This document shows positions 1-64,000 of a stretch of 64,000 nucleotides of DNA, one piece after another. Location of the stretch: NCBI GenBank assembly GCA_017864995.1, contig GCA_017864995.1_4097.1; one strand, written 5' to 3'. The notes beneath the pieces are model-generated. The model saw only the letters and a list, made by a program, of their open reading frames with translations, was not told the DNA's origin and ran no database searches. How positions within the stretch are numbered: the first letter of the stretch is position 1; every line of letters begins with the position of its first letter. Both the position numbers and the translations under genes were made by a program. The stretch comes from a phage.

Positions 1-35
1 AAAAAAAAAGCCAGTATCAAGTACTGGCATTCAAT

Positions 36-1202
36 TTATTGTAAAAAGGACATATCTACTTCTGTATAATTAAGAACGTTCTGTCCAGAAATACCACCCA
101 TTACTACTATTGCAAGGCCACAATAATATAATTTTCCAGTATCCGTAAGTATAAGTGATCCAGATGAACTGCGTACCAAATCACACGAACTATTAAAAGA
201 AGTATAAGAAGGAGTATAGGAGTACTGATTATTATTATTACCAACACCTAATTGCCCAAACCCATTCGATCCAGAAGCATATAGAACTTCATCTGCTTTG
301 ACAATATGTGATGCCATGTTACCAACACAAGTATATAGAGTATAAACTCCTGAACTCAATAATGTCGGAGTTTTATATTGTATATCTGTAGATGTAGAAG
401 TACCACCTGTACCAAATTCGTTCCCATATTGTGCACCGAACTGTTTACCACAAGCGTACAAATTATTATCCGATTTGATAAAAAATGTACTCTGATAACT
501 TACATTAAAATCTATAACATCCGAAGAAATCATCGTCACCCCAGTAATAGAAGTTTGATTACCCGTGCCCAACTGGTAGTAATAGTTAAAACCACAACCC
601 CATAAAGTATTATCTTCTCGCAAATAAATGTTACCAACTGCCTTTTTAACCGAAGTTATAGTATCTACTCTTTTGAATGTGTTAAAAGAATTAATGTTTG
701 TGCCATCACCAAATGATGATATGTTCGATATATTGTTAGTTCCACAACAATACAATGTACCATCGTTTGTTATCAAATTCACCTTCATATCATAAAAACT
801 ACTCATGTATTTTATATCAGAAACATTAATACCACTTGATGTTATCCACGTAGTACAGTCCGTCCACAAAGTTTTTCTATCAGTTACACCAGTGAATGCC
901 TTCGTGTTACCAGTGATAAAAACTTTTCCAGTACCTTTCTCTTCATACAATTGACAATCACTACTGTTATCTTCCAATAGAACTCGTTTAACATTCTCCG
1001 CACAAAGAATAAATTTACTCGATGTTACACCTGTACCAGTACCCCAATTCGCCGCAGAAGATGCATACAACTTATCAGTATAAGTATCATGAAGATACAT
1101 AGAATCACTGGAATATATTTTAAAACGCCCAGAGTTGGTAGGTGCTTCATTCCCATAATCAAACATTCTAACAAAAGGTAACATATTTCCTCCTTTATTC
1201 AT
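36..1202 (-). CDS. RCC1-like repeat (beta-propeller) protein
   Basis: 388-aa ORF, only convincing minus-strand gene; repeated LYACG/LWGCG/LYCCG/LYYCG and G-x-G-QLG-x-G units; alternative start M7 at 1184 preceded by AAAGGAGG. Confidence 0.6.
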   Translation of the reverse strand: MNKGGNMLPFVRMFDYGNEAPTNSGRFKIYSSDSMYLHDTYTDKLYASSAANWGTGTGVTSSKFILCAENVKRVLLEDNSSDCQLYEEKGTGKVFITGNTKAFTGVTDRKTLWTDCTTWITSSGINVSDIKYMSSFYDMKVNLITNDGTLYCCGTNNISNISSFGDGTNINSFNTFKRVDTITSVKKAVGNIYLREDNTLWGCGFNYYYQLGTGNQTSITGVTMISSDVIDFNVSYQSTFFIKSDNNLYACGKQFGAQYGNEFGTGGTSTSTDIQYKTPTLLSSGVYTLYTCVGNMASHIVKADEVLYASGSNGFGQLGVGNNNNQYSYTPSYTSFNSSCDLVRSSSGSLILTDTGKLYYCGLAIVVMGGISGQNVLNYTEVDMSFLQ

Positions 1203-1232
1203 TATATCATATTTACCCCATAAACAAAACCC

Positions 1233-1261
1233 TTGACATCCTTTCAGTACTGGTGTACTAT
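1233..1261 (+). promoter_or_regulatory. sigma70-like promoter for Fam1 array
   Basis: TTGACA-17nt-TACTAT, then AAGGAG RBS and ATG at 1287. Confidence 0.45.
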
Positions 1262-1286
1262 AGAAGGAATATAAGGAGAACTGTAC

Positions 1287-1514
1287 ATGACAACTACACT
1301 TAAGTACTACATTAATACTCTAAATGAACTAGAGTACGCGAAGTTTCTCGCGGATAGTTCGTGGCTAATTGAGCTAAAAACACATAACAGTACTGGATGT
1401 AACCTTATGCTGAACAATGCACTTGATACCCTTGTAGTGAGTATTTTACACAGCAACATCTGCGGGGATAGAAACAAACAATTATCAAAAATCTTAGTAC
1501 TGGTAGCTCTATGA
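1287..1514 (+). CDS. Fam1 small protein
   Basis: 75 aa; LKYYINTL N-term; first gene of tandem array. Confidence 0.5.
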   Translation: MTTTLKYYINTLNELEYAKFLADSSWLIELKTHNSTGCNLMLNNALDTLVVSILHSNICGDRNKQLSKILVLVAL

Positions 1515-1723
1515 ACACTATGAACATTGAACAGTACTACATTGATGCACTACCAACAAAAGGTCTACGAGAAAGCCTACTGTATACACAAAATAATTAT
1601 ATAAACCTCAAACATTGTCCTAAACTCTTGAACTCGTACAGGAATAATAAAATAAGAAATGCTGTACAAGGGGTAGAAAGTATGCAATACTATTACATCC
1701 TAACCCTTTTAATCGAACACTAA
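1511..1723 (+). CDS. Fam1 small protein
   Basis: MNTMNIEQYYIDAL; ATGA stop/start overlap with upstream gene. Confidence 0.55.
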   Translation: MNTMNIEQYYIDALPTKGLRESLLYTQNNYINLKHCPKLLNSYRNNKIRNAVQGVESMQYYYILTLLIEH

Positions 1724-1724
1724 T

Positions 1725-1910
1725 ATGTATAAAGAATTCTACTGTAGTAAGCTGCACAAACAATACAGAGATTCATTTCCCAATGAACCTATGGATATGA
1801 ATAGTCCCTTTTATAAATTTGACTTCAGACTGGAGACACGTTATGCAATAGAACATCAATTTCCTGAAACTAAGTACTTATCTATCATGAACCTCATCTT
1901 TAAGTTCTAA
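1725..1910 (+). CDS. Fam1 small protein
   Basis: MYKEFYCSKL; C-term MNLIFKF. Confidence 0.55.
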   Translation: MYKEFYCSKLHKQYRDSFPNEPMDMNSPFYKFDFRLETRYAIEHQFPETKYLSIMNLIFKF

Positions 1911-1921
1911 AAGAGTACTAT

Positions 1922-2134
1922 ATGAAAACAATGAACATACACCAGTACTACTTAGATATTCTCCCTAAAGATGTACAGTTCATCCTTAAACAAGAATACA
2001 GTACTTTAAAAAACCTTAAAAGAACCGCACCGAATGTATTAATCCTGCACCAAGAAAATGTAGTTGATAATATTCTACAAGGTGTACCAGGGACCGAGTA
2101 CTTTAACATAATCAGGCTAATTACATTACCATGA
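1922..2134 (+). CDS. Fam1 small protein
   Basis: MKTMNIHQYYLDIL; paralog of 1511. Confidence 0.55.
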   Translation: MKTMNIHQYYLDILPKDVQFILKQEYSTLKNLKRTAPNVLILHQENVVDNILQGVPGTEYFNIIRLITLP

Positions 2135-2316
2135 ATCATATATTATACTATTACCAAAATCTATCCGACAGGGACAAGTACACCCACAACTCCAATGTAT
2201 GGTACTACAAACGCGGTAGTATAAGAGACAAACAACATTACTTCTGTATTGCTATAAAAGAAGCACTAACAACTAAGTACACGTACAGAGCAGTACTGAA
2301 ACTTATTGATATGTAA
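2131..2316 (+). CDS. Fam1 small protein
   Basis: MNHILYYYQNL; C-term AVLKLIDM. Confidence 0.5.
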   Translation: MNHILYYYQNLSDRDKYTHNSNVWYYKRGSIRDKQHYFCIAIKEALTTKYTYRAVLKLIDM

Positions 2317-2326
2317 AGAGAATACT

Positions 2327-2509
2327 ATGAGCATTGAATTGTACTTAAGTAAATTACAGCCTGGCGATAGATTCATCTACAATAAGTTCGAATTCAACTA
2401 CAAGAACGGGAGCAACAAATATCGTCGAGGATACCTATATACAAGCACAAGAGATGCACAAAACGAAAAGTACACATACAGAGAAGTACTTAAACTAATC
2501 TCTATTTGA
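2327..2509 (+). CDS. Fam1 small protein
   Basis: start moved to internal Met MSIELYLSKL (track 2306); C-term EVLKLISI. Confidence 0.5.
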   Translation: MSIELYLSKLQPGDRFIYNKFEFNYKNGSNKYRRGYLYTSTRDAQNEKYTYREVLKLISI

Positions 2510-2517
2510 GGTAATAT

Positions 2518-2703
2518 ATGAATACATTTGAGTACTATACAAATAAACTATCTATGCCTGAAAGATCTCACCTCTATGTGTGGAGAAATGCGTATAAAAG
2601 CGGCAATAAACGTATACAAAGAAATTCCCTTACAGTGTGTACAAATTTAATTAAAGCAGAGTACCGCACATATATTGAAGTACTCAAACTGATAGCAATC
2701 TAA
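2518..2703 (+). CDS. Fam1 small protein
   Basis: MNTFEYYTNKL; C-term EVLKLIAI. Confidence 0.55.
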   Translation: MNTFEYYTNKLSMPERSHLYVWRNAYKSGNKRIQRNSLTVCTNLIKAEYRTYIEVLKLIAI

Positions 2704-2711
2704 GGTACTCT

Positions 2712-2891
2712 ATGCAAGAATTCTATATCTATAACCTCCAGCACAAAGATAGATACAACTATAATAAATTCCAAAGGTACTACACAGTCGGGAACAAAAG
2801 AGATAAAAAACGTTATCTACTCTCGTGTACAGTAGAAGCACAAAACGAAAAGTACACGTACAGAGAAGTACTTAAACTAATCTCAATCTAA
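2712..2891 (+). CDS. Fam1 small protein (59 aa, below track cutoff)
   Basis: hand-translated MQEFYIYNL...EVLKLISI; fills gap in array. Confidence 0.5.
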   Translation: MQEFYIYNLQHKDRYNYNKFQRYYTVGNKRDKKRYLLSCTVEAQNEKYTYREVLKLISI

Positions 2892-2898
2892 GGTAGAC

Positions 2899-3087
2899 AT
2901 GAACACTTTTGAGTACTACTTCAATAAACTAAACCACATAGAACAAAGTATGCACAACTCATTTATTCAGCACCATCAATCATCTGCACATGGAATTAAA
3001 AATATATCGATTGAGATTATCACTACCCGTGTACTGTCATCTGAACGTTATATGTATATTGATGTACTGAAACTCATCTCTATGTAA
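2899..3087 (+). CDS. Fam1 small protein
   Basis: MNTFEYYFNKL; C-term DVLKLISM. Confidence 0.55.
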   Translation: MNTFEYYFNKLNHIEQSMHNSFIQHHQSSAHGIKNISIEIITTRVLSSERYMYIDVLKLISM

Positions 3088-3095
3088 GGAATAAT

Positions 3096-3275
3096 ATGCA
3101 AGAATACTATATAGAACACATAAGCATTAAAGACCGTTTCATGTACGACACCTTCGTGAAGTACTACAACCTGGCAACTAACAGTACTAAAAATATTAAT
3201 CTCAATAGCTGCATTCATCACGCACTAACAAAAGATAATCCCTTCAGGGAAATCCTCGCACTAGCATCTGTATAA
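3096..3275 (+). CDS. Fam1 small protein (59 aa, below track cutoff)
   Basis: hand-translated MQEYYIEHISIKD...; fills gap in array. Confidence 0.5.
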   Translation: MQEYYIEHISIKDRFMYDTFVKYYNLATNSTKNINLNSCIHHALTKDNPFREILALASV

Positions 3276-3286
3276 AGGAAAACCAA

Positions 3287-3946
3287 ATGAAACTTAATGC
3301 ACACAGCAAACAATACCTTAAGCACTTTAAGTACCTCAACAGTATTCAAGCAGAATCTTTTACACCAGTATATACTTACGACCCGAATGTACTAAAGAAA
3401 CGAAATAAAAAGAAAAAATCCAGAAATGTTCTCGTATCTAAGAACCTCAAATCGTACTTGAAGAAAAATAATATAGCTCTTGCTTTTATTAATATCTATA
3501 ATACTGATTTAAAAGTATTGAGTACTAATACCAGCACAAAAGCACTAAAGAATGCATCTATCTATATACACATGGATAATATCCCGTGCACTATAATTCT
3601 ATCTTTCGGGAATGTATACTTCTTCGGGAATTGTAATAGCACCCATGATATCAGTACTGCACAATTCCAAATCGGAGATATGTACTGCATGGGTTCAGAA
3701 AAAATACACGATAACATGCACTTCTTCCAAAAGCAACGTACTAACGAAACTGATACAGTACTGCAATTCCTCAAAGAACTAGAACACAAAGAATTATCCG
3801 ACGAAGAAGAATTCATGTACAGTACTGTAATCGATAATCCAGGACTCTATAAAAACGCGTACAAACTAACAAAACATGTACAGGAACTTATCAGTACTGA
3901 TAAGAAATTTCATCACCTCATTACGTATATTACAAACTATGTATAA
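3287..3946 (+). CDS. hypothetical protein (219 aa) embedded in Fam1 array
   Basis: long ORF, RBS AAAGGA upstream; Lys-rich N-terminal region; no family motif. Confidence 0.5.
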   Translation: MKLNAHSKQYLKHFKYLNSIQAESFTPVYTYDPNVLKKRNKKKKSRNVLVSKNLKSYLKKNNIALAFINIYNTDLKVLSTNTSTKALKNASIYIHMDNIPCTIILSFGNVYFFGNCNSTHDISTAQFQIGDMYCMGSEKIHDNMHFFQKQRTNETDTVLQFLKELEHKELSDEEEFMYSTVIDNPGLYKNAYKLTKHVQELISTDKKFHHLITYITNYV

Positions 3947-4124
3947 AGAATACTACATAGATAAACTCCCAATGCATCTACAATACCTTGTACCAACAGA
4001 ACCATTGGGTATAGAAAAAGACTACGAAAAAGACTACTTCGTTAAGTGCACTAAATCCTCGATAGATATTGACGACTATAATCGAGTACTGTATCACATC
4101 ATTTTACTAATATATAAGTACTAA
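3939..4124 (+). CDS. Fam1 small protein
   Basis: start at internal Met MYKEYYIDKLPMHL (track 3876); ATGTATAA overlap with upstream stop. Confidence 0.55.
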   Translation: MYKEYYIDKLPMHLQYLVPTEPLGIEKDYEKDYFVKCTKSSIDIDDYNRVLYHIILLIYKY

Positions 4125-4125
4125 T

Positions 4126-4305
4126 ATGCACAAACATAAAGAATTCTACTTGTCGTACCTTAATTCCGATATAGTAACATCCAATACCTTCAGTACTAAA
4201 ATTATCTATAATGAATTAATGAAAGAATGTATTAAAGGTGCTATTAACCCTAAAGATACGTATGACTTGTACTATGCAGTACTAACCCTTGTTTTCACGA
4301 AATAA
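4126..4305 (+). CDS. Fam1 small protein (59 aa, below track cutoff)
   Basis: hand-translated MHKHKEFYLSYL... Confidence 0.5.
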   Translation: MHKHKEFYLSYLNSDIVTSNTFSTKIIYNELMKECIKGAINPKDTYDLYYAVLTLVFTK

Positions 4306-4313
4306 CACATAAT

Positions 4314-4502
4314 ATGAATAACCACAAAGAATACTACATAGAGAAACTCCCAATGTATCTCCAGAGCCAGATACCAAACGTTGCATTGGGCATAAAAGAT
4401 GACGCAAAAACAATGTTCCAAGAATGTACTAAGTACACCCTAATGTACGAGGATAGAACATATAAACTGTATTACATCCTCGCCCTAATATTCAAGTACT
4501 AA
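4314..4502 (+). CDS. Fam1 small protein
   Basis: MNNHKEYYIEKLPMYL; C-term YYILALIFKY. Confidence 0.55.
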   Translation: MNNHKEYYIEKLPMYLQSQIPNVALGIKDDAKTMFQECTKYTLMYEDRTYKLYYILALIFKY

Positions 4503-4512
4503 AGAGAACAAT

Positions 4513-4701
4513 ATGAATAACCACAAAGAATACTACACACAATTTCTCCCCAGTATTTTTGAACACTACGCCAGATATAAAGTCCCCCTGGATAACGATT
4601 TGGCAGTACTGGGATTCAATAATTGCATAGAACGCAGTATAGAAAATAGTAGTAGCTATGACCAATTATATAACACTATCCTACTTATATTCAGGTACTA
4701 A
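4513..4701 (+). CDS. Fam1 small protein
   Basis: MNNHKEYYTQFL; C-term ILLIFRY. Confidence 0.55.
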   Translation: MNNHKEYYTQFLPSIFEHYARYKVPLDNDLAVLGFNNCIERSIENSSSYDQLYNTILLIFRY

Positions 4702-4702
4702 T

Positions 4703-4891
4703 ATGCATAAAGAATACTACACAAAATATTTCCCAATGTACCTCAGTACTAATCTATTAGATAAACCTCGCGGTATCAATGCTCAAAACGATAAAGTGTA
4801 CTTTACTATGTGCACTAAAGCATGTATACTAGATTTTGATAGCTATCATCGAGTACTGTATCATACACTGTACCTAGCTTTCGTGTACTAA
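4703..4891 (+). CDS. Fam1 small protein
   Basis: start at internal Met MHKEYYTKYFPMYL (track 4658). Confidence 0.55.
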   Translation: MHKEYYTKYFPMYLSTNLLDKPRGINAQNDKVYFTMCTKACILDFDSYHRVLYHTLYLAFVY

Positions 4892-4901
4892 AGAGGCCAA
4901 T

Positions 4902-5108
4902 ATGAACGAACAGAAAGAATTTTACACCAAACACCTCAGTGCATCAGAACAAATGTTTCTAAGGAGTGTATCACCTTTACGTTTAGATACACCTCACGCC
5001 AGAGATTGCTTTAATAATTGTATACGTATTACTCTAGAAGCTTTAGAAAACAATAACAAAAATATTCAGTACTCAGGCGTAATGGGACTAATATTCTTCT
5101 ATGAATAA
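4902..5108 (+). CDS. Fam1 small protein
   Basis: MNEQKEFYTKHLSASEQMFL. Confidence 0.55.
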   Translation: MNEQKEFYTKHLSASEQMFLRSVSPLRLDTPHARDCFNNCIRITLEALENNNKNIQYSGVMGLIFFYE

Positions 5109-5289
5109 CAAAGAATTCTACTTAAACCATCTGGAACTAAACTCCCAAATGCTTATACCACTAAACCCAATAGATATCAAGGATAAGAAAAATACCAAAC
5201 AATTCCACTATCACACACTATGTGCTATCAACCCAGATTATAATACATATAAACTGTACTACATTCTCGCCCTAATATATAGGTACTAA
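5101..5289 (+). CDS. Fam1 small protein
   Basis: MNNKEFYLNHL; C-term ALIYRY. Confidence 0.55.
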   Translation: MNNKEFYLNHLELNSQMLIPLNPIDIKDKKNTKQFHYHTLCAINPDYNTYKLYYILALIYRY

Positions 5290-5290
5290 C

Positions 5291-5476
5291 ATGCATAGAG
5301 AATACTACACACAATTTGTTAAAGGGAACTACAAACACGCCGTCCCCGTAAACCCCTTAAATTCTAATGACCCAAGTACTATATTCTTGTTCCATGACGC
5401 AATACGTACAGTACTCAATACTAAAGATGAACAGGTGCAGTACGTATTCTTACTATTACTTATATACAGACACTAA
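5291..5476 (+). CDS. Fam1 small protein
   Basis: MHREYYTQFV; C-term LLLIYRH. Confidence 0.55.
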   Translation: MHREYYTQFVKGNYKHAVPVNPLNSNDPSTIFLFHDAIRTVLNTKDEQVQYVFLLLLIYRH

Positions 5477-5481
5477 CTAAT

Positions 5482-5691
5482 ATGAATAAAGAACATAAAG
5501 AATTCTACTCCAAACACCTCAGCCCCACAGAACAAATGTTTCTAAGGACTACAGCACCTTTAAGTACTGATACATATTTCGGCAGAGTATGCTACAATAA
5601 TTGTATTCAAATGACTTTAAACGCAAACGACAATAATAACAGTACTAATATGTACTCCGGCATCATAGGTATACTATTTCTATATGAATAA
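5482..5691 (+). CDS. Fam1 small protein
   Basis: MNKEHKEFYSKHLSPTEQMFL; close paralog of 4902. Confidence 0.55.
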   Translation: MNKEHKEFYSKHLSPTEQMFLRTTAPLSTDTYFGRVCYNNCIQMTLNANDNNNSTNMYSGIIGILFLYE

Positions 5692-5866
5692 AGAACATAA
5701 AGACTTCTACATAAGAAAACTAACATTCGTCCCCGTAAAAATATATAAAGAATGCGACCCAAGATTATACCTATGGCACTTCAATGAGTGCATAAAAGAT
5801 TCTATATACCCTAAGAACTATAAAGAACATTTGTTCTCAGTACTAACACTAGTACTATCATATTAA
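5684..5866 (+). CDS. Fam1 small protein
   Basis: MNKEHKDFYIRKL. Confidence 0.55.
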   Translation: MNKEHKDFYIRKLTFVPVKIYKECDPRLYLWHFNECIKDSIYPKNYKEHLFSVLTLVLSY

Positions 5867-5879
5867 TAGAGATAATACT

Positions 5880-6062
5880 ATGTATAAAGACTTCTATATA
5901 AGTAAACTCAAAGAGAATGAACAAGCATGGGTTAACAATTTAATCCCCCTGGCAATGACTCAATACGAATTTAATATGTGTACAAAGATTGTTTTAACTA
6001 CTAATGATATCTCTAATACGTACTACTTCCTATTAAGAGTACTATATGGTACTTTGAAATAA
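5880..6062 (+). CDS. Fam1 small protein
   Basis: MYKDFYISKLKENEQAWV. Confidence 0.55.
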   Translation: MYKDFYISKLKENEQAWVNNLIPLAMTQYEFNMCTKIVLTTNDISNTYYFLLRVLYGTLK

Positions 6063-6073
6063 TAAGGTATACT

Positions 6074-6280
6074 ATGCAGAACATAAAAAACTATAAAGAG
6101 TACTATATAAGTAAACTACCACCGACTGACCAAGCATGGATTAGATCTATAATAGTACTGGCATTTAATAGATATGCATTTAACAGATGTACCGAGATTG
6201 CTATAGACCCTTATAATATTAAAGAGAATGTACAGCATAATCAGTACTACTATATGTTAATGCTTATATATAGGAAGTAA
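6074..6280 (+). CDS. Fam1 small protein
   Basis: MQNIKNYKEYYISKLPPTDQAWI; last member. Confidence 0.55.
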   Translation: MQNIKNYKEYYISKLPPTDQAWIRSIIVLAFNRYAFNRCTEIAIDPYNIKENVQHNQYYYMLMLIYRK

Positions 6281-6289
6281 TTCAACATA

Positions 6290-8230
6290 TAGACAGGGGA
6301 AGCTCCGCAGGGAAAGCATTGGACAGGCTTTAACATATGTTATATATGTTAAAATTCAGCCTGGACAAATGCGATCACTAGGATTCTCCCCAGGCTAAAC
6401 CCCGTAATCATATGTAGTCATAAGTAATCATATATAAACATTTATATGAGCACCGTAGAATCACAGAATGATTATATATGATTCAGTACTGATTATTATA
6501 GACAAGATTACTCAAGAATGCTAGGGAAGGATTCAGTACTGCCCCAAAAGTATTCAGTACTGAAGGTGTCGATATGCCACTAAGTAGGCAGAGGAAGTCT
6601 GCCGTACTTTGTAGTTTCCAAGCTCCTTTTCCAATTTGCAAATTACATCAAATGTAATCAAAAGTAATCACGCAATGATTAGTACTGAATTATTACTTTC
6701 ACCTTAATTACAATTACCCTTTTACCCTTCGGGGTAAAATTCAATTACCCCTTGAGGCTCCAGCAAAAAGTTGGTTAGTACTCCATCCTAAATCTCGATC
6801 CTAAAAATTTTGGAGTACCTATGAAATAAAAGTTGGATCTTCGAAAGTTGAAATTTACGTTGGGACGTTTATGATTTGTGGGATATAATGATGTTTGTAG
6901 TCGGGTAGTTCTCAAGAATATCAGTACTGAAAGATGAAAGAAAGTTATTGACTTTATGATTCAGTACTGTATAATGTTCTACATAGGGTGATGAGTTGCT
7001 GCGAACAATTCATTTACTCTACCTCCTGTCGTGAGACAGTACAGAAAAGATAGTTCCTCCTGTGGTGGTGGTACATCTTTTTGAACCTCATATGAAAATC
7101 GTAATAACAGTACTGATATTAACAGAATGGTGTCAGTACTGATTTTAATCTAAAGCATTATGCCACCAGCTTGTGCTGGTGGATTCCCTCTAACAGTATT
7201 CAGTACTACATGATGGTCTTCATCCTCCTAGGGTAACATAGTGAGGGCTATGATGGCAGTACTGAATACTCCCTTTCAAAAGATAGATCTATGGTATAGT
7301 ACTGACGGATTTTGGGTGTAGTTACCCTGGATGGATTTTGGACGTAGATATGTCTAGCCCTCCAGAAGTCTGGAAGTAAAGATGGCTATCCATCTAGACG
7401 GCTAAACGGCTAGATTTCTGGATGGCTGGATGGCTAGACGTTTGGACGGCTAAACGGCTAGATGGTTACACGTCTGGAAGTATAGACGGCTAAATCAAAA
7501 TTTTATTTTGTTTTTTCCAATAGTTCCCCTACCGCGTGGGGATAGTTTCCCCGCAGTATCTGGTGTTAGATTTTTCTGAATCTGGAATCATTATCTTATA
7601 AACTGGGGGCAATGTCAACGACCTGGACGGATATTTTTAAAAATTTTTTCAGTACTGAATTTTGGGCGTAACTATGCACCCGGTGGGCTTGAGTCTTTCT
7701 CGACTTGATGGAACTATTATACAGTACTGAAAAAATAAAGCAATACCCTGGAAGCAAAAAAGTTTTAATTAATTTGCTTGCTATCCTGGGCCGGACTATG
7801 GTACTATATTTCAGTACTGAGAAAGTGCGTTTACCTGCTAGGGTGCGGGAGTGTATCCTTTTTTTATATCTTGAATTTTGGGCGTAATTCCGCACCCTCT
7901 GGGGTTTCCGCTTTCTCGCGTCTATGTAGTAATTATACGCTTTTTCAGGATCAAGTCAATACCTAAAAACAAAATAATTGAAAATAATTTAACGCGTTTA
8001 AACTGCCCGTAACGCCCTGGAATGATTGGAATGGTGCAAATGTATAGCTTAGGTGTACTAATGCGTTAGAATGCGTCTGAGGCCGTTTTACGGGGTATAG
8101 GGATGATTTAGTGGATTGATTCAGTACTGAATAATAGTACTACTATATAGAAAGATAGTTCCCCTGGATGGTTGCAGTACTGAATGATAGTTTCCCTATA
8201 TAGAAAGAAAACTATTTTAAAAGTATTTGT
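6290..8230. other. ~2 kb non-coding hub with dense palindromes and repeats
   Basis: no RBS-supported ORF; many CAGTACTG palindromes; hairpins incl. TTTTACCC-ttcg-GGGTAAAA at 6720-6739; track ORFs here rejected. Confidence 0.5.
7360..7500. repeat. iteron-like direct repeats (GGCTA core)
   Basis: about 8 copies of r-GA-y-GGCTA-r incl. ACGGCTAAACGGCTAGAT x2 and GTCTGGAAGTA-A/T-AGA-y-GGCTA x2. Confidence 0.5.
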
Positions 8231-8239
8231 AGAAAGTAC

Positions 8240-8267
8240 TTGCACCGTACTGATAAAAGCGTATAAT
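8240..8267 (+). promoter_or_regulatory. class I promoter (TTGCAC-16-TATAAT, then GTTTTACATC)
   Basis: near-consensus hexamers; same cassette recurs upstream of many genes. Confidence 0.6.
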
Positions 8268-8281
8268 GTTTTACATCGAGA

Positions 8282-8298
8282 GCGGGAACTCTTCCCGC
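8282..8298 (+). promoter_or_regulatory. 5'-UTR hairpin GCGGGAA-ctc-TTCCCGC
   Basis: perfect 7-bp inverted repeat ~15 nt after -10; no U-run; RBS follows. Confidence 0.5.
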
Positions 8299-8322
8299 TA
8301 CACTTTAAGAGAGATTAAAACG

Positions 8323-8685
8323 ATGGCAACTCAAATCACCAAAATTATTGCTAACCTGGTTAACTTCCGCGACGAGATGAAAGATCTTCCGGCGGTAACG
8401 GTTAAAACTCACATTGACGCATACCGCGAACTGATTAAAATGCTGCCGCTTAAGCGTGAACAATACGCCGCTACCGTGATGCTTGATGCGATGATCCATA
8501 AGATGATCTCCCATGATTTAACGATGGTTTATCAGTACATGGGCGAAAATTTCGCGGTGTGTAGTACGCCAGTACCAGGGATGGCAACAACTGAGGAATT
8601 GCACGGTTTAAATTTAAAACAAGATGCATGGGATAATATGCCTCGTTTCCTGGTATGGGCTGACAGTGGCAAAATTTACAAATAA
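8323..8685 (+). CDS. hypothetical protein (120 aa)
   Basis: start MATQITK after RBS TAAGAGAG (track start 8266 lies in hairpin). Confidence 0.6.
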   Translation: MATQITKIIANLVNFRDEMKDLPAVTVKTHIDAYRELIKMLPLKREQYAATVMLDAMIHKMISHDLTMVYQYMGENFAVCSTPVPGMATTEELHGLNLKQDAWDNMPRFLVWADSGKIYK

Positions 8686-8699
8686 GTTTAATAAAGTAC

Positions 8700-8727
8700 T
8701 TGCAAACTATGTTTAAAAGCGTATAAT
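8700..8727 (+). promoter_or_regulatory. class I promoter (TTGCAA-16-TATAAT)
   Basis: followed by hairpin GGGGAA-tag-TTCCCC at 8742-8756. Confidence 0.6.
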
Positions 8728-8779
8728 GTTTTACATCAGGTGGGGAATAGTTCCCCACTATAATTAAGAGATTAATTGT

Positions 8780-9013
8780 ATGAGTACTATTTTAACTGTT
8801 TCTCAATCCGTTGCACTGACTGACCTATTAAACGCTTTAAGCCGTTGCACTGAGGTTGGCTTGTTTGATGCGGTTGACGTTGCACCGGACGTTATTAATC
8901 ATTTTTGTGATGCGATGGAAGAATGTAAGGAAGATGATAGCCGTATGATGGCGGTCGCCTTTGAGGAAGTACAGCCAGGTGAGATCAAAGGTTTACCAGT
9001 ACTGAAAAAATAG
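8780..9013 (+). CDS. hypothetical protein (77 aa)
   Basis: MSTILTVSQ; RBS AAGAG; Cys/acidic-rich. Confidence 0.6.
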   Translation: MSTILTVSQSVALTDLLNALSRCTEVGLFDAVDVAPDVINHFCDAMEECKEDDSRMMAVAFEEVQPGEIKGLPVLKK

Positions 9014-9016
9014 TAC

Positions 9017-9044
9017 TTGCAAACTATGTTTAAAGGCGTATAAT
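9017..9044 (+). promoter_or_regulatory. class I promoter (TTGCAA-16-TATAAT)
   Basis: followed by hairpin GGGGAA-tag-TTCCCC at 9059-9073. Confidence 0.6.
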
Positions 9045-9095
9045 GTTTTACATCAGGTGGGGAATAGTTCCCCACTATATAAGAGGATTAAAAAA

Positions 9096-9335
9096 ATGGC
9101 TAAATCAAAAATGTTCTTAGGTCACAAAAACAAAACTCATTGGAATGTAAGCCTTTGGATTAATAACGATGAGGGATTGTATCGGTTGGCCCTGGATTTT
9201 ATTAACGATAACACTAATCGCAATGATGCGGCCCGTCATATGATGTTATTTTTAGAACAGACTGGACAAGATAAAACACCGGACGGATTCAAATATAGCA
9301 CTACTGCGATCCGTGCGGCGATGGTTGGAATGTAA
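9096..9335 (+). CDS. hypothetical protein, paralog of 11133-11372
   Basis: MAKSKMFLGHKNKTHWNVSLWINN...TPDGFKYSTTAIRAAMVGM shared with 11133 gene. Confidence 0.6.
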   Translation: MAKSKMFLGHKNKTHWNVSLWINNDEGLYRLALDFINDNTNRNDAARHMMLFLEQTGQDKTPDGFKYSTTAIRAAMVGM

Positions 9336-9349
9336 TAGAATTTATTTAA

Positions 9350-9383
9350 AGTACTATCATTTTTTGCGATAGTACTTTATAAT
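9350..9383 (+). promoter_or_regulatory. class II promoter (AGTACT...AGTACT-tt-TATAAT)
   Basis: two AGTACT hexamers 21 bp apart, second abutting TATAAT; weak -35. Confidence 0.4.
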
Positions 9384-9420
9384 AGTGTTTTATTCATACA
9401 CCAACGATAAGGGCAACAGC

Positions 9421-9687
9421 ATGAATATTAAGTATTTTGCGACGCGTGAACAAGCTCGGATCGCCGCACGCCAGGACGGGGCAACGTTTAAAGATATGGG
9501 CGTACAATCGGAACGTGGTAAACGTTGGGCCATTGTAAAGCGTAGTACCGCCAGATCATTACAGTACTGGTTAGCGGCCTTAAAAAGTCCCGATAGTGTA
9601 TCGCGTCGAGTGGTAGAAATAAAGCTCGACCGAAAGGGCAACCGCGTGACCGTGTACCGTACTAAAAAGATTGCAGTACTTGAATAA
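9421..9687 (+). CDS. hypothetical protein, paralog of 21258-21653
   Basis: MNIKYFATREQARIAARQDGATFKDMG...RKGNRVTVYRTKK shared with 21258 gene. Confidence 0.6.
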   Translation: MNIKYFATREQARIAARQDGATFKDMGVQSERGKRWAIVKRSTARSLQYWLAALKSPDSVSRRVVEIKLDRKGNRVTVYRTKKIAVLE

Positions 9688-9694
9688 AAAGTAC

Positions 9695-9722
9695 TTGCAA
9701 ACTATGTTTAAAGGCGTATAAT
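9695..9722 (+). promoter_or_regulatory. class I promoter (TTGCAA-16-TATAAT)
   Basis: followed by hairpin GCGGGAA-ctc-TTCCCGC at 9737-9753. Confidence 0.6.
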
Positions 9723-9774
9723 GTTTTACATCGAGAGCGGGAACTCTTCCCGCCTATAACCTGGAGTAATAAAA

Positions 9775-10005
9775 ATGACTAATATGTATATGACTGAAGT
9801 TAAAACCGTAAAAGATACTACCACGAATAAAACTACTTACTTACAGCGGATCTGTGGTGTATGGCAACGTATCAGCAAATCAAAGTACTTTAAATTAACA
9901 TCATATGCAAATCGTTCGGATTCATTCAGTACTGAAATAAAAGGTAATAAAGTACACCAATACGGCACTTATTATTATTATAGCCTGGACGCGATTGCAG
10001 TATAA
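9775..10005 (+). CDS. hypothetical protein (76 aa)
   Basis: MTNMYMTEVK; RBS CTGGAG. Confidence 0.55.
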   Translation: MTNMYMTEVKTVKDTTTNKTTYLQRICGVWQRISKSKYFKLTSYANRSDSFSTEIKGNKVHQYGTYYYYSLDAIAV

Positions 10006-10252
10006 GCAGTTTACAAATCTTTACAATTGCCGGTATTGACTTATTTTGTCAGTACTGGCATAATGTATTCATTGGCAGATAAGCCGTAGCCCATAGGGTG
10101 CGGGAGTGTATCTATAGCAAAATTAGTTTAGTATAGTTACAATTGTGCACCCGGTGGGTTAGCTGTTGTCATGGGGTATATTATGCCAGTACTTGATAAT
10201 GCTGTCAATACTTTTTTACTATTCAGTACTGAAAACTATTTTTAAAAAGTAC

Positions 10253-10280
10253 TTGCAAACTATGTTTAAAGGCGTATAAT
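10253..10280 (+). promoter_or_regulatory. class I promoter (TTGCAA-16-TATAAT)
   Basis: drives conserved leader element 10291-10369. Confidence 0.5.
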
Positions 10281-10290
10281 GTTTTACATC

Positions 10291-10369
10291 AGGACGGGGA
10301 ACGAAATAAGTAACTTCCCGTTAAGTAGCCCAGGAGTAAGGCACACGAAAAACTCCCCTGATAAAATAG
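10291..10369 (+). ncRNA. candidate structured leader/sRNA element (copy 1)
   Basis: AGGACGGGGAACGAAATAAGTAAC..CCCGTTAAGTAG..CAGGAGTAAG..ACGAAAAACTCCCCTG; near-identical copy at 20066-20143. Confidence 0.3.
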
Positions 10370-10370
10370 T

Positions 10371-10398
10371 TTGACAATAGAAAGTAAAAGCGTATAAT
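10371..10398 (+). promoter_or_regulatory. promoter TTGACA-16-TATAAT
   Basis: second promoter immediately upstream of 10431 gene. Confidence 0.5.
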
Positions 10399-10430
10399 AC
10401 TTACATCAACTACTGAATGAGGGTTACAAA

Positions 10431-11042
10431 ATGAAAACTATCACTACTACTACTTTTGTTATGGCTTTTTCTGAACTGAACGCAGAACAAAAAACGGCGG
10501 CTATCGAACTGGTTCGGGATCGTGAGCGTTCATGTGAGGATAATTTCTTTGCTGAGGGCGTTATCGAGTACTATAAAGAAACAGTACTACCAGAATACGG
10601 CATAGATGAAGCTGAATTGCAATACAGTGGTTTTTGGTCGCAAGGTGACGGTGCATCAATCAGTACTGACCACGTTGACGCAGTGAAGTTTTTACGCAAG
10701 GTAAGAGCATTAACTAAGTATCGCTCAATCCGTCACTTGCTGAATGAAGATGATTTGGCGATGAGTGTAGAACGTTCACACTCTCGCTACGCACACGAAA
10801 ACACGGTAAGCGGGTACATTGAATCGGCTTACACTGATTTAACCGCAAAACAAGAAACGTTAGTTAATGAGCTTGAGGAACTACTCACTGATACTATTCG
10901 TGAATTGTCCCGCAAGTTGTACCGTGATTTAGAGAATGCATATGAGGATCAATTCACTACTGAAAACATTACGGCACTGATTGAGGGTAACGAATATCAA
11001 TTCAATGTTATTGATGGCGTAGTGGAATCAATCGAATATTAA
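10431..11042 (+). CDS. hypothetical acidic protein (203 aa)
   Basis: MKTITTTTFVMAF; largest gene in this block; function unknown. Confidence 0.6.
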   Translation: MKTITTTTFVMAFSELNAEQKTAAIELVRDRERSCEDNFFAEGVIEYYKETVLPEYGIDEAELQYSGFWSQGDGASISTDHVDAVKFLRKVRALTKYRSIRHLLNEDDLAMSVERSHSRYAHENTVSGYIESAYTDLTAKQETLVNELEELLTDTIRELSRKLYRDLENAYEDQFTTENITALIEGNEYQFNVIDGVVESIEY

Positions 11043-11054
11043 TTTAAAAAGTAC

Positions 11055-11082
11055 TTGCAAACTAAGTTTAAAAGCGTATAAT
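11055..11082 (+). promoter_or_regulatory. class I promoter (TTGCAA-16-TATAAT)
   Basis: followed by hairpin GGCGGGGA..TCCCCGC. Confidence 0.6.
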
Positions 11083-11132
11083 ACTTTACATCAAGGCGGG
11101 GAGTGGTTCCCCGCTCAAACGAGGATTTAAAA

Positions 11133-11372
11133 ATGGCTAGTACTAAAACTTACAACGGACACAAAAACAAAACTCATTGGAATGTAAGCCTTTGGATTAA
11201 TAACGGTGAGTCATTGTATCGGCTTGCTCAAAGTTGCATCGCACAAAGTAGAACTAAAGATATTGCTGCGGAATGTATGTACCGCAGATTAAAAGCCAAC
11301 GGTACTACTACAACGCCGGACGGCTTTAAGTATAGCACTACTGCGATCCGTGCTGCAATGGTTGGAATGTAA
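11133..11372 (+). CDS. hypothetical protein, paralog of 9096-9335
   Basis: MASTKTYNGHKNKTHWNVSLWINN...; start at RBS-supported internal Met. Confidence 0.6.
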   Translation: MASTKTYNGHKNKTHWNVSLWINNGESLYRLAQSCIAQSRTKDIAAECMYRRLKANGTTTTPDGFKYSTTAIRAAMVGM

Positions 11373-11392
11373 TATTCAGTACTGAGATAATG

Positions 11393-11415
11393 GCGGGTAA
11401 TAGTTCCCGCCTTTA
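11393..11415 (+). terminator. intergenic hairpin GGCGGG-N7-CCCGCC (weak terminator or processing site)
   Basis: same hairpin type as the 5'-UTR hairpins but no promoter; weak T-run. Confidence 0.3.
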
Positions 11416-11429
11416 CTGAGGGTTATCTA

Positions 11430-11690
11430 ATGAGTAAAGTAATTAGCTATACAGCACTAAGCAAGACATTATCTATTAGCCAGTGCACCGATGGTTATTG
11501 GCTATTTGATGAAACGCGTGGCATGAATTTAGCCATGCGTGCAAAAACTGCTGAGGCGGCGTATCTTGAAGCATTGGAATACTACCAGGAACGTTTAAAG
11601 GAAGTAGAAGAAGATTATAAAAGCCTCAAAGCGAAAGTAGATCATTTCGTCGGTCAATTCATCGAGGAAGACGACGACAAACAATATTGA
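11430..11690 (+). CDS. hypothetical protein (86 aa)
   Basis: MSKVISYTALSK; RBS GAGGG. Confidence 0.55.
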   Translation: MSKVISYTALSKTLSISQCTDGYWLFDETRGMNLAMRAKTAEAAYLEALEYYQERLKEVEEDYKSLKAKVDHFVGQFIEEDDDKQY

Positions 11691-11776
11691 AAAAGTACTT
11701 GCAATTAGTTTTCAGTACTGTATAATGGTTTACATCAAAGGGAGAAATGGTTCTCCCTGGTAATGAGGAAAATACA

Positions 11777-11998
11777 ATGGCTAATATCACTACTCTTTCC
11801 CAACTGGAAGCACTGGTTAAATCTATGCGGGAACATGCCGACAAAATCGGCGTACAAGATCCAGCCGTTTGCTTCTGCGACGAATTGAATGATGATACCC
11901 TGGTAATAGCAGAAGTCCAGGACGTTTCTAACTATTCCTCGCGTTACACTGGCGGCGTAGCAAATAAAGGCGACTTCTGTTTATACCTTACAAAATAA
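11777..11998 (+). CDS. hypothetical protein (73 aa)
   Basis: start MANITTLSQ after class I promoter plus hairpin GGGAGAA..TTCTCCC. Confidence 0.55.
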   Translation: MANITTLSQLEALVKSMREHADKIGVQDPAVCFCDELNDDTLVIAEVQDVSNYSSRYTGGVANKGDFCLYLTK

Positions 11999-12002
11999 CA
12001 AC

Positions 12003-12035
12003 GCGGGGAGATAATAACTCCCCGTTACTTTTTCA
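12003..12035 (+). terminator. rho-independent terminator
   Basis: GGGGAG-ataataa-CTCCCC followed by TTACTTTTT. Confidence 0.5.
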
Positions 12036-12240
12036 GTACTGAATCATTTAATAGACGGATCTCGGCACCCGGTGGGTTAGTGACTGTTTCGTCTTGATGT
12101 AGTAATTATGCCAGTACTGGATGCACTTGTCAACAACTATTTTTCAAATACTTTTTATTAAAATACTTGCAATTAGTTTTTAAACGCGTATAATGTTTTG
12201 CATAGGGGGAGCGGTTCCCCTGGTAACTAAGGATAATCAA

Positions 12241-12540
12241 ATGAAAATTACAATCATCGCCCTGGCTTTATCTGTTTCCTCTTTCGCTGTTAATGCGTCA
12301 TTAGATGTAAGTAGTGAAAAATTCATTCAGTGCACTGTTGCAATGACCGATGAAAGTACTGGCGAGATTGTATTAAAGGATCTGGAGATTCAGCCGGAAG
12401 CATTTAAAAACGGCCCGTTCCATGAAGAAGACGAAAACGGTAGCACGACAATTTATTATGATGCCAGTACTAAACGCGGTTCGGTCACTGTCATGGATAC
12501 TGAGAAAGTAACTCATACCGGCGTTATTAATTGCCGTTGA
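12241..12540 (+). CDS. small secreted/periplasmic protein (signal peptide)
   Basis: start MKITIIALALSVSSFAVNA-SLD, typical signal peptide; class I promoter plus hairpin upstream. Confidence 0.55.
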   Translation: MKITIIALALSVSSFAVNASLDVSSEKFIQCTVAMTDESTGEIVLKDLEIQPEAFKNGPFHEEDENGSTTIYYDASTKRGSVTVMDTEKVTHTGVINCR

Positions 12541-12561
12541 TAGATACTACGGGGTAACATC

Positions 12562-12792
12562 ATGACTAAGCGAATTGTTTTACTTAACGAAAGCAGTACT
12601 ACACAACTACTTAACGCCGTGCATTATGATATTGAAACGAGCGTTAATCTTATCAGTACTGTAGTACTGTTGGACACTGGAAAGGTCGCCAATGATAAAG
12701 CGATTGCAGGTATATTAACGGATCTTGAGCCTGGTCGCAGTGCACCAATAACGTTAAATTGTAAAGTGTTTAATATTTTACTCACTGATTAA
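12562..12792 (+). CDS. hypothetical protein (76 aa)
   Basis: MTKRIVLLNESS; followed by strong terminator. Confidence 0.5.
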   Translation: MTKRIVLLNESSTTQLLNAVHYDIETSVNLISTVVLLDTGKVANDKAIAGILTDLEPGRSAPITLNCKVFNILLTD

Positions 12793-12798
12793 GTACAT

Positions 12799-12826
12799 AG
12801 CCCACCTGGTGGGCTTTTTTGTTTTT
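12799..12826 (+). terminator. rho-independent terminator
   Basis: AGCCCACC-t-GGTGGGCT then TTTTTTGTTTTT. Confidence 0.7.
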
Positions 12827-12874
12827 GTAGTATCGTAGTACTGAGATACTTTGAAAATAGTTTTAAGAAAGTAG

Positions 12875-12902
12875 TTGACATTACCGCAGAAAAGCGTAGA
12901 AT
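12875..12902 (+). promoter_or_regulatory. promoter TTGACA-16-TAGAAT
   Basis: followed by ~110-nt leader related to the 10291/20066 elements. Confidence 0.45.
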
Positions 12903-13031
12903 GTATTACATCAAGACGGGGAGCACTAAGTAGACCGCCAGTAAGTCGAACGAAAAACTGGACACGTCGAGAAAACTTTGATACACTAATAAACGTAAAC
13001 GTAAACTTAACTTTAATTGAGGATTTATAAA

Positions 13032-13514
13032 ATGGCTAATGTAAAATCATTCATCAAAGCACTGGTAGCAAATGAAACTAACGTCGCGGCTGAGATCCTG
13101 GCTGAACTGGATAACGATACCATGAAAGCGGTACGCAATAATTTTAACATCGCGTACAGTACTGCGAAAGAACTACAAGCAAATAAAGCGGCAGAAATTG
13201 AAGCGGCAAAGGCGGCCCGTGAAGCAGAACTAAAAGCAACAATTGAAAGTATCCAGGCGGCAGTAGTTGGATTGGATCTGGAAGTAGTTACAGAGATGGC
13301 ACAAAAAGCCCTGGCGGTTAAGTATGGGGAAGACAAGCCAGAAGTAAAAGCCAAAAAATGGATTCAGGAACGCGTAGCGGTAGTACTGGACAACGGGGAA
13401 GAATATCTGATTCCGGTGCGTGGTAACTGCATTGCGGTAGTACTGGACGCGATTAACTCCAGTGGTATGACTCGCGAGGAATGGATCGAAGCTCATCGCA
13501 AAGTTGAAGCATAA
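13032..13514 (+). CDS. hypothetical Ala/Glu/Lys-rich coiled-coil-like protein
   Basis: MANVKSFIKAL...AAEIEAAKAAREAELKATIESIQAA; RBS GAGGA. Confidence 0.6.
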   Translation: MANVKSFIKALVANETNVAAEILAELDNDTMKAVRNNFNIAYSTAKELQANKAAEIEAAKAAREAELKATIESIQAAVVGLDLEVVTEMAQKALAVKYGEDKPEVKAKKWIQERVAVVLDNGEEYLIPVRGNCIAVVLDAINSSGMTREEWIEAHRKVEA

Positions 13515-13535
13515 CAATTAAAGTACTGAATCACT

Positions 13536-13566
13536 AGCCCACCTTAAACGGTGGGCTTTTTTGTGT
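13536..13566 (+). terminator. rho-independent terminator
   Basis: AGCCCACC-ttaaac-GGTGGGCT then TTTTTTGTGTTT. Confidence 0.7.
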
Positions 13567-13716
13567 TTATCGTTTACCAGGCCACCAGCACCGCCTAGAA
13601 ACGATTCTAACGCATTAAACTGATTATCTGATGCATTGCCCTAGCTGGTGGCGGTAAGGTCGTTGTAATGCGATTGAGAGCGTTTAAAGTATTTTGCAAA
13701 AAGTAATAAAAAGTAC

Positions 13717-13744
13717 TTGCACGATTAAGAGATTAGCGTATAAT
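13717..13744 (+). promoter_or_regulatory. class I promoter (TTGCAC-16-TATAAT)
   Basis: followed by hairpin GAGAGGGGGAA..TTCTCC. Confidence 0.55.
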
Positions 13745-13799
13745 GTTTTACATCGAGAGGGGGAAACGGTTCTCCTTCCAAATCAAAGGAATCAAAACA

Positions 13800-14027
13800 A
13801 TGGCTATTATCATTACTCGCGTATCTGGTACTACTGGCAACGAACAAGTAGTTGCAGTCATTACCATCAAGGAAGGTGCGGAATTGCAAAATGCAATGAA
13901 TACCTGGGCCGTTAATGAGTTCGGTCAGTGGGCAAGTGTAGCATACATTGAAACCTATCAAGTGCCGTCGATTAGTTTAACTGATTTGGGCGTTGAGCGT
14001 ATCCTTTGCCTTGATGAATTAAATTAA
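13800..14027 (+). CDS. hypothetical protein (75 aa)
   Basis: start MAIIITRVSG (track start 13743 lies in promoter/hairpin). Confidence 0.55.
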   Translation: MAIIITRVSGTTGNEQVVAVITIKEGAELQNAMNTWAVNEFGQWASVAYIETYQVPSISLTDLGVERILCLDELN

Positions 14028-14112
14028 AAAGTACTTGCAAAGTAAATCGAATAAAGTATAATACATTACATCAAGGGGAGAAAATGGTTCTCCCCACTAC
14101 AAGGAAACTAAA

Positions 14113-14256
14113 ATGAAAACTTGTCAATGTGGTCAGAAATCTATTACTGGTTTAAAGCGGGGCGTTGCACTTTGCCAGTACCATTATAATTTACAAGTAT
14201 GGGGTAAAGAATGGGCCGACCAGGTGGAAGCAGCAAAGAAAGCAAAAAGTAAGTAA
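14113..14256 (+). CDS. tiny Cys-containing protein (47 aa, below track cutoff)
   Basis: MKTCQCGQKS...LCQYHYN; own class I promoter plus hairpin upstream. Confidence 0.45.
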   Translation: MKTCQCGQKSITGLKRGVALCQYHYNLQVWGKEWADQVEAAKKAKSK

Positions 14257-14275
14257 AAATATTATCACAGTACTA

Positions 14276-14304
14276 TTGACATAGTTTGATAGTACTGGCA
14301 TAAT
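14276..14304 (+). promoter_or_regulatory. class II promoter (AGTACTaTTGACA-N9-gatAGTACTGg-CATAAT)
   Basis: TTGACA-17-CATAAT flanked by two AGTACT; near-identical copies at 17116 and 25293. Confidence 0.5.
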
Positions 14305-14345
14305 AGATTTTATCAAGACAACATATTAATTTAAGGAATACTAAA

Positions 14346-14669
14346 ATGGCTAAAACTATCATTAACACCGTTTCCCTGGCTGCAATCCGTGCAATCAATG
14401 TTGACGGTAAACGTTGGACTGATTCATATGGCAATACTTATCATTCTTGTCATGTAAGCGTCGAACTGGATAACGGTTTGAATGATCTGGCGGTTGAATC
14501 ATTTACTTATGGCTATGAAGATGCATATCAACAAACGGCGTTAGATCTATTAAAGGAATCAGTAGACGGGCTTAATACTGATGAAACCTCCCTTACTCGT
14601 TTGTGCAATGATCTTAATATCCCGTTGCATTGTACTGTACATAATGTTAAACGCAAAAAAGATCTTTAA
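14346..14669 (+). CDS. hypothetical protein, paralog of 20839-21162
   Basis: shared RWTDSYGNTYHSC..FTYGY..VKRKKD with 20839 gene. Confidence 0.6.
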   Translation: MAKTIINTVSLAAIRAINVDGKRWTDSYGNTYHSCHVSVELDNGLNDLAVESFTYGYEDAYQQTALDLLKESVDGLNTDETSLTRLCNDLNIPLHCTVHNVKRKKDL

Positions 14670-14749
14670 TTAGCTTTACTTTATGCAGATACTTTGATAT
14701 AGTGTCTGCATAGGGGAAAGAAATTAAATTAACTTAAGAGGAACGTATA

Positions 14750-15019
14750 ATGAAAAATATCAGTACTTTAATCGATGCAGGTACTCATGTTCGTCGGTCT
14801 ATGGTTGCAACCAGTACTACAAAACAAGTACCAAGCGGTTATCTTGTATTTGTGTACGATGGTAAACTCCTGGAACGTTCAATCAATTTTGATGTTAAAA
14901 ACAATTGCCGTTTTATTATCTTTAAGCGTGAACAATATAAAATTGATTTACCAGCAAAGCCCATAAGCGGGGCGTACAACGTGCAATCATTGTTTGAACG
15001 TCAACCATACACCTATTAA
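14750..15019 (+). CDS. hypothetical protein (89 aa)
   Basis: MKNISTLIDAG; RBS AAGAGGAA. Confidence 0.55.
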   Translation: MKNISTLIDAGTHVRRSMVATSTTKQVPSGYLVFVYDGKLLERSINFDVKNNCRFIIFKREQYKIDLPAKPISGAYNVQSLFERQPYTY

Positions 15020-15070
15020 TCAAAACATCGTTAGCGGTCGATTTAGGCCGCTTATATTGGGGATTATACC

Positions 15071-15343
15071 ATGAACGTTAATCAAGTACTGAATGAAGTT
15101 GAAAGCATCATTAAACCAATGAAACGCATTGATGCTATGTTAACACCGGAAGAATGCCGCCTTTATGAGCGTTACAGCGTCGAACAAGTCCAGGCGATGG
15201 CTATGGCTACCCCAGCCGTTAAACCGCCTGAGAATGCGTTACAGGACGTTACAGGGGATTATATCATCAATCCAGTACTAGGGAAGATGGCTGCAATCAC
15301 CGAAGATCAACAAGACTACTTAAGCCAGTACTTAAAAGGTTAA
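15071..15343 (+). CDS. hypothetical protein (90 aa)
   Basis: MNVNQVLNEVES; RBS GGGGA. Confidence 0.55.
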   Translation: MNVNQVLNEVESIIKPMKRIDAMLTPEECRLYERYSVEQVQAMAMATPAVKPPENALQDVTGDYIINPVLGKMAAITEDQQDYLSQYLKG

Positions 15344-15348
15344 TTAAT

Positions 15349-15558
15349 ATGCTTACTGTACAGGATAAGATCGACATCTTAAAGGTTAATATGTATGTGA
15401 TTGATGCAGTACCTGGTAAAGTATTTGCATACGATGACACCACTGTAAGCGATTTCTACTATAGCCAGGACGTGGGGGATCTTTCTGTACAGTCGGTTAT
15501 TGAAAACGTAGTTAATGCAGCGTATGAGCATTTACTTTCAAATAGTACTTGCAATTAG
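15349..15558 (+). CDS. hypothetical protein (69 aa)
   Basis: MLTVQDKIDILK; closely follows upstream gene. Confidence 0.5.
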   Translation: MLTVQDKIDILKVNMYVIDAVPGKVFAYDDTTVSDFYYSQDVGDLSVQSVIENVVNAAYEHLLSNSTCN

Positions 15559-15627
15559 TTTTTAAACGCGTATAATGTTTTACATGAAGGGGAGAAATGA
15601 TTCTCCCCACTAATTAAGGAATATGAA

Positions 15628-15774
15628 ATGAAAGCATCAAAAAAGAGTAATACTAAGAAAGCACGTTCACCTTTCGCTGGGGTATTCCCTTTACGTTTCG
15701 TTGATGAAGTAGTTTCCTACCCGCCGGGCCTTACTCCTGAGATGGTAGAAAGTTTGCGTAAATCTAAAAAATAG
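15628..15774 (+). CDS. small basic protein (48 aa, below track cutoff)
   Basis: MKASKKSNTKKARSPFAG...; class I promoter plus hairpin GGGGAGAA..TTCTCCCC upstream. Confidence 0.45.
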   Translation: MKASKKSNTKKARSPFAGVFPLRFVDEVVSYPPGLTPEMVESLRKSKK

Positions 15775-15855
15775 TACTTGCAATTAGTTTTTAGTACTGT
15801 ATAATGTTTTACATGAAGGGGAGAAATGATTCTCCCCAATAACAGGAGAATCAAA

Positions 15856-16008
15856 ATGAAACAATACAACGCTCGGTTTGATGTTACTATCGGTAACGGC
15901 AAAGGTCAATTCTCTTTCAGTACTCGCAAAAGTTATACAGAAAACTTCCTGCGTAATTGTGCACTGACCGCCGCACAAATTAAACATTATTTTCAGGCTA
16001 AAAAATGA
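15856..16008 (+). CDS. hypothetical protein (50 aa)
   Basis: start MKQYNARFD after RBS CAGGAGAA; class I promoter plus hairpin upstream. Confidence 0.5.
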   Translation: MKQYNARFDVTIGNGKGQFSFSTRKSYTENFLRNCALTAAQIKHYFQAKK

Positions 16009-16094
16009 AAACATTAGCTTACTATAGTTCGGCCCTGGTCGGTGCATTGATCGCGGCGTTGTTAGTAACCTATCTATTCTTTATGGTGATTTAA
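16005..16094 (+). CDS. candidate 29-aa single-pass membrane peptide
   Basis: MKTLAYYSSALVGALIAALLVTYLFFMVI; ATGA overlap with upstream stop. Confidence 0.35.
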   Translation: MKTLAYYSSALVGALIAALLVTYLFFMVI

Positions 16095-16238
16095 ATGAAT
16101 CCAACAGGTTTAAACTATAAAAGTTGTTCGGCATTTACGAAAGCAAATAAAGCGAATGCACGTAAAGCGAAAGTACAAGAATACATCAAGCAAGGCATGA
16201 CGCGAAAGGCGGCGATTCTAAAAGCTAAAAATAAATGA
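16095..16238 (+). CDS. small basic protein (47 aa)
   Basis: MNPTGLNYKSCSAFTKANKANARKAKVQEYIKQG; abuts upstream ORF. Confidence 0.4.
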   Translation: MNPTGLNYKSCSAFTKANKANARKAKVQEYIKQGMTRKAAILKAKNK

Positions 16239-16459
16239 AAAAAGTGGTTGACTCCGGTCAGCCATTTTGCTATTATATATTCATTGAGAGATAGCTCACT
16301 AGCCCACAGGGTGCATAAGTGTATCTATTATATAAGTATTGAGTACTGAAAACTATTTTAAAAGTATTTGTAGAAAGTACTTGCAAACTATCTCAATAAG
16401 CGTATAATGTTTTACATCGAAAGGGGAAACGGTTTCCCCTGGTAATAAGGAAACGAATC

Positions 16460-16801
16460 ATGACTATCTCAATTGCTCAATCTAACTTTGAAAATGAAAT
16501 CATCGCCCAGGCACTGCGTTTAAATGATGGTCGGGCCGAAATTAATTACGGTTTCAATTCAGGCGGTTGCGAAAACTATCAGTACTTTGTAACGGCTGAT
16601 GGCGGTGTCCTGGGTATCAATACAGTTATTGTAAACATCCAAAAAATTAATTTCAATGATCCAGACGATAGCCAGTTTTACATCACTGGCGTAGACGTGA
16701 ACTATGAGGATGACTCACTAACTGATGATTACACTGGCGAGCGGTTAGAAAGTGCATACGGTGAAGATGATTATCAGTCCGGTCCAGAAGATTTCGAATA
16801 A
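16460..16801 (+). CDS. hypothetical acidic protein (113 aa)
   Basis: MTISIAQSNF; Asp/Glu-rich C-term; class I promoter plus hairpin upstream. Confidence 0.6.
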   Translation: MTISIAQSNFENEIIAQALRLNDGRAEINYGFNSGGCENYQYFVTADGGVLGINTVIVNIQKINFNDPDDSQFYITGVDVNYEDDSLTDDYTGERLESAYGEDDYQSGPEDFE

Positions 16802-16897
16802 TATAAAAAAATAGTTTGACAATAGATTATAGTACTGTATAATAGTTTACATCAAGGGGAGAGATGATTCTCCCCACTAACAGAGAGAGAAAACAAA

Positions 16898-17110
16898 ATG
16901 GCTAATATCTGCACTGTACTGAAAAATGCAAAACAAGTTTTATTTTCTGATCACGATCATTTAAACAAGGATATTACTGGCGTTCGGAATATCAAAGATG
17001 TAAAAAGTGTTATGGGTATCTATTGCAATATGAAACGTGTTGGAACGTTCGGCGACAAAGTACTATACCAGGCAGGGGATTACAATTTTACACTGACTAT
17101 CATTAACTAA
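16898..17110 (+). CDS. hypothetical protein (70 aa)
   Basis: MANICTVLKNAK; promoter TTGACA-16-TATAAT plus hairpin upstream. Confidence 0.55.
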   Translation: MANICTVLKNAKQVLFSDHDHLNKDITGVRNIKDVKSVMGIYCNMKRVGTFGDKVLYQAGDYNFTLTIIN

Positions 17111-17193
17111 AAATATTATCACAGTACTATTGACATAGTTTGATAGTACTGACATAATAACTTTTATCAACTACACTACTAAGGAATTAAAAA

Positions 17194-17373
17194 ATGGCTA
17201 TCATCGCAAAAACTGAAATCGTTGGTCTGGATTCTATCATCATGACGTTTGAAGATCAAAAAGGTATGTATGTAGTTTCATATGGTGATTATGTTCGGGA
17301 GTATGAAACGGTAGACGAAGCCTTTGAAAGTTATATTCGCCAGGTGAATAAAGCATACGACGACTACCGCTAA
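17194..17373 (+). CDS. hypothetical protein (59 aa, below track cutoff)
   Basis: MAIIAKTEIVGLD; class II promoter upstream; RBS AAGGAA. Confidence 0.5.
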   Translation: MAIIAKTEIVGLDSIIMTFEDQKGMYVVSYGDYVREYETVDEAFESYIRQVNKAYDDYR

Positions 17374-17463
17374 AATATATTACCAGTACTATTGACAACG
17401 TTTGATAGTACTGTATAATAAGTTTTATAAACAGTAGTTAACTTAACCTAAGAGAGAAATAAA

Positions 17464-17607
17464 ATGATCGCACTGGATTCATTCATCGACGCAGTACTGG
17501 CAAAAACTGGCGAGGATCTGACCGCAGAACAATACGCGATGATCGAGCAATGTCAGCAAAACGGTAAATCGGTGAAAGATACTGTTAAGATTATCCGCAA
17601 GATGTAA
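17464..17607 (+). CDS. hypothetical protein (47 aa)
   Basis: MIALDSFIDAVLAK; class II promoter upstream; terminator downstream. Confidence 0.45.
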   Translation: MIALDSFIDAVLAKTGEDLTAEQYAMIEQCQQNGKSVKDTVKIIRKM

Positions 17608-17613
17608 TATTAT

Positions 17614-17643
17614 AGCCCACTGGTTAACGCTGGTGGGCTTTAA
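17614..17643 (+). terminator. terminator-like hairpin
   Basis: AGCCCAC-N12-GTGGGCT then TTTAATC; stem contains GCTGGTGG. Confidence 0.45.
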
Positions 17644-17706
17644 TCATTTACCCTATACAATGCCAGTACTCAACCGTTTATCTCGTTAGAATGCGTTACA
17701 GGACGT

Positions 17707-17919
17707 TTGACAATGATTAGCATGAAATCAGTACAAAAACAAATAGAAACATTATCAAAAATTAAACGTAAACAGTACTCGTTAGAATATACAATCAATG
17801 GTAACTATCATCTAATGAAAGAGAATAATTTCATTGTCATTGATGAATCATTGCAAGTTATTAGTATAGTACTGAAAGCATTAATCAATGACAGAAAAAA
17901 AATTAAAATAATCTATTGA
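17707..17919 (+). CDS. hypothetical protein (70 aa)
   Basis: ORF only; weak RBS and no clear promoter. Confidence 0.3.
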   Translation: MTMISMKSVQKQIETLSKIKRKQYSLEYTINGNYHLMKENNFIVIDESLQVISIVLKALINDRKKIKIIY

Positions 17920-18240
17920 CAATATCCTCCAGTACTGGCATAATACTTACATCAAGACGAGAACGTCACTAACCCATAGGGTGCACAAATGTAACTATAT
18001 AATATCGATCAATAAATGATCAAAAAAGTACTGGATCAATTTAGCATAAGGCGTATAATTCTGATCAATTCTTGATCAAAGGCAATATACGCAGTTGAAT
18101 TTATATAGACAGTACAAAGGCGTTACTATCCGTGGTAATGCTGGTGGATATGTAGTATCATGTGGTTTGAATAAGATTAGCACTAGTAGTATTATTGTAG
18201 CATTACAGTACTATAGTATTTTTATAATGAGGTTAAAATA

Positions 18241-18498
18241 ATGGCAGTAGGATACGCGAAAGACGGGGCCGAACAAGACGAGATTAACGCAGTGATTCAG
18301 GCAGCCGTTAACCACGCTAGAAAGCAAATTAACGCACAAAGAGAATCACTGGTACATTGCCTCGACTGCGGCGATAAAATCCCTGAGAATCGACGCCAGG
18401 CCGTTATAGGGTGCATGTATTGTATTACTTGCCAGGAGGATCATGATAGTACTTTTAAAAGAGATCCGCGTAATTGTTGGCATAGATCTATGAGATAA
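18241..18498 (+). CDS. TraR/DksA-family C4 zinc-finger protein
   Basis: RKQINAQ...CLDCGDKIPENRRQAVIGCMYCITCQ matches the TraR-type C-x2-C-G-x2-IPE-x-RR...C-x2-CQ pattern. Confidence 0.7.
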   Translation: MAVGYAKDGAEQDEINAVIQAAVNHARKQINAQRESLVHCLDCGDKIPENRRQAVIGCMYCITCQEDHDSTFKRDPRNCWHRSMR

Positions 18499-18505
18499 AA
18501 AGTAA

Positions 18506-18533
18506 TTGACAGTACTGAAAGATAGTGTATAAT
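18506..18533 (+). promoter_or_regulatory. promoter TTGACA-16-TATAAT
   Basis: AGTACTG in spacer; upstream of GNAT-like gene. Confidence 0.5.
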
Positions 18534-18562
18534 GTTTTATATCTTAACTGAGGATAGTAATC

Positions 18563-18919
18563 ATGGGAATACAACATATCACGCGTACTACTGACAATGG
18601 CGAGATCACTGGTTATCAGGTACAGGGCAAAGTAGCACAATTGCAGTACTGGTTTGTTAAACGTGGAATCATTGCACCGGATCTTGATTATGACCGTGTA
18701 GCGTTTATTGATTCTCTTTATGTTGATCCTGATAGTCGGGGCAATGGTGAAGGTAACGAATTAATGAATGCCTTTATTGATGCCGCCGATGATTCAGATT
18801 GTATCATCTTAGAATGCGATACGGGAGAAGATAACGCCTTTAATCTTAAAGAATGGTACGAAGGTTTCGGATTCGAGGTATTGATAGATAGTGAATATCC
18901 TATCATGATTTTATCATAG
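18563..18919 (+). CDS. putative GNAT-like acetyltransferase (small)
   Basis: LYVDPDSRGNGEGNELMNAFIDAA resembles GNAT motif A (R-x-x-G-x-G/A); weak call. Confidence 0.35.
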   Translation: MGIQHITRTTDNGEITGYQVQGKVAQLQYWFVKRGIIAPDLDYDRVAFIDSLYVDPDSRGNGEGNELMNAFIDAADDSDCIILECDTGEDNAFNLKEWYEGFGFEVLIDSEYPIMILS

Positions 18920-18996
18920 TACTTGCATTTAGTTTTCAGTACTGTTATAGTACTTGCATCAAGGGGAAATATCTTCCCCTACTAAGAGGAAATAAA

Positions 18997-19185
18997 ATGG
19001 AAAACTTATCAAGTATTTTAGTACAAGATGATTTCGGTAATCCTGGAAGTGCTATCATTGTTCGGGGCAATAAAGCAACGTTTGTTATTGCTGGTGGACC
19101 CGTACAGCGTAGCATTAAAAATAATGCTGTTACCATTAATAATGTACGCTATCGCTTAGATAAAGAATTAATTCATAAACTGTAA
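18997..19185 (+). CDS. hypothetical protein (62 aa)
   Basis: MENLSSILVQDD; promoter plus hairpin GGGGAAAT..TTCCCC upstream. Confidence 0.55.
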   Translation: MENLSSILVQDDFGNPGSAIIVRGNKATFVIAGGPVQRSIKNNAVTINNVRYRLDKELIHKL

Positions 19186-19270
19186 AAAAGTACTGGACAA
19201 TAGATTATAGTACTGTATAATAGTTTACATGAAGGGGAGAAATGATTCTCCCCACTAAGAGGAAAGAAAA

Positions 19271-19483
19271 ATGCAAGGTCAACTAATCGTTCGTAAATGG
19301 TCTGATACTAACGAAAAACCGTGGGATGTACAATACATCGCCCCCAATGGTGAATCCAGATATCAACCAGGTGTAACGCATAGTACTGAGCAATTCGCCG
19401 CCGCTCATCGCGAACGTCTGTTACAATCAATGCAGCAAGGTTCCGGTGAAAAATTCATTCAGGATCATTGGCTGAAAGATTAA
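19271..19483 (+). CDS. hypothetical protein (70 aa)
   Basis: MQGQLIVRKW; promoter plus hairpin upstream. Confidence 0.55.
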   Translation: MQGQLIVRKWSDTNEKPWDVQYIAPNGESRYQPGVTHSTEQFAAAHRERLLQSMQQGSGEKFIQDHWLKD

Positions 19484-19569
19484 AAAGTACTTGCACAGTA
19501 CTGAATAAAGTGTATAATGTTTTATATCGGAAGGGGAATAGTTCCCCTCCGAACAAAGAGGAAAGTATA

Positions 19570-19743
19570 ATGGTCCAGGTAGAATTAACAGTACTGAAAG
19601 ATCTGTTTTATCGGATTGGTACTACTGGCGAATATCCGAAGGGTGATAATGCAAAACTTTACGTATCACTCGACTTATGGCAACGCGAACAATTAGCAAC
19701 AGCCTGGCGTAAAGGCAAAGCAGATAGCGAGGTGAAAGCATGA
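19570..19743 (+). CDS. hypothetical protein (57 aa)
   Basis: start MVQVELTVLK after RBS AAAGAGGAAAG; track start 19468 lies in promoter. Confidence 0.5.
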   Translation: MVQVELTVLKDLFYRIGTTGEYPKGDNAKLYVSLDLWQREQLATAWRKGKADSEVKA

Positions 19744-19889
19744 AAGAATTCTTATTTGAAGTAGTGTTTCAAGGTGTCGGCAATAACCAACTGATTCGAT
19801 CAAGTGGTTATAATGTTAACCAGGCATGGAATAACATTAAACAAATGTACCCGAACGCTATCACATATCGCAACCCGAAAGAAGTTTAA
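19740..19889 (+). CDS. hypothetical protein (49 aa)
   Basis: MKEFLFEVVFQGVGNN; ATGA overlap with upstream stop. Confidence 0.4.
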   Translation: MKEFLFEVVFQGVGNNQLIRSSGYNVNQAWNNIKQMYPNAITYRNPKEV

Positions 19890-20204
19890 AAAATAATTGA
19901 AAAAGGGATTGACTCCGGTCAGTCCCTTTGCTATTATATACGCATAGAAACAAATCAGCCCACCGGGTGCATAAATGTATCTATTGTTTGCTGGTGGCTA
20001 GTACTGAAAACTATTTTTAAAAAGTACTTGCATTGTACTTATAATCAAGTATAATGTTTTACATCAGGACGGGGAACGAAATAAGTAACCCCGTTAAGTA
20101 GTCCAGGAGTAAGACATACGAAAAACTCCCCTGATAAAATAGTTTGACAATAGAAAGTAAACGAGTATAATACTTACATCAACCACTGATAAGGAAACAT
20201 AAAA

Positions 20205-20480
20205 ATGCGGATTCTACTGACAGCTAACGAAATCGAACAAGTACTGACTACTAACCTGGAAGACTGGAAACGTGAAGCAGATATCCAGGCGGTTCAATGG
20301 TTAAATGATAAGTTAACGCCGGATGACTTAAGCAAGATTGTAGATCCTCAATTCTACGAAGATATCCACGACACCGCGTTAAGCGTCGAGGATGTACTAG
20401 ATAAGCACTTTATTGATACTGATTTGCAGGTTTACGGTCGTAAAAACTTTATCACTATTCACGACATTTACAATAATTAA
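20205..20480 (+). CDS. hypothetical protein (91 aa)
   Basis: MRILLTANEIEQ; downstream of leader element copy 2 and a second promoter. Confidence 0.55.
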   Translation: MRILLTANEIEQVLTTNLEDWKREADIQAVQWLNDKLTPDDLSKIVDPQFYEDIHDTALSVEDVLDKHFIDTDLQVYGRKNFITIHDIYNN

Positions 20481-20567
20481 GTATTGACAAAGTATCTTAG
20501 TACTGTATAATAGTTTACATCGAGAGGGGGGAATGGTTCCCCTCCTAACTAAAAGAGAGAAATAAAA

Positions 20568-20750
20568 ATGGCTAAGTGCACTATCTGCAAGAAAGAAATA
20601 GTATTAGTTCCAAGTGCCCGTGAACGTGCCGCTCGGTTCGGTGGCAAAGCGTCAGACTATACAAAAATGTTTACTACCCATACAGCTTGCCAGGTAGCAA
20701 AACGTTCACAAGAAAGCGTAGAATTAATGCGTAAACTTTCCAAAAAATAA
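20568..20750 (+). CDS. small Cys-containing protein (possible zinc ribbon)
   Basis: MAKCTICKKE...HTAC; promoter plus hairpin upstream. Confidence 0.5.
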   Translation: MAKCTICKKEIVLVPSARERAARFGGKASDYTKMFTTHTACQVAKRSQESVELMRKLSKK

Positions 20751-20838
20751 GTATTGACAAAGTATCTTAGTACTGTATAATAGTTTACATCAAGTGAGGG
20801 GAAACGGTTCCCCTCCTAACAAAGAGAGAGAAATAAAA

Positions 20839-21162
20839 ATGGCTATGATCCTTGCCCAGAAAGTAGAATTGAAAATTGTAACCTCCTTTGACATTAACGT
20901 TAATCGGTGGACTGATTCACACGGCAATACTTACCACTCTTGCTACGTGTCTGCGTTAATTGGCGACCGCTGGGAAGACCTGGGACACGAAACCTTTACA
21001 TACGGTTACGGTACACAAGGCGAATACACGGGCTTGGAGATCATTAAAGAAACCGTTATAGGTTTCAACCCGAAAGAAAAAGTTATTCACCGCATCGAGG
21101 AAGAGATCAACAAAGAAATAACAGTTCGCTACCACGATGTAAAACGTAAGAAAGACATGTAA
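20839..21162 (+). CDS. hypothetical protein, paralog of 14346-14669
   Basis: MAMILAQKVEL..NRWTDSHGNTYHSC..FTYGYG..VKRKKDM. Confidence 0.6.
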   Translation: MAMILAQKVELKIVTSFDINVNRWTDSHGNTYHSCYVSALIGDRWEDLGHETFTYGYGTQGEYTGLEIIKETVIGFNPKEKVIHRIEEEINKEITVRYHDVKRKKDM

Positions 21163-21257
21163 TAGAATCCATTTAAAGTACTATTTGACATTGCCCAGAT
21201 AGTACTTTATAATAGACTCTAACTTGTAGTACTAACTCAACCAATAGGATGTATACC

Positions 21258-21653
21258 ATGATTACTAAATTCTACGCTACCCGTGAAGCTGCCCGTATTG
21301 TTGCACGCGAGGAAGGAGCAGCATTTAAAGACATGGGAACGACAGCACCGAAAGGTCAACGCTGGGCCGTACAGTTCAAAGAAATCTCTGATATTGTGAA
21401 TTCACCTGAGCCAGTACTAACAGCAGCAGAACTAAAACGAGCGGATATGCTGGCGGCAATACTTGACGCACAAGATGAGTTTATCGCTGATTCTGATATC
21501 AAAGTACAGGTAAACCACACCGCATGGACTCACGCGGATCACCTGGCAAACCTTAAGCGTCCAAGTGAACTGATTCGCAACCAGAAAGAGATCCGACATG
21601 ATCGTAAGGGTAATCGTGTAACAGTATACAGTAAACGCCGCCAGGTTATCTAA
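21258..21653 (+). CDS. hypothetical protein, paralog of 9421-9687
   Basis: MITKFYATREAARIVAREEGAAFKDMG...RKGNRVTVYSKRR. Confidence 0.6.
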   Translation: MITKFYATREAARIVAREEGAAFKDMGTTAPKGQRWAVQFKEISDIVNSPEPVLTAAELKRADMLAAILDAQDEFIADSDIKVQVNHTAWTHADHLANLKRPSELIRNQKEIRHDRKGNRVTVYSKRRQVI

Positions 21654-21675
21654 TAACTTGCAGTACTAACAACAC

Positions 21676-21700
21676 GGCGGGATCAGTTCCCGCCTTTTTT
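21676..21700 (+). terminator. rho-independent terminator
   Basis: GGCGGG-atcagtt-CCCGCC then TTTTTT. Confidence 0.65.
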
Positions 21701-21714
21701 ATAGGACAAACAAA

Positions 21715-21969
21715 ATGATTAAGGTTCAACTATATAAAGATAACATCTTACGGGTACACTATAAAGCACCGAAGAGAATCATCACAAAGGCCGTACAGCT
21801 TGCTAATGAGTTTATTAATGGTAACCTATTACCTAGGAAGTTAAGCAACGGGAAACTGCGTGTAATCGACGTGGACACTAACAACAGGATAGTAATCGAG
21901 AACACAGGAAAGATAAACCTTTATGAGCATCAACAATACAATAAGAAAATAAAACTAATATCACGTTGA
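21715..21969 (+). CDS. hypothetical basic protein (84 aa)
   Basis: MIKVQLYKDN; RBS AGGA. Confidence 0.5.
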   Translation: MIKVQLYKDNILRVHYKAPKRIITKAVQLANEFINGNLLPRKLSNGKLRVIDVDTNNRIVIENTGKINLYEHQQYNKKIKLISR

Positions 21970-22022
21970 CAGTACTCAATTGTTTTAGTACTATGTACAC
22001 ATACCAACACGGGAGAAACAAA

Positions 22023-22241
22023 ATGAAATTATCTAAAATCGAAAAGAAAACTATTGATGAAGCAGTTAAGCACGGTTATACCTTTCGTAATGATTCACAT
22101 TTTACCAATTTTCAACAAGGGTATCGTACTATTAAAAAACTAATTGACAAAGGTTTATTAGTTGAAGTCAATAACGGTAACGGTATCGAGTATCAACCAA
22201 CACAGGACGCATTTTATTTTAAGAAATATAATATTATCTAA
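22023..22241 (+). CDS. hypothetical protein (72 aa)
   Basis: start MKLSKIEKK; shares a duplicated ~60-nt promoter/leader with 22299 gene. Confidence 0.5.
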   Translation: MKLSKIEKKTIDEAVKHGYTFRNDSHFTNFQQGYRTIKKLIDKGLLVEVNNGNGIEYQPTQDAFYFKKYNII

Positions 22242-22298
22242 TTGACAGTACTCAAATGTTTTAGTACTATATGTACATACCAACACGGGGGAAACAAA

Positions 22299-22541
22299 AT
22301 GATTACTTTAGAAAAACGTATCAAAGAAACTACATCGCTGGTGGAACTGTTAACAGTACTCAAATGTAAAACAACACCATTCAGCACGCCGGACTTTATT
22401 AATATGGTTGATGTTAATGGTCGCTATCGTATCACGGTCGAACAAGGAGCGGCGAAAGTATTCAGTACTAAAAACACGAAGGAAGTGATCCACGCCGTTA
22501 ATGTTAAAAAAGTAGTTGCCATTGATAGTAAAGTACTGTAA
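22299..22541 (+). CDS. hypothetical protein (80 aa)
   Basis: start MITLEKRIKE; promoter/leader 22243-22301 near-identical to 21966-22025. Confidence 0.5.
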   Translation: MITLEKRIKETTSLVELLTVLKCKTTPFSTPDFINMVDVNGRYRITVEQGAAKVFSTKNTKEVIHAVNVKKVVAIDSKVL

Positions 22542-22572
22542 TATAGTTTCATTAACTCAAGGAGAACATGCA

Positions 22573-23157
22573 ATGCGTAATTATACAAAATTCATCCGTA
22601 CACTGTCAGAAATGGAAACCAACAAAGAGATCCTTTCAGCTTGTCGGTTAGCTGACCTGGAGATCATCGGTGCTGGTTCTTCCCGTATAGTTTTCGCTTT
22701 AAATGATCGGTTAGTGATTAAGGTCGCGAATTGTGATGCGGGTGTCGAACAAAATGAAACTGAATGTAAGGTATGGAATTTTTTAGACTATGACCGCCCT
22801 CAGTTGAAACAGTACTTTGCAAAGGTGCATATGCATTTATGCGATCCTGATAATATGTTTATCGTTATGGATCGGTTGAGTACTGCAAGCAAAGGCAGTG
22901 TGAAGCACGTAAACGCGTGCAATGAATTAAAGTACAATATTAAACGTAATGCAATCGAACGCCAGCACCGCTTTGCTGATGCACTACAACACGTTGATGA
23001 TACATTATCAACACTAACGATAAGAGATATCAGAAAACAGAATATCGGCCAGGATCGTAATGGACTTATTAAAGTACTTGATTACGGTTTAACCAGCAAT
23101 ATCTGGAATCAGTACTATAAAAAGCGTGATGTGGCAGCAAGTAAAGTAACACGATAA
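22573..23157 (+). CDS. putative protein-kinase-like protein
   Basis: IGAGSSRIVF (Gly-rich loop), VIKVA (Lys), IRDIRKQNIG (HRD-like loop), LDYG (DFG-like); RBS AAGGAGAA. Confidence 0.4.
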   Translation: MRNYTKFIRTLSEMETNKEILSACRLADLEIIGAGSSRIVFALNDRLVIKVANCDAGVEQNETECKVWNFLDYDRPQLKQYFAKVHMHLCDPDNMFIVMDRLSTASKGSVKHVNACNELKYNIKRNAIERQHRFADALQHVDDTLSTLTIRDIRKQNIGQDRNGLIKVLDYGLTSNIWNQYYKKRDVAASKVTR

Positions 23158-23378
23158 AAAAGATTAAAAAAGGGATTGACTTCGGTCAGTCCCTTTGCTA
23201 TTATATATTCATTGAGAGATAACTCACTGACCCATAGGGTGCGGAAGTGTATCTATTATATAAGTATTCAGTACTGAAAACTATTTTTAAAAAAGTACTT
23301 GCATTGTACTTAGAATCAAGTATAATGTTTTATATCGAGAGGGGGAAATGGTTCTCCCTGGCAATAAGGAATAAAATC

Positions 23379-23600
23379 ATGACTACAATGACTTGCATTT
23401 ACGCTTCCAATCGTCTGAATGATGCGGCCTTTAATGTTGATTCAGAATATCAATGTTATCGGGATGAAAATAAAAAAGTTTTTGTAGTTGATAATAATGG
23501 TTTCCATATTGAATTGCAATCCGGCTTCACTGGCGTTGATGGTAAATCAGTATGGGGCGTACAGGATGATAAAGGTACATATCATTTTAAACGTAATTAA
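23379..23600 (+). CDS. hypothetical protein (73 aa)
   Basis: start MTTMTCIYASN after promoter plus hairpin. Confidence 0.5.
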   Translation: MTTMTCIYASNRLNDAAFNVDSEYQCYRDENKKVFVVDNNGFHIELQSGFTGVDGKSVWGVQDDKGTYHFKRN

Positions 23601-23683
23601 GTATTGACAAAGTATCTTAGTACTGTATAATAGTTTACATCAAGGGGAGAATAGTTCTCCCCAATACAATAAGGAATAAAATC

Positions 23684-24091
23684 ATGTCTACTACTACTAA
23701 TCTCGCTCGGAACATCACTAACGATAAAAATCATGCTGCAATGGTCGCTGGTTACATTGAAGCTATGCAATTCAGTACTGTACATAATGATAACGGCGAT
23801 TACCTGGAAGATTATGAGTTATCTGATGAAGCACGTCAAGCGGCGGTGATTGCATGTTCTCGCTTCATTGAGAAACACGGTAATGATCTGGAAGTAGTTC
23901 GCGGTATGTTTATTGATTACGGTTATGAGCAAGCTGGTCATGATCTGTTCCTTACCCGCGAAGGTCACGGAACTGGTTTTTGGGATCGTGGTTTAGGTCA
24001 CTATGGCGATGTATTCACGAAGTACTGCGAAGAAATCAACGTTTGCGATCCCTATGTAGGCGATGATAACTTAATCTATATGGGCGAATAA
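23684..24091 (+). CDS. hypothetical acidic protein (135 aa)
   Basis: MSTTTNLARN; promoter plus hairpin GGGGAGAA..TTCTCCCC upstream. Confidence 0.6.
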   Translation: MSTTTNLARNITNDKNHAAMVAGYIEAMQFSTVHNDNGDYLEDYELSDEARQAAVIACSRFIEKHGNDLEVVRGMFIDYGYEQAGHDLFLTREGHGTGFWDRGLGHYGDVFTKYCEEINVCDPYVGDDNLIYMGE

Positions 24092-24178
24092 AAGTATTTG
24101 ACAAAGTATATCAGTACTGTATAATAGTTTACATCAAGGGGAGAACTATTCTCCCCACCAATAAAAGGAAACAAAATT

Positions 24179-24451
24179 ATGTCCAGCTACTCCGCTACTA
24201 TGATCATTAAAGATATGAACGGTAATCCTACTTCTGCTGGTGGATCATTTGGAAATATTAACTTAGATGGGCGGTTATCCATGCAATCAGCCATCGATGC
24301 AGCGAAAGAAGTTTTTAAGAATGAATGTACTGTTAGTAAGCTGGATTATATGGGATTCGCTATCGAGAAAACTACTCGTTTTGTGAACTACAAAAATCCA
24401 CTGATGATTGATACTAACCTGAAAGCTAACGAAGTGGGGTACTTATTATGA
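24179..24451 (+). CDS. hypothetical protein (90 aa)
   Basis: MSSYSATMIIKD; promoter plus hairpin upstream. Confidence 0.55.
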   Translation: MSSYSATMIIKDMNGNPTSAGGSFGNINLDGRLSMQSAIDAAKEVFKNECTVSKLDYMGFAIEKTTRFVNYKNPLMIDTNLKANEVGYLL

Positions 24452-24639
24452 CAGTAGAAGAAGTTAAAAAAGTACTGGCAGTACTACGATATCATAATCA
24501 TTGCAAGGTGAAGAATGATCCTGATTATCTTGATTCATCCCTGGAGGAAGACACCTTGAACGCTATAAGCCATATGCAGACATTAGCAAAGCGTATGACT
24601 GAAAAGAACATGCCGGACTATATCGGAAATAAAATTTAA
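24448..24639 (+). CDS. hypothetical protein (63 aa)
   Basis: MTVEEVKKVLAV; ATGA overlap with upstream stop. Confidence 0.5.
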   Translation: MTVEEVKKVLAVLRYHNHCKVKNDPDYLDSSLEEDTLNAISHMQTLAKRMTEKNMPDYIGNKI

Positions 24640-24726
24640 AAAGTACTTGCATTGTAGTTAGATTAACGTATAATGTTTTATATCGAGAGGGGGAAATGGT
24701 TTCCCCTCAAGTCCAGGAGATACACC

Positions 24727-24990
24727 ATGAACACTATCGAAATCACTATCAATGCACACGTATACGACAACGTAGTACTGCAAACTACTATGACCGCCAA
24801 TGATACCAGTACTTTGCGGAATACTGTTATTAGTGCCGTATGTGCCGCTATCGGTGATGTCGCCCTGGAAAATGCAAAACACGTAAACGATGGTTTCACT
24901 ATGTGCAAACGTGATAACGCAAAACATATCATCGTGGAAGGTTACGGCGGTGTAGAATTTAATGTTTATATGAAAAAAGTACTTGCATAA
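24727..24990 (+). CDS. hypothetical protein (87 aa)
   Basis: start MNTIEITINAH after RBS CAGGAGA; track start 24673 lies in promoter. Confidence 0.55.
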   Translation: MNTIEITINAHVYDNVVLQTTMTANDTSTLRNTVISAVCAAIGDVALENAKHVNDGFTMCKRDNAKHIIVEGYGGVEFNVYMKKVLA

Positions 24991-25057
24991 TAACTAAAAC
25001 AAAGTATAATGTTTTGCATAGGGGGAGATATCCTCCCCCACTAAAAGGAGTAATAAA

Positions 25058-25282
25058 ATGGCTAACTTTGATGAACTGATGCGGGAAGTAGCTAACCTGG
25101 CAGAAGAGAAGAAATCATTCGATTCTATCTATAACACCGCTCACCGTGATTCAGTACTGGCATGTAACCAGGAACAAAAAGATGAACTAATCGCCACCTA
25201 TCATGAAGCATGGAAGTACTACCGACAATGGGAGAAAGAAGAAAGTGAGTCTACCATTGACGGCCTCAATAATCTAATCTAA
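25058..25282 (+). CDS. hypothetical protein (74 aa)
   Basis: MANFDELMREVA; promoter plus hairpin GGGGGAGATATCCTCCCCC upstream. Confidence 0.55.
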   Translation: MANFDELMREVANLAEEKKSFDSIYNTAHRDSVLACNQEQKDELIATYHEAWKYYRQWEKEESESTIDGLNNLI

Positions 25283-25358
25283 AAGTTTTATTTCAGTACT
25301 ATTGACATAGCTTGATAGTACTGATGTAATAACTTTACTAACTACAAGGGGAAACATA

Positions 25359-25616
25359 ATGGATCAGTTCACACAATATCGGGTAAATCCTCAAGCTATG
25401 GCCTACGTAGAAGACCATAAAACGTTACCAGTACTGCAACCAGTTAAAGGCCATATCTATCGTGCAATGTCGTGGTGTACGGCCCAGGATGGCTATAAAA
25501 CCGTAGCCGTTGGTATGTATTGCGGTAATGGTGAATGGTTTGATCCAAATAATCCGGTAGCCATTGACAGTACTGAAAAAATGAAATGGGCCGACTACAT
25601 CGAAGATATTTCATAA
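25359..25616 (+). CDS. hypothetical protein (85 aa)
   Basis: MDQFTQYRVNPQ; class II promoter upstream. Confidence 0.55.
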   Translation: MDQFTQYRVNPQAMAYVEDHKTLPVLQPVKGHIYRAMSWCTAQDGYKTVAVGMYCGNGEWFDPNNPVAIDSTEKMKWADYIEDIS

Positions 25617-25706
25617 AAACTATTTGACAGTACTAACCAGTAATGTATAATGTTTTACATAGAGCGGGGGAATAGTTCTCCCGCCAATAGTTTGGAGTAA
25701 AACATT

Positions 25707-25907
25707 ATGTCTATCGCTATCGCCCTGGTTGAAGTACTGAAAGAAGCTAAAGCCAACCAGATCGACGTAAAGATCCAGGAACTACAAAACGGCTTAATCG
25801 GCTGTACTTGTACCGCTGGTGGAGCGGCAGACTATCGAGAACACGAATCACTCGAATCACTGGTTCGGTATCTTACCATGATCGTTGATGATTGGAGAAT
25901 CATCTAA
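25707..25907 (+). CDS. hypothetical protein (66 aa)
   Basis: MSIAIALVEVLK; promoter plus hairpin GCGGGGGAA..TTCTCCCGC upstream. Confidence 0.55.
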   Translation: MSIAIALVEVLKEAKANQIDVKIQELQNGLIGCTCTAGGAADYREHESLESLVRYLTMIVDDWRII

Positions 25908-26152
25908 CAAAAAAGAATAAAAAAAGGGATTGACTCCGGTCAGTCCCTTTGCTATTATATACGCATAGACAAAAACTAGCCCACAGGGTGCATAGGTGTA
26001 TCCAAAATATATAGTTAATAACGGTGAGTAACTATCTGCTGGTGGAGTGAAAACTATTAATAAAAAAGTATTGACAAAGTATATCAGTACTGCGATAATG
26101 TATCTCGTAGGGCGGCAATGGTGCGACGGCCCACAAAGTTAGGAGATTCACC

Positions 26153-26488
26153 ATGAGTACTTCAATCGCTATCGTTAAAGCTTTCATCCGTACCAATGAT
26201 TCATCTGTATACTGCGACGGCCTTGATCGTAAAGTATCATTCTCATTCATTGTCGCACAAACGGCTGACGGTTCTCGGTATATCCTTAACGATAGCGAAG
26301 TAAATCATTACTACTTCACTAAAGCTACTGGCTTTAAACGCATCGATGCTGATGTAGTATACGCTAAGATGAATAAGCTGGTAGATAAGATTAACGCTAA
26401 AGGGACTATCGATTTACTGTACTGGACCGAAACCGATCCAGAATACGGCTCTCACCGTTACCTGAATCCAGGTATTAAAATGAAATAG
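26153..26488 (+). CDS. hypothetical protein (111 aa)
   Basis: MSTSIAIVKAF; RBS AGGAGA. Confidence 0.55.
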   Translation: MSTSIAIVKAFIRTNDSSVYCDGLDRKVSFSFIVAQTADGSRYILNDSEVNHYYFTKATGFKRIDADVVYAKMNKLVDKINAKGTIDLLYWTETDPEYGSHRYLNPGIKMK

Positions 26489-26573
26489 TACTTGCATAGT
26501 ACTTAGATTCATGTATAATGTTTTACATAGAGAGGGGGAAATGGTTCTCCCTCCTAAATTAAGGAGTTTTATC

Positions 26574-26975
26574 ATGACCTTCTCAATCACTTCCTTCGCT
26601 GACGTTTTAGTACTGGCCCGGACTTTTGGTAAAGCTGGCCTTGAACACGCTGTAAGTAATGGTCATATGCACCCTGAATATTGCCGCATCATTGGAAGCT
26701 GCAAACGTTGGGCAGTGTCCCGTAATATTGAGATTGAAAACTTCAATGACGGCAACAACGAATATACAGTTGATGCAGTATTCGAAGCCGTTGATCTCGG
26801 CGGTATCTATAACACTAACCTGAATGATGTGCGTATCGTTCGCACGGGGTTCGGTGCTTATGATGTATCTATCCGTGACGCTATGGACAAGGGATACATT
26901 AGCAAGGACCAGTTAGCTTACATCATGCAGCAAACTAAGGAGCGTAATGAAGCACGTACTATCTTAGGGTTGTAA
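26574..26975 (+). CDS. hypothetical protein (133 aa)
   Basis: start MTFSITSFADV after RBS AAGGAG; promoter plus hairpin upstream. Confidence 0.55.
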   Translation: MTFSITSFADVLVLARTFGKAGLEHAVSNGHMHPEYCRIIGSCKRWAVSRNIEIENFNDGNNEYTVDAVFEAVDLGGIYNTNLNDVRIVRTGFGAYDVSIRDAMDKGYISKDQLAYIMQQTKERNEARTILGL

Positions 26976-27033
26976 GCGTTACACATCATAGGCCGCTCTC
27001 TAGCGGCCTTAACTATATCAGGAGTACATACAC

Positions 27034-27243
27034 ATGATCTATACAGTATATAGCGTTCTAGGCACTATTACAGGCGTACATGATAACGTCGATGGTGCTA
27101 TGCGTACAGTACTGCAACAGGTTCCACTAAAGCCTAAGACCATTAAGCAGATGACAGCACGACTAACCAGGGCGACGGCTGGCGTGGAAGTATGGCAGGA
27201 CTATGGGGATACACAGATAATCGTAAGCGTAACGAAGGATTAA
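27034..27243 (+). CDS. hypothetical protein (69 aa)
   Basis: MIYTVYSVLGTI; RBS CAGGAG. Confidence 0.5.
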   Translation: MIYTVYSVLGTITGVHDNVDGAMRTVLQQVPLKPKTIKQMTARLTRATAGVEVWQDYGDTQIIVSVTKD

Positions 27244-27271
27244 TGCGTAAAGGGATTTAGTACTGAATCAT

Positions 27272-27335
27272 AAAAAAGTCAAGGCATTTTTAAACTTCAG
27301 CGTTAAAAAAATGCATAGGTAATCCCTTGACTTTT
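27272..27335. repeat. nested inverted repeat (large palindrome)
   Basis: AAAAAGTCAAGG..GCATTTTTAAAC-ttcagc-GTTAAAAAAATGC..CCTTGACTTTT. Confidence 0.45.
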
Positions 27336-27434
27336 ATGAATAAAAAGGGATTGGACTATGGCAAAATGCGTAGGGGGCTAAAGGGCGGGTAACCTTAGCG
27401 ACTTCGATAAAGGGGTATTACTAATAAAATGTTA

Positions 27435-27462
27435 TTGACTTTTTATACGAATCGTATATTAT
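27435..27462 (+). promoter_or_regulatory. promoter TTGACT-16-TATTAT for Fam2 array
   Basis: only clear promoter between 27250 and the first Fam2 gene. Confidence 0.5.
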
Positions 27463-27492
27463 AGGATTGATATTATTTTTAATGGAGTCCCT

Positions 27493-27690
27493 ATGCGTAT
27501 TTTAACTCAAGAAGAGCACAACCACACACTCATATCCAACATGGCATATATCCTACATATGTCACATATCCGTGGTATTGCATATAAGCGTGAATTGGTT
27601 ATGAAACTTTTCATAGGAACTAACTATCAAGAAAAGTATATCGAACTATACTTACAAGAATTACGAAGGGACATAAAAGGTAGACTATGA
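27493..27690 (+). CDS. Fam2 small protein
   Basis: motif FIGTNYQEKYI; first of tandem array. Confidence 0.55.
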   Translation: MRILTQEEHNHTLISNMAYILHMSHIRGIAYKRELVMKLFIGTNYQEKYIELYLQELRRDIKGRL

Positions 27691-27881
27691 TAATTTTAAA
27701 TAAAGAAGAATATCAAGAACTGTTACGTAAAAACTACGTAAAGATTTACAATACAGACACACACGTAGAACGAATGGAGTTATACCTTTTGATTACTTTG
27801 GGAACTAACTATCAGGAAAGATGGGTGATTCAATATATGGATACATTGAAAAATAAAATATTGTCCACGAGGAAACAATGA
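27687..27881 (+). CDS. Fam2 small protein
   Basis: ITLGTNYQERWV; ATGA overlap. Confidence 0.55.
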   Translation: MIILNKEEYQELLRKNYVKIYNTDTHVERMELYLLITLGTNYQERWVIQYMDTLKNKILSTRKQ

Positions 27882-28087
27882 AAACTATAACACGAACCCA
27901 ATCATTCGGTCTTATCTTGAAATACATGGACTTAATGTTTGATATCAGCAAAGACCTTTCTAAAACTGAAATCCAAGTTGCAAGAGCAGAGATCCGCATG
28001 TTGGCTGTACTGAACACAAACCATCAGGAAGAGTATGTTGACGATTGGATTCATTTTTTAATAGAAGATATTAAGAGTAAACTATGA
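27878..28087 (+). CDS. Fam2 small protein
   Basis: AVLNTNHQEEYV. Confidence 0.55.
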   Translation: MKTITRTQSFGLILKYMDLMFDISKDLSKTEIQVARAEIRMLAVLNTNHQEEYVDDWIHFLIEDIKSKL

Positions 28088-28296
28088 TTTTTTTAACACC
28101 AGAAGAATATAAGATACGTTTTGTTTCTGTCCAGAATAAAATCTTAATTATATACAATTCAAATGCAGACCTTAACTTATCAAGGGTATTAGAAAAAGAT
28201 TTACTTATGGGTGCATTTTTGGATACAGACTTTCAGGAGTATTATGTAGGGGAATACTTAATTGCACTCCAGAATTACATTAAGAGTAAACTATGA
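28084..28296 (+). CDS. Fam2 small protein
   Basis: GAFLDTDFQEYYV. Confidence 0.55.
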   Translation: MIFLTPEEYKIRFVSVQNKILIIYNSNADLNLSRVLEKDLLMGAFLDTDFQEYYVGEYLIALQNYIKSKL

Positions 28297-28505
28297 ATAG
28301 CATTAACTCAAATCTATATACCGAACGCGTCGCTGCAAGACAACTTGAAATTCTCATAGTATATGAAGAGACTGATGATTTAAACTTAGCATTAGTATTG
28401 GAAAATGATATACTATTGGGTGCATTCCTCGGCACAGATTATCAGGAGCACTTCTTGAATGAGTATATAATTGCACTCCAGAAATACATTAAGAGCAAAC
28501 TATGA
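28293..28505 (+). CDS. Fam2 small protein
   Basis: GAFLGTDYQEHFL; close paralog of 28084. Confidence 0.55.
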   Translation: MNSINSNLYTERVAARQLEILIVYEETDDLNLALVLENDILLGAFLGTDYQEHFLNEYIIALQKYIKSKL

Positions 28506-28720
28506 AACATTTAAGTAATTCCGAGAAGAATAAAATTATCATTGCTGCAATAAACAAATATTTTACACTTCCTCACACAGAAGGTTTATGTGTAAGGGAA
28601 CACAGGATAAACACCACCGATATACGCATGATGGCTGTACTGGGGACGAACTTTCAGGAAGAGTATGTTGTTGCACACATAGTTGCCCTCACTGATCTAA
28701 TAAGGGACAAATGTAAATGA
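28502..28720 (+). CDS. Fam2 small protein
   Basis: AVLGTNFQEEYV. Confidence 0.55.
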   Translation: MKHLSNSEKNKIIIAAINKYFTLPHTEGLCVREHRINTTDIRMMAVLGTNFQEEYVVAHIVALTDLIRDKCK

Positions 28721-28974
28721 AACACTTAACTGATGATGAATTTGAAACTATAATTCGTAAACTAACCCCCATCACAAGGATAGTCTACGGTGACCCCAGC
28801 CTTACATGGAACCAAATGCGAGCTAAAGTTAATGAGCTATGGTTGCTGTACTTTATGGGGACTCAATATCAAGATAAGTTTTGCACAGAATATATCGAAC
28901 AATTAACGAATGTTATACAGGATAAACTAGATGATTATTTGCTCACAAAACATGAAGACTTTATCAGGAGTTGA
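28717..28974 (+). CDS. Fam2 small protein
   Basis: YFMGTQYQDKFC. Confidence 0.55.
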   Translation: MKHLTDDEFETIIRKLTPITRIVYGDPSLTWNQMRAKVNELWLLYFMGTQYQDKFCTEYIEQLTNVIQDKLDDYLLTKHEDFIRS

Positions 28975-29203
28975 GTATCAAACTGCCCTATTCTCTTTAA
29001 TCCATGCCCTTAGAAAAAACAATGCCTTATATGGTGCACCTGAAGTGGATGTTATCAACGGTGAACTTTATCTTATGAAATTCATTGGAACAAACTATCA
29101 AGATCTGTTCATTCAACGATACTTATCAGCATTAAGAAACCAAATCCAATATAAAACCATCAAGGCAAAAAAAGAATGGAATAAACAATGCGACACAGAC
29201 TAA
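28931..29203 (+). CDS. Fam2 small protein
   Basis: KFIGTNYQDLFI; alternative start at 28952. Confidence 0.5.
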   Translation: MIICSQNMKTLSGVEYQTALFSLIHALRKNNALYGAPEVDVINGELYLMKFIGTNYQDLFIQRYLSALRNQIQYKTIKAKKEWNKQCDTD

Positions 29204-29439
29204 ATCACAAAATGTATTGTAAACTATTGCAGACACTGGCACAGAAACACTATGACACGGTATCTGGAATATTACCCTATGATATCATGCGTTTACTTCA
29301 CTGTGAGGCCGAGATGCTTGTACTGATGACAGGCACAGATAAAAAAGCAATTGCCAAATCAATAGATATGTTCATCGAAGCACAATGTCAACACATTAGA
29401 ACCGAGATATGGAGGCGAGAGAATGATAACACTAAATGA
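29188..29439 (+). CDS. Fam2-like small protein (degenerate motif)
   Basis: LMTGTDKKAI in motif position. Confidence 0.45.
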   Translation: MRHRLNHKMYCKLLQTLAQKHYDTVSGILPYDIMRLLHCEAEMLVLMTGTDKKAIAKSIDMFIEAQCQHIRTEIWRRENDNTK

Positions 29440-29638
29440 GTATCAGTATCATTGGAGGTTACAAGCTATAAGAAGGAAAGTTGTTAGTATTTCTTTAGAC
29501 AAGTCTATTGCACAAGAGGACAAATGTGTTATAATAGCTGAAATGAAGTTGGGTGCTTTCGTAGGAACAAACTATCAAAACATCTACACTGACGTATTGT
29601 TAAGTGCCTTACGTAACAAGGTGATATCAAAAGAATGA
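29423..29638 (+). CDS. Fam2 small protein
   Basis: AFVGTNYQNIYT. Confidence 0.55.
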   Translation: MITLNEYQYHWRLQAIRRKVVSISLDKSIAQEDKCVIIAEMKLGAFVGTNYQNIYTDVLLSALRNKVISKE

Positions 29639-29853
29639 GAAAATTACAAGGCTTTGAATACATCAGACTCCTGAAAACATGTGCCAACAGAAGAGTAAAG
29701 ATTCAATCTGATAAGAGCATCCCTGCCAACCTAAAACATGCATTGATAGCTGAACTCTATGCAGGGGCACTCATAGGGACAAACTATCAACAAATGTATA
29801 TAGACATGTGGGTTGATGCATTAGTCAAGGAGGTCAAAAGTAAATGCAAATGA
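29635..29853 (+). CDS. Fam2 small protein
   Basis: ALIGTNYQQMYI. Confidence 0.55.
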   Translation: MRKLQGFEYIRLLKTCANRRVKIQSDKSIPANLKHALIAELYAGALIGTNYQQMYIDMWVDALVKEVKSKCK

Positions 29854-30062
29854 TTAATTTAAGTAAAGATGAATATTATGAACGTCTTGCAAAAACTTAT
29901 CCAGCACGTAACGCCGTTTATAATAGTAACATTATTGAACGCTCAAAGAAGTTGATTGTAGTAAATGAGATTAAGATGCTTTCAGTCTTAGGAACAAACT
30001 ATCAAGAGAATGCTGTACTGTTGTTAATTGATGCCCTCAAGAGAGAGATACAAAGTAAATGA
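29844..30062 (+). CDS. Fam2 small protein
   Basis: SVLGTNYQENAV; N-term MQMINLSKDEY. Confidence 0.55.
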   Translation: MQMINLSKDEYYERLAKTYPARNAVYNSNIIERSKKLIVVNEIKMLSVLGTNYQENAVLLLIDALKREIQSK

Positions 30063-30307
30063 TTAATTTATCTTTCCATGAATATCAAAAACGTTTAAAT
30101 GCATCAAGGGATATAAGGATTCAAATCTTTAATAACAAAAGATTGAAACCTGACACCAGAAGAATCAAAATAATAGAAGCAGAGTTATGCAACTTCCTGG
30201 GGACGAACCATCAGGAAGGTAAGATAAAAAACTATCTTAGAGAACTCATGATTTGTATCGAAAATAAATGTGAGGTTGATGAACATGCAAATGATCAATT
30301 TAAGTAA
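30059..30307 (+). CDS. Fam2 small protein
   Basis: NFLGTNHQEGKI. Confidence 0.55.
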   Translation: MINLSFHEYQKRLNASRDIRIQIFNNKRLKPDTRRIKIIEAELCNFLGTNHQEGKIKNYLRELMICIENKCEVDEHANDQFK

Positions 30308-30548
30308 AGATGAATATACCGAGCGTATGACAAAAATTACACACAAACGTAATACAATCTATCACGACCAAAAAATTCAACACAGTAAGAAAATGATTAT
30401 GATGCGTGAGTTAAAGATGGGTGTATTCTTGGGAACAAACTATCAAGAGCCAGAAGTAAATCGCTTAATCGCGGAGTTACTACTGGAAATCAGAGGTAAG
30501 CTGTACTTTCATCAAATGACCCAACCACTGAGGTGTACTGATCGATGA
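30285..30548 (+). CDS. Fam2 small protein
   Basis: VFLGTNYQEPEV; start MQMINLSKDEY as in 29844 gene (track 30270). Confidence 0.5.
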   Translation: MQMINLSKDEYTERMTKITHKRNTIYHDQKIQHSKKMIMMRELKMGVFLGTNYQEPEVNRLIAELLLEIRGKLYFHQMTQPLRCTDR

Positions 30549-30796
30549 ATGCGATGAATAAAATTAATAACATCAGAATAGCAGAAAGATTTGATAGACT
30601 TGGGGAAGCTCTGAGACGATACGATAAGGAATATGGTCATTTGAGCTTTTCTATAGAAAAGAGATATGAACTTGAAGCAGAGTTTAAAATGCAGTTCCTT
30701 TTAGGTACACAGTATCAAAACCAATATGTAGAAAAATGGATTTCACTTTTAATCCAGACAATTTACGTAAGGAACATTAAATGCAAAATGAAATGA
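30545..30796 (+). CDS. Fam2 small protein
   Basis: FLLGTQYQNQYV. Confidence 0.55.
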   Translation: MNAMNKINNIRIAERFDRLGEALRRYDKEYGHLSFSIEKRYELEAEFKMQFLLGTQYQNQYVEKWISLLIQTIYVRNIKCKMK

Positions 30797-31017
30797 TATA
30801 CTTAACACATGATGAGTTAACAGAAAGACTAGATAAATCCAAAAAACTTACAAAATATCTTCCACACAACCCAAACCAAACCCCAGCAGAAAGGAGTGCA
30901 GAAGTTTTATTTCATCAACTATCATACCTTCTTGGAACTGATAGACAAGAGTATCACATTGAACGTATAATTAAATATCTTAAAATTACTATTATGGAAA
31001 AAGTAAATGCAAAGTGA
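30781..31017 (+). CDS. Fam2 small protein
   Basis: YLLGTDRQEYHI; N-term MQNEMIYLTHDE. Confidence 0.55.
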   Translation: MQNEMIYLTHDELTERLDKSKKLTKYLPHNPNQTPAERSAEVLFHQLSYLLGTDRQEYHIERIIKYLKITIMEKVNAK

Positions 31018-31237
31018 AATGATATACTTAACGAATGAAGAATTTCAAGAGAAGATGTTAAAAGCCAATAACATTACTCTTAAGTTCGTTCCAAATCAAT
31101 CAATATATGAAATGTCTGCGAATGTATTGTTTCAGAAGCTACCATACGTTCTTGGAACTGATAAACAAGAATTTATGGTTCAAAATATGATTGAACATCT
31201 TGTAATGAGTATTAAGGAAAAAGTAAATGCAAAATGA
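31007..31237 (+). CDS. Fam2 small protein
   Basis: YVLGTDKQEFMV; N-term MQSEMIYLTNEE. Confidence 0.55.
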   Translation: MQSEMIYLTNEEFQEKMLKANNITLKFVPNQSIYEMSANVLFQKLPYVLGTDKQEFMVQNMIEHLVMSIKEKVNAK

Positions 31238-31484
31238 AATGAAATACTTAACAGACGATGAGTTAAAAGAACGATTAATTAAATCCAGAAAACTTACAAA
31301 TCAACTTCCAAACGACACAAACAAGTCACATGCCGAAAGGAGTGCAGAAGTTTTATACATTCAACTCCTGTACTTTCTTGGAACTGACAGACAAGAGTAT
31401 TACATTGAAAGTATGCTTCGATATCTTAAATTCTCTATAAAGGAAAAGATACATGCTCAAGAATTTAAAAATCCTAACAGTTAA
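31227..31484 (+). CDS. Fam2 small protein
   Basis: YFLGTDRQEYYI; N-term MQNEMKYLTDDE. Confidence 0.55.
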   Translation: MQNEMKYLTDDELKERLIKSRKLTNQLPNDTNKSHAERSAEVLYIQLLYFLGTDRQEYYIESMLRYLKFSIKEKIHAQEFKNPNS

Positions 31485-31695
31485 TGAATATCATAAGATT
31501 GTAATGAAAACTAATAGTGCAATTTCTAAAAAATCAAACCCAAAGTACATACTGGAACACACATTTGAAGAACGTCAATTAGCTTTAGTTGAAGCAAAAC
31601 TTCTTGCACTCCTAGGAACAAACTACCAAGAAGAATACATCAGAAAACTAATATACCTTTTAACTAAACACATCAGGAAAAGAAAAAAAGCATGA
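31453..31695 (+). CDS. Fam2 small protein
   Basis: ALLGTNYQEEYI. Confidence 0.55.
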   Translation: MLKNLKILTVNEYHKIVMKTNSAISKKSNPKYILEHTFEERQLALVEAKLLALLGTNYQEEYIRKLIYLLTKHIRKRKKA

Positions 31696-31922
31696 AGCAC
31701 TTGACAGATGATGAACATGGGCTTATAGTAATGGATGTAATCAACATCGAATACAAAAAGTTGATACGCTACCGTTGTTATGAAGATAAGCAACTCGTTC
31801 TAGCAGAACAGAAGTTGTTTCGACTCTTAAACACAAACTTCCAAGCACAATACGAAGAATCGTATATGTACCTTTTGGCGAGGAAAGCAAAAAGAGATTA
31901 TGAAAATTTTAAACCACAGTGA
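31692..31922 (+). CDS. Fam2 small protein
   Basis: RLLNTNFQAQYE. Confidence 0.5.
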   Translation: MKHLTDDEHGLIVMDVINIEYKKLIRYRCYEDKQLVLAEQKLFRLLNTNFQAQYEESYMYLLARKAKRDYENFKPQ

Positions 31923-32115
31923 ACAAACAGAATTGTTAATCTTTAATACAAGTAAATTCTTAAACATAACATTGTCTGATATAGATGAGGATGAAAAAGA
32001 GTTACTTAGAGCAGATTTAAGAGTTCTTTTATATGTTGGAACTAACTTCCAAGAGCAATTCGTTGAGGACTACATCGATGAACTTAAAGAATCTGTACTG
32101 AGAACATGCAAATGA
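31900..32115 (+). CDS. Fam2 small protein
   Basis: LYVGTNFQEQFV. Confidence 0.55.
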   Translation: MKILNHSEQTELLIFNTSKFLNITLSDIDEDEKELLRADLRVLLYVGTNFQEQFVEDYIDELKESVLRTCK

Positions 32116-32321
32116 AAATCCTTTCACCAAGTGAATACCACGAACTATTAAGTAGTTTAATTCTAAAATTGTATATAGCAAAGACCACAGATTTACCTGA
32201 TGAAGAAAAAAATATTCTAATGAGTGAAATCTATGTTCAAGCTACCCTAGGGACTAACTATCAAGAATGTAATATTAATGATTACATCAAAGAACTAAAA
32301 AGGTTTATCCAATGCAAATGA
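32106..32321 (+). CDS. Fam2 small protein
   Basis: ATLGTNYQECNI. Confidence 0.55.
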   Translation: MQMKILSPSEYHELLSSLILKLYIAKTTDLPDEEKNILMSEIYVQATLGTNYQECNINDYIKELKRFIQCK

Positions 32322-32563
32322 AAATCATTACCGAAGCAGAATACCTAACAATCATAAATGGACTGTTTTCGAAGTTATTTGCCATTAACACATCAAAACT
32401 TCCAGATACTGATAAAATTATTAAGTTAAATGAAATCTACGTTCAAGCAACTCTAGGAACAAACTATCAAGAAGCCAATGTGTATAATTACATTAATACA
32501 CTCAAAAGGGTAATACAATTAAAATGCACAGACAGCACAAACAGCCAATACACAAACCCCTAG
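32312..32563 (+). CDS. Fam2 small protein
   Basis: ATLGTNYQEANV; close paralog of 32106. Confidence 0.55.
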   Translation: MQMKIITEAEYLTIINGLFSKLFAINTSKLPDTDKIIKLNEIYVQATLGTNYQEANVYNYINTLKRVIQLKCTDSTNSQYTNP

Positions 32564-32763
32564 GAACAGCAGAATACATTGAACTAATGGCTGCAAACTT
32601 CTCATCCTTTAAGAAACTGATGCAAGAATCAAATAATGATTTAGAATATCATATCAAAAGTTCAGATTTAAGATTACTACTCACTCTAGGAACAGACAGT
32701 CAGTACAAATTCGTACAGGAACATATTAGAGCACTTTTAAATGGCATCAGGGATAAACTATGA
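32524..32763 (+). CDS. Fam2 small protein
   Basis: LTLGTDSQYKFV. Confidence 0.5.
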   Translation: MHRQHKQPIHKPLGTAEYIELMAANFSSFKKLMQESNNDLEYHIKSSDLRLLLTLGTDSQYKFVQEHIRALLNGIRDKL

Positions 32764-32975
32764 AGGAAATATCAAATCAAGAGTACTTGGCACTATTCAG
32801 GAAGAATAATCACAAATATATGGCACTTGATTCAAGAACTGATATAAGTGAACTTGAAAAAAATCTTTTGCGTTCAGAGATGATAGTACTGACACTCTTA
32901 GGAACACAGCATCAAGAGAGAACTGTTAATTCACACATAGGTATTCTTATACAGATAGTACAGGAAAAGATATGA
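32760..32975 (+). CDS. Fam2 small protein
   Basis: LLGTQHQERTV. Confidence 0.55.
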   Translation: MKEISNQEYLALFRKNNHKYMALDSRTDISELEKNLLRSEMIVLTLLGTQHQERTVNSHIGILIQIVQEKI

Positions 32976-33193
32976 GAATCATAACACAACAAGATATTCT
33001 TAAGTTCACAAGGGTTCATGCATCTGAATTTGATGCTATATTATCAAAAAGTTACAACAACCCTTATACAGAAGATGTACACTACAATGAATTATGGATG
33101 TATATACTTTTAGGTACAGATCATCAAGAGCAAGCAGTACAGAAGTATTTGTTAGCTTTACGTGATGCTACTGCTAATGGAGTACGTGTTTAA
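32972..33193 (+). CDS. Fam2 small protein
   Basis: ILLGTDHQEQAV. Confidence 0.55.
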   Translation: MRIITQQDILKFTRVHASEFDAILSKSYNNPYTEDVHYNELWMYILLGTDHQEQAVQKYLLALRDATANGVRV

Positions 33194-33194
33194 T

Positions 33195-33446
33195 ATGAAA
33201 GTACTGACAGAACTAGAAATGTATCATAGATTTAATAAGTACTATCATTTACTTAAGCCTATACAGAGAATTAAATGTCCATTTGAAGAGAAACAGGTTT
33301 TAATCTATGAGCACAAGTTCTTTGTATCATTAGGTACAGATCAACAAGAGTACTATTTGACGTTGTACTTGATTACATTAATAGATTTCATTCACTATAA
33401 AACCACACAATCTAAACAAGCTAAGAAAGAGCAATATGAAAACTAA
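33195..33446 (+). CDS. Fam2 small protein
   Basis: VSLGTDQQEYYL; start MKVLTELEMY (track 33162). Confidence 0.5.
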   Translation: MKVLTELEMYHRFNKYYHLLKPIQRIKCPFEEKQVLIYEHKFFVSLGTDQQEYYLTLYLITLIDFIHYKTTQSKQAKKEQYEN

Positions 33447-33774
33447 TATAAAACTCAAGGTATATAAATCATTTGCAAGTACATACATCAAATGCCATAC
33501 ATGTAACTCTGTAATGGACTACAAAGGTAAGCCATTTGCACTTACTTATGATAATACAAGAGGTTTTTATATATCTTTTGCTGATTACAAATATAACATA
33601 TACGAACACATTGACATTGAAGATTTAAGTACTTTATCCGAAGAGGAATACTTTCAAGAATCATTAGTATGGGATTTGGAGTTTCCTATGCCATTAGTAC
33701 ATAAGATGATAGTACTAATAAAAGAAACTAAACCTGTACCTAATGGTTATGAAGAACACATTATTGAGTATTAA
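33436..33774 (+). CDS. Fam3 protein (E-E-x-Y-F-Q motif family)
   Basis: motif LSEEEYFQESLVWD; N-term MKTNIKLKVY. Confidence 0.6.
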   Translation: MKTNIKLKVYKSFASTYIKCHTCNSVMDYKGKPFALTYDNTRGFYISFADYKYNIYEHIDIEDLSTLSEEEYFQESLVWDLEFPMPLVHKMIVLIKETKPVPNGYEEHIIEY

Positions 33775-33788
33775 TATATAAGGTAACT

Positions 33789-34130
33789 ATGAAAACTAAT
33801 ATACAACTCAATGTATACAGTTCAGAAGAACATACATATATCAAATGTAGTCTATGTAAAGATGTAATGGACTACAAAGGTAAGCCATTCACAATTACCT
33901 ATGATTCTGATGTTAATGATTTATATATATCATTTCTTAATTACGAAAATAAAATATACAAGCACGTTGATATTAAAGATTTAAGTACTTTATCACCAGA
34001 GGAATACTTTCAGGAATCGTTAGTATGGGATTTGGAGTTTCCTATGTCATTAGTACATAAAATGGTAGTCCAAATGAAAGAAGCTAAACCAGAGTTTAAC
34101 GGTTATGAAGAACACACAATTGAGTATTAA
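33789..34130 (+). CDS. Fam3 protein
   Basis: SPEEYFQESLVWD; close paralog of 33436. Confidence 0.6.
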   Translation: MKTNIQLNVYSSEEHTYIKCSLCKDVMDYKGKPFTITYDSDVNDLYISFLNYENKIYKHVDIKDLSTLSPEEYFQESLVWDLEFPMSLVHKMVVQMKEAKPEFNGYEEHTIEY

Positions 34131-34133
34131 ACC

Positions 34134-34349
34134 ATGAAAAGATTATCATACGAAGATTATCGCAAGATTCGCGGTATGTTGCGACCAGAAATTCAAAGAA
34201 TTAATTCACTTCCTATATCTAATGCAGAATGTTCAGTACTGAAAGATGAGTTAATATTAAAACACACAGTAGGAACTAACTATCAAGCTGATAGTGTTCG
34301 ATATCTAATTTGGGGATTAATATGCATAATAAAGTCCAGACAAGCTTGA
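34134..34349 (+). CDS. Fam2 small protein (dispersed copy)
   Basis: HTVGTNYQADSV. Confidence 0.5.
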   Translation: MKRLSYEDYRKIRGMLRPEIQRINSLPISNAECSVLKDELILKHTVGTNYQADSVRYLIWGLICIIKSRQA

Positions 34350-34374
34350 CAGTACTTTTCATTACTGATATAGT
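34346..34374 (+). promoter_or_regulatory. promoter TTGACA-17-TGaTATAGT
   Basis: extended -10; upstream of 34404 ORF. Confidence 0.5.
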
Positions 34375-34403
34375 ACCTGTACGTTAATCATGGGGTAAAA
34401 ATT

Positions 34404-34649
34404 ATGTTGAATTTTTTAAATTTCCTTATCGTCTTGTGTATTGTTCTTGGGATTGCACCATTTGTATTGTATTTCATGGAGTCCGATGAAATGCAAAAGA
34501 TGAATTGCACAAGGACAGGACAGAGTAGAGAAGAGACGATTCTTATGCCTGTTACCGTTATTGTTAATAATATGCCCATTACAAACATGGTCCCTACCCT
34601 AACGACAACGTACCAGTACTCTTGTACAGACGGAGAGAGGTGGAGATAA
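34404..34649 (+). CDS. small membrane protein (N-terminal TM helix)
   Basis: MLNFLNFLIVLCIVLGIAPFVLYF hydrophobic segment; own promoter. Confidence 0.45.
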   Translation: MLNFLNFLIVLCIVLGIAPFVLYFMESDEMQKMNCTRTGQSREETILMPVTVIVNNMPITNMVPTLTTTYQYSCTDGERWR

Positions 34650-34972
34650 TGCGTAAGTTCAATTGTATTGTACGTAAGAATTCATGTTACATTGTAGTAG
34701 CTGATTTTAATACAGGTTCTGGGTTGAAGATATTTGAGTACAGAAAATGCAATAATTCTTTTCATTGGAAATTGGGTGCAAGAAAAGCAAAAACAATTTC
34801 AGTACCGAATTTATGTTCTATCTCTGAAGAAGAAGAGTTTCAGTACTTGTTAGTACATGATGATTCTTTAGGATTTACATTCGAAGACATGAAGGAAGTA
34901 CAAAAGCAGATGATTGCACATTGTCATCTTCCAAAGAATTTTGTTCAACACGTATGTGAATTCTACATATAA
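34649..34972 (+). CDS. Fam3 protein
   Basis: SEEEEFQYLLVHDD; start MRKFNCIV after RBS GAGAGAGGTGGAG (track 34622). Confidence 0.55.
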   Translation: MRKFNCIVRKNSCYIVVADFNTGSGLKIFEYRKCNNSFHWKLGARKAKTISVPNLCSISEEEEFQYLLVHDDSLGFTFEDMKEVQKQMIAHCHLPKNFVQHVCEFYI

Positions 34973-34981
34973 GAGAAGAAT

Positions 34982-35293
34982 ATGAAATTTAATATAGCAA
35001 AAACATCGAGTATATGTATTTTTGGTTATGCAGAAGAGTTAGGTGATATTGACATTCTTTTGTACAAAAAAGATGGTGTTATGCATTTCAAGTACCAGGA
35101 TGAAGAGGCAGACAATTATCTTTTACCTAATTTAGTACAAATGCAGGAAGAGGAATTATTCCAGTACAGCTTAATATACGACATTGATATTTGCACGATG
35201 CCAGTATTAATTAGTATTCAAAAAGTGATGCTCGATATGTATGATAAGCTAATACAAGGTATGTCAGGGAGGATCATTGAAATCGATATATAA
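34982..35293 (+). CDS. Fam3 protein
   Basis: QEEELFQYSLIYD. Confidence 0.55.
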   Translation: MKFNIAKTSSICIFGYAEELGDIDILLYKKDGVMHFKYQDEEADNYLLPNLVQMQEEELFQYSLIYDIDICTMPVLISIQKVMLDMYDKLIQGMSGRIIEIDI

Positions 35294-35312
35294 GAATATA
35301 CCTAATGCATAT

Positions 35313-35489
35313 ATGTTGAAGTACAAAGAGTTTATTAAAGATGTATATGTAGATCCTTTCAATATAAAATTATCAGAGTTCGAAGTATCATTTTATCTAG
35401 GGACAATAGTACAGGATCAATACGTTGATAATCTAATAAGGTGCATGAAAAAGGAGATACAATGCAGACCCAAAGGTATAAAAAGATAG
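35313..35489 (+). CDS. Fam2-like small protein
   Basis: FYLGTIVQDQYV; track start 35277 is TTG, ATG at 35313 preferred. Confidence 0.4.
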   Translation: MLKYKEFIKDVYVDPFNIKLSEFEVSFYLGTIVQDQYVDNLIRCMKKEIQCRPKGIKR

Positions 35490-35725
35490 ATGCTTATTTG
35501 TATGCTTCAAAGTACAGGGATTTTTGTTTACGAGGGGGAGAGGAAGATTTCGCTCTGAGATTATCTGAATTTAATATGTTATTTTATCTTGGTACAAAAG
35601 AACAAGAAGATACAGTACAGAAATTTCTCAATCATCTTGTACAAAAAATTAATATGCAAATTTTGATGCATAAGTTACAGAATGAGATAAATGAATATGA
35701 ATCCAGAAATAGTTCAGGATCTTAA
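35462..35725 (+). CDS. Fam2-like small protein
   Basis: FYLGTKEQEDTV; start MQTQRYKK after RBS AAGGAGA (track 35441 is GTG). Confidence 0.45.
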   Translation: MQTQRYKKIDAYLYASKYRDFCLRGGEEDFALRLSEFNMLFYLGTKEQEDTVQKFLNHLVQKINMQILMHKLQNEINEYESRNSSGS

Positions 35726-36101
35726 AAAAGTAATATTTCTTTTGAATACAAGAAGCTCTTTATATAAGGAGTTCAAGGATATTAAAACATCGTGTAATAT
35801 AGATTTTTTTGAAACCATACATGCGGAGTTTCGTGATTTAATTGCAGATGCATTGTTTGAATTTTCCGAGAAATATCAAGGTACAGTCTTCGGTGTTAAG
35901 AATGTTCTTCGTCCAAGTACAGGTACAAGGAAGATTGAGTTATCACATTTTACAATTGGTAACAACGATTTATTCAGTTATAACCCCAGTACATCTTTAT
36001 ATTTTATTCCTGTTTCAGACAAAAATCATCCTATTCATTACGGATGGATTATATCTTATACAATAAATGGAACGGAGTATCCTATTAAATGGCACGATTA
36101 G
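35691..36101 (+). CDS. hypothetical protein (136 aa)
   Basis: MNMNPEIVQDLK; no family motif. Confidence 0.5.
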   Translation: MNMNPEIVQDLKKVIFLLNTRSSLYKEFKDIKTSCNIDFFETIHAEFRDLIADALFEFSEKYQGTVFGVKNVLRPSTGTRKIELSHFTIGNNDLFSYNPSTSLYFIPVSDKNHPIHYGWIISYTINGTEYPIKWHD

Positions 36102-36240
36102 GGTGTGAAGATTATAATATGAATATATTATTAAGAAATATTAATGCAGATTATTGTGTATGGGTTAAGAATAGAGATATGATGTATTATGATTTTTATT
36201 TAGATTGTGCCATTAAGCGTTTTTTAAGAGAAGAACATTA

Positions 36241-36423
36241 ATGAAAACCGTTAATACAAAAGCAATAAATGATTTAAATGATTCTTTATTAGTAAGTATC
36301 AAGATGTATTACAATATACATTTAAAGGGTGGTATAGATAATTACAATTATTATCTTTCATTAGTTACAATAGAACATTTAAATTATATAGATCAGTTAT
36401 TACATCCAAATCCACCAAATTAA
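36241..36423 (+). CDS. hypothetical protein (60 aa)
   Basis: MKTVNTKAINDL; no motif. Confidence 0.4.
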   Translation: MKTVNTKAINDLNDSLLVSIKMYYNIHLKGGIDNYNYYLSLVTIEHLNYIDQLLHPNPPN

Positions 36424-36434
36424 GGAATACCAAT

Positions 36435-36995
36435 ATGAATGATATTGAGTTATTGGTACATAAGATTTGCACAATATCGTTAGTGCTGAACAATGCGAAT
36501 ACAGTACAGAGTTCCCTTTTAAGAATTAATAAAGTTGGGAGTAGTTTATATTTGGAAGTAAAAGCTGGTTTTGCAGGACAGTACAATGATAAAATCAAAG
36601 AAGAAGTTAAGGGAAATGAAGATGCTTACATTGAGGTTTGTGCAACAGTTGGTTCAAATCCAATTTCAGTATCACCTTTAATGCGAAATGAAAATCCAGA
36701 ATTTGATTCCAGTTTTGAAGGTTATTTGTGGTACAATTATGGTGATGATTATTTTATATATCAGAATTCCAAAACGGATTATAGTGAAGAAGGTATAAAA
36801 TTCATTGATCCTTACAATGAAGCAGAAGTATTTCAGACATCCCTAATATACAATACAAATCAAATGAAGTATCTTATGTTGTTTAGTACAATGCATTTGA
36901 ATCCATTGAAAGATAATTTAAAATTTTTCATTCGTTTAGAATTAGTTGATATTGCTTATGATCTTTTAATGCAAGGATATAGTTATGAAGTATAA
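36435..36995 (+). CDS. Fam3 protein
   Basis: NEAEVFQTSLIYN; C-term DLLMQGYSYEV shared with 37072 gene. Confidence 0.6.
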   Translation: MNDIELLVHKICTISLVLNNANTVQSSLLRINKVGSSLYLEVKAGFAGQYNDKIKEEVKGNEDAYIEVCATVGSNPISVSPLMRNENPEFDSSFEGYLWYNYGDDYFIYQNSKTDYSEEGIKFIDPYNEAEVFQTSLIYNTNQMKYLMLFSTMHLNPLKDNLKFFIRLELVDIAYDLLMQGYSYEV

Positions 36996-37065
36996 AATGC
37001 TTTATACAAAAGATATGATTTATGTTGAATTAGAAGACAATGACGATGTATCCATCAATAGGTAA
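36985..37065 (+). pseudogene. truncated remnant of MKYKxLYT..IYVELE-type Fam3 gene
   Basis: 26-aa ORF MKYKMLYTKDMIYVELEDNDD matches N-termini of 37568 and 37885 genes, then stops. Confidence 0.35.
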
Positions 37066-37071
37066 TAATAT

Positions 37072-37578
37072 ATGAATGAGATAGAATTATTAGCACACAA
37101 GATTAGTACAGTAATGCTTATGCTCAAGAATAATCATTCTATGCATAAGTACATTTTTATAGGTGATTTACGCATAGAAGATAGATATGATAAATTATCG
37201 TTTATGTTTAAAGATGAAAGTAATGCAAAAGTTTGTTTTGCAGCATTTGCCCAAGGCAATCCAGAACAAGCATCTCCTGTTATATACGAAAATAGTGAAG
37301 GGTATTTGTGGGTCAACACAAACGATTATTTCTTTTATGTTTTGAAACAAGATGATGAAGTAGAAGCACGAATTGATTTAATTGATATTAGTTCAGATTG
37401 TAGTGCTGAATTATTTCAGAAATCGTTATTATACAGTCCTCGTCAAATACATTATCTAAAGTTATTCAGTTCATTGTACGCGAATCCTTTAATTAAGGGT
37501 TTTAAATTTTATATCAAAATTCCGCACCTTTCAAACGTTTATGATTTATTAATGCAAGGATATAGTTATGAAGTATAA
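37072..37578 (+). CDS. Fam3 protein
   Basis: SAELFQKSLLYS; paralog of 36435. Confidence 0.6.
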   Translation: MNEIELLAHKISTVMLMLKNNHSMHKYIFIGDLRIEDRYDKLSFMFKDESNAKVCFAAFAQGNPEQASPVIYENSEGYLWVNTNDYFFYVLKQDDEVEARIDLIDISSDCSAELFQKSLLYSPRQIHYLKLFSSLYANPLIKGFKFYIKIPHLSNVYDLLMQGYSYEV

Positions 37579-37879
37579 AATTCTTTATACATTAACATTA
37601 ATATATGTAGAATTAGAATCCGATTCAGATGCATGGAATTTGGTTAAAGAGGTCGATACCAATCAATGGTACATGGCAAATTTAGACGAACATGTTGTTA
37701 CGGATTATTTTATAGATTTTAATACATTATCTGAAGAAGAATTTTTCCAAATGCAATTGGTGGTTGACATGTACGGACATGACATGGTAACATTAAGAAA
37801 TATACAGAAAGTCGTTAATGAATTCCAAAGCAAGAAAGATTATGAGGTAGGAGCGTATTATGACATCGACGTACAGTGA
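37568..37879 (+). CDS. Fam3 protein
   Basis: SEEEFFQMQLVVD; N-term MKYKILYTLTLIYVELE. Confidence 0.6.
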   Translation: MKYKILYTLTLIYVELESDSDAWNLVKEVDTNQWYMANLDEHVVTDYFIDFNTLSEEEFFQMQLVVDMYGHDMVTLRNIQKVVNEFQSKKDYEVGAYYDIDVQ

Positions 37880-37884
37880 AAGCA

Positions 37885-38226
37885 ATGAGTACAATAGTTA
37901 TGATATATAAAATGCTTTATACAGTATCGGGGATATATGTAGAATTAGAACCCGATTATCCAGATGGATGGAATTTTATTAAACGCTCCGAAAGAAATAC
38001 ATGGCACATGGCACATTTGGATAATGACGTAATATTAGACAATTTTGTGGATTTTAATACATTATCAGAAGAAGAATTCTTCCAAATGCAATGTGTGCTT
38101 GACACAAAAGGATTTGATGTGCTATTATTAAAGAATATACAGAAAGCTGTTAACGAATTAATATCCAATGACGAGTTAGGCAAAGTGAGGCTGTTCCATG
38201 ATCTCGAAGTACAGTACCAGCAATGA
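37885..38226 (+). CDS. Fam3 protein
   Basis: SEEEFFQMQCVLD; paralog of 37568; track start 37876 is GTG, ATG 37885 or 37900 likely. Confidence 0.55.
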   Translation: MSTIVMIYKMLYTVSGIYVELEPDYPDGWNFIKRSERNTWHMAHLDNDVILDNFVDFNTLSEEEFFQMQCVLDTKGFDVLLLKNIQKAVNELISNDELGKVRLFHDLEVQYQQ

Positions 38227-38767
38227 AATTCAGTACACCTACGCTAATGCAATCCTAATGGGACAAAAGTTAGCTTGTATTGTTGCAGCCTTATATAATG
38301 TACAAAAAGCAGCACATAATAAAAAACCATATACAAGAATCATTAACGCATTCATGGGGTTTAAACCATCTGATTTTGATTCACATATTGCGTGCACAAG
38401 TTATTTTGACAAACGATTCAATACACCTGATACCCCAAATGCCCGTAGTGTTATTAGTCTTTTACAGTTTAATCCAACACCAGTTATATCAAAGAATGAT
38501 TTGGATTACACTTGGTACAATTCAAATCAAGATTCATTTTATTCTAATGATCAATCGATTGAATATAATAAAATTAAATCAGAGGAAGCATTTTTTCAGG
38601 AATCATTATTTACACATGAACGTTCTTTGTTTTATAGTGTTATGTTGAGTACAGTATACAATAGTCCATTACACAAGAATAACAAAATTAATTTCAGTTT
38701 TTGTGCTTATGCGATTGATGGTGTTTATGAGTGCTTAATGGAGGTATTGAGTTATGAAGCTGAATAA
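38198..38767 (+). CDS. Fam3 protein
   Basis: SEEAFFQESLFTHE. Confidence 0.55.
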   Translation: MISKYSTSNEIQYTYANAILMGQKLACIVAALYNVQKAAHNKKPYTRIINAFMGFKPSDFDSHIACTSYFDKRFNTPDTPNARSVISLLQFNPTPVISKNDLDYTWYNSNQDSFYSNDQSIEYNKIKSEEAFFQESLFTHERSLFYSVMLSTVYNSPLHKNNKINFSFCAYAIDGVYECLMEVLSYEAE

Positions 38768-39095
38768 TACATTTGATATTAAGAAGTTAAGAGAATGGTT
38801 TTATAGTATTGAAATTGAAGCCATTCCTTATCATAGATATGAACAAAGTGATTTACAAAGTATTGATATCAGAGAGTTGTACAAATATTATCAGAGTGCA
38901 TTAGAGATGCATAAGTTATTTTTGAGTACAAATTTCATTCTAAATTACAATTTTGAGGAATTTAATAATTATAATTTAGTACAGAAATATGTAGTAGCAA
39001 AGTACATGTACAATCAAGGTATCAAAGGTTGCATCGAATTCAATACCGTTCTTATTTTAGTTGAGGTAATTTTATGCACCGCATGTCTGATTTAG
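38754..39095 (+). CDS. hypothetical protein (113 aa)
   Basis: MKLNNTFDIKKL; no clear motif. Confidence 0.5.
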   Translation: MKLNNTFDIKKLREWFYSIEIEAIPYHRYEQSDLQSIDIRELYKYYQSALEMHKLFLSTNFILNYNFEEFNNYNLVQKYVVAKYMYNQGIKGCIEFNTVLILVEVILCTACLI

Positions 39096-39571
39096 AGTTC
39101 AGTTTAGATGCAGCCTTTAAATTTGTTCACAAAATAGAAACAATATATCGTACATTATGTGCAATAACATCAGTATCAAAAGAGTTTGATGTTGGTGAAA
39201 GGTATCAGGTGTGGAATAATTCATTTTATAATAAAGAACATTCTGCGACGGCATTTTATATTTTAGCATTTAATCCCAGCAATTGTTACCCAGAGAAGCA
39301 TGAACGTTATCCAAATGACGACATGTGGTTTGAGTACAAAGAAGATGCTGATATGTCGTCAATTGTAGTTCCTGATGATTTTAATGCACAAGATTTAACA
39401 GAAGAGTGGTGGTTCCAGCAGAATTTAGTACATGATGATATTGATTTATTTTTCTATATTGCATTTAAAATGCTTTATCACAACAATATAGTTAAAGAAA
39501 GTTTATCGTTTTCATGTCTATATATTGATGATTTGTACAATGAAATTCAAATAAACATGCCTGTATCGTAA
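39074..39571 (+). CDS. Fam3 protein
   Basis: TEEWWFQQNLVHDD. Confidence 0.55.
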   Translation: MHRMSDLEFSLDAAFKFVHKIETIYRTLCAITSVSKEFDVGERYQVWNNSFYNKEHSATAFYILAFNPSNCYPEKHERYPNDDMWFEYKEDADMSSIVVPDDFNAQDLTEEWWFQQNLVHDDIDLFFYIAFKMLYHNNIVKESLSFSCLYIDDLYNEIQINMPVS

Positions 39572-39589
39572 GATATGGGCTTTTTTTGT

Positions 39590-39618
39590 TTGACACGAGT
39601 ACAAATGCATGGTACAAT
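39590..39618 (+). promoter_or_regulatory. promoter TTGACA-17-TACAAT (internal to Fam3 array)
   Basis: follows G/C segment plus T-run (possible terminator) at 39575-39588. Confidence 0.5.
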
Positions 39619-39643
39619 GTGTAATCATTTTAAGGAGATACCT

Positions 39644-40219
39644 ATGGAAAATTTTAAAATACCAGATGATTTCAATTCAGTACAAGAGATTGTACACAAG
39701 GTTCATTATATTTTTAATGAATTAATTATTGCCAATTCATCCGGTATGCAAATTGAGTTAAAGGATATTGATAGAGAAGAAGTTTTTTTGGGTTCCCCAA
39801 ATTCAATCATTCCTTTTTATGGACAAGATCGTTTATGGTTCATGAGAGATATCCCAATTGACAAATACAAAATACAAACAAAATCAGATTTTTATTCTAT
39901 TTTTGAATATCTTAATATTACATTACAAACACAAGATATAAGTGCAATAAATGCAATGAGTGCAGAGGAATATTTTCAGTACAGTACATTGCATAGTCCA
40001 GAAGAAATCTTTGTTGTTATGCTCGTTGCAAAATTGAGTACAGTTGATTTTGGGACGTACCCAAATAAATCATTCAAGATTATTATTCCTGCATTCGTCG
40101 ATCTTTATGATTTCATTGTGCACAAGAAAGAAAGTACAGTGTACGATATGTATCGTTCAAATATCAGTTTATTTGCATCAAGTGCAGTAAATGCAGTGAT
40201 TACAGGGGAATTAAAATGA
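39644..40219 (+). CDS. Fam3 protein
   Basis: SAEEYFQYSTLHSPEE; start MENFKIPDD after RBS TAAGGAGA (track 39575 lies in promoter). Confidence 0.6.
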   Translation: MENFKIPDDFNSVQEIVHKVHYIFNELIIANSSGMQIELKDIDREEVFLGSPNSIIPFYGQDRLWFMRDIPIDKYKIQTKSDFYSIFEYLNITLQTQDISAINAMSAEEYFQYSTLHSPEEIFVVMLVAKLSTVDFGTYPNKSFKIIIPAFVDLYDFIVHKKESTVYDMYRSNISLFASSAVNAVITGELK

Positions 40220-40824
40220 ACATAGATCAATTAATGAAGTACAGTACAAATACAATTCCAGTGCTAAGTAAAGCATTAGATGCATTCAATGCTAAGTACC
40301 CTGAAGGTTCAGAGTTAAATATTCCTTTTACCACAGAAGGGATTGTTGATACGTACATTGTAAACATTAGTAGTACAGGTATTGTTTTGAAGCAAAAGTA
40401 CGGCGAAAGTGAATATTATGGATTGAAGCTGGATAATATTTCAGGAGAGAAGACACCTTATGAGTTTTGGGTTCCGAATAACATTGAGTCATGGAAAACA
40501 AATATTAATAAGAGAGACGAAAGAAATTTACCTCTTGTACAAAATAATGAAAAAAGAATTGACGTATTTTATTATTACAGTACAGCCCAGTTTCCAGAAG
40601 AGATTTATTTAAATTCAGAGGTGCATGAAGATATTGAATCATTTTTCTTTCAGTTATCATTGGTACAGGATATCATGCCTGTGCAAATGTTCAGGGATGA
40701 AATAAATTTAGCGAAAGAGATTTCGGATATGTTACCTGAATTTAGTGTTCTTTATGGTAGTAGAGCTTTACCTGAAAATGTTTACAAAGAATTTATTTCC
40801 ATTGTTAAAGGGTTGAATATATAA
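40216..40824 (+). CDS. Fam3 protein
   Basis: ESFFFQLSLVQD. Confidence 0.55.
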   Translation: MNIDQLMKYSTNTIPVLSKALDAFNAKYPEGSELNIPFTTEGIVDTYIVNISSTGIVLKQKYGESEYYGLKLDNISGEKTPYEFWVPNNIESWKTNINKRDERNLPLVQNNEKRIDVFYYYSTAQFPEEIYLNSEVHEDIESFFFQLSLVQDIMPVQMFRDEINLAKEISDMLPEFSVLYGSRALPENVYKEFISIVKGLNI

Positions 40825-40825
40825 T

Positions 40826-41020
40826 ATGACCGCCTATGATATCAAACAAAGGCATACGAAGTTTGATTTGTTCACATACCAATTCCACAATGATATAGTG
40901 AATTTTAACATCAATGCGTCCTTGCATCCTACATCACAAGATGATTTTGACAACAGAGTGCTTAACATAGTGGTGCTTTTGTGTTATAATCATTTCAGTG
41001 AATATTTTAACACAAGATAA
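40826..41020 (+). CDS. hypothetical small protein (64 aa)
   Basis: MTAYDIKQRHTK; no motif. Confidence 0.4.
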   Translation: MTAYDIKQRHTKFDLFTYQFHNDIVNFNINASLHPTSQDDFDNRVLNIVVLLCYNHFSEYFNTR

Positions 41021-41033
41021 GGTTGAGGCACAC

Positions 41034-41552
41034 ATGTATCAGGCCAAGTACAATACATCATATGCATTTGCACACAACATTTTGAAGATCATCAAAGCGT
41101 TAGAGGGTGGATTGCTTAGTCATAAGTACACCAAAGTAGGTGACAATTGGTTCAGAAATGATGATGAGTTCAGAAGTCATAAGATTGTTTACAGCAATAA
41201 TTACAGTGCAAATTACCTTCAGGATGTTGCTATGTGCTTCGAATACGTGTTACAGTTCAGGGGTTCCATCAGTTCTGAGCTAAGAGAACACATGTACATT
41301 CGATACCTACCAATGCTTAAGGATGAGAAATCAATATTCAATTCAGTACACCACAGAGTACGAGAGAGAACATTCAGGGATATTTTAGAAGATGAAGCTG
41401 CATATTTCCAGCAATCATTGATTGATGCTCCTGATGTGTTACAGATGCAGAATTTGTATAATGTATTAGATGTGAACATCGATACGGATATCTTTTTTTC
41501 CTTAAGTGATTATGAAACATTTTTGGAAGATTTAAAGGAAATAGGATTATGA
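41034..41552 (+). CDS. Fam3 protein
   Basis: DEAAYFQQSLIDAPD; start MYQAKYNTSY after RBS AAGGTTGAGG (track 40998). Confidence 0.55.
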   Translation: MYQAKYNTSYAFAHNILKIIKALEGGLLSHKYTKVGDNWFRNDDEFRSHKIVYSNNYSANYLQDVAMCFEYVLQFRGSISSELREHMYIRYLPMLKDEKSIFNSVHHRVRERTFRDILEDEAAYFQQSLIDAPDVLQMQNLYNVLDVNIDTDIFFSLSDYETFLEDLKEIGL

Positions 41553-41893
41553 GTAGATTTTCAGTTTATATAGTAAACGTCAGTAAAGATGGTAGTTTAA
41601 TTGAATTTGATGTAGTTGATAACAATGATAATTCATATGGTATTAAGGTACAGGACAATGATGTACAGTTCAGTACAAGGACAAATTTTGAGAATCCAGT
41701 CCAAGTTCCGCATTTCATAGAAGATGAAGCTGCACGATTCCAACACGAAACGGCCTTTGATAATTTAGCGATGCATATTATTATGCAACAGAGTTTAGTT
41801 CAATTGCTTCAGGTATTCAGACAAAATATATATGTACATGAAGTGTCGATTAATGGCATTCAAAGTTCCGTTTTATTCGGTACAAATATGTAA
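41549..41893 (+). CDS. Fam3 protein
   Basis: DEAARFQHETAFDN. Confidence 0.5.
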   Translation: MSRFSVYIVNVSKDGSLIEFDVVDNNDNSYGIKVQDNDVQFSTRTNFENPVQVPHFIEDEAARFQHETAFDNLAMHIIMQQSLVQLLQVFRQNIYVHEVSINGIQSSVLFGTNM

Positions 41894-41903
41894 GGAAAGT
41901 ACA

Positions 41904-42458
41904 ATGAGTTCAATGAGTTTATTAGATACATTAGAAAAAGACAGAAGTGCCATTAAGAGATTAAAAAATCTTGTCCAGAGCATTGCGAACAATGCTGAGA
42001 AGTTCAGTGACAATCTTAGTATAGGTGATATAACCAGTACAGGAATAAAATCCCTGAAGTCAGATTTATTAATTCATAAGGAAGATAAATTATTATTTGT
42101 ATTGAGTTCAGATTTAATGGTTGCAAGTAATGGTTTCAATTCGATATCAACACAAGATGGTAGCACAGGATTATATCTATCACAGGGTGTCCAGACGAAC
42201 GAACAAAAGTGTTTTAGTTCAGGAGTACAGAATCCCTTTAAGTTCAGTACAGAACAAGCTACAGAGCTTTTAGATGCTTCAGAAGAGATGTTATTTCAGT
42301 ACAAAACGGTTCATACAGATTTTGAATTACGATGCATGTACGCTGTTAAGCATTATGTTCAGGAGTTCGAGGATTTAAGTTATCTTTTAGTTCGAACGAA
42401 TACAAAGAACATTGGTGCATTAGAAGATTACATTTCAAAAGTTGTTAAAGGGTGCTAA
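41904..42458 (+). CDS. Fam3 protein
   Basis: SEEMLFQYKTVHTD; start MSSMSLLD after RBS AAGGAAAG (track 41832). Confidence 0.55.
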   Translation: MSSMSLLDTLEKDRSAIKRLKNLVQSIANNAEKFSDNLSIGDITSTGIKSLKSDLLIHKEDKLLFVLSSDLMVASNGFNSISTQDGSTGLYLSQGVQTNEQKCFSSGVQNPFKFSTEQATELLDASEEMLFQYKTVHTDFELRCMYAVKHYVQEFEDLSYLLVRTNTKNIGALEDYISKVVKGC

Positions 42459-42621
42459 AGTGTGCTGATGAAAGAGTTATTTGAAGAACAGTTCGATACA
42501 TATGTGGATAATATTCTTTATTCTAGTCGTGCTAGTCAACGAGGAAATCGTGCTTACAACATAGATTACCTATTAACGGTGCTGAGTTCACAGTACACCT
42601 ACGCTGTGCAGAGGACATATT

Positions 42622-42825
42622 ATGGATAATTTTAGAGATGTTGCAAAGGAGAAGTTCAAGTGCAGTTTAGATTACGGTTTAAATGATTTTCTTACATGCA
42701 CAATGTACAGGAATGATGATTATGAGCAATCCGTAATTTCGTTGCACAGATATTTCGAAATAATTTACGCAAGATATCTTAGAAGGTTAGATGGGATAGG
42801 GGATTGGAATTATGATTACGTTTGA
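42622..42825 (+). CDS. hypothetical small protein (67 aa)
   Basis: MDNFRDVAKEKF; no motif. Confidence 0.45.
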   Translation: MDNFRDVAKEKFKCSLDYGLNDFLTCTMYRNDDYEQSVISLHRYFEIIYARYLRRLDGIGDWNYDYV

Positions 42826-43027
42826 AGAGCCGGAAGTGGTATATTGCTATAGTGTGAAAGGTTTTGAATACATGATGGATTCGATTTTGAAGGATACATA
42901 TTTGGTTCAGATTGCAGTTGCAGATGATGCAGTACAACGAGTATTGAATATATACGAGAAGACGAGTCGAAGGCTTTGTGCGATGAAAAGGATTGAAGAA
43001 ATCAAGCTTTCTAGGCTGAATAAATAG
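42812..43027 (+). CDS. hypothetical small protein (71 aa)
   Basis: MITFEEPEVVYC; no motif; followed by ~190 nt non-coding stretch. Confidence 0.45.
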   Translation: MITFEEPEVVYCYSVKGFEYMMDSILKDTYLVQIAVADDAVQRVLNIYEKTSRRLCAMKRIEEIKLSRLNK

Positions 43028-43222
43028 AGACGTTTCGTTTTCACAGGCCGCAGGGGGGGTCAAAAAAATTTTCGCTGAAAAACATGTTAAGGTATATGTT
43101 TAATATAAAGTTTTAAAATGTGTTTTCAGAGTACAGTTCATGTTTCCTGAAACAAAAAATACCCCGCCGCGAACGTTCTCCTTATATTGGAGTTTACCTT
43201 ATTAATTACAGTAGAGATTATT

Positions 43223-43600
43223 ATGGAAATAAAATATAAAGAATTTAGTATAGGGACATGGATGTACACGGGTGAGTTGATTACGTGTTGTAATTTGTAC
43301 AAAGGTGATTTAAACTACACAAGGGGCAAGGTTATAAAGTTCTGGAATTCACAATTTTATTTAATGGATCTTGGTACTGGATTTAGTTGTAAAGCAACCG
43401 ATATGCTGGACTATACCTTAATGGATGATGCTGCACTATTTCAGGAGTCATTAGTATTTGACAAGAAGTACATCTGTACATTAGAAGAGATTGTTGAAAT
43501 CCAGCGTAGAATTAAATGCATTCACAGGGAATGTATAGATAAATGGTGTAAAACTGGTGAAACTAATTTTAGTAATCATTTCAATCTAGGGGAAGAGTGA
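43223..43600 (+). CDS. Fam3 protein
   Basis: DDAALFQESLVFDKKY; start MEIKYKEF (track 43187). Confidence 0.55.
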   Translation: MEIKYKEFSIGTWMYTGELITCCNLYKGDLNYTRGKVIKFWNSQFYLMDLGTGFSCKATDMLDYTLMDDAALFQESLVFDKKYICTLEEIVEIQRRIKCIHRECIDKWCKTGETNFSNHFNLGEE

Positions 43601-43956
43601 TGGAATTTGATTTTGTAATATCAGTACATTCTTTTAAGAACAGTTTTCAGTACTTTTGTAATTTAAACAAAGGTGATTTGATGCACAGTGCGAATGAGTA
43701 TATTCATTACACTCAGGGTAAATTTACATTCATTGATTACAGTTCATTACAGTATCCACACCAAGATATGCCGGACTATACATTAATGGATACCGCAGAA
43801 CTATTCCAAGAATCATTAGTATTTGATAAGAAGTACTTGTGTACATTTGAAGAAGTTATTGCAATACAAAATGAAATGAAAGAGTATGCTGCTTTGCATA
43901 AACCCAATGCAAGTATTAATCAAGAATACAAATTCAATTTAGGAATTCAAGAATGA
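43597..43956 (+). CDS. Fam3 protein
   Basis: DTAELFQESLVFDKKY; paralog of 43223. Confidence 0.6.
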   Translation: MMEFDFVISVHSFKNSFQYFCNLNKGDLMHSANEYIHYTQGKFTFIDYSSLQYPHQDMPDYTLMDTAELFQESLVFDKKYLCTFEEVIAIQNEMKEYAALHKPNASINQEYKFNLGIQE

Positions 43957-44312
43957 CATATGATTATTCTATGTACTATTATAAGTTACCTAAAGGATGG
44001 GACTTGTGCTGTAATCTTATTAAGGGCGACTCGGAACATGAGTTGAGTTTATATATGCATTACAAAGATTCTTGTTTTAAATTTATTCATGTATCACATG
44101 ATGACTATGACTATGAATCTGAGAGTCTTATAGATTATACAGTACTGGACGATGGTGAACTATTTCAGGCTGCATTAGTGTTTGATAAGAATAAGTACTC
44201 CTGTACATTTGAAGAAATGGTTTCTTTGCAAAATGAAATGAAGAGATTTGAAAAAGAAAACGTATTTAATCCATCCCCATCAAGAACGAATAATTATTAT
44301 TTCAATATATGA
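43953..44312 (+). CDS. Fam3 protein
   Basis: DDGELFQAALVFDKNKY; paralog of 43223. Confidence 0.6.
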   Translation: MTYDYSMYYYKLPKGWDLCCNLIKGDSEHELSLYMHYKDSCFKFIHVSHDDYDYESESLIDYTVLDDGELFQAALVFDKNKYSCTFEEMVSLQNEMKRFEKENVFNPSPSRTNNYYFNI

Positions 44313-44321
44313 GATTATAAA

Positions 44322-44813
44322 ATGACATTACAGAGTTCATTGGAAAAAGCAAAGAAGATTCATGAGTACATGAATATGGCAAAAGAAGGTTCAGTTTACG
44401 GTGTTTTCAAAGACACAAGTACTCAATATTATGTACCGGATAACCTCCTTTATAATGACTGCTCAGATACAGAAACGTGCGTACTGGATACAGAAACGTG
44501 CATACTAGATACCGACCCTAATGATTATGAATGCTACATTAATATGCATAATGAGTACATGGTCTATATTAATGATACAAATACCATCTACAGTACTGAC
44601 AGCGATTCCGATGACATTATAATTCCGAGTGAAGTACTGGAAGGTCCGTGGGATAGTGAAGAGTATTACTTCCAACAAAGTACTGTTTACGATGATGAAG
44701 TACTTGATGTTATTATAATTATGTGGTACTTTAAAAGTATTGGTTCTGGGAACTTCTATTTCGATTACAAATACGTAAAGAAAACTGTAGATAACGGTAT
44801 TAACAGGGGTTAA
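44322..44813 (+). CDS. Fam3 protein (MSLxSAL subfamily)
   Basis: WDSEEYYFQQSTVYDDE; N-term MTLQSSLEKAKKIHEYM. Confidence 0.6.
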   Translation: MTLQSSLEKAKKIHEYMNMAKEGSVYGVFKDTSTQYYVPDNLLYNDCSDTETCVLDTETCILDTDPNDYECYINMHNEYMVYINDTNTIYSTDSDSDDIIIPSEVLEGPWDSEEYYFQQSTVYDDEVLDVIIIMWYFKSIGSGNFYFDYKYVKKTVDNGINRG

Positions 44814-44814
44814 A

Positions 44815-45285
44815 ATGAGTTTAGAAAGAGCATTAGAGATTGCGAAGTTAATTGATTTATGTAAAAAGGAAATAGTACTCAATCAACTCAATGGGTATCT
44901 ATTCAAGGAAGGTAAAGCTTATTGTCGAATGATATACGATGACAGTAGTGAGTACATTCACATGTACGAAGAAAACTTAGATTCTTCTGAAACAACACTC
45001 ACTGGGTGTGATGTTAATCTGGAAGATAATTACATGTACTTCTGTCGTGATGCTGATATTTTAATACAATATACTGACATTATAACTGGTGCAGCAGAGA
45101 AACATCTTCCGTATTCAGTACTGGATAATGACTGGGGAAGTGAAGAGTTCTACTTCCAGCAGAATACTATCTACGAGGAATATGTGCTTGACAAGCTTGT
45201 CATTCTGTGGTACTTTAATAATACCGATTGTCCTAGCTTCTATCTGGACTTGGATCTACTACGAGTTATTAAAGAGGATATATGA
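44815..45285 (+). CDS. Fam3 protein (MSLxSAL subfamily)
   Basis: WGSEEFYFQQNTIYEEY. Confidence 0.6.
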   Translation: MSLERALEIAKLIDLCKKEIVLNQLNGYLFKEGKAYCRMIYDDSSEYIHMYEENLDSSETTLTGCDVNLEDNYMYFCRDADILIQYTDIITGAAEKHLPYSVLDNDWGSEEFYFQQNTIYEEYVLDKLVILWYFNNTDCPSFYLDLDLLRVIKEDI

Positions 45286-45722
45286 GTTTAGCAAGTGCAC
45301 TTAAACTGGCACACAAAATACATCACTTCCACGATAACATAAAAAGTGGTTTCTATGGTGATAAAGTAAGTGCATTTGGTAATGAGTATTATCTATCAGG
45401 TATAAAGACATACTCTGATGATATTTTACTTATGGGCCATGATAAAGACAATACTATACAGTACTCTTCATGTAGTCAATATACTAGTTTTTTTGTATAT
45501 ATTCCAGGTACTAAGATTACTTTTGACACATCAAATACACCTGTTGACTTCGGGGTACTTGATGGGCCGTGGGGTACTGAAGAGTATTACTTCCAACAGA
45601 GTCTTATTTTTAACCAAGAAATGCTTGATTCCTTGGTTGTTTTGTGGTACTTTAAGGAATTGAATTTTGAACCCTTCTTCCTTGACTGGGGAGCATGTGA
45701 ATATTTAAGTACAGGGGATTAG
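45282..45722 (+). CDS. Fam3 protein (MSLxSAL subfamily)
   Basis: WGTEEYYFQQSLIFNQE. Confidence 0.6.
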   Translation: MSLASALKLAHKIHHFHDNIKSGFYGDKVSAFGNEYYLSGIKTYSDDILLMGHDKDNTIQYSSCSQYTSFFVYIPGTKITFDTSNTPVDFGVLDGPWGTEEYYFQQSLIFNQEMLDSLVVLWYFKELNFEPFFLDWGACEYLSTGD

Positions 45723-45724
45723 TA

Positions 45725-46213
45725 ATGTCATTAGAAAGTGCATTGAAAGAAGCAAAGAAGATTCATGAGTACATGATTATGGTACAAGAAGGTTCAGTGC
45801 CTGGTGTGTATAAAACATCTGATACTGAATTTTTTGTAAAAGACCGCGACGATTATGATGAGTCAGAGATATGTGCAGAAACGTTAGTACTACACACTGA
45901 TACGGGTGATACTGATGACTGTGAATATCATATGTACAATCAGTACATTAGTTATTGTAGAGATGAAGATATTATAATTTACAGCCCTGATTACGATGAT
46001 GATGACACAATCATTCCGTATTCAGTACTGGAAGGTCCGTGGGATAGTGAAGAATATTACTTCCAGAACAGTACTGTGTACAATGAAGAAGAATTAGATG
46101 TTATTGTAATTATGTGGTACTTTAAAAGTATTGGTTCTTGTAGTTTCTATTTCGATTATGAATACGTAGAGAATACTGTAGGGGAAGATAATGTCATTAC
46201 GAAGTGCTCTTGA
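45725..46213 (+). CDS. Fam3 protein (MSLxSAL subfamily)
   Basis: WDSEEYYFQNSTVYNEE; close paralog of 44322. Confidence 0.6.
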   Translation: MSLESALKEAKKIHEYMIMVQEGSVPGVYKTSDTEFFVKDRDDYDESEICAETLVLHTDTGDTDDCEYHMYNQYISYCRDEDIIIYSPDYDDDDTIIPYSVLEGPWDSEEYYFQNSTVYNEEELDVIVIMWYFKSIGSCSFYFDYEYVENTVGEDNVITKCS

Positions 46214-46634
46214 TAAAGCAAAAGAACTACAGGCATATATTGAAGATATTAAGGCTGGGAAGTTCGAAGAAGTATACAAAGCCGAGAATGGTAACTACTA
46301 CAAGGATTGTGATTTTGCTACAACTACAGTTATTCTTGGGTTGAATTCCAAAAGTCCCGCAGATTTTTCACAATACAATCCAGATGCAGAATTTATCAGT
46401 TATGCTTATGGTGGTGAAATCCGTTTTTATAATCGCAGCAGACCTTTAAAATTGAACTTTGAAGTACTGAAAGGTCCGTGGGATAGTGAAGAGTATTACT
46501 TTCAGAATAGTACTTTGTATGATGATGAAGTACTAGATACTTTAGTTATTATGTGGTACTTTAAAAGTATTGATAGCACAAGATTTTATTTGGATTATGA
46601 ATATGTACGTGCAGCACATAAGGGTAAACGATGA
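46191..46634 (+). CDS. Fam3 protein (MSLxSAL subfamily)
   Basis: WDSEEYYFQNSTLYDDE. Confidence 0.6.
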   Translation: MSLRSALDKAKELQAYIEDIKAGKFEEVYKAENGNYYKDCDFATTTVILGLNSKSPADFSQYNPDAEFISYAYGGEIRFYNRSRPLKLNFEVLKGPWDSEEYYFQNSTLYDDEVLDTLVIMWYFKSIDSTRFYLDYEYVRAAHKGKR

Positions 46635-46945
46635 AATTATTATACAGTATTCAGTACATTCCAGGTACAATTAGTTTAATGTATTTCTTCGATCATGATA
46701 ATTTCCAGCACCTTGCCGTTAGAAGATGTAATGAATCTTTAATGATTGAATATCTTCACGATTGTGATTATATTCCTGACTTCCTTGAATGTGATTACAG
46801 AGATGATCATGAAACATTTCTTTTTCAGGAATCACTTGTATGGGATAAGAGAATTAATTTTTATGCTTTACTTGAGATACAAAAACAAGTGAAGTACTAC
46901 TGGGATTACTTAATTACCCAAAAATATATAGAGATTGAAATATAA
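46631..46945 (+). CDS. Fam3 protein
   Basis: DHETFLFQESLVWDKR. Confidence 0.55.
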   Translation: MKLLYSIQYIPGTISLMYFFDHDNFQHLAVRRCNESLMIEYLHDCDYIPDFLECDYRDDHETFLFQESLVWDKRINFYALLEIQKQVKYYWDYLITQKYIEIEI

Positions 46946-47394
46946 TGTACGAAAGTGATCTTAAGCACGCTGAAGAATTAGTTAATATAGTAAAGTTCTT
47001 TCAAAATAATGTAAAGTACTTAGACTATAAAGGGGCATATATTAGTACTATAAGTGTTGGTACAGATATACTAGGATTAGGTAATGAATATAAGTACGAG
47101 TCCCATGATTATGATTTGGAATTCAAGTACTTCGTATGGGATTCTGGAACTTTCTATTCTATAGAGGAAGATGGCAAATATTTTGAATTCACAGAAGAAG
47201 AAGTACTATTTTTAAATTCAGAAGATGCTTACTTCCAGTACAGTACTATATACCCAAATGGGGCGTTAAGAGCTTTAGTAGTTTTTAATGCATTCCTGAA
47301 AGAGAACTTTAATAATTCTATATTCATTGATTTAGATTATGTATATGAACTAAATCAGGTAATATATATGGAGTCCAGAAAAAATGAGTTATGA
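46945..47394 (+). CDS. Fam3 protein
   Basis: SEDAYFQYSTIYPNG. Confidence 0.55.
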   Translation: MYESDLKHAEELVNIVKFFQNNVKYLDYKGAYISTISVGTDILGLGNEYKYESHDYDLEFKYFVWDSGTFYSIEEDGKYFEFTEEEVLFLNSEDAYFQYSTIYPNGALRALVVFNAFLKENFNNSIFIDLDYVYELNQVIYMESRKNEL

Positions 47395-47830
47395 AAGTGC
47401 AATCAAGAAAGCAAATGATATTCTAAAAGTTGTTAAGTTCTTCAAAGAAAATCCTGAATACGTAGATGATGAACGAAGAGAAGTTTCTAATGGCACGAAG
47501 ATTACAATTGATTCTTTATTTGACACTAGCAACAACAACTGTAGTACTATTGAATTAGCATACGATTATATTTCATTGAACAGAAAATATGATGAAGTTA
47601 CGATAGAGCATCATGAGAATGAAGAATCTTTTAAAATTTCTGATATTTTATCTCTGAGTACAGAAGAAGGGTACTTCCAGGGAAGTACTGTTTATAATGA
47701 AGGAACACTTGACAATCTATGTACATTTAGTGTACTATATCAGAAGTCAGTACTGGATATATTTTATCTAGACACTGAAAAACTTGATAGGTTAGTTGAT
47801 TTCGTTACTATAGAAGAGGCATCCTTTTGA
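47384..47830 (+). CDS. Fam3 protein
   Basis: STEEGYFQGSTVYNEG (closest instance to E-x-x-Y-x-Q-G). Confidence 0.55.
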   Translation: MSYESAIKKANDILKVVKFFKENPEYVDDERREVSNGTKITIDSLFDTSNNNCSTIELAYDYISLNRKYDEVTIEHHENEESFKISDILSLSTEEGYFQGSTVYNEGTLDNLCTFSVLYQKSVLDIFYLDTEKLDRLVDFVTIEEASF

Positions 47831-48363
47831 GAAAAATTAACATTAATGATTATGATGCATTACAAGATTTATCAAAAAAGATTCGCACTATCGTACCAGT
47901 ACTGAAGAAATGCAGTACTGGATTAATCGATCCTAGTACTGTTGTTAATGAGAAGTACAATTTTCATTATGTATTACAGGGTACTGGGGCATTCCAGAAG
48001 TGTGAGGTGCGTGAGAAACACGTAATTGATACATCATTGTTTTCTATTGGTGCACCTATGTCGAATAATACTATTTTCCTGGATGACGCAGGAAATATTC
48101 AACAATTAACATTTAAGAAAAGGAAAAAGAACAATAACATTGGTGTGTACGCGATGAAGTGGGGTCAACCTGATTTGAAGCGTGAAATTCACATCCCTAA
48201 GTACAATTACAATTCATTTGAAGAACAGTGTTTTCAACTATCGTGTACTGACCCTGACTATGCTATCATTCAGTTCTATATGGAATTGCAGATTGCATTT
48301 AACAGTAATTTGTATATTAACTTATTGGCGATGAACATCGATGAAGTATTCAAAAACATTTAA
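47827..48363 (+). CDS. Fam3 protein
   Basis: FEEQCFQLSCTDPDY. Confidence 0.5.
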   Translation: MRKININDYDALQDLSKKIRTIVPVLKKCSTGLIDPSTVVNEKYNFHYVLQGTGAFQKCEVREKHVIDTSLFSIGAPMSNNTIFLDDAGNIQQLTFKKRKKNNNIGVYAMKWGQPDLKREIHIPKYNYNSFEEQCFQLSCTDPDYAIIQFYMELQIAFNSNLYINLLAMNIDEVFKNI

Positions 48364-48559
48364 TCGAATTGAATACATGAGAACTGTGAGTGCAGTGTGG
48401 GACATATGGTTCACTACTAAACCAAAAATGGATTACCATGACTTTAAGCTATTGTTCTTCGTTGGCTCTAACAAACAGGATGTTGCAATGAAGGGTTATA
48501 TTCAGCACTTACAGGAACTAATCCAGAAGAGAATATATGAAAATAATAGACCAAGATGA
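48341..48559 (+). CDS. Fam2-like small protein (dispersed copy)
   Basis: FFVGSNKQDVAM. Confidence 0.4.
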   Translation: MKYSKTFNRIEYMRTVSAVWDIWFTTKPKMDYHDFKLLFFVGSNKQDVAMKGYIQHLQELIQKRIYENNRPR

Positions 48560-48728
48560 TATTGCCAAACTATTCAATATATATTCTTCTAAAATGATGC
48601 AAATTGACTCATATAGTACTGAATTCAAAGAATTAAAAGTACTGATGTATTTGGGTACACAGTATCAGGAACAAGTTGTTAAAGAATATATTGATTCTTT
48701 ACAGAAGGATATCCGTTATGTACAATGA
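48537..48728 (+). CDS. Fam2 small protein (dispersed copy)
   Basis: MYLGTQYQEQVV. Confidence 0.5.
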   Translation: MKIIDQDDIAKLFNIYSSKMMQIDSYSTEFKELKVLMYLGTQYQEQVVKEYIDSLQKDIRYVQ

Positions 48729-49272
48729 ACTTGACTTAGCATTTGAGCGTGTAAAAATCTTCATTGAAACTTATCTTATGCATGAAACTATACTGAAAAC
48801 AAAAGGAATATGGTTCACTGATAAATTTCTTACTCTATCTATGAGAGGTGGAATGAAACATCTGTACTGCACAGATAATGCAAGAATTTCAGTACTGAAT
48901 TATGATGAAAGTGTAGCATCCAGTACCAGTTTAATTTCTACATACAATGATAATGTTATTAGTATTATGTTCAATATGAATGTCCCATCTATTTCTGTAT
49001 ATAAAAACTGTGATAGTTCATTGGAGTACAAGATTGAGCAGTACTTATATCCTAACACAGAAGAAAACATCTTTCAAAATAGTCTTATGTGGGATGATAC
49101 ATCTACTAAGTGCATATATCTTTATAATAAATTAAAAGAGTACATTGTTGATAGTTCAATTAGTACTGCTGTATTCAGTGTTACTGTTTTTAATGATAAT
49201 CGTGAAGATATGAGTTATTACAGAGACATTGTAAGAATACATGCAATGTATAAGGATCTACTATGTTATTAA
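48718..49272 (+). CDS. Fam3 protein
   Basis: TEENIFQNSLMWDD; start MYNELDLAFERV (track 48676). Confidence 0.55.
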   Translation: MYNELDLAFERVKIFIETYLMHETILKTKGIWFTDKFLTLSMRGGMKHLYCTDNARISVLNYDESVASSTSLISTYNDNVISIMFNMNVPSISVYKNCDSSLEYKIEQYLYPNTEENIFQNSLMWDDTSTKCIYLYNKLKEYIVDSSISTAVFSVTVFNDNREDMSYYRDIVRIHAMYKDLLCY

Positions 49273-49865
49273 ATGCAAATAAATGTTGTAGTACTGAGGT
49301 TCATTTGTATTTTAAGAAATTAGTAAATGATATTATCTATATGCAAGAAATCATTTATCACAAAAGAATGGACTTAGAAAAAGCATTAGTTCAGTTCTCT
49401 TTTAATCTCGATGGTGATATATCGTTAGATGGTGATGGATTGCGTATAGCATTTGACGGTAATACAAATAGGGTTTTCTTTTGGATAGATAATAAATTAT
49501 GTTCATCAATATGTCGTACTTTTTATAACCCTATTTCGGACTTATATCAATTGGTGTATTCTAAAGGTGCAGTTGAAGCATCATACGGTGATAGCTTTGC
49601 CCTAGGGAAGAGTATCCCATATATGCAATCATTTGATATTGAATTGGTCAGTACTGATGAAGATGCGATGTTCACAAATGATATAACAATGCAGCGTGAA
49701 TCTGCAATGAGATATATTACAAATTCTATGCATACATTCTTCGAAAGAACAGAATTTGATAATGTGTATATAGCAAATGTAAATATTTTTACTGACCTTT
49801 GTCAGTTCTTGAGAAGTATTTTTGATTTCGATGAAAGCTATTGTAAGCTTTATACTGAGGTTTAA
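49263..49865 (+). CDS. Fam3-like protein (degenerate motif)
   Basis: DEDAMFTNDITMQ in motif position. Confidence 0.45.
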   Translation: MLLNANKCCSTEVHLYFKKLVNDIIYMQEIIYHKRMDLEKALVQFSFNLDGDISLDGDGLRIAFDGNTNRVFFWIDNKLCSSICRTFYNPISDLYQLVYSKGAVEASYGDSFALGKSIPYMQSFDIELVSTDEDAMFTNDITMQRESAMRYITNSMHTFFERTEFDNVYIANVNIFTDLCQFLRSIFDFDESYCKLYTEV

Positions 49866-49870
49866 ATGCC

Positions 49871-50230
49871 ATGAATACCATTAGTATTACGTACTACACA
49901 ACGAAAAAATACGTTTGTTGTTTACTTTCGTTAAAGACAAATGATGATATGTTTGAAATGGCGGCATATACATTAGAATTATCAGAAGATGGTTTTCAAT
50001 GTCATGAAGCGTACTCAAATACACGTGAAGATACAATTGATACTACGCTAATGCAAGAAGATGAGTTATTTCAAGAAAGTTTAGTATGGGATAAAAAATA
50101 CTATTGTGATTTTGATTTTCTTTGTTTAATCCAGAAAGAAATGAAAAGGATCTTCGACAATTATCCGGTGAAGAGATTGAGTACTAAGCCGGAGCAGTAC
50201 AGGAGAATTTTATTCCGTTATGAAGACTGA
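49871..50230 (+). CDS. Fam3 protein
   Basis: QEDELFQESLVWDKKYYC. Confidence 0.55.
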   Translation: MNTISITYYTTKKYVCCLLSLKTNDDMFEMAAYTLELSEDGFQCHEAYSNTREDTIDTTLMQEDELFQESLVWDKKYYCDFDFLCLIQKEMKRIFDNYPVKRLSTKPEQYRRILFRYED

Positions 50231-50558
50231 ATTAGTAAAAATAATGTACGCAACTCACACTAAGTTATTATTGGTTAAAATGAATTATAACAGAAAACAT
50301 AATGAATTCTGTACATTAATCCGAAATGAGGAATCATTTACATTGCGTACCAATGATAAGCCAATGCTAACTATAAATGATTTTTCATGTTTAGATACAG
50401 GTGAATTGTTCCAGGAGTCATTAGTACTGGATAGTAGTATACATTTGGAAATTGAAGTACTACAACAGTACCAGATACTTTTGAATCGTATTATGGAAAA
50501 TTATCCATGTGAAGTTGGTGGACCAATGCAATTCAAATCAAAGATGTATGAACTATGA
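50220..50558 (+). CDS. Fam3 protein
   Basis: DTGELFQESLVLDSS. Confidence 0.55.
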   Translation: MKTELVKIMYATHTKLLLVKMNYNRKHNEFCTLIRNEESFTLRTNDKPMLTINDFSCLDTGELFQESLVLDSSIHLEIEVLQQYQILLNRIMENYPCEVGGPMQFKSKMYEL

Positions 50559-50565
50559 GGTTAGT

Positions 50566-51099
50566 ATGTTAGATAAAATAAAGAACGAGGGAACTCTATA
50601 CAATCATCTTAAGTTGGATACGTTCGAGGCAGCTATCAGTACTGCACAAGATATAATTGATATTATCAAGTACATTAAAGAAAATAAGATAAAATGTTTA
50701 AAAAAGATAAATCATTCAATGTACAAAGATGACGACATTCATGTATCAGTTCTAAAGCCAAAAGATAAAGTAAATGGGAGAGATTTCTATAATAACAGTG
50801 GACAGTATGAATGTGAATATGATCCCGAATTTAGAGGTGGATTCATGTGCTTCAGTAAAACAGATACTTCACATGTTGAGATACGTACATTAAAAGGTCT
50901 AGGTAGATTTGAGTTCATGGATATAGAACTAAATGAAGAAAACTACTTCCAACAATCATTACTTAATACTGAATACAATTTAGGTGTACTATTCATGTAC
51001 AAGTACTTATATGAGCACTTAAATGAAGACTTCTATCTGGACTTAGAAGATTACCATTTAGTATGGAAAGAAATGGTAGAACTTCGTGAGAACTCTTGA
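50566..51099 (+). CDS. Fam3 protein
   Basis: NEENYFQQSLLNTEY; start MLDKIKNEG (track 50509). Confidence 0.5.
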   Translation: MLDKIKNEGTLYNHLKLDTFEAAISTAQDIIDIIKYIKENKIKCLKKINHSMYKDDDIHVSVLKPKDKVNGRDFYNNSGQYECEYDPEFRGGFMCFSKTDTSHVEIRTLKGLGRFEFMDIELNEENYFQQSLLNTEYNLGVLFMYKYLYEHLNEDFYLDLEDYHLVWKEMVELRENS

Positions 51100-51125
51100 C
51101 ACCCTCCAAATCTTTGTGATATAAT
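51096..51125 (+). promoter_or_regulatory. promoter TTGACA-18-TGaTATAAT (internal to Fam3 array)
   Basis: consensus -35, extended -10; upstream of 51159. Confidence 0.55.
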
Positions 51126-51158
51126 CTCTTTATATTAATTGTAAAGGGTTATATCACA

Positions 51159-51638
51159 ATGTCCAAAGACCTATCATTTAGCAATGCACAAAAAATCGCA
51201 CAAAATATCATTAAACTTCATAAGTTCTTTGTAACAGTTAAAGAGAATATAATTCTCCCACGATGCACACTTTATGCGTACAAAAATTATTTGTCAATGA
51301 ATAGCAATTTGTTGCATACTACAGATGAGAATTTCTGTGGTATTCGTGTACTTGACGATGCACCATCAGGGGATTTTATCTCATATTGTTTCCATACATC
51401 TGATAGTTTTAAGTACTATCATCCTAGATCTGATGATGATGATGAATATGACACATTTAATGTTAGATCAGAAGAAGAATTCTTCCAGTACAGTACTTTG
51501 TACAATGAGAGAATCGTGTTTAGTTCTACAATTTTTACAGTACTTAAAGATGAACTCAATGACGCAAATGATAGATTCTATATGGATTTAAACTTCGTAG
51601 ATGAAATCATTGAGTACATGGAGAAAAATGGTCTATGA
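51159..51638 (+). CDS. Fam3 protein
   Basis: SEEEFFQYSTLYNER. Confidence 0.6.
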   Translation: MSKDLSFSNAQKIAQNIIKLHKFFVTVKENIILPRCTLYAYKNYLSMNSNLLHTTDENFCGIRVLDDAPSGDFISYCFHTSDSFKYYHPRSDDDDEYDTFNVRSEEEFFQYSTLYNERIVFSSTIFTVLKDELNDANDRFYMDLNFVDEIIEYMEKNGL

Positions 51639-52117
51639 TTACAACAGAATATGATTACGATGGTGTTTTAGAATTTGCATCTAACATTCATCGCATTGCA
51701 AAGGAGTTCAGAAGTCCCCAACCTTTCGGTGGAATGCCTTTTGGTGGAATGTTCCAATATGACCAATTCAGTTCAACCAAAGGAAGACTTGCCTTTAAAA
51801 ATAATAAGGGCAATCAAGTATATGCTGAGTTCTTTGACGATAATGACTTTCACTACAGAGCTGAATATATTTCATATTGCCAAGGGTCTGATTTGAAGAT
51901 TAACATTGATACATTTAGAGATTCAGTGTTTATCCCTTATAGTGAGTTAGTTTTCATGACAGAAGAAATGTACTTCCAAGGGTCTTGTATTCATGATGCA
52001 AAAGTACTTAATGCTATATTACTTTATGGTGCACTACTTCATCATTACAAATACAAACAACGATTCTTTATAGATTTAGTTGTATACCATCAATGCGTGG
52101 ATTATTTGAATGCATAA
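51635..52117 (+). CDS. Fam3 protein
   Basis: TEEMYFQGSCIHDAK. Confidence 0.55.
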   Translation: MITTEYDYDGVLEFASNIHRIAKEFRSPQPFGGMPFGGMFQYDQFSSTKGRLAFKNNKGNQVYAEFFDDNDFHYRAEYISYCQGSDLKINIDTFRDSVFIPYSELVFMTEEMYFQGSCIHDAKVLNAILLYGALLHHYKYKQRFFIDLVVYHQCVDYLNA

Positions 52118-52472
52118 TACAACAACAATTCAGTACATGACGGATGGCAATGATTGCTTTGCTTCAAGATATGAATTCATCAAGAACCATTTCGTAACCT
52201 ATATCCCTGAATATAATCAGTTTTATCTACAGATTTACCAAAATGATTCATATATGAATGAGATATATTCTGAAATAAAAATCCCTGATTATAGTACTTT
52301 ATCAGAAGAGGAATTGTTTCAGGAGAGCACTGTCAATACTGAAGATGTGTACGAACTAATGGAATACCAGAAGGTACTTAAATATTTCCATGAAGTTCAG
52401 GATATACAAATGGATAGTGTTAAAACGTGGAATTATAACACATACGAGGTAAATTATGTTCGAAATGATTAA
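52110..52472 (+). CDS. Fam3 protein
   Basis: SEEELFQESTVNTED. Confidence 0.55.
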   Translation: MHNTTTIQYMTDGNDCFASRYEFIKNHFVTYIPEYNQFYLQIYQNDSYMNEIYSEIKIPDYSTLSEEELFQESTVNTEDVYELMEYQKVLKYFHEVQDIQMDSVKTWNYNTYEVNYVRND

Positions 52473-52869
52473 AATTATGCAACGATGCATTGTTGACCAA
52501 CATGGAATATATGGATATAGTTTAAGTGCAGCTATTGACAAAAACAAAACAACATATGTAAGCTATAATGCAGTACTTGGATTTGATATATTCATTAATG
52601 CCAACAATAAAATCAAACAAGCCAAGGATGTATCTATAATGACCCCTGATGAGCTATTTCAGTACAGCTTAGTTCTGCCGGGCTGTATTGATTTACAACG
52701 TCTAGGAGCTATACAGAAGGTTTTACGCGAACATAAAGTACAACCAAATAAAATCACACACATTCCAGAAACATTCTACAAACCCATAGAAGTAGAAACA
52801 CCTGATTATATGTTAAGTGATGATGAGTTCTACAAGAAACACTTCCCTGGTAAAGTTTGGAGAGACTAA
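52456..52869 (+). CDS. Fam3 protein
   Basis: TPDELFQYSLVLPG. Confidence 0.55.
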   Translation: MFEMIKIMQRCIVDQHGIYGYSLSAAIDKNKTTYVSYNAVLGFDIFINANNKIKQAKDVSIMTPDELFQYSLVLPGCIDLQRLGAIQKVLREHKVQPNKITHIPETFYKPIEVETPDYMLSDDEFYKKHFPGKVWRD

Positions 52870-53351
52870 TGAACCGAAAGTACAGAGAAACTATGAAGTT
52901 CGCTAAGGAGTGTTTAGAGACAGTTGATTTCATTTTCGATAACAAAGACTCATTGGGTCGCCACTTCGTAATTACAAAGAAAGAAGATAAGAGATACAAA
53001 TGTCAACGATTAGGATACAGTATTGAGTTCTCCTTAATGATTGATGGTATGATAAACTCCTTATATGAATGTGGTAAGACTGATTACATTTCATTTAGAT
53101 CTTGGAGTGAACGTGTCATGTTCTTGACTCCAAATGGAGTTGTATATCCTTTTCTTGATGATTTATCAGAAGAAAGTTACTTTCAAAATAGTTTAATTTA
53201 CACAGAAAAAGAACTCAAAATGCTATTCATTATGTCGTACTTTAAAAAGTACTGCAAATTTAAATCATTAGCTTTTGAGATTTCTGCAATGAAAGTATTC
53301 ATTAAAAATGTAAAAGAATTAAAGAGGATTTACGATGTACATAGAAAATGA
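52869..53351 (+). CDS. Fam3 protein
   Basis: SEESYFQNSLIYTEK; start MNRKYRE in TAATG overlap (track 52857). Confidence 0.55.
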   Translation: MNRKYRETMKFAKECLETVDFIFDNKDSLGRHFVITKKEDKRYKCQRLGYSIEFSLMIDGMINSLYECGKTDYISFRSWSERVMFLTPNGVVYPFLDDLSEESYFQNSLIYTEKELKMLFIMSYFKKYCKFKSLAFEISAMKVFIKNVKELKRIYDVHRK

Positions 53352-53877
53352 TAATGTAAAATGCATTGCCGACATTTGTATAAAATTAATGAAAATTTTC
53401 ATTAACCCAAAATACAAGACTCGTTCTTTACGTCATGACATTGATGAACATTGTGTAATTACTATTCTAGGTGGTATGCTTGATGTAAAGTACGATGGTA
53501 AATTGTTATTCGGTATACGAGAAGAGAAGATAGATGATGTCTTCTTTTCGCCTAAAGATAAGTTTGAACCTTCTGATTATAAAGTAATTATTCGTGATGA
53601 TAGCATCTACATTAGTAGTGATCATTCAAATTACGTCGAACAGATATACACTGAAAATGTTGACTACAACCATGAACTACTAGATTTACCAAAATCAGAC
53701 ATAGATATGGAGAGAATCAAATTTTCATTATCAAATAATGAGTACTTAGGTATACAAACATATTATGCACTTCAGGGAAAGATTCCACCTGCGATGTATA
53801 TAAGAATTGAGATTGGTAATGTATTCAGTGATAAGGTTATATCAATTGCTGATAAAATATTGAAGGTACAATTATGA
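53335..53877 (+). CDS. Fam3-like protein (motif not clear)
   Basis: MYIENDNVKC; in array, same orientation. Confidence 0.45.
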   Translation: MYIENDNVKCIADICIKLMKIFINPKYKTRSLRHDIDEHCVITILGGMLDVKYDGKLLFGIREEKIDDVFFSPKDKFEPSDYKVIIRDDSIYISSDHSNYVEQIYTENVDYNHELLDLPKSDIDMERIKFSLSNNEYLGIQTYYALQGKIPPAMYIRIEIGNVFSDKVISIADKILKVQL

Positions 53878-54440
53878 ATTTTATGAATTTTACTAATTAT
53901 AATTTCCATAGACTTGAATTACGTCATTGTATTGCATTTGCAAAAACATTAATGTGCATCATTGATACACTATCATCTAAAACTTTTCGAAAGGATAATG
54001 ATTTATGCCTTAAAAAAGGTAAAGTACAAAAATACGATTATACAGATGAAACGTATTTTTATATCTTTTTGGGAACAAATGATAGTACAAGAGTAGGATG
54101 TTTGGGAACAGTTGGAACACATTGCTTTACATGGAATCCAAATTCAAGTACAGTACGAATTGACACCAACGATACATGTTATGCTGACCTTAGTACTGAA
54201 TCTGATTTAGAATCAGTTATGTTCCAACACATGTTAATTCATAAACCAAATGAAATTCTTTATCTTGTTGCTTTTAGTTATCTCTTACAAAATTATAAAT
54301 CAGGTTTTACTATTGAAACTGATATCGATGAGATTATGGATGAGATTCCTAGTTTAAAAGATATTCTTGAAGAAAAAGATTTCTATCAGGACTTTAGAGA
54401 TTTATACAACATGCACAGGGAGTTATCTGATAATGAATAA
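53874..54440 (+). CDS. Fam3 protein
   Basis: DLESVMFQHMLIHKPN. Confidence 0.5.
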   Translation: MNFMNFTNYNFHRLELRHCIAFAKTLMCIIDTLSSKTFRKDNDLCLKKGKVQKYDYTDETYFYIFLGTNDSTRVGCLGTVGTHCFTWNPNSSTVRIDTNDTCYADLSTESDLESVMFQHMLIHKPNEILYLVAFSYLLQNYKSGFTIETDIDEIMDEIPSLKDILEEKDFYQDFRDLYNMHRELSDNE

Positions 54441-54951
54441 AGATGATATTCTAATCAGACTAATCAACAGTCTGTTAAAATTCGTGAATAGTGATAGCGA
54501 TACACACAATGTAGGTGACATTGAATTCAAATCATTTGGAATGTACGGTGAGGACAAAACATATTATGCATCAATGAAATTCCAAGATTATTATGAAATG
54601 TTAATTGCGTTAACATACGAAGATGTGGACCCAAGATGGAGTTCCAGTATTTCTCTGTCGAGAATGGTAATTCGTAGTAAACATCGTTACATTTCGTCAA
54701 AGAATACTCCTAATTTGTTTGATATTGTTTTGAATGAAAATACCAACCCCCCATCTAAACATGATATCGTACCTTTAACTGATGAAGTACAGTTTCAATT
54801 GAGTACCATTTGTGATGAAGATGTGATATCATGTATGAAAATTTACGAGAAGATTGGTAGTGATATCCCTAAGAACTATTACATAACAATAGATGGAACG
54901 TACCTCCGAGATGAGGCTCTAGCGTACATTGACAGCGTTTTACCAAAATAA
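54433..54951 (+). CDS. Fam3 protein
   Basis: TDEVQFQLSTICDED; start MNKDDILIRL (track 54367). Confidence 0.5.
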   Translation: MNKDDILIRLINSLLKFVNSDSDTHNVGDIEFKSFGMYGEDKTYYASMKFQDYYEMLIALTYEDVDPRWSSSISLSRMVIRSKHRYISSKNTPNLFDIVLNENTNPPSKHDIVPLTDEVQFQLSTICDEDVISCMKIYEKIGSDIPKNYYITIDGTYLRDEALAYIDSVLPK

Positions 54952-54972
54952 AGACCCTTATGGGTCTTTTTG
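54952..54972 (+). terminator. rho-independent terminator
   Basis: AAGACCC-ttat-GGGTCTT then TTTTGTGTTT. Confidence 0.65.
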
Positions 54973-54982
54973 TGTTTAGTGC

Positions 54983-55011
54983 TTTACAGGAGCATTCAGG
55001 TGTGTTATAAT
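54983..55011 (+). promoter_or_regulatory. promoter TTTACA-17-TGtTATAAT
   Basis: extended -10; RBS CAGGAGAAG then ATG 55039. Confidence 0.5.
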
Positions 55012-55038
55012 CGCTTTTAACAGAGTACAGGAGAAGAT

Positions 55039-55602
55039 ATGAGTACTGAATTAATTAAAGAAATCACATTGTTGGTAAAGCATTGTTTTAAGTTCATTGA
55101 TGATAATGGTTCACGCCAGTACATTAAAGTTAATGAGAAATATAACATTAACGTCCTAAAGAATGAAACCGTTAACAGTTATGCAAACATTGAGTTAGAT
55201 GTTGAGGACAAATACACAGCATTACACATCATTTCGTCCGGCGATAGAAAACAAGATTATCGTTCTACATTTTATGATGATAGTGTTACTGTTGGTTATA
55301 AATTTCATAAAAATAAAATTGCTTATAAGAATACATACACACATGAAGTAATTGAAGAGTACAATTATAAAATTAAAAAAGACGAGTACGATGTACTTTT
55401 ATTCAATGCGAACCTCATACACAACGCTGGAACTGTTCGCAATCTTATGTTAGCATATGAAATTCCAAAGATTATAGAAAGAAATGAATTGATAATCTTT
55501 AAAACTATATTAAAATTCAGTACGGAAGAATTAGAAGATCTAGTACTGGCTCTTAAGACGTTCATCAATGAACATGTACCTGTTAAATTAGAGGACTTAT
55601 AA
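55039..55602 (+). CDS. Fam3-like protein (degenerate motif)
   Basis: MSTELIKEITLL; KDEYDVLLFNANLIHN in motif position. Confidence 0.45.
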   Translation: MSTELIKEITLLVKHCFKFIDDNGSRQYIKVNEKYNINVLKNETVNSYANIELDVEDKYTALHIISSGDRKQDYRSTFYDDSVTVGYKFHKNKIAYKNTYTHEVIEEYNYKIKKDEYDVLLFNANLIHNAGTVRNLMLAYEIPKIIERNELIIFKTILKFSTEELEDLVLALKTFINEHVPVKLEDL

Positions 55603-56186
55603 TGCAAGCTGAACACATTCAAATTATGAAATTGATGCATGACATTGCAGAACTATCTGAAAAGCACAACATTACTGAACATGAGCCTATTGGAAATTAT
55701 CGTCTTAAAGTTGAATGCAAATCACCATATCGTTTTGGTTCAGTAGTACTGGAGTCTTATAAAGTTTACGATTATGGAACGACGAAAAAAGGTTCATGGG
55801 ATACTATGGCAATGTATATCCGCACATCAAGGCATAGTGAGCGAATCGGTTCCATTACCCCAAACATGATATTTGTCAATGCTTTACATGAAGATATTAA
55901 TCGAATTGTCGAATCCAATTTTGATGACGTAGAGAATGATACATATTTGGAAATTCCACCAGAACTAGATCAATGTGAAGACATTCGCGAAGGATACATT
56001 TTTCAGAGATCAGTACTTGACAACTTCAAGGAGTTTGAGTACATGATGCTTTGCTATGAAACTGCAAAAGCTATTGACACTGGTGAATTGGTAATGTATA
56101 GTAAGTTCATTAACTGTGAATCCGATACATTAAAAGAGCTACACACGGCAATCAAAAACATCAAGGATACATATGAACGCTTATAG
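55602..56186 (+). CDS. Fam3 protein
   Basis: REGYIFQRSVLDNFKE. Confidence 0.5.
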   Translation: MQAEHIQIMKLMHDIAELSEKHNITEHEPIGNYRLKVECKSPYRFGSVVLESYKVYDYGTTKKGSWDTMAMYIRTSRHSERIGSITPNMIFVNALHEDINRIVESNFDDVENDTYLEIPPELDQCEDIREGYIFQRSVLDNFKEFEYMMLCYETAKAIDTGELVMYSKFINCESDTLKELHTAIKNIKDTYERL

Positions 56187-56751
56187 TTATATGACAGCCC
56201 GACACCAACAGCTATATGATATCAGTACAAAGATGCTACACATTGTTGGTAGTGCCAAAGAAATTAACAAACATTACCTCATCCGTGATGTGTCATTTTC
56301 ATCTAAATGTATGTCCAAAGAATATTACGATCACGGTATTCTTACTATTTCTGGTGCCAGGAATATTTGTATTGTAAAAAATAATAGTAAAAGTAATGAA
56401 GAGTGCGAGATTAGATCCGATATCCAAATTAATGATGATGGAAGTTTTTCACACCATCCATTTCATATTAGTACTGTTGGTGTTTTATATAATATTAAAG
56501 TACTATTCGGTGATAAAGAGTATGAGTTAAAAGCTATCAATCCAGAATCAAGTACAGTTGATGAAGAACTGTTTCAGATGAGCACCGTTATACCGGAAGA
56601 GGTTCTTAGTACTGTTGTTTTTTGTAGTTTAATTTATCACACATACAAAAAGAACCAGTTCGATTTCCACATTTTAGGAACGTACATCTTCAATACTTTG
56701 AATGTTGATCGTTTAAAAGCATTAAATGCAGCAATGGACAAGGTGCTATAA
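56173..56751 (+). CDS. Fam3 protein
   Basis: VDEELFQMSTVIPEE. Confidence 0.55.
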   Translation: MNAYSYMTARHQQLYDISTKMLHIVGSAKEINKHYLIRDVSFSSKCMSKEYYDHGILTISGARNICIVKNNSKSNEECEIRSDIQINDDGSFSHHPFHISTVGVLYNIKVLFGDKEYELKAINPESSTVDEELFQMSTVIPEEVLSTVVFCSLIYHTYKKNQFDFHILGTYIFNTLNVDRLKALNAAMDKVL

Positions 56752-57179
56752 TGACAAGAGATGAATGCTTATACATATGGGATATAATTGAAACTACACT
56801 TTCAAATCCAGAAAATTATAAAACAAAAAAAAGACAACGACACAAAATATGGATAGATTTGTTCGTTGAGGGCACACACGCAGTGACTATTTGGGATTCA
56901 CCGAGGGCATCATCATCTACTCTGTTGGACAATGAATGCATTGATTGCATTAATTCCAATTTTCATCTCCACGGTACTACATATTTCGGCACATTTCTGG
57001 ATATTGAAAGTAAAGATGATATTGATTCACTTGCTTTACAATACGGAGTACTGTATGATACTAAATTAATTTACGATTTAGTACTAGCTTCTTATGTGTA
57101 TAAATTAATGATGAAATACAATCACATTTCTGTATCAGTTTATACTAAGGATATTCTTTCATTAAGAGACAAAACATGA
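56751..57179 (+). CDS. Fam3-like protein (degenerate motif)
   Basis: IDSLALQYGVLYDTK. Confidence 0.45.
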   Translation: MTRDECLYIWDIIETTLSNPENYKTKKRQRHKIWIDLFVEGTHAVTIWDSPRASSSTLLDNECIDCINSNFHLHGTTYFGTFLDIESKDDIDSLALQYGVLYDTKLIYDLVLASYVYKLMMKYNHISVSVYTKDILSLRDKT

Positions 57180-57682
57180 GTTTATTAAATGCACGAGAAT
57201 TAGTTGAGATGTATGAGATCTTATCTTCATATAAAAATTCCCCAAAAGATGTAATTCTAAACAAAAAGTTCCATGTCAATGTTGATCATATGAAAAATAT
57301 AGATATGATTTCTTTAGTGGAAAGTCGTAAATCGGGTATTGAGCGTGATATCATGCGTTTGATTTATATTACCAAACCATCATATACTAATGATAGTTCA
57401 ATTAGTAATGAGACGTTTTTGTACACTCCTTATACTGATTGTACTTTAGTTTCAATGTCTAATCAGAAACAAGATACTATCCAATTCATCAATACCAGTA
57501 CTGATAACATTGAAGAAAATGAATTCCAAAACAATACATTAAGTTCATGTAGTAGTGTTATAACCTTTATGTCATATCTGTGGTCAATCAAATCAAATGC
57601 AATTGTATATAGTTCTAATTACACACAAGATTGTATTGTTGAATCATTTAAAGTTCTAAAGGAATACTATGAAAATAACTAA
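57176..57682 (+). CDS. Fam3 protein
   Basis: IEENEFQNNTLSSCS. Confidence 0.5.
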   Translation: MSLLNARELVEMYEILSSYKNSPKDVILNKKFHVNVDHMKNIDMISLVESRKSGIERDIMRLIYITKPSYTNDSSISNETFLYTPYTDCTLVSMSNQKQDTIQFINTSTDNIEENEFQNNTLSSCSSVITFMSYLWSIKSNAIVYSSNYTQDCIVESFKVLKEYYENN

Positions 57683-58250
57683 TGATTTTATTAGAAGCTT
57701 AGTGCACCCTATGCTTGGTGTTATGAAAAAACTACAGACTCTACCTGAAGACAACGATTACAAGTTTAATCGTTTTGATTCGGATGTGTTTTGTATTGAA
57801 ATGGAAATTAATAACAATCGTTATTTTCATTTAAAATTCAAAGAATCGTCGAGTTCGCACTACAACTTTGACATGAATTTTAAAATAAGCAATGATATTG
57901 AAGAAAACGCAATATCAAATCATATTAGCAGAAATGGTTTCATGCATAGAACTAATATGTTCAATAATAAAAACAGTATTATATCTAAATGGAATCATCA
58001 ATTCACTAAAATTTGTGATATTGATTGCAGTACATTTGGTGAAGAACAATACTTTCAGTTAAGTACAATACATGAACTTCCACCATATGATTGTGTAAAA
58101 ACATGGTTTGATATTCATAATATAATTGATGATGCAATCGTACTTCCATTTGGGTTGTCAATATCATATACTGCACCTAAAACGTTTGTTTTTACTGAAG
58201 ATATGATTATGAAAAAGATATGGGCGATGATGCCACTTATGCTTGATTAA
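57669..58250 (+). CDS. Fam3 protein
   Basis: GEEQYFQLSTIHELP. Confidence 0.55.
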   Translation: MKITNDFIRSLVHPMLGVMKKLQTLPEDNDYKFNRFDSDVFCIEMEINNNRYFHLKFKESSSSHYNFDMNFKISNDIEENAISNHISRNGFMHRTNMFNNKNSIISKWNHQFTKICDIDCSTFGEEQYFQLSTIHELPPYDCVKTWFDIHNIIDDAIVLPFGLSISYTAPKTFVFTEDMIMKKIWAMMPLMLD

Positions 58251-58261
58251 CGGAGAACTAC

Positions 58262-58813
58262 ATGAATCAAAGTCATGATCTTTTTAAATTATGTGCATCC
58301 AAAGATGTGGAAGGATGGGCAGATAAAATCAATACAATTATCAACCGTTATCTTGGCTTCTGTGCACGATCACGAAGTGAAGGTTCAATGCGTTTCCAAA
58401 TAACCATGACAATCGATGGTGTTACGATTTATGTCAACGAAGAGCGTCTTGGTATTAATCTCTATGATAGTTGTGTCTTTGCTATTCACCAGAAAATGGG
58501 GGCAGGTTGGGGTTGTAATAATATGAACACCAATGCTTTTTTCTGGGTAGGTCATAGCAACACAGTACTTGATCCTTCAACTAAATCAAACCTATTAGAT
58601 GATAATATCGTATATGATTTAGCTTACTCTGAAGAACAACATTTTCAGTTAAGTACATTGCATAATTTAGTCAAATATGAAGATTGTATCAAAGCATTAG
58701 AATTATGTCATTCACTTGAACTTAAAGAAAAATTGATACAAATTTACCCGTTGTTCTTCCATGAAGAAGTTCAATGCACTTTAGATCATATTTTATATGG
58801 GTACGACAAATGA
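58262..58813 (+). CDS. Fam3 protein
   Basis: SEEQHFQLSTLHNLV; paralog of 57669. Confidence 0.55.
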   Translation: MNQSHDLFKLCASKDVEGWADKINTIINRYLGFCARSRSEGSMRFQITMTIDGVTIYVNEERLGINLYDSCVFAIHQKMGAGWGCNNMNTNAFFWVGHSNTVLDPSTKSNLLDDNIVYDLAYSEEQHFQLSTLHNLVKYEDCIKALELCHSLELKEKLIQIYPLFFHEEVQCTLDHILYGYDK

Positions 58814-59412
58814 GAAAAAGTTATCAAGAAGCTATTGACCTAATTCGAGAAGTTATTAAGGTGGCTCCTGATGCGATAGCATTCAAGAAGTCCCTATATA
58901 AAAAGTATGGTCCCATGTCAAGTATGTGCTGTCAAAAGAAACGTAGTAAATTCACTACGCAGTACTGGCATGATTCTATTATCCTGAGTAATGAACATCA
59001 GCGTATTTTAACAATCGAATCAGTAGATAATCAATATGGTGAAGGAATGATTTGTGTTCCTGACTATGATGAAATTAATTTCAATTGTGGAGATTATGAG
59101 ACTACATTATTATTACACGAGGGTTACCCTGAAGGTGATGTAATGGCAGAGTATAACCCAAAAACCAAAATACTGAAACGTGGTATGCAGTTCAAAATCA
59201 ATAACAAAGATGATGTGGAAGCAGCACTAATGCAACTTAGTACTAGTGAACCTATCACTATTGATGTAGAAGAGTTATGGGGCATCATTTCAGTACTTAA
59301 TGAGTGTTATAAAATTAAATCATTACACAAGTACGCTATCATTTTACATACTAATTGTGCAATGATAAAATGCAAGAACATACAAGAGATGGCGGTTCCA
59401 GATGAACTTTAA
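58810..59412 (+). CDS. Fam3-like protein (degenerate motif)
   Basis: VEAALMQLSTSEPI; start MRKSYQEAI (track 58774). Confidence 0.45.
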   Translation: MRKSYQEAIDLIREVIKVAPDAIAFKKSLYKKYGPMSSMCCQKKRSKFTTQYWHDSIILSNEHQRILTIESVDNQYGEGMICVPDYDEINFNCGDYETTLLLHEGYPEGDVMAEYNPKTKILKRGMQFKINNKDDVEAALMQLSTSEPITIDVEELWGIISVLNECYKIKSLHKYAIILHTNCAMIKCKNIQEMAVPDEL

Positions 59413-59986
59413 AGAAATAGAAAGTAAAATTAAGTACTTTAAAGATATTAAAAAACTTTGGGAAAAGTATAAAATTGATTATCAATTCCAAGATGATGAT
59501 ACTGTTCAAAACATTGATATTAATATTCGTGTAAAGTTCAAGAATGGCAATTATGGCGAAGTTAAATTGAATGCTATTGGTGTATTCCTTAAGGATTATG
59601 ATGGTTCTTCACTCGCTCAATTCGATTTCACACCTGATCCTGATGATATGTTATTGAGTGAAGTCAATGCATATGACCTTGAGATGTTTAATGGTAAACC
59701 TTTACTATTCCGCTTATCAGATGAATGGGATGAGATTTACTACACATACAAAGATGGTGTGATTCGAGACGCAAATGATGAAGTAGTAAATGATATGGAA
59801 GAACGTCTATTTCAAGAATCATGTGTGTCATCGGAGTCATATACATATCAATATCTACTTGACATGTTCGATTTGTATAGTAAAATAGATTCAGAAATGA
59901 GTACATTGGGTATTCATTATCTTACAATCAACGACTTTGCACAACTTGAAACAGCGGTTAAAGCCCTGGTCAAAGTACTGAAATAG
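59402..59986 (+). CDS. Fam3 protein
   Basis: MEERLFQESCVSSES. Confidence 0.55.
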   Translation: MNFKEIESKIKYFKDIKKLWEKYKIDYQFQDDDTVQNIDINIRVKFKNGNYGEVKLNAIGVFLKDYDGSSLAQFDFTPDPDDMLLSEVNAYDLEMFNGKPLLFRLSDEWDEIYYTYKDGVIRDANDEVVNDMEERLFQESCVSSESYTYQYLLDMFDLYSKIDSEMSTLGIHYLTINDFAQLETAVKALVKVLK

Positions 59987-59995
59987 GAATGAATT

Positions 59996-60409
59996 ATGAA
60001 ACTGTATCATGCGAGTACTGTAAAAATTGATAACTTTTATATCCCGTATGGTGGCCTTCATATGGGAGGTAAACACAGTGCTTTAGAAGCTGCATTACGC
60101 AAGCTGAGAAGCCCACTGAACGTTGTTGACGCTGATACAGTATACTTGCATACCTTAGAAGTTGATGTTGATAACGTGCTTCTGTGGACGGATATGGGCA
60201 GTGACGACGAATGGCGTGGAGTGATTGAGTACTGCGAAATTAACGGCTATGATGCAGTTCAGTACAAAAACGATTACGAACCAGATACAGTTCCTAGCTA
60301 TATGATTTGGGATACGTCTAAGGTTCGCATTGTTGAAGTTGATGCTATGCACATGGATGACGCAGAAATGATCATCGAAGATTTCCTTGATGAATATGAA
60401 GGTGTATAA
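59996..60409 (+). CDS. hypothetical acidic protein (137 aa)
   Basis: MKLYHASTVKID; no FQ motif; higher GC than neighbours. Confidence 0.55.
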   Translation: MKLYHASTVKIDNFYIPYGGLHMGGKHSALEAALRKLRSPLNVVDADTVYLHTLEVDVDNVLLWTDMGSDDEWRGVIEYCEINGYDAVQYKNDYEPDTVPSYMIWDTSKVRIVEVDAMHMDDAEMIIEDFLDEYEGV

Positions 60410-60927
60410 TGATTGAACCTATGACAGTACTAGCACGTACTAAATTATTATTGAAGATTGCTGAAATATTCACTGTTCTTATGTACAATAATAAAGACAT
60501 AAATGACTTAGATATTAAGCAACCGTGGCAAATTACAAAGTTCACGGCGTTCCACCGATTGTCATATAATGGTGAAACTGTTCTTGATTTTAATCCAAAA
60601 GCCAAGTTCGTGAATTACGCTGCATTATATGGATGTAATGGTGGATTAACAAATGACTTCACTAAAATAAAAGTACAATCAGAATCATTAGAATTTAATG
60701 ACTTACTATATCCAGAATTTAAGTTAACTGAAGAATCACTATTTCAGTACTCACTAATTATAAAAGATGTATATGATCTTGAGTACTACAAAGAGTTAGT
60801 AGATATTTTTAAGAATACTCGACTTTCAAAAGATATTGTGATATTCTGGTATGTTGAGTATGTTACAGAGGAATTGCTTGAAGAATTTCTTCTAAATATG
60901 ACAGCAATCAAGGAGAAGTTATGTTAG
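60409..60927 (+). CDS. Fam3 protein
   Basis: TEESLFQYSLIIKD. Confidence 0.55.
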   Translation: MIEPMTVLARTKLLLKIAEIFTVLMYNNKDINDLDIKQPWQITKFTAFHRLSYNGETVLDFNPKAKFVNYAALYGCNGGLTNDFTKIKVQSESLEFNDLLYPEFKLTEESLFQYSLIIKDVYDLEYYKELVDIFKNTRLSKDIVIFWYVEYVTEELLEEFLLNMTAIKEKLC

Positions 60928-61394
60928 ACATTTTAGGAAACATCGATACAGCAAATTATTTTATTCAAGATGCACTGTTCAATACAGTACAGAAAGGGTT
61001 GGATGTACGATGTAATATCCATCAGGGAGATGGGTATTTTGTTGATATCACTGAAACACGCAAGAACGTGTTCAATTTAAACATTACCACATTGACACGT
61101 CAGAACATTGCACGTATTTTGGTTAATAAAGATGAAATAGTTCTTCGTTATAATTCCAAATTCTTGTTCACATACAAGAAGAAGACTGACATGTTCAGTA
61201 CTAATTTGTTTGATGAACCCTTCAATCTGGAAGACTTAGAAGCAACTTTCTTTACACAGAACACTATGCTGAAATTCAATGATGTTGAATTTTCATCAGA
61301 AGTAATGTCTGAAACACTACAAATGGTTAAGGTAGTATTCTATGCTTTTCAACAGTTTAACGAAGAACGAAACAAGGTTAACAACAACAGATGA
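60921..61394 (+). CDS. Fam3-like protein (degenerate motif)
   Basis: LEATFFTQNTMLKFN. Confidence 0.45.
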   Translation: MLDILGNIDTANYFIQDALFNTVQKGLDVRCNIHQGDGYFVDITETRKNVFNLNITTLTRQNIARILVNKDEIVLRYNSKFLFTYKKKTDMFSTNLFDEPFNLEDLEATFFTQNTMLKFNDVEFSSEVMSETLQMVKVVFYAFQQFNEERNKVNNNR

Positions 61395-61755
61395 ACTAAT
61401 CGCGGCGATGGAAGCCAATGAGAAATACTTCAATGGGATTCATTTTTTTAAAACGGATCTTAGTGAAAGTAAAGTACTATATGTGTATGGCTCCCAGTAC
61501 TGCATTGTTACAAAGCACCCCGATGCGATTTCACTAAAATTTAATACTTATTCAAAAAACTTCTTGACGATTAATAAAAGCAATGTTACTATGTCTGGTA
61601 TAGGGAATCAGGTTGTTGAGATTCCTTTGGACTCAATTGATTCTATTGAGTTCTTTCAATACGAGTGCTTAGGTGTTGATTTTGGTACTGTCAGTACTGA
61701 ATCTATGCGAACATTAATTAATTTACTTAAAGGTAAAGTTCATGCTTTTAACTAA
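61342..61755 (+). CDS. Fam3 protein
   Basis: DSIEFFQYECLGVDF; start uncertain. Confidence 0.45.
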   Translation: MLFNSLTKNETRLTTTDELIAAMEANEKYFNGIHFFKTDLSESKVLYVYGSQYCIVTKHPDAISLKFNTYSKNFLTINKSNVTMSGIGNQVVEIPLDSIDSIEFFQYECLGVDFGTVSTESMRTLINLLKGKVHAFN

Positions 61756-62242
61756 TTCGATGAAGTATTCATTTAAAATTATCAAAGAAATACTAAATGG
61801 ATCTAAAAATCATAGTGGGTCTTCCTTTACTAGTGACCAGATCCAACACAGTACAAAGGATTGTACTGTAATCTTTGGGTTACATAGTCTGCGTTTGACA
61901 ATAGTAAATAATATTGATAACACAGCAATTGTAATCACCCCATGTCATATTCAGAATGATACTGGTGTATACTTACACCACATGGGGACTGTATTCTACA
62001 TCTTCAATACTGAAGAAAACATTGTTAAAGAATACAACACACTCAATGTTGATGCAGGTGAGTTATTCCAATTGAGTACTGTCAATGATTGTAACTTCAG
62101 TGACAATGCAGAAGTACTTCCATTGTTTCTAAGTCTTCTCAATAACATGGAAAAACTAACCACTGCATACAACAAAAGTGACGTACCGCAAGCAGTATTG
62201 AATATCACCGAAGCAATGGAGAAATACAAAGCTGTGACCTAA
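61742..62242 (+). CDS. Fam3 protein
   Basis: DAGELFQLSTVNDCN. Confidence 0.55.
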   Translation: MLLTNSMKYSFKIIKEILNGSKNHSGSSFTSDQIQHSTKDCTVIFGLHSLRLTIVNNIDNTAIVITPCHIQNDTGVYLHHMGTVFYIFNTEENIVKEYNTLNVDAGELFQLSTVNDCNFSDNAEVLPLFLSLLNNMEKLTTAYNKSDVPQAVLNITEAMEKYKAVT

Positions 62243-62284
62243 TATATGTGCACATGGAGTGCCTTTGAAGATCAAGGATAGATC

Positions 62285-62758
62285 ATGGAGATTAAAACTG
62301 TTGAGAATGGAAAGATAGATGACATTTTAGAGTTGGACGCATTCAAAGTTCATGATATAATGTTCAATGTAAAGGACATAATTCAGTGCTTGTTTTTATG
62401 CAGTAAAACTATGCACGACTTCTTTCACAATCCAAATACTAATGTTTTCATACTAACAATCAGTACTAGTAATTCGTTTATCATGGGTATGCCTATGAGT
62501 ACAAATGACGAGTACATTGATTGTGTTATTCGTAACAATGATAATATTACCCCACAATCTGAAGTACGTAAGAAAAAGAATACATACACCATCAAAGATG
62601 ATAAAATCATGATGTGTTGTAGTAAAGGGTTTATTTTGGATAATTTTAAAGTGAAAGATAGTTATCATGATTTTAAAGTATCAGAGACACAAACTAATGT
62701 AGTTCTTTACGCAAGTGATATTGAAAGCCTAACAGTTAAAGATCCCGATTTGGAGTAA
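62285..62758 (+). CDS. hypothetical protein (157 aa)
   Basis: MEIKTVENGKID; no clear motif. Confidence 0.5.
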   Translation: MEIKTVENGKIDDILELDAFKVHDIMFNVKDIIQCLFLCSKTMHDFFHNPNTNVFILTISTSNSFIMGMPMSTNDEYIDCVIRNNDNITPQSEVRKKKNTYTIKDDKIMMCCSKGFILDNFKVKDSYHDFKVSETQTNVVLYASDIESLTVKDPDLE

Positions 62759-62760
62759 GT

Positions 62761-62892
62761 ATGGCTAAAAATGTAAACAACTTTGTACAAAAGCATATGA
62801 ATGAGTTTAATAAACCTCAAACACATGTGGACCGTAAAAAAGCAATGAAGAATGGTAAAGTAAAACACAAGTCGAGATTTATTCTCGACTAA
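62761..62892 (+). CDS. small basic protein (43 aa, below track cutoff)
   Basis: MAKNVNNFVQKHMNEFNKPQTHVDRKKAMKNGKVKHKSRFILD; 2 nt after upstream stop. Confidence 0.35.
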   Translation: MAKNVNNFVQKHMNEFNKPQTHVDRKKAMKNGKVKHKSRFILD

Positions 62893-62925
62893 TTTTTTGT
62901 CCGAAATTTAGGAGATTGTATTACG

Positions 62926-63771
62926 ATGGATATCGCAGATTTTCGTAATTTCAAAAAGTATTCAGTACTTGAGCATATAAATGAATTTCTGAATTCCCCA
63001 ACACCGTTTGGTATCAGTTCATCAGATGTATACGATGGGTATACAATCTTCCCATGCAATGACTTTCAAATTTCTGTCAAAAAAGGTACTTCAAAAGAAG
63101 TTGCAATTCGTGATGTAGTACTGTATAGCGATTCTTCTATTTCTTACTGTCATGATGTGAACAAGTTTGAATCTCTTGCAACACCTAATTGTTCATACTA
63201 CAAATCACATGACACGATGATGTATAAAGAACAACATATCAATGGTGTTTCGTTCTATAAAACTAGCAGTGATAAATCATATACATCTAGAGATGATTTT
63301 GGAAAATACACATGTACTATGCACACGGATAATGAAAAAACAAATTACACTCATTCATTCGAGACAAAATTCCAAGAGAGTGAAGTTTCAAATATCACTA
63401 TACGAGAACAGGTTTCAGAAGGCATTGTATATCGTAGCACTGCATTCTTTCGCATGAAAGATATTGCCACAGGCAGACCAATGATGTACAATATTGAGAT
63501 ATACATGAAAGGTGATATATCCGAAGTAGTGATTAGTACTGGTTATCGTACCAACTACACATTTACAATGGAATCACCTGATGCATCGTTGGTACATCTA
63601 TTCAACAATTTATATACTTTCCAATTCGAACTTGGTTTCGAAACAAATGAATATCAAATATTTGAGATATTAAAAAGTAATATTATTAATAAATTGGAAT
63701 ATTACTTCAAGTTAGGTGGGAAGATGAACATAGTTAATACTATGTTACGCAACATAAAAGAAACAATGTAA
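62926..63771 (+). CDS. hypothetical protein (281 aa)
   Basis: MDIADFRNFKKY; RBS AGGAG; largest + strand gene in array. Confidence 0.6.
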   Translation: MDIADFRNFKKYSVLEHINEFLNSPTPFGISSSDVYDGYTIFPCNDFQISVKKGTSKEVAIRDVVLYSDSSISYCHDVNKFESLATPNCSYYKSHDTMMYKEQHINGVSFYKTSSDKSYTSRDDFGKYTCTMHTDNEKTNYTHSFETKFQESEVSNITIREQVSEGIVYRSTAFFRMKDIATGRPMMYNIEIYMKGDISEVVISTGYRTNYTFTMESPDASLVHLFNNLYTFQFELGFETNEYQIFEILKSNIINKLEYYFKLGGKMNIVNTMLRNIKETM

Positions 63772-63787
63772 TTATGGAGGATTTGGT

Positions 63788-64000
63788 ATGGATACTAAAT
63801 TCAAACTTATTTTCAAAACAGAGCCGTATATCCCTTATACTGGTGAACGTTTTATTCCACCTGGTGCAGTGGAGATTGAGCATCCTGATGGAACAAAATT
63901 GTATCTCAGCCCATGTTCGTATGAACGTGCAGTTGAAATGCTAATTATGAATAGCAAACATTGTAGTAATAAGTACATTAGCTACTTATACAATGAACAT
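63788..64000 (+). CDS. hypothetical protein, 3'-truncated by window end
   Basis: MDTKFKLIFKTEPYIPYTGE; RBS GGAGGA; open to 64000. Confidence 0.5.
   Translation, partial: MDTKFKLIFKTEPYIPYTGERFIPPGAVEIEHPDGTKLYLSPCSYERAVEMLIMNSKHCSNKYISYLYNEH

Follow-up and report, generated by a model that had tools for sequence, protein, structure and literature searches.

The early promoters of the large coliphages (T4, T5 and T7 A1-A3 type) are of the sigma-70 kind. They share a TTGACA hexamer at -35, a spacer of 16-17 bp, a TATAAT or CATAAT hexamer at -10 and A/T-rich DNA upstream, with UP-like A-tracts and in some cases an extended -10, and they stand one before each small early gene, as do the promoters described here. 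In T5 the terminal repeat is the DNA that enters the cell first, a likeness to the early region analysed below. Phage factors that read short boxes near the -35 hexamer are known from lambda, where the CII sites (TTGC-N6-TTGC) lie around the -35 of PRE on the DNA face opposite the polymerase, and from T4, where the MotA box, (a/t)(a/t)TGCTT(t/c)A, is centred at -30 and replaces the -35 hexamer. On a larger scale, phi29 p6 (with p4) and SPO1 TF1 are abundant DNA-binding proteins that coat the phage genome and repress or switch early promoters. A highly iterated palindrome, HIP1 (GCGATCGC), is found in cyanobacteria and is, to our knowledge, not known as a positioned promoter element.

In this work we focused on a stretch of phage DNA of 64,000 nucleotides (the window), in which the hexamer AGTACT recurs on both sides of the -35 hexamer of sigma-70-like promoters. 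Transcription control in the RaK2, 121Q and GAP32 jumbo phages is essentially unstudied. In the literature that we searched, no paper joined AGTACT with jumbo phages, the mentions of AGTACT in two methylation papers were unrelated, and promoters with paired boxes were not described. For CBB, the published promoters are plain RpoD-like ones, with no paired-box promoter in the excerpts searched from the supplementary tables, and the papers on RaK2, fEgEco12, Sharanji and phAPEC6 do not discuss promoters. The GenBank record of GAP32 labels three of the sites treated here merely as TTGACA(N15-17)TATAAT promoters.

A 5-kb slice around the site at position 14269 gave matches of 98% to Escherichia phage fEgEco12 and of 90-97% to the 121Q/PBECO4 group, whose genus is Asteriusvirus and whose genomes measure about 350 kb, and by these nucleotide matches we assign the window to an Asteriusvirus (121Q/PBECO4-like) jumbo coliphage. 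The direct terminal repeat of fEgEco12 measures 20,993 bp (PMC13070987). Mapping of the window on the fEgEco12 record placed the start of this repeat at about 6.4-6.9 kb and its end near 27.4 kb. The interval 6400-27400 (plus strand) holds some 38-45 sigma-70-like promoters with a small gene behind each, and this stretch of one promoter per small gene coincides exactly with the mapped terminal repeat, which is likely to be the first DNA to enter the cell. Most of its promoters bear AGTACT next to the -35 hexamer, within the spacer, or at both places. A search for RNA genes in the promoter field found no tRNA and no Rfam family.

Several other features of this region were recorded. At its boundary, which is the physical genome end in fEgEco12, lies a non-coding stretch of 1.9 kb (6300-8250) that gave no tRNA or Rfam family match. 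It contains 13 CAGTACTG sites, some of which (e.g. 8119-8132) are lengthened to ATTCAGTACTGAAT, and, at about 7390-7490, an iteron-like run of about 13 eight-base units (GGATGGCT, AGACGGCT or AAACGGCT). Between 8700 and 26600 most -10 hexamers are followed by a conserved initial transcribed sequence, (G)TTTTACATC, and then by a GGGGAG...CTCCCC leader hairpin. The module of -10 hexamer and leader is about 90% identical to that of phAPEC8-like phages, and whole cassettes are common to rV5-like and Justusliebigvirus phages, so that promoter-leader cassettes appear to be swapped between families of large coliphages. Two early genes, at 18241-18495 and 18563-18916, encode a DksA/TraR-type C4 zinc-finger protein and a GNAT acetyltransferase; the former is likely to bind the secondary channel of the polymerase, which hints at direct manipulation of the host RNA polymerase. 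Just beyond the terminal repeat (27400-32700) some 24 paralogous genes, each for 65-90 amino acids, overlap one another in tandem, with no AGTACT, no enrichment of GTAC and nine copies of TGTACT.

The site at 14269-14304 (plus strand) reads AGTACT-A-TTGACA-TAGTTTGAT-AGTACT-GG-CATAAT. Two AGTACT boxes, at 14269-14274 and 14291-14296, bracket the -35 hexamer TTGACA (14276-14281), and the second box provides the T of a TG (14296-14297) that precedes the -10 hexamer CATAAT (14299-14304). From 14276 to 14304, 11 of the 12 hexamer positions match the sigma-70 consensus across a spacer of 17 bp. The site is a member of a conserved family of strong sigma-70-type early promoters, and it is predicted to drive the ORF at 14346-14669, which follows on the same strand. 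Three further strong copies lie on the plus strand. The one at 17123-17158 (AGTACT 17123-17128 and 17145-17150, TTGACA 17130-17135, CATAAT 17153-17158) has boxes and hexamers identical to those at 14269, the base between TG and CATAAT being A where it is G at 14269. The copy at 17385-17419 (AGTACT 17385-17390 and 17407-17412, TTGACA 17392-17397, TATAAT 17414-17419) has a 16-bp spacer and matches the consensus at 12 of 12 positions (17392-17419). At 25295-25330 (AGTACT 25295-25300 and 25317-25322, TTGACA 25302-25307) the -10 hexamer, TGTAAT at 25325-25330, is weakened by the loss of the key A at position 2; a plus-strand ORF (25359-25616) again lies downstream. The four strong copies share their flanks from about -55 to +12, and an A-rich tract lies ahead of the upstream box. 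Looser paired forms, also on the plus strand, were found at 21177-21213 (AGTACT 21177-21182 and 21201-21206, TTGACA 21185-21190, TATAAT 21208-21213, no TG) and at 9350-9383 (AGTACT 9350-9355 and 9371-9376, TATAAT 9378-9383), the latter with a -35 hexamer that is not recognisable. A search of the window with the composite pattern, allowing up to three mismatches, returned 14269 and 17123 (none), 25295 (two) and a relative on the minus strand at 10180-10215, while 100 dinucleotide-preserving shuffles gave 0 matches.

A sequence-only reading of the same DNA had already listed this recurrence at six places, and all six are borne out. Its positions 14269 and 9350 were right, and the other four needed shifts of 2-9 bases (17114 to 17123, 17383 to 17385, 25293 to 25295 and 21173 to 21177). 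The box spacing of 21-22 bp that it gave describes the four strong copies (22 bp) and the pair at 9350/9371 (21 bp) but not the pair at 21177/21201, which is 24 bp apart. Similarly, the TG that it derived from the second hexamer is present at -15/-14 in the copies at 14269, 17123 and 25295, whereas at 17385 the TG abuts TATAAT and at 9350 and 21177 the sequence is AGTACT-T-TATAAT. The proposal of a separate second promoter class gives way to a more modular picture, in which the composite is one combination of two box positions. Each position also occurs singly, as in the minus-strand promoter at 10180-10215 (TTGACA-N9-AGTACT-GG-CATAAT), where the place of the upstream box reads AAAAGT. Both positions occur together in another register, 20 bp apart, at 11694-11726 and 15773-15805 (each AGTAC-TTGCAA-N9-AGTACT-G-TATAAT) and at 19189-19221 (AGTAC-TGGACA-N9-AGTACT-G-TATAAT), all on the plus strand; the design of the last is also found in RaK2 (L019, position 4913).

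Two other arrangements were seen. At 21966-21994 and 22242-22270 the order is TTGAC-AGTACT-N10-AG-TACTAT, with the two AGTACT hexamers 16 bp apart, the first overlapping the end of the -35 hexamer and the second forming the -10 itself (TACTAT). A recurrent terminator hairpin, AAAGGGATTGACTCCGGTCAGTCCCTTT, whose 12-bp stem includes TTGACT, lies at 16241-16276, 19902-19937, 23169-23204 and 25923-25958 and is followed 17 bp further on by TATTAT, which joins a terminator and a promoter-like site in one module; modules of this design were also found in RaK2, GAP32 and the 366-kb contig.

The registers of the boxes were counted over a census of 140 unique promoters from five phages, picked solely on their match to TTGACA, a spacer of 16-18 bp and TATAAT. 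The terminal repeat of the window supplied some of them; RaK2, GAP32, CBB-like contigs and a 366-kb contig supplied the others from their early regions. Counted from the base with which the -35 hexamer begins, the upstream AGTACT started at -5 (45), -6 (6), -7 (7) or -8 (1) in 59 promoters and the spacer AGTACT at +15 (28) or +16 (23) in 51 promoters; every other start from -60 to +69 was used at most three times in the 140 promoters, against a background of about 0.85 per position. The upstream box therefore ends right before the -35 hexamer or shares one base with it (about -42 to -36), and the spacer box begins 9-10 nt past the -35 hexamer and ends 1-2 nt short of the -10 hexamer (about -20 to -14), so that both palindromes lie over polymerase contacts. 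From +6 to +18, in the spacer and at its 3' edge, AGTACT started 56 times, 51 of them at +15 or +16. The offsets +6 to +14 are nearly unused in an otherwise free spacer, and a passive explanation by which the word sits wherever it fits therefore fails. The window by itself has the box at one and the same register in at least nine spacers of unrelated sequence. The distance from box to box varies (20-24 bp) but that from each box to its neighbouring hexamer is held within 1-3 bp, and the boxes thus appear to be anchored to the -35 and the -10 separately. Both boxes were present in 35 promoters, the upstream box alone in 23, the spacer box alone in 15 and neither in 66 (odds ratio 6.7, p = 8e-7), counts that are inflated by paralogy and not fully independent, since many of the promoters are paralogous copies.

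Selective constraint was evaluated by aligning the box-bearing promoters of the window to orthologous 121Q DNA, at about 90% identity. The AGTACT boxes had a substitution rate of 1.8% (3/168), close to those of the -35 (1.5%) and -10 (1.4%) hexamers, as compared with 9.3% for the rest of the spacer (p = 0.0013) and 4.9% for the ten non-box bases upstream. Over all intergenic DNA, 3 of 342 AGTACT positions had changed versus 560 of 6093 others (p = 2e-10). Inside the genes of the terminal repeat, the hexamers were not individually conserved (12.5%, against 10.9% for their surroundings), and intragenic copies further along were protected about 2.4-fold. By this comparison the word exists in two tiers, the promoter copies being conserved individually and the dispersed copies kept as a density.

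Counted over the window as a whole, AGTACT is the most over-represented hexamer (281 copies, about 19-21 expected), with its highest density in the terminal repeat, and CAGTACTG occurs 64 times against 0.7 expected. Its flanks are symmetric, with C favoured at -1 and G at +1 in coding and non-coding DNA alike. The genic copies are spread over the reading frames (64/45/73), and synonymous codons are chosen in favour of the word: AGT-ACT encodes Ser-Thr in 66 of 108 cases (14.5 expected), GTA-CTn encodes Val-Leu in 88 of 133 (33 expected), and for Tyr flanked as nAG-Tyr-Tnn there are 43 TAC and nine TAT codons. The use of all three frames together with these biased choices argues that selection acts on the DNA word itself and not on the protein. 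Pairs of AGTACT have a sole preferred spacing, 20-24 bp (20 pairs, against a background of about 1.2 per bp), a peak seen in the early DNA of both the window and GAP32 but missing from a non-early RaK2 region. A wrapping or filament-forming protein, which would show as helical periodicity, was considered and rejected, as there were no 10.5-bp harmonics and the promoter spacing alone stood out.

Enrichment in relatives was counted on 50-kb genome slices. AGTACT was over-represented in RaK2 (119 versus 17 expected), in GAP32 (253 versus 17), in CBB-like contigs and in the 366-kb metagenomic contig, and to a lower degree in the core replication and structural genes of 121Q (76 versus 16.7). No enrichment was found in rV5-like phages (7 versus 13) or in the related Pseudomonas jumbo phage PA5oct (positions 1-50000; 4 versus 17), and the PA5oct counts rule out a host-independent trait of the wider phage family. 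PA5oct has over-represented words of its own, TTGCAT and TTTGCA (about 60 versus 16 expected), and these could be a motif associated with its promoters. In a single 50-kb sample of Escherichia coli K-12 (1,000,001-1,050,000; L031) AGTACT occurred 3 times, with 11.6 expected, and judged by this one sample the densities of the phage terminal repeat and of host DNA lie about 100-fold apart.

One block of the window departs from this pattern. Positions 33000-44000 have zero AGTACT, 0-1 copies of TGTACT and about 45-55 copies of AGTACA, all on the plus (sense) strand, in all frames (16/15/12) and with the same c...g flanks. Since 121Q has the block too (L028, 12500-17500; AGTACA 29, AGTACT 0, TGTACT 0), errors of sequencing are not the cause, and AGTACA resembles a directional form of the iterated word.

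Genome-wide selection of AGTACT for a non-transcriptional function has to be weighed against these data. The word could serve as a methylation or 'self' mark, as a site for the phage type II topoisomerase or in the protection of the first-entering DNA, and its promoter copies would then be by-products or methylation-sensitive switches. Such a function would account for the enrichment in coding DNA in all frames, which extends to core genes of 121Q and RaK2, for the density peak in the terminal repeat and for the separation of phage from host DNA, and a Dam-type N6-adenine methyltransferase (PF05869) is conserved in 121Q and GAP32. A passenger, however, should fall anywhere in the spacer, and not at +15 and +16 almost exclusively. 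Moreover, the conservation of boxes between genes is about tenfold that of the DNA around them, which does not hold for the intragenic ones of the terminal repeat, and methylation alone does not explain the over-representation. We regard this explanation as unlikely, if still the strongest of the rivals.

The paired design is common to at least four genera whose spacers are unrelated in sequence. RaK2 has AGTACT-A-TTGACA-N9-AGTACT-G(C/G)-TATAAT, GAP32 and the CBB-like contigs have AGTACT-TTGACA-N10-AGTACT-T-TATAAT and also AGTAC-TTGCAA/TTGCTA/TTTACT-N10-AGTACT-T-TATAAT, and the 366-kb contig has AGTACT-C-TTGACA-N10-AGTACT-T-TATAAT. Among promoters with a spacer box, the paired form made up 8 of 10 in GAP32 and 13 of 15 in the CBB-like contigs. 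When 12 paired promoters from five phage groups were aligned, the two hexamers were invariant and the spacers differed, an invariance subject to ascertainment bias because the promoters had been chosen for their boxes. In some genera the boxes are more constant than the -35 hexamer, which appears as TTGCAA, TTGCTA, TTTACT or TGGACA. The TG at -15/-14 that marks an extended -10 is absent from the paired promoters of GAP32 and the CBB-like contigs in which a single base separates box and -10 (AGTACT-T/A-TATAAT); as no G follows the second box there, the conserved element is AGTACT, and the TG is a lineage-specific bonus. Sharp registers, co-occurrence of the boxes, constraint against 121Q and presence in at least four genera together uphold the earlier suggestion that the palindrome is tied to promoter architecture.

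Promoters without boxes are instructive as well. Within the same region of the window there are box-free consensus promoters (-10 hexamers starting at 10393, 12897 and 20166). Homologous promoter cassettes were found in rV5-like phages (Vequintavirinae: A7_1, W70) and in a Justusliebigvirus (JLBYU50), all of which are unenriched for AGTACT. In some of these cassettes the boxes have decayed (AGCGCT...AGTGCT, TGTGCT...AGTACA, or AGTAGT upstream) while the -35, the -10 and the initial transcribed sequence are retained; one rV5-like lineage (A7_1, W70) has both boxes intact in one cassette. Judged from this small sample of cassettes, the boxes are probably not needed for a working sigma-70 promoter. 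The relaxed constraint outside the clade argues that the host polymerase alone does not account for the boxes, which would depend on a feature peculiar to the AGTACT-rich phages.

These cassettes bear on a second explanation, by which the boxes are intrinsic elements read by the host RNA polymerase with no extra factor, the upstream box being an extended -35 or proximal UP subsite and the spacer box an extended -10 (TG) or a favourable spacer. The registers do fall on polymerase contact zones, constraint on the boxes matches that on the -35 and -10 hexamers, and an A-rich tract lies in front of the upstream box; the strongest copies of Asteriusvirus and RaK2 have a canonical TGn extended -10 by a weaker CATAAT, and the unenriched rV5-like lineage retains both boxes. 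On the other hand, the promoters of GAP32, CBB and the 366-kb contig lack the TG, homologous cassettes of unenriched phages lose the boxes and retain -35 and -10, box-free consensus promoters stand in the same region, and the 13-fold enrichment of the hexamer elsewhere, in all reading frames, is left unexplained. We hold it somewhat more doubtful than the genome-wide function. Copying and pasting of one promoter cassette in a repeat-rich region, with hexamers devoid of meaning, is scarcely credible: the shared flanks of the four strong copies and the clear passage of promoter cassettes between phage families fit it, but it is already contradicted by the register census, with its unrelated spacers and the same registers in four other phage groups, and by the substitution analysis, in which the boxes are constrained but the remaining spacer is not.

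In the reading that we favour, with a probability of roughly 0.45, the boxes would serve as operator-like sites to which a clade-specific factor binds through the symmetric AGTACT; the existence of this factor, the genome that encodes it and the sign of its effect are what we infer from the sequence comparisons. The boxes would be cis-elements in their own right, read by a putative dimeric DNA-binding factor with specificity for AGTACT or CAGTACTG. This factor would be particular to the RaK2-like phages of enterobacteria, and would also recognise the other copies of the word that are spread through these genomes. Bound on either side of the -35 hexamer, it would control the host RNA polymerase at early promoters. 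Placed at about -40 and -18, the boxes stand on either side of the -35 and would touch the zones of sigma region 4/alpha-CTD and of sigma region 3, and their occupancy would most simply block initiation, i.e. shut off the early promoters. As these promoters are close to consensus to begin with, we consider it more likely that the factor would shut early transcription off. The centres of the boxes lie about half a helical turn from that of the -35 hexamer, so that factor and polymerase might occupy the promoter together from opposite faces of the DNA, in the manner of lambda CII. Of the two roles put forward in the sequence-only reading, an operator or a recognition element for a modified RNA polymerase, either may apply.

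Several observations count against operator-like sites. A spacing range of 20-24 bp is unusual for strictly cooperative binding, the hundreds of other sites in the 64-kb window would titrate out a classical low-copy repressor, and the rV5-like lineage keeps both boxes in one cassette. As the intragenic copies of the terminal repeat are not conserved, the genome-wide and the promoter copies may serve different ends. A Pfam scan of the 150 ORFs of the window detected no helix-turn-helix or other DNA-binding domain, and returned the DksA/TraR zinc finger, GNAT, a ParE-like domain, RCC1 repeats and some DUFs. A broader and more speculative version, which we consider unlikely, takes AGTACT as a clade-wide cis-code, by which a phage protein would both mark the genome as 'self' and time early transcription through the two boxes. 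The mark might recruit or retain the host RNA polymerase or protect the entering DNA, and the strand-specific AGTACA of the conserved 10-kb block might be a second, directional dialect.

Host proteins were also considered as readers of the word. The SlmA-binding sequence of E. coli, GTGAGTACTCAC, is built around AGTACT, and in this 12-bp palindrome SlmA needs GT as the first two bases, a purine as the third and AG at positions 4-5 (PMC3020112). SlmA is a protein of enteric bacteria, which are the hosts of all the enriched phages. The phage sites differ in having C where SlmA needs a purine, G being depleted there. SlmA was rejected, as the window has no GTRAGYRCTYAC or similar 12-mer of SlmA-binding type, GT precedes 7 of the 281 copies and G stands at -1 in 9%. 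A LexA (SOS) box, brought to mind by a resemblance to TACTGTATA, was likewise discarded, there being no CTGT-N8-ACAG in the window.

A promoter element that is constrained like the -35 and -10 hexamers and made of the most over-represented hexamer of the genome regions sampled gives a concrete handle on how these phages switch off their early genes or tell their own DNA from that of the host. The boxes also offer a simple sequence signature for the annotation of early promoters and terminal-repeat regions in the clade.

Compared with known systems, the sites combine features that are otherwise met separately. HIP1 and AGTACT are both palindromes over-represented more than 10-fold, in coding and non-coding DNA (for AGTACT independently of the frame), which points to selection or bias on the DNA itself; HIP1 belongs to cellular genomes, whereas AGTACT is found in phages and has sharp promoter registers. 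The two tiers of the word recall phi29 p6 and SPO1 TF1, which join a genome-wide ligand to position-specific effects at early promoters, but p6 and TF1 read no short exact palindrome, and the factor proposed here is putative. With lambda CII and T4 MotA the promoters would share a phage factor that reads short boxes placed relative to the -35 hexamer, in lambda on both of its sides. The CII and MotA promoters have a poor or absent -35 and non-palindromic boxes, while the -35 is often consensus here, and AGTACT matches neither in box sequence nor in spacing. A MotA-dependent middle promoter is rejected, since these promoters have a -35 hexamer, at a spacing of 16-17 bp, and their boxes read AGTACT and stand near -40 and -18. 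We know of no described sigma-70, alpha-CTD or extended -10 consensus to which the AGTACT boxes belong. Unlike the early promoters of T4, T5 and T7 type, those of this clade have two AGTACT boxes at fixed registers, and they are best described as phage early sigma-70 promoters with built-in operator-like boxes, which only sometimes also have an extended -10.

Follow-up and report, generated by a model that had tools for sequence, protein, structure and literature searches.

A promoter-linked RNA motif repeated in the terminal repeat of Rak2-like jumbo phages

The locus and its surroundings

The DNA analyzed here is a 64,000-nt stretch of a phage contig (GenBank assembly GCA_017864995.1; hereafter, the window), in which the plus strand carries nearly all open reading frames (ORFs) and no tRNAs were found. 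A 12-kb stretch around the feature under study is 93–97% identical to Asteriusvirus jumbo coliphages (vB_Ec-M-J, ph0011, G17, and relatives of PBECO4/121Q), and, judged by these alignments, the source of the window is a PBECO4/121Q-type (Asteriusvirus) jumbo coliphage. Eleven records labeled as Campylobacter phages, with C. jejuni as host, also match positions 15000–27000 by megablast; these labels may reflect mislabeling of the host or contamination of the records. In vB_Ec-M-J, a direct terminal repeat (DTR) is annotated at positions 1–21,525, and position 8,363 of that record aligns with position 15,000 of the window, which would place the DTR at roughly 6.6–28.2 kb of the window if this 95%-identical phage is a reliable guide.

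The inferred DTR interval is rich in promoter-like sites (103, compared with 66 ± 8 in shuffled sequences), many of which match all 12 hexamer positions, while the 20 kb that follow are at chance level (111 vs 111). A “standard” early module recurs here in about 26 copies between 6941 and 26541 (repeat families D1–D8). It consists, in order, of an A/T-rich upstream element, AAAGTACTTGCA, 16 bp, TATAATGTTTTACAT, a 5′-UTR hairpin GGGGAnnnnnUCCCC, ACUAA, a Shine-Dalgarno sequence, and a gene. Another promoter family (TATTGACATAGTTTGATAGTACTGrCATAAT, repeat D18; Table 1) has neither the box described below nor a GGGGA hairpin.

Several other features of the window were observed. Downstream of the DTR, long arrays of paralogous small genes occupy 28.3–33.8 kb and 44.5–54 kb (repeat families D9–D16 and D20); these genes overlap or abut, with no recognizable promoters or terminators between them. 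Near the inferred left end of the DTR lies an ORF-free stretch (approximately 6.3–8.2 kb), in which an array at 7393–7492 with a periodicity of 8, 16, and 24 nt (GGCTAAACGGCTAGATGG...) could represent iterons or a terminase/end-recognition region. Chi sites (GCTGGTGG) are strongly clustered between 7163 and 26045, all within the inferred DTR, where about 0.2 would be expected per strand (Table 1); this clustering may protect the ends against RecBCD. A hairpin at 7163–7182, some 500 bp from the inferred left end, is made up of two opposed Chi sites, and in relatives, the promoter spacer of the unit described below often contains Chi. Finally, the palindrome AGTACT occurs 281 times in the whole window (about 20 expected; e.g., 7108–7141, 10050–10057, and 16344–16351), and CAGTACTG occurs 64 times (0.6 expected). 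AGTACT lies both inside and outside coding sequences, is part of most promoter spacers, is absent at 28–32 kb and 36–40 kb, and is nearly absent at 40–44 kb; it could be a binding or modification site.

A terminator-like hairpin with a built-in −35 element

A sequence-only reading of the window had described a module repeated at 16240–16345, 19901–19985, 23168–23265, and 25921–25995, and all four copies are indeed present there, each directly after the end of a gene. They contain an A-run, a hairpin of 12 pairs, and a T-rich tail, and are in this respect terminator-like, as had been proposed; the GenBank record of G17 lists homologous hairpins as ARNold terminators. The four hairpins lie no more than about 20 nt past the stop codon of the preceding gene, have a UCCG or UUCG loop, and contain 4–5 G-C pairs. 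Compensatory stem changes distinguish the first copy from copies 2–4 (AAAGTGG.../...CCATTTT vs AAAGGGA.../...TCCCTTT).

The promoter that had been noted within the hairpin could also be confirmed: TTGACT-17-TATTAT is found in all four copies, with the −35 hexamer as part of the hairpin. In the first copy, the TTGACT at 16248 lies in the 5′ arm and loop. The 33-mer spanning hairpin and promoter gave 3 matches at up to 3 mismatches, where none were expected. The 3′ arm ends in 3–4 T residues before the tail (GCTATTATAT) and passes a 5-T-in-8 rule. The tract is interrupted, however, since its bases also serve as the promoter spacer and −10 element. On the reverse strand, the tails of these hairpins contain 5–7 U residues and are more canonical.

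A terminator-embedded −35 element is one of several promoter contexts, and was detected in at least 22 of 96 collected copies, all on the gene strand, in a scan with an 80-nt flank too short to catch 2 of the window's own 4. Equivalent units with compensatory changes in the outer stem are present in K64-1, RaK2, CBB, GAP32, Munch, and uncultivated relatives. Junctions of terminator and promoter are in themselves ordinary elements; what is unusual here is how compact the junction is.

The constant unit is a promoter followed by an RNA motif

Downstream of each hairpin lies a conserved box, whose core, GCCCAYNGGGTGC, has 13 matches in the window at up to 2 mismatches, compared with 1.2 ± 1.1 expected. 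A covariance model (R1) was built from 25 gapless copies (alignment A2) and run with filters off; in the 64 kb, it recovered 11 units, all within 7.6–26.0 kb, and nothing else that was credible. Each unit is named here after the coordinate of the first G of GGGTGC (Table 1). Two palindromic box matches at 12800 and 12802 are not units, and appear because the stem of a gene-end terminator resembles the box (GCCCACC); this stem (AGCCCACC...GGTGGGCT) is common to the terminators at 12799–12815, 13536–13557, and 17610–17640, with a Chi site at 17629.

Every GGGTGC box in the window lies 26–36 nt past the −10 element of a promoter on the same strand, and in 9 of the 11 units, this promoter matches 10–11 of the 12 hexamer positions. 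Among the 96 distinct copies collected, 92 have a promoter with at least 9/12 matches whose −10 element ends 26–36 nt before GGGUG, compared with 8% of random positions; the distance has modes at 32–33 and 27 nt. The box is on the strand of the promoter in all 11 copies of the window and in all 96 collected copies.

The earlier reading had listed boxes that occur alone (7836, 10088, and 17958). No terminator hairpin precedes these, but each has a promoter of its own. What had been taken for a related element, GCACCCGGTGGG (7676, 10146, and 12064, with an additional copy at 7892), is the box in reverse complement, that is, a promoter-and-box unit on the minus strand. The notion of a portable terminator-promoter unit holds insofar as a terminator-like hairpin, a sigma70-type promoter, and a conserved non-coding RNA segment downstream can be recognized in silico; the part that stays constant, however, is promoter plus RNA motif, rather than terminator, promoter, and box together. 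The description given by the earlier reading was accurate, and its interpretation was half right. By the counts and comparisons given here, the module is a real, non-random, and evolutionarily conserved feature.

About 240 nt downstream of unit 17979, at 18241–18498, lies a gene for a DksA/TraR-type C4 zinc-finger protein (PRK11019 in G17). The leader between the two contains repeated TGATCAA palindromes and a Chi site.

Table 1. Coordinates of the units and associated features. Positions refer to the window unless a phage or locus is named.
Feature	Position	Strand	Details
Terminator-like hairpin, unit 16309	16241–16268	+	After gene ending at 16238; 12 pairs; loop TCCG; tail GCTATTATAT
Terminator-like hairpins, other three named copies	19902–19929, 23169–23196, 25923–25950	+	12 pairs
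Embedded promoters	16248–16276, 19909–19937, 23176–23204, 25930–25958	+	TTGACT-17-TATTAT; TG two bases upstream of −10
RNA motif, unit 16309	16282–16332	+	64.5 bits; P1 UGAG/CUCA; rCCC-ACA-GGGUGC; 3′ segment UGUAUCU
RNA motif, unit 19965	19943–19988	+	Short-P1 variant; 37.7 bits; hairpin and promoter 19902–19937
RNA motif, unit 23237	23210–23260	+	68.9 bits; hairpin and promoter 23169–23204
RNA motif, unit 25986	25964–26009	+	Short-P1 variant; 41.8 bits; hairpin and promoter 25923–25958
Unit 10096	10036–10119	+	No terminator hairpin; promoter TTGACT-17-CATAAT 10036–10064; motif 10070–10119; 51.3 bits; plus-strand partner of convergent pair
Unit 10152	10129–10208	−	Promoter TTGACA-17-CATAAT 10208→10180; 31.1 bits; converges on 10096 (+), 56 nt
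Unit 17979	17916–18002	+	Promoter TTGACA-17-CATAAT 17916–17944; 41.3 bits
Unit 12070 (stand-alone)	11994–12133	−	Promoter 12133→12105; motif 12096→12047; 31.2 bits; reverse side of bidirectional terminator 12024→12004; predicted sRNA of about 105 nt, 12098→11994
Unit 7841 (degenerate)	7778–7866	+	Weak promoter TTGCTA-18-TACTAT 7778–7807; motif CCU-GCUA-GGG; 12.4 bits; P3 (7840–7859) then T7, making a terminator-like hairpin
Unit 7897	7874–7959	−	Promoter 7959→7932; 25.6 bits; converges on 7841 (+), 56-nt spacing
Unit 7681	7658–7743	−	Promoter TTGCTT-16-TATAAT 7743→7716; 45.1 bits; about 1 kb from inferred DTR left end, pointing toward it
Stand-alone terminated copies in relatives	K64-1: 7931, 15312; Munch: 2637, 11330	−	Further copies in L006 and L019
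Fur-box-like palindromes	L027: 24949–26345 (K64-1 record 224,949–226,345); L005: 86–6762; L006: 2822–8383; L008: 958–1304; L016; L019: 6091		GAnAATGATAATCATTnnC
D18 promoter family	14250–14316, 17104–17170, 17366–17432, 25276–25342		No box, no GGGGA hairpin
Chi sites (n = 10)	7175, 13644, 17629, 18140, 19090, 19990, 22337, 24236, 25815, 26038	+
Chi sites (n = 2)	7163, 13582	−

Anatomy of the RNA motif

The predicted start of transcription is the A in a conserved CAT that lies about 7 nt past the −10 element. The predicted transcripts carry a covarying 5′ hairpin (P1), an invariant rCCC-AYA-GGGUGC (P2), and a 3′ segment, UGYRUCY, that can pair with GGGUGC (P3). P1 is a stem of 3–5 bp that begins 3–6 nt after the likely start site and is closed by an A-rich loop (AGAUAA, GCGAAA, AGAACAA). 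Its stems vary freely, and include UGGC/GCCG, GGAG/CUCC, ACCG/CGGU, AGCA/UGCU, GACG/CGUC, ACAAA/UUUGU, and others. In a model-based alignment of 91 distinct sequences, which was fitted to the model and favors the structure, the four P1 pairs are 93% paired with 3–5 pair types each, compared with 25–56% in controls in which the whole structure was slid; the raw listing of copies shows the same P1 variation. In a minority of copies, P1 is reduced to a UAG/CUA stem of 3 bp or replaced by an A-rich stretch without structure. The box units look like derivatives of the standard early leader, with which they share the CAU start, a 5′ hairpin, and ACUAA.

A linker, yuR, connects P1 to P2, which can adopt a 4-bp hairpin of the form rCCC-(AYA or four nt)-GGGU. 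Its three C-G pairs are essentially invariant, while the r-U pair is A-U in 46 sequences and G·U in 42, and the spacing between CCC and GGG tolerates loops of 3 or 4 nt. The invariant stem is without covariation support. The loop that follows GC is often GNRA-like, and leads into U12-G13-Y14-R15-U16-C17-Y18, which is antiparallel-complementary to G1-G2-G3-U4-G5-C6-N7.

The helix that this would allow, P3, is 89% paired, and its outer five pairs are 92–100% paired, through one-sided alternation of G-C with G·U and of U-A with U·G. Columns 14 and 15 are variable in 24–31% of copies, yet show no transversions (0/96) and keep their pairing with G5 and U4; in the neighboring columns, transversions are frequent. 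Support from variation is found for the inner pairs only (U4-R15 and G5-Y14), and for the three outer pairs, which compete with P2, the evidence is conserved complementarity only. P2 and P3 overlap on GGGU, with mean energies of −3.4 and −3.5 kcal/mol, respectively, over 96 copies. G·U pairs are common in P1 and P3, and would become C·A mismatches on the opposite strand. The folding energies of single sequences are unremarkable over the whole motif (z-scores of −0.3 to −1.8), so the conserved property is sequence rather than stability. A mutual-information signal calculated on ungapped copies was dominated by paralogue subfamilies.

Several further candidate features of the RNA were rejected. 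A long-range 5′-3′ closing helix, or a pseudoknot that would join the P1 loop (AGAUA) to the 3′ segment (UAUCU), is seen in several copies and in minimum free energy folds, but is a composition effect, with a complementarity of 4.62 for matched partners and 4.64 ± 0.09 for permuted ones. A leader peptide or mini-ORF with GGGUG as Shine-Dalgarno sequence would be possible in at most 59% of copies, in which AUG, GUG, or UUG can occupy columns 11–13; column 13 is a G in 57 of 96 copies, and the frames, read by eye in individual copies, run from one to about a dozen codons and are unconserved. Sites of the CsrA, HutP, and RegB type (GGA, UAG, GGAG) are present in only a fraction of copies. Lastly, a sigma-dependent pause through a −10-like TAGGGT was discarded, since copies with an ACC or AUU loop lack the required A.

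Genomic contexts of the copies

The copies occur in four contexts. In the four copies first noted, the terminator-embedded promoter and motif lie upstream of a standard early promoter and its gene. In a second context, copies lie on the strand opposite to all protein-coding genes, with a terminator formed by a hairpin and U-tract 30–45 nt after the motif, and are predicted to yield RNAs of about 105 nt. A promoter, no ORF, and a Rho-independent terminator, as a stand-alone small RNA (sRNA) gene would have, are found together at 12133→11994 of the window and in several copies of relatives, but not in the four copies first noted. The sequence-only reading had raised the possibility that the module launches a small RNA, which is best matched by opposite-strand copies that run into a bidirectional terminator, such as unit 12070; the four copies themselves have no terminator before the next promoter and gene, and their motifs are therefore leaders unless the RNA is processed.

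Convergent pairs form the third context. In the window (7841/7897 and 10096/10152), in CBB (three pairs), and in GAP32 (two pairs), the distance from GGGTG to GGGTG is exactly 56 nt, a spacing thus found in three genera. In K64-1 and Munch, the distance is 67–74 nt, and a Fur-box-like palindrome lies between the partners. In the fourth context, found in one relative (L019, 12623, plus strand), the motif is directly followed by a Shine-Dalgarno sequence and ATG.

The Fur-box-like palindromes match the consensus at 15–17 of 19 positions and lie exactly between the convergent box units. They cluster in the left part of the repeat in the Klebsiella and Salmonella phages and in uncultivated relatives (Table 1), and none were found in the E. 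coli phage window, CBB, or GAP32. Iron sensing through Fur, a roadblock, or titration of Fur are possible roles.

Distribution across phages and bacteria

By blastn, the module was found only in Rak2-like jumbo phages, with hosts in Escherichia, Klebsiella, Salmonella, Erwinia, Pectobacterium, Cronobacter, and Serratia. Likewise, scanning IMG/VR for the exact pattern gave only contigs of about 350 kb from the Rak2-like group and two fragments. Model R1 detected 95 copies in 280 kb of related DTR-region DNA, and copies of the motif were found in phages of Klebsiella, Salmonella, Cronobacter, and Pectobacterium as well as in uncultivated relatives. In the complete genome of K64-1 (346,602 bp), the model matches only at 226.3–243.4 kb, a single stretch of about 17 kb, and in CBB, all copies lie within the annotated repeat of 22,456 bp.

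A bacterial origin of the motif was rejected on the basis of the 80 loci listed and searched of at least 120 found in a scan of bacterial and archaeal genomes: the matches were single, are consistent with chance, and were rejected by the covariance model, with two marginal matches of 20–22 bits and none that were convincing. Rfam gave no matches in the 64 kb at gathering thresholds, with sub-threshold chance matches on two units at E ≤ 10, and no paper describing the element was found in the literature. In PA5oct, a related member of the clade, two abundant non-coding RNAs were detected in the DTR by RNA-seq (PMC7318152); homology to these was rejected, as the box is absent from them. As far as these searches reach, the RNA motif represents a family that had not been described before and that is restricted to the terminal repeats in Rak2-like jumbo phages.

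A candidate early riboregulator and its alternatives

The element works on or through its transcript, because its orientation to the promoter is strict, its variation tolerates G·U pairs, its loop length varies, and P1 covaries. Five readings of its role were compared, and rank in the following order: a riboregulator acting in trans, an attenuator acting in cis, a polymerase-modifying signal, an operator in duplex DNA, and, last, an R-loop primer.

We tentatively favor the first of these, in which the RNA would be an immediate-early, multi-copy riboregulator that acts through its invariant 12-mer. The sigma70 RNA polymerase of the host would read each unit immediately after the terminal repeat enters the cell, and the first 45–50 nt or so of the RNA would contain P1, the yuR linker, P2, and the alternative P3. 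In the four embedded copies, the −35 element lies within the terminator hairpin of the preceding cluster, so that incoming transcription would end and unit transcription would start within 40 bp. The RNA itself would be the product, either as a terminated sRNA of about 105 nt (unit 12070), from convergent pairs, or as the 5′ end of longer early transcripts. It would most likely act in trans, which we prefer because the opposite-strand copies and convergent pairs have nothing downstream to regulate. The weakly structured 12-mer could then be the surface that a conserved partner recognizes, whether that partner is a protein or a complementary RNA, much like the shared seed of sibling sRNAs, while P1 would protect the 5′ end. 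The two abundant DTR RNAs of PA5oct, although they lack the motif, also speak for this reading. Some observations fit less well, however: the four copies first noted are leaders rather than discrete sRNAs unless they are processed, the P2 stem does not covary, the folding energies are ordinary, and the overlap of P2 and P3 looks like a cis-acting switch. A Pfam search for a partner protein among 20 ORFs of the DTR gave only DUF7249 and sub-threshold matches, none of them informative.

This overlap leads to the second reading, a cis-acting attenuator or conformational switch, which we consider possible but doubtful. P2 (rCCC:GGGU) and P3 (GGGUGCN:UGYRUCY) would be mutually exclusive, and a factor that binds P1-P2, or the kinetics of folding, would decide whether P3 forms and hence whether polymerase that set out from the unit's promoter would pause or stop ahead of the early promoter and gene that follow. 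The near-equal energies of two helices that share GGGU agree with such a switch, as does the maintenance of the outer five P3 pairs by one-sided changes; opposite the Gs, U is preferred to C, as would suit a helix kept weak on purpose, and the plus-strand copies do precede early genes. A tract of U5–7 comes after P3 in some copies, and the hairpin at 7840–7859 was flagged as terminator-like. It is, however, the only one of the 11 window copies to pass a terminator scan, and about 85% of copies have an AUWRUWU or AAAAUUC tail after P3 instead of a U-tract. P3 is also too weak for a canonical intrinsic terminator, its three outer pairs lack support from variation, and the stand-alone and convergent copies offer an attenuator nothing to control.

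It is unlikely that the motif is a promoter-proximal signal that modifies polymerase, by processive antitermination or by loading of a factor at a programmed pause, in the manner of HK022 put, lambda nut, or RfaH ops. Its fixed orientation close to the promoter would suit this role, and U4-G5-C6-R7 is similar to TGYG, one half of the consensus sequence for the elemental pause. Moreover, the last unit (25986, plus strand) lies at most about 500 nt upstream of the last two recognizable promoters (26071–26099 and a family copy at 26485), past which extends a promoter-poor, tightly packed gene array of more than 37 kb. Antitermination makes little sense, however, for convergent pairs and for non-coding-strand copies that face terminators, and the units show no similarity to put, no ops or boxA, and no accompanying RfaH/NusG homologue, as detailed below.

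A role as operator in double-stranded DNA, at which a protein of phage or host would bind at about +20 to +45 and act, for instance, as a roadblock, is very unlikely. P1 would then be only the generic 5′ stabilizer hairpin of all early transcripts of this phage; the standard early promoters do have a 5′ hairpin followed by ACUAA, the 12-mer is invariant amid weak structure, and the 56-bp spacing of convergent pairs is fixed. This is countered by the strict orientation to the promoter in 96/96 copies, a CCC-GGG spacing that varies by 1 bp, a site that is not palindromic, and a 3′ segment whose changes all preserve RNA pairing, with T rather than C opposite G. Least probable is an R-loop or primer RNA for replication or recombination in the terminal repeat, comparable to T4 oriF/oriG with their promoter and DNA-unwinding element: a strong promoter, a G-rich RNA segment followed by AT-rich DNA, the restriction of the units to the DTR, and the clustering of Chi in the same region would fit, but 11 copies in both orientations are unlike known origins, and several are terminated within about 100 nt.

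Returning to the riboregulator, a more far-reaching version is conceivable, although we regard it with some skepticism. The motif would represent a new class of riboregulator, a bistable RNA of about 50 nt made from at least 20 promoters per genome (counting both repeats) within seconds of entry and before any phage protein, which either captures a conserved host factor (a nuclease or a chaperone, for instance, or even RNA polymerase) or reprograms the polymerase that transcribes it. If true, host takeover in Rak2-like jumbo phages would begin with a step that involves RNA only, and an RNA active ahead of all phage proteins would be an uncommon device for RNA-first takeover or anti-defense. 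If the cis-acting switch is the true reading, it would account for the coordination of about 40 strong promoters and terminators arrayed over 20 kb.

The Rak2/PBECO4 group of jumbo phages is under development for therapy, and the early program of these phages is essentially unannotated. A conserved, multi-copy, promoter-linked RNA motif that is absent from Rfam marks the terminal repeat in at least 4 genera, and the analysis supplies predicted 5′ ends, a covariance model, and mutable sites (CCC, GGGUG, and UCY). In addition, the terminator with a built-in −35 element offers a compact, reusable insulator part for synthetic biology.

Comparison with known systems

Overlaps of terminators and promoters in phage early regions resemble the hairpins described here, in which a G+C-rich hairpin of the UNCG type with a T-rich tail directly follows a stop codon and is overlapped by TTGACT-17-TATTAT; besides the G17 annotation, homologous hairpins are annotated as stem_loop in GAP32. 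The present form differs in that the −35 hexamer lies inside the 5′ arm and loop, an arrangement conserved in at least 4 genera, and in that the T-tract is interrupted.

The put RNA of HK022 is similarly a short RNA structured by small hairpins, located just downstream of strong early promoters and transcribed by host RNA polymerase. Unlike put, the present motif occurs in at least 11 copies per repeat, on both strands, in convergent pairs, and in stand-alone units that face terminators. R1 reaches no more than 12.8 bits (E = 0.065) across the entire HK022 genome, and does so away from pL and pR. Lambda nut (boxA and boxB) and the RfaH ops element share with the motif a conserved element of about 12 nt beside a small hairpin with a purine-rich loop, close to the promoter and dependent on orientation. 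In contrast to these, the units have no boxA or ops, and neither a NusG/RfaH paralogue nor an N-like protein was identified for this phage group. The boxA consensus (YGCTCTTTA) gave 32 matches (29 ± 5 expected) and ops (GGCGGTAGnnTG) gave 19 at 2 mismatches (13.8 ± 3.9 expected), none of them in a unit, and tblastn with RfaH found nothing in this phage group.

Sibling sRNA families such as Qrr and OmrA/B are multi-copy sRNAs that share one seed. The resemblance lies in paralogous small units with an identical short core, variable flanking hairpins, and, in some cases, Rho-independent terminators with a U tail; the present core differs in being partly self-paired, many copies have no terminator of their own, and all are located in a phage terminal repeat.

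Finally, SPO1 and T5 (in its pre-early region) carry host-takeover modules in their terminal redundancies. For these, a dispersed, conserved non-coding RNA motif has, to our knowledge, not been described; what the jumbo phages have in common with them is that the direct terminal repeat is long and densely filled with strong promoters of the host type, terminators, and very small early genes.

Follow-up and report, generated by a model that had tools for sequence, protein, structure and literature searches.

What does it mean that two neighbouring small genes of a phage, whose proteins appear to have nothing in common, are preceded by almost the same sixty nucleotides? The question arises near 22 kb of the window – by which we mean the whole 64,000-nt stretch of DNA analysed here – where an earlier reading made from the letters alone (the sequence-only reading) had seen a duplicated promoter and leader driving two unrelated genes, and had proposed a cassette-like exchange of cargo behind a fixed expression unit. 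By megablast of positions 21000–24000, the phage is an Asteriusvirus jumbo coliphage (121Q/PBECO4 group): the search matched 42 phage records of 310–386 kb, from Escherichia and Salmonella jumbo phages of the genus Asteriusvirus (121Q, PBECO4, G17, phAPEC6, fEgEco12 and others), and identity to the window is 92–98.5% among the 30 records listed of these 42. The locus lies inside the direct terminal repeat, as records that contain both repeats show it twice. The surrounding genes are small, all on the + strand and nearly all annotated as hypothetical, and the locus can be placed in an ORFan-rich, presumably early region near the genome terminus. No known RNA families were found in the window. 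The features on which the discussion turns are, in order:

21715–21969, + strand: upstream gene, 84 aa, with a ParE-like toxin domain (Pfam PF24732, E 4.6e-11, above the curated cutoff; phrog_1525)
21966–21994, + strand: unit 1, predicted promoter core (−35 TTGACA at 21966–21971, 17-nt spacer, −10 TACTAT at 21989–21994)
21971–21976 and 21987–21992: AGTACT palindromes of unit 1
21995–22022, + strand: unit 1 leader (7-nt variable block at the predicted start-site region, invariant ATACCAACAC, Shine-Dalgarno GGGAG at 22011–22015)
22023–22241, + strand: gene 1, 72 aa, 121Q_306 family, variable cargo (annotated from the same ATG in G17, 121Q, phAPEC6, SP27-type records and others)
22242–22270, + strand: unit 2, predicted promoter core (−35 at 22242–22247, −10 at 22265–22270)
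22247–22252 and 22263–22268: AGTACT palindromes of unit 2
22271–22298, + strand: unit 2 leader (Shine-Dalgarno GGGGG at 22287–22291)
22299–22541, + strand: gene 2, 80 aa, 121Q_307 family, found in every genome that has the unit
22573–23157, + strand: kinase-like gene with its own ribosome-binding site (weak Pkinase match, E 0.0033, below the curated cutoff; phrog_4301)

The repeat spans 71 nt at 87% identity (21956–22026 versus 22232–22302), with a start-to-start distance of 276 nt, and its family (D11) is limited to these two copies within the window. In the stretch from TTG to ATG (21966–22025 versus 22242–22301), 55 of 60 positions are identical without a gap (92%), which bears out the near-identical duplicated unit of the sequence-only reading; of the coordinates given there, those of the first copy stand, while the second copy begins at 22242, one base before the 22243 proposed. 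With up to three mismatches allowed, the 64 kb contain two occurrences, and no more, of the 29-nt core TTGACAGTACTCAAWTGTTTTAGTACTAT and likewise of the 26-nt leader CATACCAACACGGGRGAAACAAAATG; none of 100 shuffles gave a match.

A consensus scan scores both units as sigma-70-like (TTGACA, 17-nt spacer, TACTAT). The −10 hexamer agrees with the consensus at four of six positions, and several relatives carry the better TATTAT in unit 1. After the −10 come the variable 7-nt block, ATACCAACAC, GGGAG in unit 1 or GGGGG in unit 2, AAACAAA and the ATG, the Shine-Dalgarno sequence thus lying 7–8 nt ahead of the start codon. The units are tightly wedged between genes – the TGA stop of the ParE-like gene (21967–21969) overlaps the −35 hexamer of unit 1, and the TAA stop of gene 1 (22239–22241) abuts that of unit 2 – and the 30 nt upstream of them are A/T-rich. 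Folding of both 75-nt units gave no stem-loop better than in shuffled sequences (z 0.15 and −0.07), the leader of unit 1 likewise showed no structure above its shuffled controls (z 0.15 and 0.55), and no terminator-like site was found between gene 1 and unit 2.

Is the repeat coding? The list of ORFs gives both genes a shared N-terminus (MTVLNCFSTMYTYQHGRNKM and MTVLKCFSTICTYQHGGNKM, of the form MTVL(N/K)CFST...YQHG) that starts from the TTGs at 21966 and 22242, and these are the first half of TTGACA. To place the starts in a comparative setting, 28 units were extracted from the window and 15 relatives, and the separate, differently built locus of EJP2 was taken besides. The TTG-to-ATG distance is 57 nt in most of the 28 units, 58 nt in unit 2 of G17, phAPEC6 and Turkey5, in unit 1 of A4 and in TH47 and EC.P1, 60 nt in unit 1 of phAPEC6 and 65 nt in unit 2 of A4. 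Owing to these differences, the TTG is out of frame in seven of the 28 – unit 2 of G17, phAPEC6 and Turkey5, both units of A4, TH47 and EC.P1 – and in both A4 units a reading from the TTG meets a stop codon. The proteins read from the ATGs, meanwhile, begin with MKLSKIEKKT (gene 1) and MITLEKRIKE (gene 2) throughout, with the variants MNLSKVEKKT and MINILERIKE in A4. GenBank annotations mostly use the ATG; those of fEgEco12 and PBECO4 use the TTG. Translation would therefore be expected from the ATGs at 22023 and 22299, and the shared 19-codon N-terminus would arise because the −35 begins with TTG, which happens to be in frame in the window genome. Judged from the comparison, the TTG-initiated extension is spurious, as the sequence-only reading had claimed; it had named translation of the long TTG ORFs as the evidence that would overturn it, and, looked at across relatives, their frame is not conserved while the ATG proteins are kept. 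The result also corrects gene starts in some GenBank records, those of fEgEco12 and PBECO4 among them.

Is the unit functional DNA? Nucleotide diversity, computed across 11 two-copy phages, is 0.036 (unit 1) and 0.0 (unit 2) in the core from −35 to −10 and 0 in the leader ATACCAACAC; it reaches 0.19–0.25 in the 7 nt after the −10 and 0.18–0.26 at third codon positions of three flanking genes. Core and leader would thus be either under purifying selection or else being homogenised, and the block at the predicted start site seems to drift freely. The near invariance of the spacer and of ATACCAACAC exceeds what a promoter alone would need, and could reflect an additional function or, again, homogenisation. 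From the consensus match and the conservation, we infer that the unit is a host sigma-70-type promoter with a leader; the spacing TTGACA/17/TACTAT, the pattern of conservation and the loss of the TTG frame all favour the non-coding, promoter-plus-leader interpretation from which the analysis had started.

Such promoters have reported precedents in relatives of this phage group. In the RaK2-like phage CBB, RpoD-like promoters cluster ahead of short early genes and within the terminal repeat (PMC5259590); phage PA5oct depends on the host RNA polymerase, and TTGAC/TATAATA motifs are found where its transcripts start (PMC7318152). The likeness lies in the clustering of host-type promoters among short hypothetical early genes, terminal repeat included; the difference is that, in the passages of these two reports that deal with promoters, they are listed and not described as repeat families or recombination substrates (PMC5259590, PMC7318152).

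The two genes behind the units are indeed unrelated, as had been proposed: BLASTP of the 72-aa against the 80-aa protein gave no similarity, and their predicted topologies differ. Searches of Pfam, PHROG and PDB sequences returned nothing significant for either. Single-sequence AlphaFold2 models, both of moderate confidence, give H-E-H-H-E-E for gene 1 (pLDDT 71) and H-H-E-E-E for gene 2 (pLDDT 64). Foldseek with the former yields weak matches of winged-helix type (eS10, JetB, MukE, Fur-type; best E 0.05), and a winged-helix-like product of gene 1 is a suggestion only. The two also differ in distribution. Gene 2 is confined to the genus (36 records by tblastn, all Asteriusvirus-type), and relatives of gene 1 with 37–57% identity occur in Seunavirus-type Salmonella phages, in Klebsiella phages of ~140 kb and in Xylella, Bordetella and Burkholderia phages; in SalP219 the homologue is a solitary gene. 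The position of gene 1 next to the ParE-like gene (21715–21969) made it a candidate antitoxin. This candidate was rejected because the two genes do not co-occur: the ParE-like gene is kept without gene 1 in 11 phages, and EJP2 has gene 1 without an adjoining ParE-like gene and without a nucleotide match to one anywhere in its record. Further downstream, the kinase-like gene starts 31 nt past gene 2 and has only a weak promoter-like site ahead of it (9/12, at 22516–22544); it is probably co-transcribed with gene 2.

The most telling comparison concerns the presence and absence of one period of the repeat:

21966–22241, + strand: 276-bp module of one unit plus gene 1, present or absent among relatives (repeat spacing 276 nt; its end points can be drawn anywhere within the repeat)

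In a sensitive nucleotide search with 21700–22560 as the query, 24 records cover the whole query, and 12 records (11 phages) cover 75–78% of it, in two pieces that span 585–588 bp as against 861 bp. The length missing from these 11 phages is one repeat period, and by annotation and alignment the ParE-like gene is followed in them by a single unit and then by gene 2. These single units are not all alike. In SP27, PBECO4, SD-2_S15 and SHEFM2K the unit resembles unit 2 from nucleotide 15 onward, which places the crossover within TTGACAGTACTCAA; in EC.P1 it resembles unit 1 (CAATTG...TATGTACACATACC) as far as the ribosome-binding site, which places it near ATACCAACACGGG; and in TH47 a middle block of unit-1 type is joined to a ribosome-binding site of unit-2 type. 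The chimeric junctions thus appear to be of at least two and probably three types. The flanks of EC.P1 and SP27 are almost the same, and both phages group with that of the window; neighbour-joining trees, built for each flank, mix single-copy with two-copy phages, and two copies are found in the most divergent Asteriusviruses with the locus (A4, 121Q, phAPEC6 and Turkey5). From this we infer two copies as the ancestral condition and one copy as the derived one. The different junctions and their scatter through the tree argue for recurrent homologous recombination between the repeats, and the simplest reading would be a two-copy ancestor followed by at least two, and probably three or more, independent deletions by this route – even if the same distribution could have come about by insertion of gene 1 and subsequent gene conversion, or by the spread of one deletion allele through recombination among co-infecting phages. 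Gene conversion between the copies seems to be visible in its own right: unit 2 of Turkey5 carries the block after the −10 of its own unit 1, and in two metagenome contigs unit 2 is almost wholly unit-1-like.

These strands can be joined in a single reading, to which we give a probability of roughly 80%: the repeat consists of two early promoter units, each driving its own gene, which also act as substrates for recombination and conversion. Each copy would head its own small gene with a promoter, a short unstructured leader, a Shine-Dalgarno sequence and an ATG. As direct repeats at a distance of 276 bp, the copies offer homology for recombination; an unequal exchange would remove one unit together with gene 1 and leave a single chimeric unit driving gene 2, and non-reciprocal exchange (gene conversion) would homogenise them. 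An excised circle might, in addition, carry gene 1 to an insertion site elsewhere.

The cassette-like character suspected beforehand is therefore borne out in one respect, in that relatives either have or lack exactly one period (unit plus gene 1, 276 bp), and chimeric units mark the junction. The exchange of cargo behind a fixed unit, by contrast, is not seen, as the unit precedes gene 1 or gene 2 only. The check proposed with the sequence-only reading was to look for alternative cargo at the same locus in related genomes, and none was found in 36 GenBank Asteriusvirus records, in 121Q from IMG/VR or in two metagenome contigs. The 66-nt unit itself is restricted, among GenBank phages, to these 36 Asteriusvirus records (once or twice per genome copy), in IMG/VR to 121Q and in metagenomes to the two contigs, both of which carry genes 1 and 2. 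What the comparison suggests instead is the loss of a whole module of promoter and gene between the copies, and the relocation of gene 1 behind another promoter family in EJP2.

EJP2 has neither the unit nor gene 2, but it does have a gene-1 homologue (70% amino acid and 83% nucleotide identity), which is located between the 121Q_311-like and 312-like genes, with a stem-loop unit of another family on each side. The same slot holds nothing in 121Q and an unrelated 264-nt gene in the window, the latter bordered by the unit family that also borders the homologue in EJP2. In this slot, then, a neighbouring unit family does show true alternative cargo. The relevant features of the window are:

23587–24156, + strand: promoter and stem-loop units at 23587–23662 and 24081–24156 (spacing 494; repeat family D2), flanking the gene 23684–24091
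24635–25043, + strand: units at 24635–24707 and 24971–25043 (spacing 336; repeat family D3), flanking the gene 24727–24990

The gene 23684–24091 is absent from 121Q, where, with an offset of 495 nt, one unit aligns to both units of the window; the slot of 24727–24990 is the one that is empty in 121Q and holds the gene-1 homologue in EJP2. More broadly, when the whole window is scanned, the + strand between 6.9 and 26.1 kb turns out to hold ~40 strong sigma-70-like units, which fall into a few repeat families and most of which carry a GGGG...CCCC stem-loop between the −10 and the ribosome-binding site; no covariation was found for the repeated CCCAYAGGGTGC element. Between 18.8 and 27.5 kb, five indels of module size set the window apart from 121Q: the window is longer by 270, 495 and 336 nt at three of them, and 121Q by 287 and 316 nt at the other two. 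Four of the five equal the spacing of the flanking unit repeats, with a single unit aligning to both units of the other genome. In EJP2, the same cassettes occur in permuted order.

A separate observation concerns the palindrome AGTACT, two copies of which sit in each unit. It has 281 sites in the window against ~21 expected, a 13-fold excess; it occurs in all three codon frames and, over 1–27 kb, at 5.3 per kb in coding and 10.3 per kb in non-coding sequence. It is absent from 28–32 kb and 36–40 kb and has only two sites in 40–44 kb; a Pfam search with ten larger ORFs of the 36–64 kb part, made to explain the AGTACT-free patches, gave no matches. Relative to 121Q, 86% of the sites are conserved, as against 53–59% for control hexamers (binomial p ~1e-6 to 3e-5), and the palindrome is similarly enriched in RaK2. 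It is built into nearly every other early promoter unit and into many coding sequences of the region. We found no paper linking it to these phages. This excess is more surprising than the repeat itself, is strongly selected and deserves a study of its own. AGTACT is also the core of the binding site of E. coli SlmA. A reading of the sites as SlmA sites was set aside, the preferred flanks in the window (C before, G after) being opposite to those of that site, and G before and C after being depleted. Tentatively, and with rather long odds against it, AGTACT might be the site recognised by a dedicated protein of phage or host origin, which could act as silencer, shut-off factor, nuclease, modification enzyme or recombination mediator. 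The units would then be nodes of a genome-wide DNA signal conserved across RaK2-like jumbo phages, and more than promoters whose homology is passive. If so, the signal could co-regulate early cassettes and focus their shuffling.

How do other explanations of the repeat fare against these results? That the ORFs from TTG 21966 and 22242 are real and share a functional 19-residue extension, such as a common targeting peptide, could appeal to the in-frame distance of 57 nt in the window and many relatives and to the long forms annotated in some records (fEgEco12 and PBECO4); yet the downstream proteins are conserved although length changes of 1, 3 and 8 nt break the frame in seven of 28 units, a reading from either TTG of A4 ends at a stop, a Shine-Dalgarno sequence is absent before the TTG and a good one present before the ATG, variation clusters in the 7-nt block instead of falling on every third base, and the stretch fits the promoter consensus. 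The idea is largely refuted already, and hardly credible. An equally negligible chance goes to the repeat as a neutral remnant of a recent tandem duplication with no present function: its copies are adjacent and 92% identical, but the arrangement is common to the most divergent Asteriusviruses 121Q and A4 (~85–88% nucleotide identity), the cores are far more conserved than synonymous sites, and what stands between the copies is an unrelated gene and not a duplicate.

Two further alternatives grant the repeat a function and differ from our reading as to which. In one, a dedicated site-specific system, integron-like or of homing type, moves the module, and the unit is its recombination site. Precise, module-sized indels and the presence of gene 1 in another slot in EJP2 would agree with it; the junctions, however, differ in place along the 60-nt homology, which fits general homologous recombination and not a fixed crossover, the units on either side of gene 1 belong to different families in the window and in EJP2, with no more than short stretches in common, and no integrase or homing-endonuclease domain was found in the five neighbouring proteins scanned, all of which makes such a system very unlikely. 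In the other, the repeat is mainly an operator: paired AGTACT sites over the −35 and −10 would bind a phage or host protein that switches both genes off, the duplication being kept for co-regulation, with recombination as a side effect. The two AGTACT sites of each unit stand 16 nt apart and overlap both hexamers, the spacer is almost invariant, and the palindrome has the 13-fold excess, the independence of codon frame, the 86% conservation relative to 121Q and the enrichment in RaK2 described above. Against this, unit 1 of several relatives has AGTATT and is nonetheless retained, and AGTACT stands at variable positions in other promoter families and abounds inside genes, so it is not specific to the unit; moreover, an operator would add to the promoter reading without replacing it. 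We consider an operator as the main role improbable.

Promoter units that double as recombination substrates are, in kind, known. In T4-type phages, PeSLs (promoter-early stem-loops) are recurring units in which an early sigma-70-like promoter is combined with a stem-loop, and whose last elements are the Shine-Dalgarno sequence and initiation codon of an ORFan (Arbiol et al. 2010, PMC2839356; Comeau et al. 2014, PMC4122927). Differential ORFans are bordered by such units; after an excision a single chimeric unit stays behind, and mini-circles can arise (PMC2839356, PMC4122927). The likeness extends to the intergenic unit, which spans the upstream stop, an AT-rich stretch, the −35 and −10, the Shine-Dalgarno sequence and the start of a small ORFan in a plastic region, to the module-sized indels among close relatives with one chimeric unit where the module is missing, and to the recurrence of the same genes in other contexts. 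The differences are that the unit studied here has neither a stem-loop nor a terminator, whereas most neighbouring units of the window have them, that the phage is an Asteriusvirus (RaK2-like jumbo) and not T4-type, and that the units are studded with AGTACT palindromes. The promoter motifs, the position and the indel of a PeSL are found in the studied unit, and the stem-loop is not. As far as can be told from sequence, the unit would work like a PeSL without full membership, and its neighbours fit better: the ~40 neighbouring units seem to follow the same architecture, mostly with a GC-rich stem-loop, so that the region would behave like the PeSL-mediated hyperplastic regions of T4-type phages. 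This would extend the PeSL idea to RaK2-like jumbo phages, and the stem-loop may be dispensable for the recombination role.

Gene 1 also invites comparison with the morons of lambdoid phages, reportedly described by Juhala, Hendrix and colleagues in 2000. Morons are small non-essential genes with their own promoter that lie between two genes and are present in some relatives; as a rule they bring a terminator of their own, and no direct repeats of their promoter border them. Gene 1 resembles them in its own predicted promoter, its place between two genes, its presence in some relatives and the solitary occurrence of its family in unrelated phages; it differs in that no terminator separates it from unit 2 and that the flanking repeat explains its precise loss. 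Integron cassettes, for their part, are usually promoterless, end in attC sites and need an integrase. The array of small, unrelated genes gained and lost singly recalls them, but each phage module has its own promoter and the junctions vary within plain homology; a fixed crossover site was not found for the module, nor a recombinase domain in the same five proteins.

The locus, then, exemplifies a known style of phage gene shuffling, which would not surprise a phage genomicist, in a group for which we found no description of it: our literature search returned no paper on such promoter-repeat shuffling in RaK2-like or Asteriusvirus phages. It offers a sequence-level case of how jumbo phages gain, lose and reorder small early genes, with promoter repeats serving both for expression and as portable homology, and the 276-bp deletion lends itself to a simple assay, by PCR or read counting, of recombination rates in these phages.

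Two smaller observations belong here. RaK2, from another genus, has a different gene of 423 nt (ORF355) between its ParE-like and kinase-like genes, with a promoter in the equivalent position; as an outgroup RaK2 was set aside, the alignment of this promoter with the unit being too weak to call the two homologous. Within the window, a partial echo of the unit lies inside gene 2:

22349–22367, + strand: near-copy of the −35 part of the unit, GTTAACAGTACTCAAATGT, 19 nt, of which 17 match (17/19; repeat family D16)

Relative to phage 121Q, five further modules, each a promoter with its gene, differ in the window phage:

20467-20812, window, differing module
23587-24156, window, differing module
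24635-25043, window, differing module
1407-1707, 121Q locus L019 (local coordinates), differing module
6546-6795, 121Q locus L019 (local coordinates), differing module

Four of the five sit between direct repeats of promoter/stem-loop units. In the window these repeats are spaced by 270, 494 and 336 nt, and in 121Q by 316 nt; in each case the spacing equals the size of the indel. The comparison with phage EJP2 goes beyond gain and loss alone: its locus L006 (local 1080-3544) carries the same small early genes as 19271-25336 of the window but in permuted order (in window coordinates 19271, 19888, 24668, 24448, 22017, 25118 and 23723), so that here the modules have truly been reordered.

Among the repeated sequences is a composite element, found at the following positions:

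19888-19979, window
23155-23246, window
25909-26000, window
16235-16340, window
about 10036-10110, window, further copy
about 17916-17990, window, further copy
2650-2745, locus L011 (local coordinates) of RaK2, a jumbo phage of a different genus

The element, kept in RaK2, has a 12-bp hairpin (AAAGGGATTGACTCCGGTCAGTCCCTTT) that contains a -35, followed by TATTAT and, about 30 nt beyond, by the conserved motif CCCAYAGGGTGC...TGTATCTAT; no ORF lies directly downstream. It had no match in Rfam, and no covariation was detected among its copies. It may be a terminator-promoter unit for a small RNA or, alternatively, a protein-binding site.

A shorter signal, the palindrome AGTACT, occurs 281 times in the whole window against about 21 expected, a 13-fold excess, and its sites have a preferred form, CAGTACTG. 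Density peaks at 1-27000 and 44000-48000, while 28001-32000 and 36001-40000 contain none and 40001-44000 only two. The sites are located both in promoters and within genes, where all three codon frames are used. Against 121Q, 86% of them are conserved, whereas control hexamers reach 53-59%. In their early regions, RaK2, EJP2 and 121Q are enriched to an equal degree. We found no link to AGTACT in the literature. It is a signal under selection at the DNA level.

Within gene 2 (22299-22541), 22349-22367 matches the -35 part of the promoter-leader unit (GTTAACAGTACTCAAATGT) at 17 of 19 nt and encodes TVLKC, a peptide also present in the spurious N-terminus translated from the TTG of the unit. This stretch may be the relic of an older unit, or else a chance match around an AGTACT site. 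In phage TH47 (an UNVERIFIED record; locus L007, local about 1126-1160), gene 2 reads MITLEKRIK and then stops, through either pseudogenisation or a sequencing error; in both CMSTMSU and TH47, the match to gene 2 is limited to residues 1-71.

The family of gene 1 (22023-22241, 72 aa), whose product is possibly a winged helix, is a small phage gene that travels widely: it is also found in unrelated phages (records H137-H145), namely Seunavirus SalP219, Klebsiella phages of about 140 kb, and Xylella, Bordetella and Burkholderia phages. Directly upstream of unit 1 (21966-22025) lies another small gene:

21715-21969, ParE-like toxin domain gene (PF24732, E 4.6e-11)

Klebsiella jumbo phages have homologues that carry the annotation YafQ-like ribonuclease toxin. 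None of the genes co-occurring with the window gene is an obvious antitoxin partner.

Further along, about 35 plus-strand ORFs of 137-281 aa run back to back over 44322-63771, their stops and starts often overlapping; four sampled ORFs gave no Pfam match, and the run is possibly a large paralogous array.
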